Shown: positions 1 to 20,000 of the stretch, one piece after another
Numbering within the stretch: position 1 is the first letter of the stretch
How the letters are laid out: each line of letters starts with the position of its first letter
Source: Vezdaea acicularis
Lineage: Eukaryota
DNA length: 20,000 nucleotides
NCBI GenBank assembly: GCA_026025075.1
Contig: JAPEUI010000007.1
Location: 245,830 to 265,829 of the forward strand
Direction of reading: 5' to 3'
Notes under the pieces: model-generated
The model's database searches: none
What the model saw: the letters and a program-made list of their open reading frames with translations, nothing else
What the model was told of the DNA's origin: nothing
Translations under genes and position numbers: made by a program

Positions 1-3000
1 GCAGCTCTTCGCAAGGACTACTATCCAAACCCAGAGTCCCTTGCTTTTTTGTTAAAAATTTTGACCTCTCATGAATCTCCACAGCTTCGACAGCTGGCTG
101 CAGTTGAAGCCCGAACACTCGTGGCCAAACACTGGGTCTCTATACCTGATGGAGCAAAACCAAACGTCCGAAGAACATTATTGGAATCAACTCTCGCCGA
201 GCAAGAATCTCTGGTGAGACACTCAGAAGCACGTGTCATTGCAGCAATCGCAAAAATCGATCTCGAGGATGGAGAATGGAGTGAGCTTCCTGGTATCCTC
301 TCCGCCGCGGCCAAGCACGATCAGGTGACACATAGGGAAACTGGAGTGTATATCCTCTTTACCTTGCTGGAAGTCATGGGCGACGGATTCGTGAGTCAGA
401 TGCATGACCTGTTTGTCCTATTCAACCATACCATTCAAGATCGAGAAAGTGCAGAGGTGCGGATCAACACTATGCTTGCTTTGAGTAGGATGGCTATGGT
501 GATAGATCCGGATGAAGACCCCACCTCTCTCAGCGAATTCCGCGAAATCCTTCCTAAGATGGTCCATGTTCTTGCGGAGGTAGTGAAAGCTGGAGATGAG
601 GACAAGGTTGTTCAAGCATTCGAGGTTTTCCAGACTGTCCTTGGTTGTGATTCTCAGCTGATCTCCAATATCTTCAAAGATCTGATTTCTCTTATGATGG
701 AAATGGCTTCATCGCTAGAGCTAGCAGAAGATTCTAGGTCGCAGGCTCTTTCGTTTCTGATGCAATGCGTCAAGTATCGAAAGCTCAAAGTCCAAGGTCT
801 CAGACTCGGAGAAACTCTAACTCTCAAGGCACTTCAAATTGTCACGGAGTTAGGAGACCTGAGAAATGACGAGGAAGATGCAACTCCTGCTAAAACTGCG
901 CTCGGATTACTCGACGTCCTTTCTCAAAGCTTACCACCAGCCCAGGTCATGGTTCCGTTGATGCTTGCCCTGCCGAAATACGTTAACAGCTCTGATCCTA
1001 ATTATCGTCGTGCTGGCATACTTTCTCTCGGATTCTGCGTCGAAGGTGCCCCAGACTTCATTGGGTCTCAGTTGAATGAGATCATGCCCCTTGTATTTCG
1101 ACTTCTACAAGATAATGATGTTAAAGTCCGGCAAGCCACCCTACATGCTTTTGCAAGGCTCGCAGAAGAAGTTGGGGAAGAGATGGCGAAAGAACATGAG
1201 ACACTTGTCCCGCTCCTCGTACAGAATCTAGAGGCAGTCATGACAACCGGTGGAGACAAGAAACACGAGGAGCAAAAGATTGATATCATGACCGGCGCTT
1301 GCAATGCTCTCGACTGTCTTCTTGATGGAATGGATGCTGATATCTCTGGAAAATATATAACTCGACTTGCTCCGCTCTTCACTCGTCTCTTCGATCACCC
1401 TGAATTCCGTGTGAAGGCCGCAGCCGTCGGTGCAATGGGCTCTCTGGCAGCATCAAGTGAGAAGAACTTTTTGCCCTACTTCGAAAAGACAGTTGAAGTT
1501 CTCTCTCCATATATCAACCTTAAAGAAAGTGTAGACGAGCTAGACCTGCGAGGTACGGTGACTGACGCCATGGGCCATATCGCTTCCGCTGTGGGACCCG
1601 AAGCTTTCCAAAAATACGTTTTACCTTTAATGGAAACGAGCGAACAGGCGCTGCAGCTTGGAAACCCGCAACTGAAGGAGACATCATTTATTCTGTGGAG
1701 CGGCCTTTCCAAAGTGTACAAAGATCAGTTTACGCCGTTTCTAGCTGGTGTATCGAAAGCGCTCTTCGAGAGCTTGAAGCAAGAGGAGACTGACCTCGAA
1801 GTAGAGCTTGGCCCTGAAGCCCAGGAACTGCTAGGTTCAGAGATCACAGTCGCAGGAAAGCGACTGAAGATTTCTAATTCAGAGGGAAACGACAGTCGTG
1901 CTATACTAAGCCGTGTGAACGGAAATGCCGATGAAGATGAGGTAATCGATGTTGAAGATCTAGATGATGATGATTCCGCCTGGGACGACCTCACAGCAGT
2001 CACAGCGGTCGCTATGGAGAAGGAGATCGCCCTTGAGGTCCTCGGAGACATCATTGGTGCTACACGGAAATCTTTCTTGCCATATATTCAGGAAACTGTC
2101 CAGATCGCTCTAGGCTTGACTGACCACTCCTATGAGGGCATTCGCAAATCCTCTATTGGTACTTTGTGGAGAGCCTATGCCGCTCTGTACGAAATAAGTG
2201 AGGAAGATGGACAGATGGCTAAGTGGGAACCTGGCTTACCTCTCGTGGCAAAGCCAACTGAAGATCTGAAGAAGCTGGGTGGTGTCATTCTGACAGCCAC
2301 AATTCCTATCTGGGAAGACGAAGTCGATAGGTGAGTTATTCGGGTTTCACAACTCACTTTGACATGATGACTACATTTCGTTATCCCAGCTCACTCAGAT
2401 ACACAATGTGTGAATGAAGCGAAAGCGAATCTGTTTCTGATCACAAGACTCTTTTGAAATCACTTCAAGCGTTCATGAGATAGTTTGACGTACTAATTTT
2501 GTCTCTAGAGCTGTTGTTACTGACATCAACCGCAATGTCTCTGCGACGCTTAAGCTCTGTGGGCCTGCAGTCATAAACGAAGCGAAAGCTCTTGACACTA
2601 TTGTAACCATTCTCATATCCATTTTGACAAAGAAACACCCATGCCAGCAGGATATGGGCGAAGAAGAAGAGGAACTTGAAGTGCAAGAATCATCTGAGTA
2701 TGACTGGCTTGTGGTGGATACCGCGATGGATGTAATGAGTGGACTTGCAATTGCCCTCGGGCCAACATTCGGGCGACTGTGGAAAGTTTTCGAGAAGACT
2801 ATCTTGGCTTATGCTGGTAGCTCTGAATCACTCGAGCGAAGCTCGGCTGTCGGCAACATTGCTGAATGTATATCTGGCATGGAATCTAGCGTGACGGAAT
2901 ACACGAAGGTGAGCCTAAGATTAAGCTCCCCAAATTGACTCTCTGACCTATCTAGACACTCCTCACCAACCTCATACACCGACTTGACGATGAGGAGGTG

Positions 3001-3523
3001 GAAGTCAAATCGAACGCTACATACGCAGTAGGTCTACTTTGTCAATACTCAACATCGGACACCCTTCTTCAACAAGCTTATCCGATAATCCTTACCAAAC
3101 TTGAACCGTTGCTGCACACAGAAAGTGCTCGTTTGCTTGACAATTCGGTTGGATGCGTTTCCCGAATGATCACAAAACATCCCTCGCGGGTGCCACTCGA
3201 TAATGTATTGCCAATCCTAGTAGGCGCAATGCCGCTCAAGGCTGACTATGACGAAAACGAACCTTTGTGGGACATGATCATTCAATTATGTTAGTGAAGT
3301 TTCCTGAAAATGACCCTACTGAATATGGGTTACGATTGGGTTTGTGTTTTTCTTATAGTGTGGCTAACAATATTTAGATCAAAAGTCCAATCCATACATT
3401 GAGTCGCAAACCTCAGCACTGATCCCAGTGATTGAACAAGTTCTCAAGGGGCCCGAGGAACAACTTGAAACCGAAACAAGAGAGAAGGTCGCCCAATTAC
3501 ACACATATCTACGAAGCAAGTGA
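1..3523 (+). CDS. KAP123: Importin beta-4 / karyopherin (HEAT/ARM repeat), 5' end outside window; exons <1-2330, 2509-2908, 2956-3289, 3378-3523
   Basis: Frame is open from base 1 (AALRKDYYPNPESL..., LRQLAAVEAR, importin-beta N-terminal type), with HEAT-like repeats and an acidic loop (DEDEVIDVEDLDDDD). Introns 2331-2508 (GTGAGT..TACTAAT..TAG), 2909-2955 (GTGAGC..CTGAC..TAG) and 3290-3377 (GTTAGT..GCTAAC..TAG) join in frame (EDEVDR/AVVTDINRN; EYTK/TLLTNL; IQLY/QKSNP) to TGA at 3521-3523. Confidence 0.9.
2359..2444 (+). ncRNA. snR71: Intronic box C/D snoRNA, snR71/SNORD29(U29)-type guide for LSU rRNA 2'-O-methylation
   Basis: Box C ATGATGA at 2364-2370, D' CAGA at 2396-2399, C'-like TGAATGA at 2411-2417, box D CTGA at 2437-2440, short terminal TGA/TCA pairing. 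Guide CCCAGCTCAC (2385-2394) is complementary to conserved LSU rRNA GUGAGCUGGG; the +5 rule points to the A equivalent to yeast Am2946. The host intron (178 nt) is much longer than the other introns here (47-88 nt). Confidence 0.85.
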
Positions 3524-4636
3524 TAATCTCATAGAAAACCCATTACATTCCTTACTTTTGGCTTCGGTCAAGCCTTGGACTGTGGGCATGAACTTGGGCC
3601 GTCACTCTCTTCGCTTGCTGGATAATGAGAACATGATTCACGGTATAGAGATGTAATGGCTGCTCCGCTTCCAAACTAAACATCAGATAATTTAGCATAG
3701 AGCAAATAAAAGCTACCCCCCCATAAAATCGCGTTCAAGATTGATCAATTTTCCAAGTCTTAAGATGCAAACATTCTTCCGGCACGAAATCAGGCAGCAG
3801 CCGAGACAAAACATGGTGTCAAGAAGAATATTTACATTCACCCAGTGACAATTATATGTGTTTCTCTAAATCCTCAAGTAGACTCGCTAGGATTCAAATT
3901 AGCCAGCACAGGGCAAGATTTGTAGTTGATACCAGAACGTTTTGTCAGTTGAATAGATATTAAAACGTCTACAAGCCTAAGCCGGTCTTCAAACCAGTCA
4001 TTGAACACTCAAACACCGCTTACGCTTATGGTAATAGTCAAAAAGATTATTAGCTAGGGAAGAATAAGCAATCTTACGATAGGATCCAAGACATAGTCGT
4101 AGAGTCATTTTCAGGGCAACTTCATAACTAGTAGTAGACAGCAGCCGCACACGTTAGATCGTCCGCCGAAAATAGTGTTCGAGCAAATGCCCCTCGAGGC
4201 ATATATAGGAAGACCTTTGCGTGGCAGTTTCATCCTCCGTTTCATATCTGGCCTTGTGGACAGAGTGCTATGACATATCTGCTGGATGTGCACCAAGCAA
4301 ACAGATCCTCCTATTAGATCGAGCATTTTCTGTGCGAAGCCACTACTACCTCATAGGAAAAATACCAGATGGTGCGACGTCAGAATTGGCTCAAGCACCT
4401 AAATGGTTGCGGGAGATATGTGGCGATCTCGCGAAAAGGGTTGAACCGAAACTGACGCTCGGGCATGGCCTATGATGAGCAGGACTCTGAAGTGAGCGCT
4501 TTTGGGATACTGTCATCGCACCGTGCTATTTGAGAAGAAAGATCCCCACAATGCGCAAGGGCACCAAACTTACAAGATTTTCCGGGGAATGGTTACGCGG
4601 CTCGTGTTGAATCGTCCCAGAATGTTACGGCTAGCT

Positions 4637-5464
4637 ATGATCGTTTTCAAGAGCTTGCTGATTTACGCTCTATGCTCTATATACTTTTCGGCATCAGCCT
4701 TACAGCCGCCAATACCCTATCATCAAGCCCGCGCTTTGCCCTTATACCCGCGCCAGAATAGCAGCAGCCAGAATAGCAGCAGTCCATGGCCCTCAGGTGT
4801 ACGTAGGCTCATCTAAAAGCCTGTATAACTCCTCCACTAATTCTCTAATCCCAAGGCCCTGAACTGCAGCGGCTTTCTTCCTGCGTATGATTACCCGCCC
4901 AACACTCAGCGCACCAACTTCAGCTCTCTTACAGCTTTCTGCGAGGAATACCTCATGTGTCAGAACAGCACTGCCACGCCAAGTTTGCTTACGCCACATA
5001 GACCCTTTACTTCTGCCGGGCTCTCTTGCGCATCGTGCGTATGCTTATCTCTAGATGATTATGCTCATGAACCCCACCCTGACGATCATAATTTGGAAGT
5101 ATCGGCAGGGTCGACCAGCTGTCCGTACGGCCCATTTCCAGCGGGTAGCACTGCAGCGGATTTTCGGGTCAACGAGCCGATCTGGAACGTATCATGCTTT
5201 CCAGATGTCAATATGGATATTTTCACATTGATTACCAATGTGTCAACATTCGACCCCGGAGAAGCAGTGCTTTGCAATTTGTGTCCTGGGGGTTATGGTC
5301 CTGATGAGGACTGTGTTAGGCAGCCGAATCCACTACCGACACCTTGTTGTTGGCCAGGGCAGCCATGTGCCAATGCCACAGGGGATGCGCAGTTCCCCGG
5401 AAATGGGACGTGGGGCTGGGAGGCAAATCCGCTGGGGTTTCCTATATTGAAACCGCTGCCGTAA
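4637..5464 (+). CDS. Predicted secreted, Cys-rich glycoprotein of unknown function (~256 aa); exons 4637-4798, 4856-5464
   Basis: Signal-peptide-like MIVFKSLLIYALCSIYFSASA. Intron 4799-4855 (GTACGT..CTAAT..AAG) joins ORFs 4502-4816 and 4955-5464 in frame. 14 Cys after the signal peptide and 9 N-x-S/T sequons. An alternative in-frame ATG lies at 4622. Confidence 0.72.
4753..4782 (+). repeat. Perfect 15-bp tandem duplication CCAGAATAGCAGCAG x2 (QNSSS QNSSS)
   Basis: Read directly; in frame within the secreted-protein gene, duplicating an N-glycosylation sequon. Confidence 0.9.
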
Positions 5465-5680
5465 TGAAAGATACCCAATTCATGACATGAATGAAAATAG
5501 TTGTCAACAAGGAGGCGTACCAAAGAGGGTTATGAGAACCTAGTCCTGGCGTCAGGGTTGGTTCATCTTGATGGTGGAATGGCGTATACTGGAGTTGATT
5601 GGAGTGCAGGAAAGATTTCCCGAGCGTTTTTTGAGACTATCAAGCTGTTGAGGCATTTGCATATTCCTTCTTCCGCCACG

Positions 5681-6607
5681 TTATACGTCTTCTTCCAGTG
5701 GCTTGATACCTCTGTGTATGGCCGCAACCCCCCCCGTTAAATCCTCCCATCCTCTGCCTCTGGAAAGTAGGAAGCCTGTCTTCGCAATTCTTTCGGCAAA
5801 TTCTGCCTGAGAGGGAAATCGATCGATGCTCTCAACTAGATACTGGTAGCTAGCACGGTCGCCAGCCACGAGCTGTCCGATCAGAGGAATGGCTCCGAAG
5901 CTCCACCTCTTATACAATGCGTTAAAAGCTGGATTGCCAACGTGTGAAAACTCGAGACAAGCAAATGTACCGCCCGGTTTCAATACTCGAAAAGCTGTTC
6001 TCAAGGATTTATCCAAATCGGCGAAGTTACGAATCCCAAAAGCGACCGTATACAGGTCAATGCTCGAGTCTTTCACCCCTTCTAGAGTCTCAGCATTGGC
6101 TTGTAAGAAGTTGAGCTCCTCAGTGCCGTACTCTAACGCTGTAGCGCGTTTCTGCCCTTCCGAAAGCATATCTGCATTGATATCTGCGACAGTAACCTTT
6201 GTTTTCAATGATAGGTTGACCTTCCGAGTGTGATTGAGAAGTCGAAAGGCAATATCTCCCGTGCCCCCCGCAACATCAAGGATATTATAAGATGATGATG
6301 ATGAAGAAGCGAGCGGCAGGATGGAACCAACAAAGTGGTCTTTCCACAATCGGTGAATGCCAAGGGACATAAGGTCATTCATCGTATCGTATGTGGATGC
6401 GACTGAGGAGAAGACAGCACCGACTTTAGCTTCTTTCTCGGAGAATGGGATCGTGGTAAAGCCAAATTGCGTTGTCCTTTGATTAGAATTGATTGCTTGG
6501 TCCTGAGGTCGGTTTCCTGAGCCTGAGAGATATCTACATGATGGCGCATTATATAAACATAGCCGTGTTCGAGCTGGCGAAGCTCTCCAAAGTGCTCTGG
6601 ATGTCAT
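5681..6607 (-). CDS. COQ5: Mitochondrial 2-methoxy-6-polyprenyl-1,4-benzoquinol C-methyltransferase (UbiE/COQ5 family), 308 aa, single exon
   Basis: Motifs VFSSVASTYDTMNDLMSLGIHRLWK, LDVAGGTGDIAF (SAM motif I), YTVAFGIRN, RVLKPGG and YQYLVESI; Arg/Ser-rich mitochondrial presequence. Confidence 0.96.
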   Translation of the reverse strand: MTSRALWRASPARTRLCLYNAPSCRYLSGSGNRPQDQAINSNQRTTQFGFTTIPFSEKEAKVGAVFSSVASTYDTMNDLMSLGIHRLWKDHFVGSILPLASSSSSSYNILDVAGGTGDIAFRLLNHTRKVNLSLKTKVTVADINADMLSEGQKRATALEYGTEELNFLQANAETLEGVKDSSIDLYTVAFGIRNFADLDKSLRTAFRVLKPGGTFACLEFSHVGNPAFNALYKRWSFGAIPLIGQLVAGDRASYQYLVESIDRFPSQAEFAERIAKTGFLLSRGRGWEDLTGGVAAIHRGIKPLEEDV

Positions 6608-6829
6608 CGTTATTTGATGGTTGACTTTTGAGTGCTGTTGTGATCACGGATAGGCCCCCCGGGGCCCGGTAGCTGGCAGGTGCCGAAGATACGGCGACGC
6701 ACGAAGCTCACAAATGCAATATTTTGAGCCGATTCTATCCGGGGCCTCCGATATCACGACCTCAAATATATGCTAAGACGCTGAGGATAGTGAAAGGCAT
6801 TGAGGGCGTCATGCACCTTCGATAGCATC
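6608..6829. promoter_or_regulatory. Compact bidirectional promoter region between COQ5 and E1-alpha
   Basis: Only 222 bp separate the two divergent ATGs; a GC-rich near-palindrome GGCCCCCCGGGGCC lies at 6653-6666. Confidence 0.55.
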
Positions 6830-8291
6830 ATGGCCCTTTGCAAGGAGCTTCATTATCTTCCGAAACGTATTCTACGCAGCCTTCAAACCACTCGACGACA
6901 TTCGAGATGCTTCAAGCGGTGGAGCTCGGTCTCTCAGAGACCGGGTTCAGACCGGTATACCTCCGCAAGACTTCCTTGAACCAAGCTGTGGCTAATAAAG
7001 CTAATTGATAGCGTTCACTTCCCAGGCGCTGTCGATAGCAAATTCACATCCAAGCTCGTGTTCCAGCGACCATCTGTGCATCCCGCTATAGAGACTTATC
7101 GGACGATGGACAGCAATGGCGCTATAGTCGACTTTGATAGAGAACCGAATGATATTAGTAAAGAAGAGGTAATCAAGCTTTATAAGGACATGCTCACAAT
7201 CAGTATCATGGATCTGATCATGTTTGATGCGCAACGACAAGGTCGTCTAAGCTTCTTTATGGTGTCCGCAGGTGAGGAGGGCATAGCTGTAGGCTCGGCA
7301 TCAGCCCTTGCTCCTGAGGACGTAATCTTCCTACAGTATCGTGAAGCTGGCGTCTTCCAACAACGTGGCTTCAAGCTTGAGGACTTTATGAGCCAACTTT
7401 TCGCGAACAGGAAAGACGCTGGTGTTGGAAGAAATATGCCAGTACATTACGGAAGCAGCAAGCTGAACATCGTAAACGACCCCTAAGCGCAAATTTAGGT
7501 TCTACTGCTGATTATTATTTTAGCATACAATATCTTCGCCATTAGCAACTCAGATCCCGCATGCTGCTGGTGCAGCTTATGCTCTGAAAATGCAAGCCCT
7601 CCAGGACCGGAGGAAACCCCCACGAGTTGTGGCTTGCTATTTTGGCGAAGGTGCTGCGAGCGAAGGAGATTTCCACGCCGCTTTGAACATTGCTGCTACT
7701 CGCTCTTGTCCTATCATCTTCATCTGTCGCAATAATGGCTTTGCGATATCCACGCCGACGCTGGACCAGTACCGCGGGGATGGCATTGCGAGTAGAGGTG
7801 TGGGTTACGGCATCGACACGATTCGAGTTGATGGTAACGACATCTGGGCTGTTCGTGAGGTTACAAAGCAAGCTCGTCGCATGGCTCTTGAAGACGGAGG
7901 TCGACCTATCTTAATCGAGGCGATGAGCTATCGGGTCAGTCACCATAGCACAAGCGATGATAGCTTTGCATACCGGGCGAAAGTCGAAGTTGAAGATTGG
8001 AAGCGTCGAGATAATCCTATAACGCGACTTCGCAAGTGGATGGAACTTAAAAGCATCTGGAGTGAAGAGGAAGAGCTCGATGCTAGGTCCTCTATCAGAA
8101 GGGACATCATGAAGGCCTTCTCAGCGGCGGAGAAAGAAAAGCGGCCTGCGCTGCGCAATATGTTCATGGATATTTACGCAGCGCCGACTGAAGAGAGTGA
8201 CGCACAAGTCAAGGAGCTCAGAAGAATATTACATGACTATCCGGACGAATACGATACACATGAGTTTGAAGGAGGGAAGACCGGTCTATGA
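6830..8291 (+). CDS. BCKDHA: 2-oxoisovalerate (branched-chain 2-oxoacid) dehydrogenase E1 alpha subunit, ~450 aa; exons 6830-6954, 7012-7471, 7524-8291
   Basis: Motifs AQRQGRLSFFM, QYREAG, GRNMPVHYGS, SSPLATQIPHA, TPP motif GEGAASEGDF...CRNN and loop YRVSHHSTSDDS. Introns 6955-7011 and 7472-7523 give in-frame joins (PGSDR/VHFPGA; KLNI/HTISSP). Basic mitochondrial presequence. Confidence 0.95.
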
Positions 8292-8589
8292 CAGCTTTAC
8301 TGTGATTCTATAGCCAAGGCGAACTCTGTGTGGTGGGCTATAAATCTAACTAAACACCTTCAACTATGATCCAGGCTTTCGACCAACCACGGCCTCATTA
8401 AAGACCAGCTTATGTGGGCGCTTTAAACACCAGATGCATTTTCTGCGCTCAAGTGTTAAAGATCCTTCTCTATCGAGTCAGCAGTAACGAACACCACCTG
8501 GTCTGCCAGCATTTTGCACTTCGAAACAACAAGTCTCCTTCCGATCCACAGAACTGAGTGGGGGTTGTTGAGATCGGTATCTAGTACCT

Positions 8590-9162
8590 TTAAGTCGGAA
8601 GTGGAGCGAAAATAGGAGTCGTTTTTTGACCGCTACTATTACTCTTGAGGGTGGTGTATATTGGAGAGGGACGGGGCAAATCCTCCTCTTCGTTACTGCT
8701 CAGTGCCGGTCCGTCGACGGCCGAAGGGCTACGAGCATCAAGCTTATCCTCCGCTGGCCGTTCGACGAAGTCTGCGTCTCGGCCGCTGATTTGTGATGCG
8801 TCTGTTCCATTTTCCGGAAATGCTGACAGATCATAATATAGATACCAATCATCTTCACCGTCGCCGCTCAGTGGCGGCCCGTTGACCCCTGAAGGACTGC
8901 GAACGCGTACGCGATCGTTTCCTCCTCCCTCCAGATATGAAAGTTCTTCAGGAGGTGAGGCTAATTCTGAGAGTTCGCTACCAGGGGAGATTAACTCTGA
9001 TATGCCGGGAGTGGAGCTAGGGCTAAGTGAAGTTAAGAATCCTTGGGCTGGAGTCGCGATTGCTGTAGGTACGCTGGTTGTCAAATATTGAACGGGGGTT
9101 GCAGATGCGAAGTGAGGGACGAATGCGAGAAGCGCGATGCATATTTGAGTAGATGGATACAT
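8590..9162 (-). CDS. Predicted small secreted acidic Ser/Pro-rich protein with internal repeat (190 aa)
   Basis: Signal-peptide-like MYPSTQICIALLAFVPHFASA; repeats RSPSGVNGPPLSGDGEDD / RSPSAVDGPALSSNEEED; TATA-like element upstream. The 3' end could be extended by unrecognised splicing. Confidence 0.62.
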   Translation of the reverse strand: MYPSTQICIALLAFVPHFASATPVQYLTTSVPTAIATPAQGFLTSLSPSSTPGISELISPGSELSELASPPEELSYLEGGGNDRVRVRSPSGVNGPPLSGDGEDDWYLYYDLSAFPENGTDASQISGRDADFVERPAEDKLDARSPSAVDGPALSSNEEEDLPRPSPIYTTLKSNSSGQKTTPIFAPLPT

Positions 9163-9256
9163 TTTGTATAGGAGGCACGGTTGAGGCGTAATTGAAAAGT
9201 TTTGTATTGGGAATGGCAGACGAGAATGAGCTTGTATTCAGTGCGGGGTGGCACTC

Positions 9257-9262
9257 TATATA
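9257..9262 (-). promoter_or_regulatory. TATA-like box for the 190-aa secreted-protein gene
   Basis: TATATA about 95 nt upstream of the ATG at 9162. Confidence 0.35.
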
Positions 9263-9989
9263 TGTGCCTTTGCTCAACCGAAAATAGGAAGTCCTTCTCG
9301 TCGCAAAAACACATGATCTCCCGAAAACATGAGAAGCTGTGACAAGCTTGTTGATATGTGAGACACGAGCTGTCCTCCTGGCAAATCCCTAAACCGTAAA
9401 GCTTCGGCTTTTCCTGACATTCTTGGAACCGGTCGAGAGTGCTGGACGCCTTGAAGGAATAGCGGCCCGAGCCAACTCCCCCGAGCCGGTGTCAGAAGCG
9501 TTGGGAGAATACAAAATCCAGTTTCAGTTTTCTTGGAGACGGCAGTTCCAAAGGCGTTTCATCCTGTTGCGCGATTATTGCCTCAACTCGGAAGGGTGGG
9601 GTTCGGTTAGGGGAACGCATTCATCCATCGCGATAGGACTTTTACCCGGACTTGGTCGCCGAGCCTAAATGCAGGTACGAGACTTTTGTCCAATTAAAGC
9701 GTTTGCGAAATAGCGGGACGGCTGCGGGTCGGAACCACGTGCTAGTTTGACATGCGACAATGCAAGTAGGAAATAGTCACGATGCAACTTAAAGTATCTT
9801 TAGACGTCAAACTACAGGGTCCCGGGACGCCGTCTGGCGGCGGAGGGATCCGAGGTAGCTTGCACGGCAACATTTCAAGCCCATCATTGAACCCGGGACG
9901 CTGATCAAGTCCACTTCTTGCCAGTTGTTTCCGTGATTTTGTCATGGATTCGTTTGATATTTGCCGAATATCTGTCCGGCCGCACCTCC

Positions 9990-11579
9990 TTACTCTTCAC
10001 CCAAGACCCCAAGCCACATCTCCATCCCTTCCCACACCAGCCCATCTCTTACCCCACAACACGCCTCAGAGACGTACGTCTGATTACAAGCACAAGCGAT
10101 CTCTCCCATCGCACTCTTCACCAGCTCCCTCTTTCCCAAATGATTGAACGTCCCACACTTCCAGGGAACATAAAGCCCCGCCCTAACCATTCGTGTGAAG
10201 CACGAACAATCACCTCTCCCTGACGAGTGATCAGAATTACAGTCCGTGGCCCCCTCCAAGTCAAGATAATTATCCACCGAGCGCATCGAGTCTCCCTCGG
10301 CGGGCCTCGATCGTTTTCTAGCTCCTAGCCCGAGCCTCCTTCGCCACGGCCGGACTTGGCCCAGTTCCGAAGGGTCGAAATCTGGGCTCGTGCTGCAGTC
10401 GCACCATAGCTGACACCACTGTACCAACCTTATGTTGGCATACAGGTCAGGGTCAGCCCAAGTACTGGAGCACACCGGGAACTCGCGCTGGGGGCTCGTG
10501 GGGCACCAGCATCCGAGATGGTCCTTGCGGAGTGTTGAGTTTCTGCATAGCTCATCGAGGTCCGCATACCGTGATGGGTTGTAGCTGCTCGAGTCGGTAA
10601 TGTAACCGCCGATGTTTTCGTTAGGTAGGGAGCCGCGGTTGCAGGTTGGGGGGATTAGTAGCGAGCGATGTTGGATCGGGACGCGGGTAGTGGAATCGGT
10701 GAGCACACGGCGGGTTAACCCTGACGAGTTGTTGGAAGTCTCTTTCAAAGAAGGAGGGGAAGGCGTGGATTCTGCGGAATGTTTCATGACGCTGAAAGAT
10801 GATAGCTGCTCGTTCGTACTAAACCTGGGATGCATCTGAAGGTTTCTACCAGCTTGCCTCCTGTGATCCATCCTATTGGATCTAACATTCGCTTCTTCTC
10901 GAAGCTCGAGGCTCAGTTCTCCCATCTGCTTGTCAAGCGAGCAAGAATGTTTGGCTCCCTTATCAAGGTTGACTAGGATAGCCTGAGTTCCAGCTCGGGT
11001 ATAAGAAGCAGATTTCCCAATTCTGTTGCTAATACTCGACCCGAGTTCAGGCTGTGTCTTGTCCGATTCCACGTCTGATATGTCTCCAACACCATAAAAC
11101 TCTAGTAATGGAGTATCGTCAGGTCTAGCAGCCCGAACAGTCTCATCACCGCTTCCATCTTCCCTGGAAGCGTGTTGGTCTTGAAATCCACAGCCACAAT
11201 GCTCTAGGCACCAATTCCGGAGAAATAGTATATGCCAAATCACAGGGTCAGCCAAGTCTTCCTCACATGAATGCGTGCCCAGTGCTCGAGACGGACAAAT
11301 ACAGCCCATCGATGTCCTTGTAGGCGATGTTGATCGGTAGGCACAGAGTAGGGTCAAATCGTTCACATAATTCTCAGAGTCCGTTGCGTAAGGCCATTCT
11401 TGCACCGGACGGTCAGGCGAATAATCGTTACTGCAGACAAGATGGTTTTGTATCGGAGGCGCTACAAATGGCTGGCGAGGAGTAAGCGCTCCACATCTTG
11501 TAACAATGCCAAAGAAGATCGTTAATGTGATAAGTAAAGGTAAGTCGAAGAGTAGAGCTAAACAGTAGAGAGAAGACAT
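9990..11579 (-). CDS. Predicted secreted Cys-rich multidomain protein (529 aa) with a duplicated 8-Cys module and dibasic sites
   Basis: Long uninterrupted ORF with hydrophobic N-terminus. Modules aa 49-130 and 313-395 share C..Y.(N/A)DL..LC..GC.CP..C....ADP..WC...C.C. C-terminal CACNQTYVSEACC..GLVWE follows a GKR site. Confidence 0.75.
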   Translation of the reverse strand: MSSLYCLALLFDLPLLITLTIFFGIVTRCGALTPRQPFVAPPIQNHLVCSNDYSPDRPVQEWPYATDSENYVNDLTLLCAYRSTSPTRTSMGCICPSRALGTHSCEEDLADPVIWHILFLRNWCLEHCGCGFQDQHASREDGSGDETVRAARPDDTPLLEFYGVGDISDVESDKTQPELGSSISNRIGKSASYTRAGTQAILVNLDKGAKHSCSLDKQMGELSLELREEANVRSNRMDHRRQAGRNLQMHPRFSTNEQLSSFSVMKHSAESTPSPPSLKETSNNSSGLTRRVLTDSTTRVPIQHRSLLIPPTCNRGSLPNENIGGYITDSSSYNPSRYADLDELCRNSTLRKDHLGCWCPTSPQREFPVCSSTWADPDLYANIRLVQWCQLWCDCSTSPDFDPSELGQVRPWRRRLGLGARKRSRPAEGDSMRSVDNYLDLEGATDCNSDHSSGRGDCSCFTRMVRAGLYVPWKCGTFNHLGKRELVKSAMGEIACACNQTYVSEACCGVRDGLVWEGMEMWLGVLGEE

Positions 11580-12495
11580 GCTCTCGAAGTGAAAGGCATT
11601 CTCTCAAGTATGAAGAGACACTAGCTATCCAAAGGTATATAACGCCATAAAGGGCACGTTCGCAACTTCATGCGAGGGAGGGGACCATACGAAGTTATGG
11701 TACCATATTGGAAAAAAAGTTTATAAGACTGGACTTAGGATGTCGTCACAGCACCACAGTTGAGTTCCATTCAGGAAGCCCCGGGTTCAGCTCAGGATCC
11801 TGTTGCATCCTACGGACTGTTTAATCCGAAAGCCTTGCGGCACAGTAAAGGCAATCTGGCCAGCCTGGGTGAGATTGCAACCCTGTGTAGTACACGTTGA
11901 CGCTTAGACTATGCGTTAATCCGCGCACAGCCATGGTTTTCAGAACTTTGAGAGTGTTAGGTGACAGAATTAAACCACCTCGATGGTCTGTAGTCATCGA
12001 ACAAATGGAGGTGTACATGGTCTACAAGCATCAGCTCTCTGATCAAACAAGAACAGGATGCGCAGGCGTTGCAGCACTATGCCAAGCAGCTATTGGTGGT
12101 CCTGGTACAGCGTAAGTACCGGGCCCGTTCGTGTTCCTAATCTAAGTGTTTCAAGGGAAATGACTCATAGAATGGCCTGACTATATGCTGCGGGGTTGTG
12201 CACTCTAGGTTGATTCGCCTAAATGGTTGTTTGGAGGTGCGCGGCTCATTTATGGACTGCAGCAAAAGAGGGCAACTCTAAATAGATGCTTGTTATTCAA
12301 TTAACTTACACCTTCTCGAAAAATGACTACAGTAAGTGGAAAGCTTTCGAATTGCTAGAAGTCGCAGTCAATTATAATGAACCGATCCTTTCAATTTAAG
12401 ACTGAGCATTAGCCGGTGCAAGGTCAGTGAGCCAGTAGGAAGACGTTCCTGGCGGCTTCTAAGGACGTGACGCTTCGGATCTCCCTGGTATCACA

Positions 12496-14300
12496 TCATA
12501 TGGGTCGCTCAAGCCCAAGCGTCTTCCAAGTTGCTTCCATATCTTCGACAAGCTGAAGGAAATTATCGTCCATGATCAGGGCGCAGAGCTCTTTGTTGAG
12601 GAGAGAGAGCCTCTCGTTTTCAGGTAATGCAGCATAGGCTCCTAATTGATCTCGTTCTAATTTCATGGCCATTTCTGTGTTTTGGCTCTGTAACCAGCGT
12701 TGCAGATCTTTCTGGTAGAGACTTGAATTAGCTGCAAAATCTGGCTTATGCGTTGCGGCTAAGGCTGAAATCCTCCGCGGCTCGATTCTTATAGAGTCGG
12801 GAAGCTGTATAGGCTCCTCCATAGCGGACGCTTGGCGTTTCTTGGACTTTGGAGCCGGTTGCTCGAGGGACTCTGGAGATGAGTTTCCTAGAAGGCCTAA
12901 ATTGCCAGTAGGCTTCTGGCTATTCTCTGAAGTGAATCTATATATGGACCTAGGAGAAGATGTGATGCCACCAAAGCCTGATTTAGATGAAGCCGAGGTA
13001 ATTACGGAGAGACTTCCCACATTCTGGCCCGACGTCTGCGAACCTGCATATTCTCTTTGCGATTCTGTTTGATTTTGCGAAAAGTATGATGACGCCTGAC
13101 CATTTTGGGGGGATTTTCTGCTTGGGGAAGACAACAATTGCGACTGAAGATTTGACGATGATAGATCGCGACGTTGATAGGCTTCAGGCTGCTGGGATAG
13201 AGACGTTTTGTTCGTTATCGGATCCTTAGACTTCTTCGCAAACTTCGTTGGAGGTCTCATGGTTGGCGAAGAGTATCTAAATGGCGAGGTCATCCGTGCT
13301 GATGAGGCTGGAAGGCGGGACAAGAATTGAGAGACACTTAGTTCGTCGTTGCTGTAAGAACCAGCCGATTTAACATGGCTCAGCGCCTGGAGTTCATTAT
13401 CACGCCCTGGATTCTGAAGGATAGTTCCCAAAACTGATTTGTCAGGTTGCGTAGGTGAGGACGAGGAGGGGAGAGAAGCAGGGTAAGCGCATTGCCCGGC
13501 TGAAAAGCTGGGAAGCTTGAAAGCTTTAGAGTAAACGTTGCCGGTAATCTGAGCATCGCTGACTTTGACTTGATCTTCAATAATTTTAAGGAGGGTTCGC
13601 GGTATGTTATCCCGTTGGGTCGAAGAGACTACGTCAAGATGCCCTCCAGATGAGAATAGTGGTCGAGATGAATCAGACTGAGAGCTTCCGAGATTGCGTT
13701 GCAGATTGTTACGTTCCTGGATTGGAAAGTCATGGTCTCTAAGTATAGCAATAGAAGAAAAGTAGTCGGCCGGATTTTGGAAGCGAACTTGAATCTGCCT
13801 TGTCTTCAAATGTTGTTAGAAAGGTATAAGACATGCCAGATGCATGAATTGTACCTGGCCATTGTACTGCTTGTATTGGATAGCCAGCTTCATGGTCTGT
13901 GCATTCACTAGAGCACCCAGAGGAAGCATTTTTGGATCACAAGAAGAAAGGCGTATTCCACCAAGTGAACTCCTTGCCACAGCAACAGCGCCATAAAGGT
14001 CGAAATTTTCCTTCGGGTGTCAGTACTTCATTGGAATGAAGAAGTTGTATAAATTAAAGCCATGTGTATGGACTAACTAACCAGAGTGTTAGTTCCGTAT
14101 AACACCTTCAAAATTGGCTTTGAGAGCATTCTGCCTCCAACCCCTGGAACCTGGAGATCCTCGAACACCAACCAGAGGGCATTGTCCCGCTGTTCAATAT
14201 GAGCAAATTGGACTGGATCGGTGCCACTTTTAGCGAAAGAAAATCGTTGTAAAGGAAAATAGACGTGGTTAGCCTTGATTGCAGGAGGCAAAGCATCCAT
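12496..14300 (-). CDS. REC114: Probable meiotic recombination protein Rec114/Rec7 (~560 aa); exons 14300-14082, 14010-13855, 13803-12496
   Basis: Introns 14081-14011 (GTTAGT..TACTGAC..AAG) and 13854-13804 (GTACAA..TCTAAC..AAG) join in frame. The product has an N-terminal PH-like domain (FPLQRFSF, LWLVF, LKVLYG..LENFDL, LAIQY, RQIQVRFQNPADY), a long S/P/Q-rich disordered linker and a C-terminal helix (ELCALIMDDNFLQLVEDMEATW), which is the Rec114 architecture. The start codon is uncertain; an upstream exon is possible. Confidence 0.72.
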
Positions 14301-14681
14301 TTCTACAGTCACTGGGGGTGGTTGTTGGCCACTTCCACTCGAGTATCTCCTTACTGATAATAATATATGTTCGATTCATAAGAAGATCAAGGATCAAAAC
14401 GCCCTGCTTAAATAATGGTAGGTTCGTATTTAGTCATAATAGATGGGATAGGCTCGGAAGAGAATAGGACACCATACGGAGCAGTGTGCATGTTGAAAGA
14501 GACATCCTGCGCAAATGCCACTCCGTACCATAACGATAACCGTAGGCTCTAGAGAACGATCAGAAGATCTTGACCGCCTGTAAGCTAGATCTTTCCTAAG
14601 AAGCGGAACCCACTGAAGTCCACAACTGCTAGTTATTGTGACATGAAAGGAAGGCTCAAGCCCACTAGCGCGCTTTCCTCG

Positions 14682-14826
14682 TGTAGAATTTTGCATGTTC
14701 TGCCTTGAGGGTCGCCGTAATACGACAGGGATTGACGCGACGTTCGGATTTGTACGTACCGCTTAGTCAGGCTCGCCTATAGAGGCGAGCCCCCGTAACC
14801 GCGAGCTCAGCGGCTTCGCAACTACA
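14682..14826 (+). repeat. Putative 5' LTR (right end well supported, left end tentative)
   Basis: Ends in ..GCAACTACA (14826) directly before the PBS; TGTAG at 14682 is the inverse of CTACA. Alternative TG starts at 14751 (TGTACG) and 14579 (TGTAAG). Contains hairpin GGCTCGCCT-ATAG-AGGCGAGCC (14770-14791). Confidence 0.5.
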
Positions 14827-14827
14827 T

Positions 14828-14834
14828 TGGTAGC
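14828..14834 (+). other. Primer-binding site, tRNA-iMet type
   Basis: TGGTAGC one base after the LTR-terminal CA; complementary to the GCUACCA 3' end of fungal initiator tRNA-Met, the same core as Ty1/Ty3 PBSs. Confidence 0.7.
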
Positions 14835-14944
14835 AACACCCCTATTTGAGTTTTAGGACCACAAACCCCTATAAACACATCAAATACGATCAGATCCTCT
14901 AGACATAGTAGCGAACGCCCCGTTGTAGCCATCAACGTACTCAA

Positions 14945-15922
14945 ATGGCATCGTCGGACGGTAATCTTGGCATCCCTAACGTGTTTGGCTTTGGTGGAAG
15001 AGCTTTCAGTACCCCGTCAACACCAGAGCCACCCATTGACACTCCGTCAACGCCTAATATGACTTCAAACAACGGAAATACACTAGATACGGCCACTGTC
15101 ATTGAGCTTCTCAATGCATCAGGCAACAAGCCCAAGTTGCAGGCCCCTGAAAAGTTTGACGGAGCCAAAAGGGATACTGACGGAGCCAATAACTGGCTCT
15201 TTAAGATGGAACGGTATCTTCTGCTAGCACAGATAGACTCTAAGCTAAAAGTCATCTATGCAGCACAATATCTTACGGACAATGCCCAGTTCTGGTACCG
15301 GACCATAGCTGGCAATCAGTTTCAAAGTCCGTCAGATAACTGGATTGAGTTTAAGGAGACATTCAAGGCCCGTTTTGAAGACGTCAATAGCGACAACAAG
15401 ATGCTTGAGCAGTTCTTTACGATAACGCAAGCTGGTACACGCTCACGGAGCTTACGGGAGTATATTGAAACCTTCACTAGGTTATGGTCAGTGGTTCATA
15501 CCAACATATCTGAACCAGTTGCTGTATCACGTTTTGTACAAGGACTGCAGCCTCGTACAAGAATAGATGTGCAACGTGCCCAACCAGTGACACTGTCAGC
15601 AGCTATACAGCTGGCGGACGCAGCTGAAGGCATTAACATTCAGACGTTTCAGCCCCGTCAAGCCAATAACCGATATCAGAAGCAACCAAGAAGATCCGAC
15701 AGTCCTGGTTTTGGTCCGCCAACACCATATTATGGTCCGGAACCTATGGATCTATCAATGATGACAGGTCCAATACGCCCTTCCATGAAGACGGACCAAC
15801 GACGAAAGGGGTTGTGCTTTATGTGCAACAAGCCAGGACATATTGCTCGGAACTGTCCGACAGGGAGAGTTGGTGAACGGACTAACTCTAGGCCACAAGG
15901 GCCAAAAAACTACAGGACTTAG
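14945..15922 (+). CDS. gag: Retrotransposon Gag (capsid plus CCHC nucleocapsid), 325 aa
   Basis: PEKFDG...[33 protein letters not shown] and zinc knuckle [14 protein letters not shown]. Confidence 0.95.
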
Positions 15923-15959
15923 ATAAGCTGGCGCTCTTATCTAAGTCAAGTATGGCGCC
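15904..15959 (+). other. Programmed -1 ribosomal frameshift signal
   Basis: A_AAA_AAC (15904-15910) in gag phase, 5-nt spacer, then perfect 12-bp stem GACTTAGATAAG (15916-15927)/CTTATCTAAGTC (15936-15947). pol is in the -1 frame and is open only from 15892. Confidence 0.9.
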
Positions 15960-18900
15960 TTCTCTACAGGCCATATCTACAGAGAGTACCCGCAACTTAG
16001 AGAAGGAAGTTGACGGAAGGATAGAAATCTCCGGAGCTTGCGGCAGGCCTCTGGCGGTGTCCGATTCCGCCAGACAACGGGAGATTGAAGAACAGAATAG
16101 AAAGACCCATGGGGAGACGATAGAGGAGCTTGATCAACTCCTAAGCATAAGAGACAGAGCAGACGCTGATCTGTTAGTATTTAACGGCAATGTGAACGGA
16201 CATACCGTAAGAATACTAGCAGATACAGGAGCGTCAAGACGGTACATCAGACGGAGCACAAGTGATGCTGCCGGACTGAAGATTATGCCTTTAAAGGGGC
16301 ATAAAGGGGTTAGGCTGCCGGACAGCAGCCAATTGCAGATTTACGGGACCGTAAGCTGCACAGTTACTATCCAAACCTTTACAGATAAAGCTACATTTAT
16401 TGTCATTGATCTGGCGCAATATGATATCATTCTAGGCATGGACTTCTTCCGCCAATATCAACCAACTATTGACTATAAAGCTTGCGGACTCATCATTCAG
16501 CAGAACAACTATGAGCATGCTCTCCATGACTCATTACCACATCCGTTAACATTAGAGTATAATCATATACCAGCTAGCGGATGGCGGAACGTCAGACGGA
16601 CGTTACAACATAAGGGACAAGGAGTTCTATATATGCTAATAGACGGAGACACGTCCGACAAGCTGACGGACAAGTCCGGCAAGGACATTGAGTCATTGAA
16701 GGAAGAGTTGAGACCGTTAATGAAAGTATTCCGTACTGAACTACCTACAGGGGTAGGGCCAAAGCGTTATGTGGATCATCACATTGATACGGGTGATGCA
16801 CGTCCTATCAATAGGAGTGCCTATACTTTAACTCCACAGCAGTTAGAGGAACAGGCCCGACAGATCCGTTACCTAGAAGAACGGGACCTTATCCGTCCAT
16901 CTCATTCACCTTGGGGTTCTCCAGTACTCTTTGTCAAGAAGAAAGATGATTCATGGCGGATGTGTGTTGATTACCGGGCATTAAACAATGTGACCGTCAA
17001 GAACGGCTATCCGTTACCAAAGATACAAGATTGTTTGGATCAAATAGGGTCCGCTAAAGTGTTTTCAAAGGTTGATCTACTGTCAGGCTACTGGCAAATC
17101 CGTGTGGCGGATGCTGATATACCAAAGACAGCCTTCAATACCCGTATTGGCAAGTTTGAGTTCCGTGTACTACCGTTTGGATTAACCAATGCTCCGGCAA
17201 CCTTTCAGACGCTTATGAATGACATTTTACGGTCATGTCTAGACAAATTTGTGGTTGTCTATCTAGATGACATCCTCATCTATAGTCAAGATGAAAAGGG
17301 GCATATGGAACATCTCAAGATTGTATTGCAGATCTTGTTAGAAAACAACCTGTTTGCACGGCCAGACAAGTGCTCCTTCTTTCAAACGGAAGTGGACTTT
17401 TGCGGACACATTGTCGGAGCTGGCGTAGTCCGTATGGATCCGCATAAGCTAGCAGCCATCAAAGATTGGCCAACTCCTAGGACAGTTCATCATGTCCGTC
17501 AATTTGTAGGCTTATGCTCATACTATCGGAGGTTTATTAAGGAGTTTGCACGCATTGCAGCACCAATGCATGAGCTGCTTAAGCTGCCGGAAGCAACTCG
17601 CGGACATAAACATCAGCCTATAGTATGGAATGCCAAATGCCAGATGAGTTTCCGTCAACTAAAGGAATGCCTCACCGTCGCGCCAGTATTGCAACAACCG
17701 GATGTTAAAAGAGCTTTTATCATTGAAACGGATGCATCAGACTATGCATGCGGAGCTACATTGTTGCAGACAAACTTGGCTGACGGACGGGAACATCCGG
17801 TTGCTTTTGAAAGCCGTAAGTTCAATCCGGCAGAAAGCCGTTATCCAACACATGAACAGGAGCTATTGGCAATCAAGCAAGCTTTACGTGCTTGGCGTTG
17901 TTACATTGAGAACGGACATACAACTATTGTACGGACAGATCATGAAGGGTTACAGTACATGAAGACAACCCGTAAGCCTTCCAAACGTCTAGGCCGGTGG
18001 ATAGAAGAGTTTGAGGAGTACAATCTAAAGATAATCCACAAATCCGGAAAGCTAATGACGGTGCCGGATGCACTATCAAGACGTCCTGACTACTTGCATA
18101 ACATTGAACTTAATGTTTTGGAATGGACGGACTATATGACGGACTATCTAGAGTCCGGCAAGCTATCAGGTGACAAGAACATTGATCATATGCTCCGTTC
18201 TAGAGCACATGAGTTTACAATAGCTATGGAAACTCTTTGTCACAGAGATTCACCAGAGTCGGACTGGATTGACTACTTACCCCTATGGGCAAGAGCTGAT
18301 CTATTGGACCGTCTGCATAAGGACTATGGTCACAGCAATGAGTTGACATTGCTAAACCTAGTTAGTGCACGGGGATGGTGGCCAACAATGCGCAAAGATA
18401 TAAGGCATTATGTACGGCACTGTACGGACTGTCAAATAGCAGGACGGTCCCGTCAGGGGTTGCACACTGATGTTCAGCATCCGTCACATCAATGGAGTGG
18501 ACGGATTGAACCGTTTGACCGTTGGGGATTAGATCTCATTGGCAGACTCCCTAAAACACCGTCCGGCAACCGCTGGATCATTACAGCAGTTGACTATGCA
18601 ACCCGTTGGCCAGTAGCAAAAGCAGTGCCGGATGCTACAGCAGAAGCCCTAGCTGAGTTCATTCATGACAAACTCTATATGCATTACGGATCTCCAAAAG
18701 AGATTGTGACGGACCAAGGACGGAACCTATGGGCTCCGGCAATGAGCCAATTCTTGTCTAAACTAAATGTCAAGCATAGGGGAACAACTCCATATCATCC
18801 ACGGACAAACGGAGCAGTTGAAAGTCTTAACGGAACGCTAGGTAACATGCTGACAAAATACCTGCTCAACCGGCCACGTTCTCATTGGGACCGGTATTTG

Positions 18901-19509
18901 GATCAGGCATTGTTTGCAGCACGTATCCGTACGCATAGTACTACCCGTTTCTCACCATTCTATATGCTTTACGGACGCCAACCTAGGTTACCAATGGACG
19001 AGAATGGTATAACTCCACTGACGGACAATGTACGGGAGGACAAGCTTCCGTTATTTGAAACACTCCGTATGGAAGCTTTACGGAACACAGAAGAACGTGC
19101 TTTAAAGAACAAGCAAGCATGGGACGCAGCTATTACCCCTATTCAGTACAAACCGGATGACTATGTACTGGTACGGGCTGAGAATCAGCTGAAGTGGCAA
19201 GGTAAATGGTTTGGACCCTATCGAGTCCGTCGGGCTATGCCATTGAATACATATGAGCTAGAGACTCCTCAGAAGAAGAAGTTAGAGCTCCTTGTAGGTG
19301 GTGACCGGCTAAAACAGGCTCGAGTTGAGGGAAGAGTAACTCGCGGATGGCGGATGCCCAAGGGACCAGGCCGTAAACGGATTTACGGTAGTGAAAACAA
19401 TCCGAACCACGCGGTGGCAGCTCCGTTAGACCAGTTTGAAGCTCTACCGGAAGAAGAAGGACTGCAGGAAGACAGTCCAATAGAACCGCAGTTGTGGCAA
19501 CTGCTATAA
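15910..19509 (+). CDS. pol: Retrotransposon Pol (aspartic protease, reverse transcriptase, RNase H, integrase), expressed as Gag-Pol by frameshift
   Basis: ILADTGAS (DTG 16222-16230); [41 protein letters not shown] (17260-17271); ETDASDY, EQELLAI, VRTDH, DALSR; H-x4-H...C-x2-C, GLDLIG, TDQG, TNGAVE, GPY motif. No stops or frameshifts. Confidence 0.97.
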
Positions 19510-19570
19510 TACATTGACGGGCAGGCCGTCCCACCTGACGGACCATACTTTCTACTGACGGACGCTGGAA

Positions 19571-19748
19571 CATCCGTCAAACACTTGAGTCATCCGACAA
19601 GCACTTATTTCATTTGTAAATACCATAAAACGCAAAAAACATTCATTATTGACTATCTACTTGTTATGTCCAGGCTAAAAACCGTCCGCAAGGCTCTGAC
19701 GGACGTAAAACTGCCTATCATCCATCCGTCAATGCACCCATCCGTCAA
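19571..19748 (+). repeat. Short direct repeats CATCCG(T/A)CAA between pol and the antisense ORF
   Basis: Copies at 19571-19580, 19591-19600 (20-bp period, degenerate third copy at 19611), 19723-19732 and 19739-19748. Confidence 0.75.
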
Positions 19749-20000
19749 CTACTCCAACATAGCCACCAGATCATCCATCCTCTGCTCCATCATGTCCGCA
19801 TTTTGCCGCATCTCGGCAGCCAAGCTACGGACCTCCCTGGCAAGCACCAGCACAGGGGGCTCATTCAGGGGCTGGAACCCCCGCTGGCGAGCCGGAGCCC
19901 CAGGCGCTACAGCGGCAGCCTGAGGCCCGGTAGCCCTGACCACGGGCCTGGAAGCCGGAGGCCGGACAGCCCGGGCCACAGCCCTAGCCACGGCCACGGC
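19749..20000 (-). CDS. 3' end of an antisense ORF downstream of pol (Ala/Arg/Pro-rich, C-terminal amphipathic or coiled-coil helix); 5' end outside window
   Basis: Frame is open from 20000 to TAG at 19749-19751, with a sharp rise in GC. Protein ends ...AVARAVARAVR...VLVLAREVRSLAAEMRQNADMMEQRMDDLVAMLE*. Confidence 0.55.
   Translation of the reverse strand, partial: AVAVARAVARAVRPPASRPVVRATGPQAAAVAPGAPARQRGFQPLNEPPVLVLAREVRSLAAEMRQNADMMEQRMDDLVAMLE

Follow-up and report, generated by a model that had tools for sequence, protein, structure and literature searches.

Redistributed CpG contexts in a Ty3/Gypsy-type retrotransposon of Vezdaea acicularis, a possible footprint of a TpCpG-directed mutator

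In a 20,000-nucleotide stretch of Vezdaea acicularis DNA (the window, by which we mean this whole stretch), an LTR retrotransposon carries its CpGs in flanks unlike those of host genes. From 14945 to 20000, TCG/CGA and GCG/CGC are low, ACGG/CCGT and CCGG are high and AATT is low. The pattern is one of the DNA itself, strand-symmetric, context-dependent and codon-independent, and it is found in the element and not in host genes. We tentatively favor, at a little short of an even chance, the view that this signature was left by a RIP-like C-to-T process directed at TpCpG, whose result purifying selection then filtered.

The element and its host

The element opens with an LTR-like terminal repeat of 76 bp (14751..14826, plus strand; TG...CA), delimited by loose ends, depth and sequence: many different loose ends adjoin 14747-14751 and 14823-14828, and the depth summed at position 14803 in run X2 is 246, as opposed to about 42 in the interior and 8.45 in the flank contig. 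One base 3' of the LTR, direct reading gives a primer-binding-site-like TGGTAGC (14828..14834, plus strand), whose complement terminates in CCA, like tRNA 3' ends, and which we take to resemble the Ty3 initiator-tRNA primer site; no tRNA gene was found in the window. The predicted gag ORF of 325 aa (14945..15922, plus strand) has Pfam matches to a capsid-like domain (Ty3_capsid 4.6e-17, Retrotrans_gag 1.7e-16) and a CCHC knuckle (zf-CCHC 4e-5). Its stop at 15920-15922 lies within a 31-nt overlap with the pol frame (15892..19509, plus strand), which is open from 15892. Inside this overlap is the heptamer A AAA AAC in the gag frame (15904..15910, plus strand), presumably a slippery site and probably the site of a -1 frameshift. 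Counted from its first ATG, the pol ORF (15952-19509, 1185 aa) shows Pfam matches for protease, reverse transcriptase (RT), RNase H and integrase, with RVP_2 at residues 73-182, RVT_1 at 328-488 (4.5e-38), RT_RNaseH at 584-690 (6e-34), Integrase_H2C2 at 781-830 and rve at 854-950. By its gag domains and this protease-RT-RNase H-integrase order, the element is classified from sequence as a Ty3/Gypsy (Metaviridae-type) LTR retrotransposon. Direct reading of the 3' non-coding stretch (19510..19748) reveals seven TGACGG/CCGTCA copies in both orientations, starting at 19515, 19536, 19556 and 19697 on the plus strand and at 19574, 19726 and 19742 on the minus strand; the RNA fold of this stretch is modestly better than that of shuffles (z -2.1). 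The window ends in a GC-rich segment (19749..20000) with a minus-strand frame of 83 aa that is open to the window edge and matches no Pfam family; this segment may be part of the element. No second LTR copy was found in the window (19400-20000 was searched), and the 3' end of the element lies beyond it.

The element is intact and recently mobile, and its ORFs are uninterrupted, as a first, sequence-only reading of this DNA had noted. A 99.8% identical host has no insertion at this site (the run X2 flank contig has 3 differences over 1750 bases, and the match ends at 14750), and element pieces that are 97-99% alike come from contigs of four runs belonging to four studies. Among the 40 listed of 411 copy differences, 29 are synonymous and 9 touch a CpG, in mixed contexts and without trend. 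The best named matches of host COQ5 are from Pezizomycotina (60-66% identity), and Atlas clusters are commonest in Ascomycota; by these matches the host is a Pezizomycotina ascomycete, not a member of Pucciniomycotina, and has no close named relative.

CpG contexts and synonymous sites

The sequence-only reading had held the CpGs of the element to be confined to CCG/CGG. Its hand count is exact on recount (21 of 23 CpGs at 18001-18600 and 7 of 25 at 601-1200), and the bias extends to the whole element: at 14945-20000, CCG/CGG holds 177 of 232 CpGs (76%; ACGG 61, CCGT 45, CCGG 29, TCGA 2) versus 279 of 714 (39%; ACGG 29, CCGT 29, TCGA 73) in the host part, 1-14000. Confinement is too strong a word, with 24% of the element CpGs lying elsewhere. 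As overall CpG density is alike (45.9 per kb in the element versus 51.0 in the host; O/E 0.80 versus 0.87), the CpGs have been redistributed rather than lost. No single signal is stronger than the avoidance of TCG/CGA, and the specific surplus is one of ACGG/CCGT, not of CCG/CGG as a class. Trinucleotide O/E is 0.21 for TCG and 0.45 for GCG (host 1.07 and 0.87), ACG (1.08) and CCG (1.48) are without depletion in the element, and ACGG reaches 2.9. Both strands are affected, the plus strand of the element having 14 TCG and 17 CGA. ACGG and CCGT recur across gag, pol and the 3' region, as had been stated, and ACGG is found in every codon phase as well as in the 3' part that is non-coding. CCG/CGG holds 25 of 41 CpGs in gag, 127 of 160 in pol (ACGG 42, CCGT 35) and 11 of 14 in 19510..19748, where one lies in TCG/CGA; 19749..20000 still bears the signature, at 14 of 16. 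The signature begins at gag: the LTR and 5' UTR (14751-14944) are host-like, with TCG/CGA in 6 of 14 CpGs, and the LTR itself (14751..14826; 9 CpGs, 4 in TCG/CGA) is without it. AATT (4 versus 25.4 expected) and A-tracts are likewise avoided by the element.

The initial counts had been drawn from two 600-base samples, which would leave room for an artefact, whether from small counts or from amino-acid or codon composition, and the sequence-only reading had named disappearance of the bias under such control as the outcome that would speak against it. As a null model, 500 synonymous-codon permutations were scored by eight measures for gag, pol and four host ORFs, and the bias outlasts this control. 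In pol, ACGG/CCGT occurs 77 times versus 34.9 expected (sd 4.5; z 9.3; reached in 0 of 500 permutations) and TCG/CGA 17 times versus 81.2 (sd 7.2; z -8.9). The same direction is seen in gag (ACGG/CCGT 16 versus 9.1; TCG/CGA 11 versus 22.6), and in the four host ORFs |z| is at most 2.1 on all eight measures. Recoding pol with host codon usage gives expectations of 24.2 for ACGG/CCGT and 126.8 for TCG/CGA, set against the same 77 and 17. A composition artefact is refuted by the permutation and the host-usage recoding of pol; the counts persist over 5 kb versus 14 kb, the pattern is also present in non-coding DNA and the near-alike pieces recur in the four runs and studies, so that an artefact of any of these kinds is hardly credible.

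Synonymous-site choices were then compared between element and host over all 32 neighbor contexts, in 27 of which p exceeds 0.01. At T_G sites, C (TCG and not TTG) is used at 2 of 60 versus 53 of 112 in the host (p 1.6e-10), and at C_A sites, G (CGA and not CAA) at 4 of 43 versus 26 of 59 (p 1.4e-4). C_C sites are lowered (11 of 42 versus 33 of 53; p 8e-4), G_G sites are unchanged (9 of 26 versus 22 of 59), and in the TCGA context C stands at 0 of 31 sites versus 21 of 36 in the host (p 6.7e-8). TpCpG loss at synonymous sites is near-total and strand-symmetric, and GCG/CGC loss is weaker. Retention of TCG/CGA is uniform along gag (2 of 26 synonymous sites) and pol (1 of 19, 2 of 34 and 1 of 24). 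A C-to-T change would be non-synonymous at 11 of the 13 residual TCGs versus 59 of 112 in the host, and Ser TCG makes up 3 of 53 TCN codons versus 34 of 166. Arginine codons in the element are CGA 6, CGG 35 and CGT 36 (host 26, 12 and 14), and 73 of 87 CGN codons have A or C immediately before them. In CCG/CGG contexts of the element, C is used at 36 of 50 sites versus a baseline of 241 of 514.

A proposed TpCpG-directed process and its rivals

In the reading that we favor, repeated exposure to a C-to-T process working at the double-strand level would have shaped the coding and 3' parts of the element. The target of this process would be CpG, very strongly where T precedes it (TpCpG, or CGA as read from the opposite strand) and less so where G does, and purifying selection would then have worked on a lineage that continued to transpose. 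Harmless targets would have been lost (TCG to TTG, CGA to CAA), TCGs would be left mostly where C-to-T change alters the protein, and indispensable CpGs, chiefly those of CGN arginine codons, would now be preceded by A or C and followed by G or T, flanks that are not targeted. The mutator as cause, its action in the present host and adaptive flank switching are all three what we infer. Codon-level loss, uniformity, absence from host ORFs and relatives, a live element and a published precedent count in its favor. The earlier suggestion of a genome defence, whose targeted contexts the element was purged of or selected to avoid, survives as the best available reading with published precedent; its wording that CCG/CGG is spared does not. 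The enzymes then named (DNMT5, DIM-2, RID/Masc1) would be candidates. The fitted 5' flank weights (C 1.34, A 0.87, G 0.59, T 0.27) describe a rule under which TCG/CGA is struck hardest, followed by GCG/CGC, and with a half-site model 14 of 16 contexts are accounted for (chi2 9.3). A sparing rule is insufficient because ACGG(A)/(T)CCGT stands 2.5-fold over the flank-weight prediction (deviance 12.4 with a term for it versus 42.1 without), and this surplus is left unaccounted for by the mutator model.

Several other observations count against a mutator. Among the 40 listed of 411 copy differences, no C-to-T change at TCG was seen directly. A loss-only process cannot yield the ACGG O/E of 2.9, nor the difference in C use in CCG/CGG contexts unless cytosines in them are less mutable than ordinary ones. 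Total CpG is barely lowered, and avoidance of AATT and A-tracts is not predicted. The LTR and 5' UTR, the most repeated part, retain their TCG/CGA CpGs, whereas a homology-triggered mutator would be expected to reach them, unless constraint shields them. Finally, published TpCpG targeting is from basidiomycetes, and this host belongs to the ascomycete subphylum Pezizomycotina. The ACGGA surplus and the AATT hole point to forces on the sequence that are not yet named.

The surplus could also mark ACGGA/TGACGGA as a positively selected double-strand DNA word, such as the site of a host or element DNA-binding protein, with weak copies across the coding region and strong ones clustered after pol. 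This is suggested, beyond the 2.5-fold excess, by the seven TGACGG/CCGTCA copies within 233 non-coding bases in both orientations, by the 25 such copies in the element versus 2 in 14750 host bases, by the top k-mers against the codon null (TCCGT, 19 versus 3.3; GACGGA, 15 versus 3.4) and by the pairing of flanks (A before CGG 23 times and C before CGT 24 times, as opposed to 6 and 9 times for the alternative pairings; p 4.9e-5). We nonetheless regard it as distinctly improbable: the approximately 100 ACGG sites occupy all codon phases, with a spacing CV of 0.87 (P 0.095) and 45 orientation runs versus about 53, and such random spacing and orientation are unlike binding-site arrays. The loss of TCG/CGA, GCG/CGC and AATT would be left unexplained, and a literature search on the words gave incidental matches alone, with no known factor assignable.

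The randomness of ACGG spacing and orientation is in keeping with an element-intrinsic replication bias, whereby neutral sites would sit at the equilibrium of the error spectrum of the element's own RT and RNA polymerase II. As RT copies both strands, the spectrum could be strand-symmetric; run-extending changes (CGA to CGG, TCG to CCG) would be favored and A-tracts disfavored. Uniformity along the ORFs, the aberrance of non-CpG words such as AATT and the restriction of the signature to this element, being absent from host genes and from relatives whose RTs are at most about 50% identical, all agree with this. So do the O/E sums, which are alike in element and host (CGA+CGG 0.21+1.48 versus 1.07+0.80; CGC+CGT 0.45+1.08 versus 0.87+0.72), as is expected of flank transitions and not of CpG loss. 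Against it, the outcome at synonymous T_G sites is T at 58 of 60, the product of C-to-T and not of a flank T-to-C change, homodinucleotides are without general excess (AA/TT 0.98, CC/GG 1.02), and the LTR and 5' UTR, which are also reverse-transcribed, lack the signature. An RT this sharply specific for tri- or tetranucleotides is not known to us, and we consider this explanation unlikely.

Among related elements, the signature was seen by O/E in 0 of 78 that were fetched and at the codon level in 0 of 34 whose ORF has 800 codons or more; in seven fetched relatives CpG is low everywhere, each context being at or below about 0.2. The nearest pol apart from the element's own copies is just 50-53% identical. 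This isolation, the empty insertion site and codon choices unlike those of the host would fit the legacy of another host, for instance one with TpCpG hypermutation, followed by recent horizontal transfer without re-equilibration as yet. The host of the window and that of run X6 differ at 167 of 1700 letters in the flank, and element pieces from the same pair at 32 of 1434, 19 of 710 and 19 of 917, a contrast that is suggestive only, as the flank is partly intergenic and hence fast-evolving. Foreign origin is, however, improbable: TCG-specific loss in none of the 78 relatives indicates a donor lineage, the LTR and UTR are host-like and the named nearest pol relatives are ascomycete elements (40-47% identity). 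It would also shift the cause elsewhere and not replace it.

Known hypermutation systems and implications

Classical RIP of Neurospora and other Pezizomycotina, which is RID-dependent and CpA-biased, shares with the process proposed here that it is fungal, repeat-directed and a strand-symmetric C-to-T change, and the host belongs to the subphylum in which RIP is known. With the usual index thresholds as reference, the element has no CpA-to-TpA signature (TpA/ApT 0.87; (CpA+TpG)/(ApC+GpT) 1.17), in agreement with the earlier statement that this is not the Neurospora pattern, and its GC content of 0.479 is host-like. APOBEC3-type single-strand DNA cytidine deaminases deplete retroviruses of their preferred motif and leave a footprint that differs between the strands and forms a gradient along the genome; in this element, TCG and CGA are depleted to the same extent on the plus strand, and there is no gradient.

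The closest precedent is TpCpG-directed, RIP-like hypermutation of repeats in Pucciniomycotina, which Hood et al. are said to have described in 2005. Two further papers place it in Microbotryum, Puccinia, Melampsora and Rhodotorula (Horns et al. 2012, PMC3318451; Horns et al. 2017, PMC5381629). The former describes Microbotryum transposable elements (TEs) as poor in TpCpG (PMC3318451); in the latter, success of TE variants by shedding target sites is raised merely as a possibility for Microbotryum, where a 938-bp Gypsy fragment retained 35 target sites (PMC5381629). Common to both systems are the TCG/CGA trinucleotide affected on both strands, an effect on repeats that spares single-copy genes, and TpCpG-poor, Gypsy-type elements. 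Unlike there, the purge here is near-complete at synonymous sites in an intact element, GCG/CGC is also lowered, ACGG/CCGT is gained and the host is of Pezizomycotina. CpG-biased C-to-T change in TEs of Tuber, Aspergillus and other fungi has been ascribed to methylation followed by deamination, with a Dnmt1-class enzyme suspected (Amselem et al. 2015, PMC4352252). That process likewise targets CpG in ascomycete hosts, but lowers CpG in all contexts, a state that the seven CpG-poor relatives resemble, whereas here context alone changes. Global CpG decay driven by methylation is at odds with the overall CpG O/E.

A TpCpG-directed mutator has so far been described only in Pucciniomycotina, never in Pezizomycotina. 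We consider it somewhat unlikely that a repeat-specific mutator of this type operates in a Pezizomycotina lineage and has been evaded by recoding, the element having shed every dispensable TCG/CGA and shifted the CpGs it cannot lose into ACGGA/TCCGT and CCGG. Under such recoding, ACGGA/TCCGT (with CCGG) would be the one word beyond the reach of the enzyme, or one that is actively protected, and a live multi-copy element would be effectively unseen by the defence. If true, this would be a clear case of a transposon escaping a context-specific genome defence through synonymous recoding, and TpCpG-type hypermutation would extend to ascomycetes, widening the range and target diversity of RIP-like processes. 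The large codon-level contrasts (0 of 31 versus 21 of 36; 2 of 60 versus 53 of 112) make this arms-race hypothesis directly testable.

A Ty3/Gypsy retrotransposon beside compact ascomycete genes

The host part of the window, up to about position 14750, is made up of compact genes. Two of them encode an importin-beta and a COQ5 methyltransferase; the other two are minus-strand ORFs (9990-11579, 529 aa, and 12496-13809, 437 aa) for which Pfam gives no family at E <= 0.001. The complete COQ5 protein matches its own record at 100%; its closest other matches, at 60-66% identity, all come from Pezizomycotina, namely Chaetothyriales, Lecanoromycetes, Dothideomycetes, Leotiomycetes and Eurotiales, and Ascomycota are the commonest taxon in the Atlas clusters nearest to it. 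The host can thus be placed among the filamentous ascomycetes or their relatives. The pol of the adjoining element falls in generic Gypsy clusters of the Atlas, which carry no usable taxon signal.

This element encodes on the plus strand a gag (14945-15922) with Pfam Ty3-capsid, Retrotrans_gag and CCHC domains, and a pol (ATG at 15952, end at 19509) with protease, reverse transcriptase, RNase H and integrase domains in that order. Open from 15892, the pol frame shares 31 bases with the end of gag; this overlap contains A AAA AAC, read in the gag frame, which we take to be a classical -1 slippery heptamer. Upstream, on the same strand, lies a 76-bp segment (14751-14826) that starts with TG and ends with CA, and both of its ends are adjoined by many different sequences in contigs of public sequencing runs. 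In one such run, X2, the summed depth at its position 14803 reaches 246, with 8.45 for the flank contig and about 42 for the element interior (138 in a second run, X6). Based on these termini, the high depth and the many abutting sequences, we read this segment as a putative LTR. It is unusually short for an LTR and holds an 8-base inverted repeat around TATAGA. The excess of its depth over that of the interior points to many solo copies or to other elements sharing the LTR. One base 3' of it starts TGGTAGC, whose complement ends in CCA and which looks like a primer-binding site; it presumably resembles the initiator-tRNA site of Ty3. As no second LTR copy is found anywhere in the window, the 3' end of the element lies beyond base 20000. 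A Pfam search of four small 3' ORFs gave no match at E <= 1, and the predicted RNA fold of 19505-19790 (z -2.1, with 3 of 200 shuffles folding equally well) is too weak to build on. The segment 19662-20000 may belong to the element or may be a nested or adjacent sequence: one X2 contig diverges at 19662, showing that the 3' end varies between copies, and the last 250 bases of the window are GC-rich, with frames open on both strands. Read cover beyond about 19787 is next to none in X2 and weak in X6, and no conclusion is based on this gap.

To compare copies of this element, contigs from four public runs, each of a different study, were aligned to 13001-20000. The X2 host flank is 99.8% identical to the window (3 differences in 1750 bases) and departs from it at 14750 to continue into other sequence; hence, that near-identical strain either lacks the insertion or has a different locus here. 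Of 411 differences between copies 40 were listed, and 29 of these are synonymous. Taken together, the copy and flank evidence indicates that the element is intact, under purifying selection, multi-copy and polymorphic for this insertion. Nine of the 40 listed differences touch a CpG and display no trend in context, the CpGs present only in the window being ACGA (three) and CCGG (one), and those present only in the other copy ACGT (two), TCGA, CCGA and ACGG (one each). An X5 contig skips 59 bases inside pol (17148-17208) and so represents, in that sample, a copy with an internal deletion that breaks the frame. Between the window and X6 the host flanks differ at 167 of 1700 letters (about 10%), whereas three pieces of the element differ at 32/1434, 19/710 and 19/917 (about 2%); between the window and X2 the element differs at 30 of 2545 positions (1.2%) despite the 99.8% identity of the hosts. 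The disparity between element and flank makes a recent transfer possible and, as far as these alignments go, suggests that the element spread or was transferred recently between related fungi. Five pattern matches among viral contigs included no related DNA copy, and a metagenome scan yielded 78 relatives of the element without a second copy of it.

CpG contexts and their dependence on coding

The sequence-only reading had proposed that the CpGs of the element are confined to CCG and CGG, and its hand counts are exact (21 of 23 CpGs in 18001-18600 of pol, versus 7 of 25 in the importin exon at 601-1200). CpG density is nearly equal in the element domain at 14945-20000 (232 CpGs, 45.9/kb) and in the host sequence at 1-14000 (714 CpGs, 51.0/kb). 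However, CCG/CGG contexts account for 177 (76%) of the former and 279 (39%) of the latter, with 61 ACGG, 45 CCGT, 29 CCGG and 2 TCGA in the element versus 29, 29, 40 and 73, respectively, in the host. Thus, ACGG and CCGT together occur at 21.0 versus 4.1 per kb, and TCG and CGA at 6.1 versus 32.5. The ratios of observed to expected (O/E) based on base composition, element versus host, are 2.93 versus 0.56 for ACGG/CCGT, 1.74 versus 0.83 for CCGG and 0.10 versus 1.34 for TCGA; the corresponding trinucleotide ratios are 0.21 versus 1.07 for TCG and 0.45 versus 0.87 for GCG.

Composition does not remove this bias. We permuted synonymous codons 500 times within each ORF, keeping protein and codon usage unchanged, and found that pol has 77 ACGG/CCGT (expected 34.9 ± 4.5, with none of the 500 permutations reaching 77), 17 TCG/CGA (81.2 ± 7.2), 43 GCG/CGC (67.6) and 127 CpGs in CCG/CGG (96.5). 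Likewise, gag has 16 ACGG/CCGT (9.1) and 11 TCG/CGA (22.6). In the four host ORFs none of the eight measures exceeds |z| 2.1, and recoding pol with host codon usage predicts 24.2 ACGG/CCGT and 126.8 TCG/CGA. Accordingly, the bias survives the amino-acid and codon control that the sequence-only reading had named as its possible undoing.

The shifted contexts were not found in the host genes of the window, nor in any of the 78 relatives (30-64% identity) retrieved from metagenome contigs, among which the highest ACGG O/E is 1.67, versus 3.18 here, and low TCG always accompanies low CpG overall. Among the 34 relatives whose open frame reaches 800 codons or more, there is not one in which TCG/CGA use falls below 0.15 while VCGG use exceeds 0.5; on the same measures the window's pol has 0.04/0.06 and 0.81. 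The signature therefore belongs to the lineage of this element or to its setting, rather than to Gypsy elements generally. The LTR and 5' UTR of the element itself are host-like, with 6 of their 14 CpGs in TCG/CGA and 5 in CCG/CGG; at the element's rate at least 6 in TCG/CGA would arise with a chance of 0.005.

Loss of TCG/CGA and surplus of ACGG(A)

We then compared codons with a synonymous C/T choice followed by a codon beginning with G. In the element, C is used at 0 of 31 such sites in the TCGA context (21 of 36 in the host; Fisher p 6.7e-8), 0 of 11 in TCGT (5/15) and 1 of 16 in ACGA (18/37), versus 17 of 21 in ACGG (3/11; Fisher p 0.006), 7 of 10 in GCGG (5/13) and 6 of 10 in CCGG (4/17). 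A second dissection covered synonymous transitions in each of the 32 neighbour contexts and set T_G apart most clearly, TCG being chosen over TTG at 2 of 60 sites in the element but 53 of 112 in the host (p 1.6e-10). The complementary context C_A comes next (CGA over CAA at 4/43 versus 26/59, p 1.4e-4); C_C stands at 11/42 versus 33/53, two weaker non-CpG contexts differ too, and 27 of the 32 contexts have p > 0.01. On the plus strand of the element 14 TCG and 17 CGA are left, and at synonymous sites the two show a strong reduction, so the cause operates on double-stranded DNA or is read from it. Along the ORFs the loss is even (2/26 in gag and 1/19, 2/34 and 1/24 in the thirds of pol). This strand symmetry and the lack of a 5'-to-3' gradient argue against a single-stranded DNA deaminase acting during reverse transcription, and the avoidance of TCGA across codon junctions (0/31) argues against a codon-level cause, such as a poor CGA codon. 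ADAR-type A-to-G editing is judged unlikely given the strand symmetry and its neighbour preferences. C-to-T change would alter the protein at 11 of the 13 TCGs remaining in the ORFs, versus 59 of 112 in the host. Arginine is encoded by CGG 35, CGT 36 and CGA 6 times in the element (12, 14 and 26 in the host), and 73 of its 87 CGN codons are preceded by A or C.

The ACGG component behaves differently from the other contexts. In a Poisson model giving each CpG one weight for the 5' base on each strand, the weights are C 1.34, A 0.87, G 0.59 and T 0.27 in the element (0.89, 0.81, 0.93 and 1.14 in the host). This fits 14 of 16 contexts (chi2 9.3), those off the model being ACGG (61 versus 21.2 predicted) and CCGT (45 versus 21.2). 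A single ACGG/CCGT factor (x2.49) lowers the deviance from 42.1 (12 df) to 12.4 (11 df); a penalty on palindromic contexts in its place fits worse (24.9, 11 df). Within arginine codons, A precedes CGG 23 times and C precedes CGT 24 times, while the alternative pairings number 6 and 9 (p 4.9e-5). When k-mers were scanned without bias against the codon permutations, the word emerged as ACGGA/TCCGT, extending to (T)GACGGA(C), with 19 TCCGT versus 3.3, 32 ACGGA versus 11.9 and 15 GACGGA versus 3.4; strand-symmetrised, ACGG/CCGT (93 versus 44.8) and CGGA/TCCG (99 versus 46.6) stand far above all other words. The extension ACGGAC strongly favours the plus strand in 14945-20000 (20, versus 4 GTCCGT), unlike the ACGG core (61 versus 45), and GGAC is itself above the codon expectation (48 versus 32.6). 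When only those CCG/CGG contexts that lack a 5' T or 3' A are counted, 36 of 50 sites carry C, versus a baseline of 241 of 514 before non-G codons; such contexts are thus above baseline and not just spared.

The ACGG(A) gain is, therefore, not explained by a purge. It could mark a context that resists C-to-T change particularly well; such a context would exceed the baseline if the defence causes most C-to-T change in the element. It could also reflect a replication bias intrinsic to the element. Alternatively, it could be a selected DNA word, a possibility kept alive by the way complete TGACGGA copies cluster 3' of pol: the non-coding 19510-19748 carries 7 TGACGG/CCGTCA in both orientations, out of 25 in the whole element, versus 2 in the 14750 bases of host sequence. 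Spacing among the 106 ACGG/CCGT sites is random (CV 0.87, P 0.095), no even spacing or orientation pattern was found among them, and this scatter favours a local-context process. A literature search on ACGG/CCGT in fungal transposable elements gave, among the matches listed, titles that were primer-type or otherwise unrelated.

Another peculiarity of gag and pol (14945-19509) is that AATT is nearly missing (4 versus 25.7 by codon permutation, z -5.9; O/E 0.18 versus 0.84 in the host). A-tract words are low too, with 20 AAAT/ATTT versus 41.8, 24 AAAA/TTTT versus 42.7 and no GAATT versus 7.5, while TATA, ATAT and TTAA are at normal levels. Host ORFs display no such deficit.

An apparently purged but intact element

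In Pucciniomycotina, passages of PMC3318451 and PMC5381629 (with Hood et al. 2005, as cited there) describe RIP-like C-to-T hypermutation of repeats strictly at TpCpG, report the transposable elements of Microbotryum to be TpCpG-poor, and propose that successful variants shed the target sites. In ascomycete transposable elements, a passage of PMC4352252 ascribes CpG-directed C-to-T change to methylation and deamination without context specificity. The loss seen here is context-specific and matches the former in kind; however, the published TpCpG cases are basidiomycetes, whereas this host is an ascomycete. We infer from the context analysis that the loss of TCG/CGA, with the weaker loss of GCG/CGC, is the footprint of a TpCpG-type process filtered by selection on a still-active lineage. 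Harmless targets would have been turned into TTG/CAA, the TCGs still present would mostly be those under selective protection, and indispensable arginine CpGs would now lie in non-target flanks. The exemption of the LTR needs special pleading under this reading, such as functional constraint, and a transferred element may have brought its signature with it from elsewhere. The earlier proposal of a genome-defence footprint is thus partly supported: the loss component resembles a known hypermutation, and the gain of ACGG(A) is not accounted for by it. What emerges is an apparent TpCpG-type purging in an intact ascomycete retrotransposon, accompanied by a surplus of ACGGA and a hole at AATT.

Follow-up and report, generated by a model that had tools for sequence, protein, structure and literature searches.

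Extra genes in antisense are widespread among the LTR retrotransposons of plants, and for none of them has a function been proven. In the passages of PMC7264820 and PMC11963269 cited here, such antisense ORFs (aORFs) lie between pol and the 3′ LTR, as in maize Grande (gene23), rice RIRE2, Retand and Phaseolus PvRetro13. The post-pol regions of these plant elements are 3–6.5 kb long, and copy conservation and transcription have been shown for some. The encoded proteins are orphan or family-restricted, are often found beside tandem repeats, and have been proposed to play a nuclear or regulatory role (PMC7264820, PMC11963269). Retand (Silene/plant) carries antisense ORFs with a TRP28 domain (PF04195) together with tandem repeats in its post-pol region, where such repeats are described as common (PMC11963269).

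A non-plant case is the antisense gene brtn of Boty, from Botrytis/Sclerotinia (Zhao 2011, Virology 417:248, as cited in PMC7264820 and PMC8365987). The passages cited from these two sources place brtn antisense between pol and the 3′ LTR of a fungal Ty3/gypsy element and give its function as not known. Boty was the only fungal antisense post-pol gene found in the literature searched. The parts of PMC11963269 and PMC7264820 drawn on here also name a retroviral factor encoded in antisense, HBZ of HTLV-1.

The locus analysed here resembles Boty as a Pezizomycotina Ty3/gypsy element with an antisense extra ORF after pol. It is set beside Boty by description: 83 codons of the ORF are visible, the LTR is 76 bp long, and pol lacks a chromodomain by Pfam. 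The original prediction had pointed to plant antisense ORFs as the known parallel, which stands; that background was incomplete, since brtn had already been described in a fungus (PMC7264820, PMC8365987). We put the chance at roughly one in two that the last 252 bases of the window, the whole 20-kb stretch of DNA that was analysed, are the 3′ end of a real minus-strand protein-coding ORF, in a segment of the element between pol and an unseen 3′ LTR.

An intact Ty3/gypsy element in fungal DNA

The DNA of the window is fungal. The host ORFs include a COQ5 methyltransferase, whose best named relatives are from Pezizomycotina, at 61–66% identity; it has no close relative with a name. These Pezizomycotina relatives belong to Chaetothyriales (Cladophialophora, Capronia, Exophiala) and lichen-forming Lecanoromycetes. 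From 14751 on, the window holds an intact Ty3/gypsy element, gag then pol. Its features, and those of the segment behind pol, are as follows.

14751..14826, plus strand: 5′ LTR, 76 bp, TGT...ACA (contig loose ends in runs X1, X6 and X7; X5 record 9; X7 depth)
14828..14842, plus strand: primer-binding-site-like stretch that starts with TGG, one base behind the LTR (read from the sequence)
14945..15922, plus strand: gag, 325 aa (Pfam Ty3_capsid 4.6e-17, Retrotrans_gag 1.7e-16, zf-CCHC 4e-05)
15952..19509, plus strand: pol, 1185 aa, with protease, RT, RNase H and integrase (Pfam RVP_2, RVT_1 4.5e-38, RT_RNaseH 6e-34, Integrase_H2C2, rve)
19510..19748, no strand: post-pol spacer with an AT-rich trough and six TGACGGA copies, three forward and three reverse (composition and motif positions)
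19749..20000, minus strand: candidate antisense ORF, last 83 codons and TAG stop (open frame, periodicity, best of six frames)
19857..20000, minus strand: basic low-complexity part of the candidate product, rich in Ala/Arg/Pro/Val, residues 1–48 of the visible part (composition, repeat, low pLDDT)
19755..19856, minus strand: predicted C-terminal amphipathic helix, residues 49–82 of the visible part, about 4.5 heptads (AlphaFold2 and heptad statistics)

Gag joins a capsid domain to a CCHC knuckle, and pol follows the Ty3/gypsy order of protease, RT, RNase H and integrase. By Pfam, RVP_2 spans residues 73–182, RVT_1 328–488, RT_RNaseH 584–690, Integrase_H2C2 781–830 and rve 854–950. No Chromo family is among the pol matches at E<=0.01, so the chromodomain that marks chromoviruses at the integrase C-terminus was not found; the pol tail behind the GPY/F-like part is about 60 residues long. 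These domains bear out the original call of a fungal Ty3/gypsy element outside the chromoviruses. The pol stop codon, TAA, is taken as real because an ENA assembly carries an identical 1185-aa pol protein (P0005). After P0005, the next relatives reach only 52–53% identity, in the integrase end. From 15892 on, the pol frame is already open and so overlaps the last part of gag, which is read in another frame and stops at 15920–15922; therefore frameshifting, rather than an ATG of its own at 15952, could make pol.

Contigs of four public runs (X1, X5, X6 and X7) were compared with 14000–20000. Those of X1, X6 and X7 diverge from the window before 14751 and again behind 14826–14830, in agreement with the LTR end predicted at 14826. 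X5 record 9 matches exactly 14751–14826, with unlike letters on both sides. Depth in X7 is 78–138 at 14790–14803 versus about 6.5 in the element interior. Together, the contig ends, the X5 record and the X7 depth give an LTR of only 76 bp. The high X7 depth at the LTR points to numerous solo LTRs or LTR-like copies in the organism behind this run. One base behind the LTR, we take the TGG-starting stretch to be primer-binding-like, presumably pairing with the 3′ end of a tRNA. No tRNA gene lies within the 20-kb window.

Loose contig ends in three runs delimit the 5′ LTR, and the 3′ end of the element lies beyond 20000. A repeat search found no second LTR copy in the window, and blastn (word 7) of the last 600 bases against 13801–14945 found none either, returning chance words of 7–14 nt only. 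No purine run of at least 8 nt, and so no polypurine tract (PPT), occurs in 19510–20000. It had been noted from the letters that neither a PPT nor a copy of the 5′ LTR follows pol within 490 nt, and the three scans agree.

The spacer behind pol is 239 nt long, which is the distance from pol to the candidate ORF. GC falls to 0.32 in its trough (19584–19682), and it has no 3-base periodicity (χ2 7.8, P=0.25). Its RNA fold has a z-score of −2.88, matched by 1 of 200 shuffles, and the folding of 19510–19760 runs through pairing of the inverted TGACGGA/TCCGTCA copies. The X5 and X7 copies have four additional letters at 19733–19734.

The spacer motif belongs to a word, TGNCGGA/TCCGNCA, that is a hallmark of the element. 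It occurs about 8 times per kb and is roughly 16-fold over-represented in the element (15043–19747). In 5 kb of element there are 19 copies of TCCGTCA, 11 of TCCGGCA and 8 of TCCGCCA; the 14.75 kb of host DNA has 1, 2 and 1. Both orientations of the word occur, and within pol its CGGA/TCCG core is found in each of the three codon phases. This core holds half of the element CpGs (99/202) versus 13% in host DNA; overall CpG observed/expected is alike (0.80 in the element, 0.86 in the host). Among the 31 relatives of pol described below, the word reaches 0–1.5 per kb. CpGs preceded by T or followed by A (NCGA/TCGN) account for 12% of those in the element (14946–19509) versus 55% in host DNA. The contexts that are scarce here resemble those targeted by TCG-directed hypermutation in some fungi.

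The antisense frame and its coding signal

The minus-strand frame converges on pol and ends in a TAG at 19751–19749. In the other direction it runs off the end of the window, and its start lies beyond 20000. An 83-codon GC-rich minus-strand ORF converging on pol was part of the original prediction, and the open frame of 19749–20000 was reproduced. GC is 0.67 in 19741–20000 versus 0.46 in the spacer (19510–19748) and 0.47 in gag-pol. Within the ORF it is 0.59 at 19749–19880 and 0.78 at 19881–20000.

Openness by itself is no evidence of coding, because among 5000 Markov-simulated 252-mers of the same composition 65% contain one or more fully open frames; a single simulated frame is open in 7.5% of cases. 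In the real stretch two of six are open, the minus frame and the codon-aligned plus-strand frame, and the pol frame is also open, to 19923; two plus-strand frames are thus likewise long and open, and three open frames overlap. These counts favour the most serious rival, in which the segment is a non-coding, GC-rich and partly repeat-derived 3′ internal region of the element, and both the open frame and the helix are accidents of composition. We regard this explanation as rather doubtful.

The 3-base periodicity of 19749–20000 gives a χ2 of 40.5, which none of 2000 shuffles reaches. It runs in one phase across both halves, all 252 nt. The half nearer the stop codon (19749–19880), which encodes the helix, has no tandem repeat and yet gives 31.5 (0 of 2000 shuffles), and the other half (19881–20000) gives 22.8 (P=0.0005). 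Four intergenic control pieces gave 3.3–9.2, and four gag/pol pieces of equal length 6.1–21.4. Compared with all 236 segments of 252 nt scored along the 20 kb, the candidate ORF takes second place, and the remaining 11 of the first 12 begin in long host ORFs. Its one-phase periodicity is thus on a par with that of the strongest host exons, which argues against a non-coding segment. It is near the stop codon that both periodicity and high GC set in.

The base pattern also singles out the minus strand. We scored all six frames by position-specific base log-odds against matrices from known coding DNA in the window, a test that picks the right frame for 32 of the 40 pieces of known coding DNA tried, training pieces included. 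The minus frame is the best of the six, with r=0.66 against the host matrix and 0.69 against that of the element. The codon-aligned plus frame gives 0.31/0.41, and the remaining four at most 0.12. What the minus frame matches is the known coding pattern of rich G and poor T at the first codon position and poor G at the second, so its base pattern by frame fits coding.

Homology and codon usage point the other way. A phmmer search with the 83 residues returned no match at E<=0.001 among 1.84 billion protein representatives. A word-indexed search among longer proteins confirmed no relative in 5220 candidates, and none of 594 pattern matches in metagenomes was confirmed. Pfam has no family at E<=10 for the visible residues; no usable match came from NCBIfam, PDB (best E-value 0.16) or the ESM Atlas. 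An exact 24-base word of the ORF has no match in genome contigs and none in viral contigs. Codon usage is unlike that of the host and of gag-pol, and every one of the six frames has a negative score in bits per codon; the minus frame is best under the host table and the +2 frame under the element table. Fourfold sites carry G or C in 36 of 54 cases in the ORF versus 201 of 527 in pol, and A-ending codons number 1 of 54 versus 192 of 527. This third-position composition favours the non-coding explanation, and from it we conclude that the segment has not had a long shared mutational history with pol.

A 12-bp unit in 2.5 copies (19966–19995) lies in the low-complexity part. This unit, or degenerate trinucleotide repeats in the low-complexity half, could give periodicity without coding, and tandem repeats are a common trait of the Retand post-pol region in the portion of PMC11963269 cited. 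Set against the aORF-3R class, which is antisense and protein-coding, the frame is antisense and appears coding by periodicity and frame test; homology and codon usage do not argue for it.

The predicted product has two parts. AlphaFold2, run on the single sequence, gives a helix at residues 49–82 with pLDDT 93–98 and low confidence elsewhere; the block-mean pLDDT of residues 1–50 is 48–74. Two prolines, P48-P49, interrupt the sequence ahead of the helix. Core positions are L53, V57, L60, M64, N67, M71, R74, L78 and M81. Against three nulls of 600 sequences each, the heptad score lies above 99.7% of simulated open frames, 99.0% of sequences with all residues shuffled and 98.3% of those in which the C-terminal 43 residues were shuffled; the P values are 0.003, 0.010 and 0.017, and the test is post hoc. 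That the ORF ends in a heptad-like helix was first proposed from the letters, and both the pLDDT and the heptad score agree. From the model we infer that the helix may self-associate as a coiled coil. Heptad values of this order (P=0.003–0.017) speak against an accident of composition. RNA folding of the segment is ordinary on both strands (z-scores −1.5 and −1.3), so a non-coding role as structured RNA is not indicated, and with only two sub-threshold matches in Rfam that reading of the GC-rich part was rejected.

The segment as part of the element

X1 record 8, of 602 letters with 3 differences, spans 19415–20000 and continues beyond the window. X6 record 23, from another study, is a 97.8% identical copy of 18220–19783 and reaches 35 nt past 19749. 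The junction between spacer and ORF (19748|19749) is therefore bridged by contigs from two other public runs. At the opposite end, an X1 host-flank contig with 1 difference in 747 nt (99.9% identical) leaves the window at 14750. Beyond that point it has 85 unlike letters, and the first 14 of them are absent from the whole window. We read this as an empty site, where the insertion is apparently absent, and is consistent with insertion polymorphism and a recently active element. Word depth in X1 is 4.5 in the host flank, 9.5 in record 8 and about 21 in the interior, although contig depth does not equal copy number. The bridging contigs, the empty site and the depths therefore suggest that the stretch of pol tail, spacer and ORF is present at other loci. 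The segment probably travels with the element, and the claim that the ORF is carried inside it is to that degree upheld.

Several observations on these contigs stand beside this. X1 contigs break between 19403 and 19415, in the pol tail, and word depth drops there from 22.2 to 9.5, as if the 3′ region of the window were common to only some copies. The X5 and X6 contigs end at 19754 and 19783 and so leave 19829–20000 uncovered, a gap that counts neither way; X7 depth there is 2.3. In X6 and X7 the host flank (14000–14700) matches the window at about 90% identity (70 differences in 701 nt and 33 in 269), and the element copies of these runs (14797–19783) do so at about 98%. The element is thus far more conserved than the intergenic DNA beside it, which selection, a recent spread or transfer between relatives could each explain.

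The rival here is that the copy is truncated near 19748 and that what follows is foreign to it, whether the tail of a host gene, a piece of a second mobile element that is nested or adjacent, or the product of a join made in assembly. We consider this unlikely. The composition does break sharply near 19749, the element word is absent past 19747, and the periodicity is closer to that of host exons than to that of gag-pol. In addition, the window has no 3′ LTR, relatives lack a post-pol segment, and the X1 contig ending at 19403 has a word depth of 22.2 versus 9.5 for the one starting at 19415. Against foreign origin, X1 record 8 and X6 record 23 cross the very junction, and the X1 flank exits at 14750. 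A host gene would need a 3′ UTR of its own, but the last element motif, TCCGTCA at 19741–19747, lies one base from the stop codon of the ORF; since this leaves no room for such a UTR, a host gene is unlikely. The GC of 0.67 and GC3 of 0.73 are far from those of the host ORFs in the window. Finally, a transposon or host protein usually has relatives, and this one has none among the 1.84 billion representatives.

The CpGs had also been read as a signature shared with the element. The hand count was exact, with 15 of the 17 CpGs in 19741–20000 in CCG/CGG context, but the sharing is weak, as TGNCGGA/TCCGNCA is absent from the ORF. It is missing from the LTR and the 5′ leader as well. Its core, CGGA/TCCG, accounts for 5 of the 16 CpGs in the ORF (P=0.02 versus composition, 0.04 versus the host rate).

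Relatives of the element were sought through pol. Metagenome contigs hold 31 loci, the best 64% identical over 1095 bp and the others 28–49%; none of five candidates in viral contigs was confirmed. We examined 13 of the 31 and found an LTR pair in 6. Four of these, distant relatives that also have long matches to pol (L002–L005), have the 3′ LTR within about 120 nt behind pol, with no minus-strand ORF of at least 70 codons in between. Because these four lack one, the post-pol segment appears peculiar to the lineage of this element.

If the segment is coding, it could still be read on the plus strand, as a spliced sense third ORF in the codon-aligned frame 19653–20000+, with the minus frame as its shadow. 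This is very improbable. The frame is fully open with the same periodicity, and its product has a high hydrophobic moment; T at the first codon position occurs once in 44 codons of 19749–19880, hence the lack of stops. Yet it has no ATG, its product is rich in His, Pro, Ser and Gly with prolines within the periodic part, and C makes up 59% of its first positions, at odds with known coding DNA. It falls well below the minus frame in the frame test (0.31/0.41 versus 0.66/0.69), its 5′ part (19653–19748) lies in the spacer, which is without 3-base periodicity, and Pfam and NCBIfam found nothing. Read-through of the pol TAA into 137 open codons (19510–19923) was rejected, as the identical 1185-aa protein exists, query coverage in 89 of 91 relatives does not pass the pol stop, the two that exceed it (P0072 and P0021) do not match the read-through product significantly (E 0.18 and 0.89), and Pfam found nothing.

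Expression, product and related systems

If the minus-strand ORF is a gene, a promoter beyond 20000 would drive its transcript toward pol. This promoter is more likely to be internal than in the LTR; with an LTR of only 76 bp, the LTR as promoter of the ORF is not favoured. Translation would end at 19751–19749 and the transcript in the AT-rich trough of the spacer, making pol and the ORF a convergent pair with a common 239-nt 3′ region. We infer that the spacer, 19510–19748, serves as the shared 3′ untranslated region of the two convergent genes. The 11 public runs listed as carrying matching sequence include no RNA run.

By analogy with the plant aORFs, Boty brtn and HTLV-1 HBZ, the product might combine a basic disordered part with a self-associating coiled-coil helix and act in the nucleus on expression or copy number of the element, which is speculative. 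The antisense RNA might also pair with the genomic RNA, as the same analogies would allow. A role in anti-silencing or targeting, also raised in the original prediction, is speculation.

The likeness to plant aORFs lies in the position behind pol and the antisense orientation. Unlike in Retand, neither TRP28 (PF04195) nor any other Pfam domain is detected at E<=10 in the visible 83 residues; the N-terminal part beyond the window may still carry one.

HBZ has a bZIP architecture, and its gene lies on the minus strand near the 3′ end of a retroelement, as the candidate ORF would. Both would have a heptad (leucine-zipper-like) helix after basic residues, though this is an analogy only. Unlike HBZ, the candidate matches no bZIP family at E<=10 in Pfam. 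The heptad helix is present, but P48-P49 part it from the basic region, so the two are not contiguous as in a basic leucine zipper. Host kingdom and element family differ too.

The boldest reading of the locus would make it a young, still mobile, non-chromovirus Ty3/gypsy element with 76-bp LTRs, from an under-sampled Pezizomycotina lineage. It would carry an orphan antisense gene of foreign composition, either acquired or arisen de novo from GC-rich sequence, with a minus-strand promoter of its own. The product, a basic disordered region followed by a C-terminal coiled coil, would regulate the element, as a fungal functional analogue of retroviral antisense factors such as HBZ, unrelated in sequence to Boty brtn and the plant aORFs. 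This full picture is possible rather than probable.

If there is no gene here, the locus is a warning that GC-rich post-pol segments yield long open frames by chance. If the gene is real, it is a further case of a kind already known from plants and Boty, and its candidate roles are transcription regulator, copy-number control and source of antisense RNA. Should the full picture prove true, the element would offer a small, tractable system, with 76-bp LTRs, a compact spacer and an intact copy that is apparently insertion-polymorphic between samples. It would also be a second, unrelated fungal example, which would mean that such antisense genes arise repeatedly.
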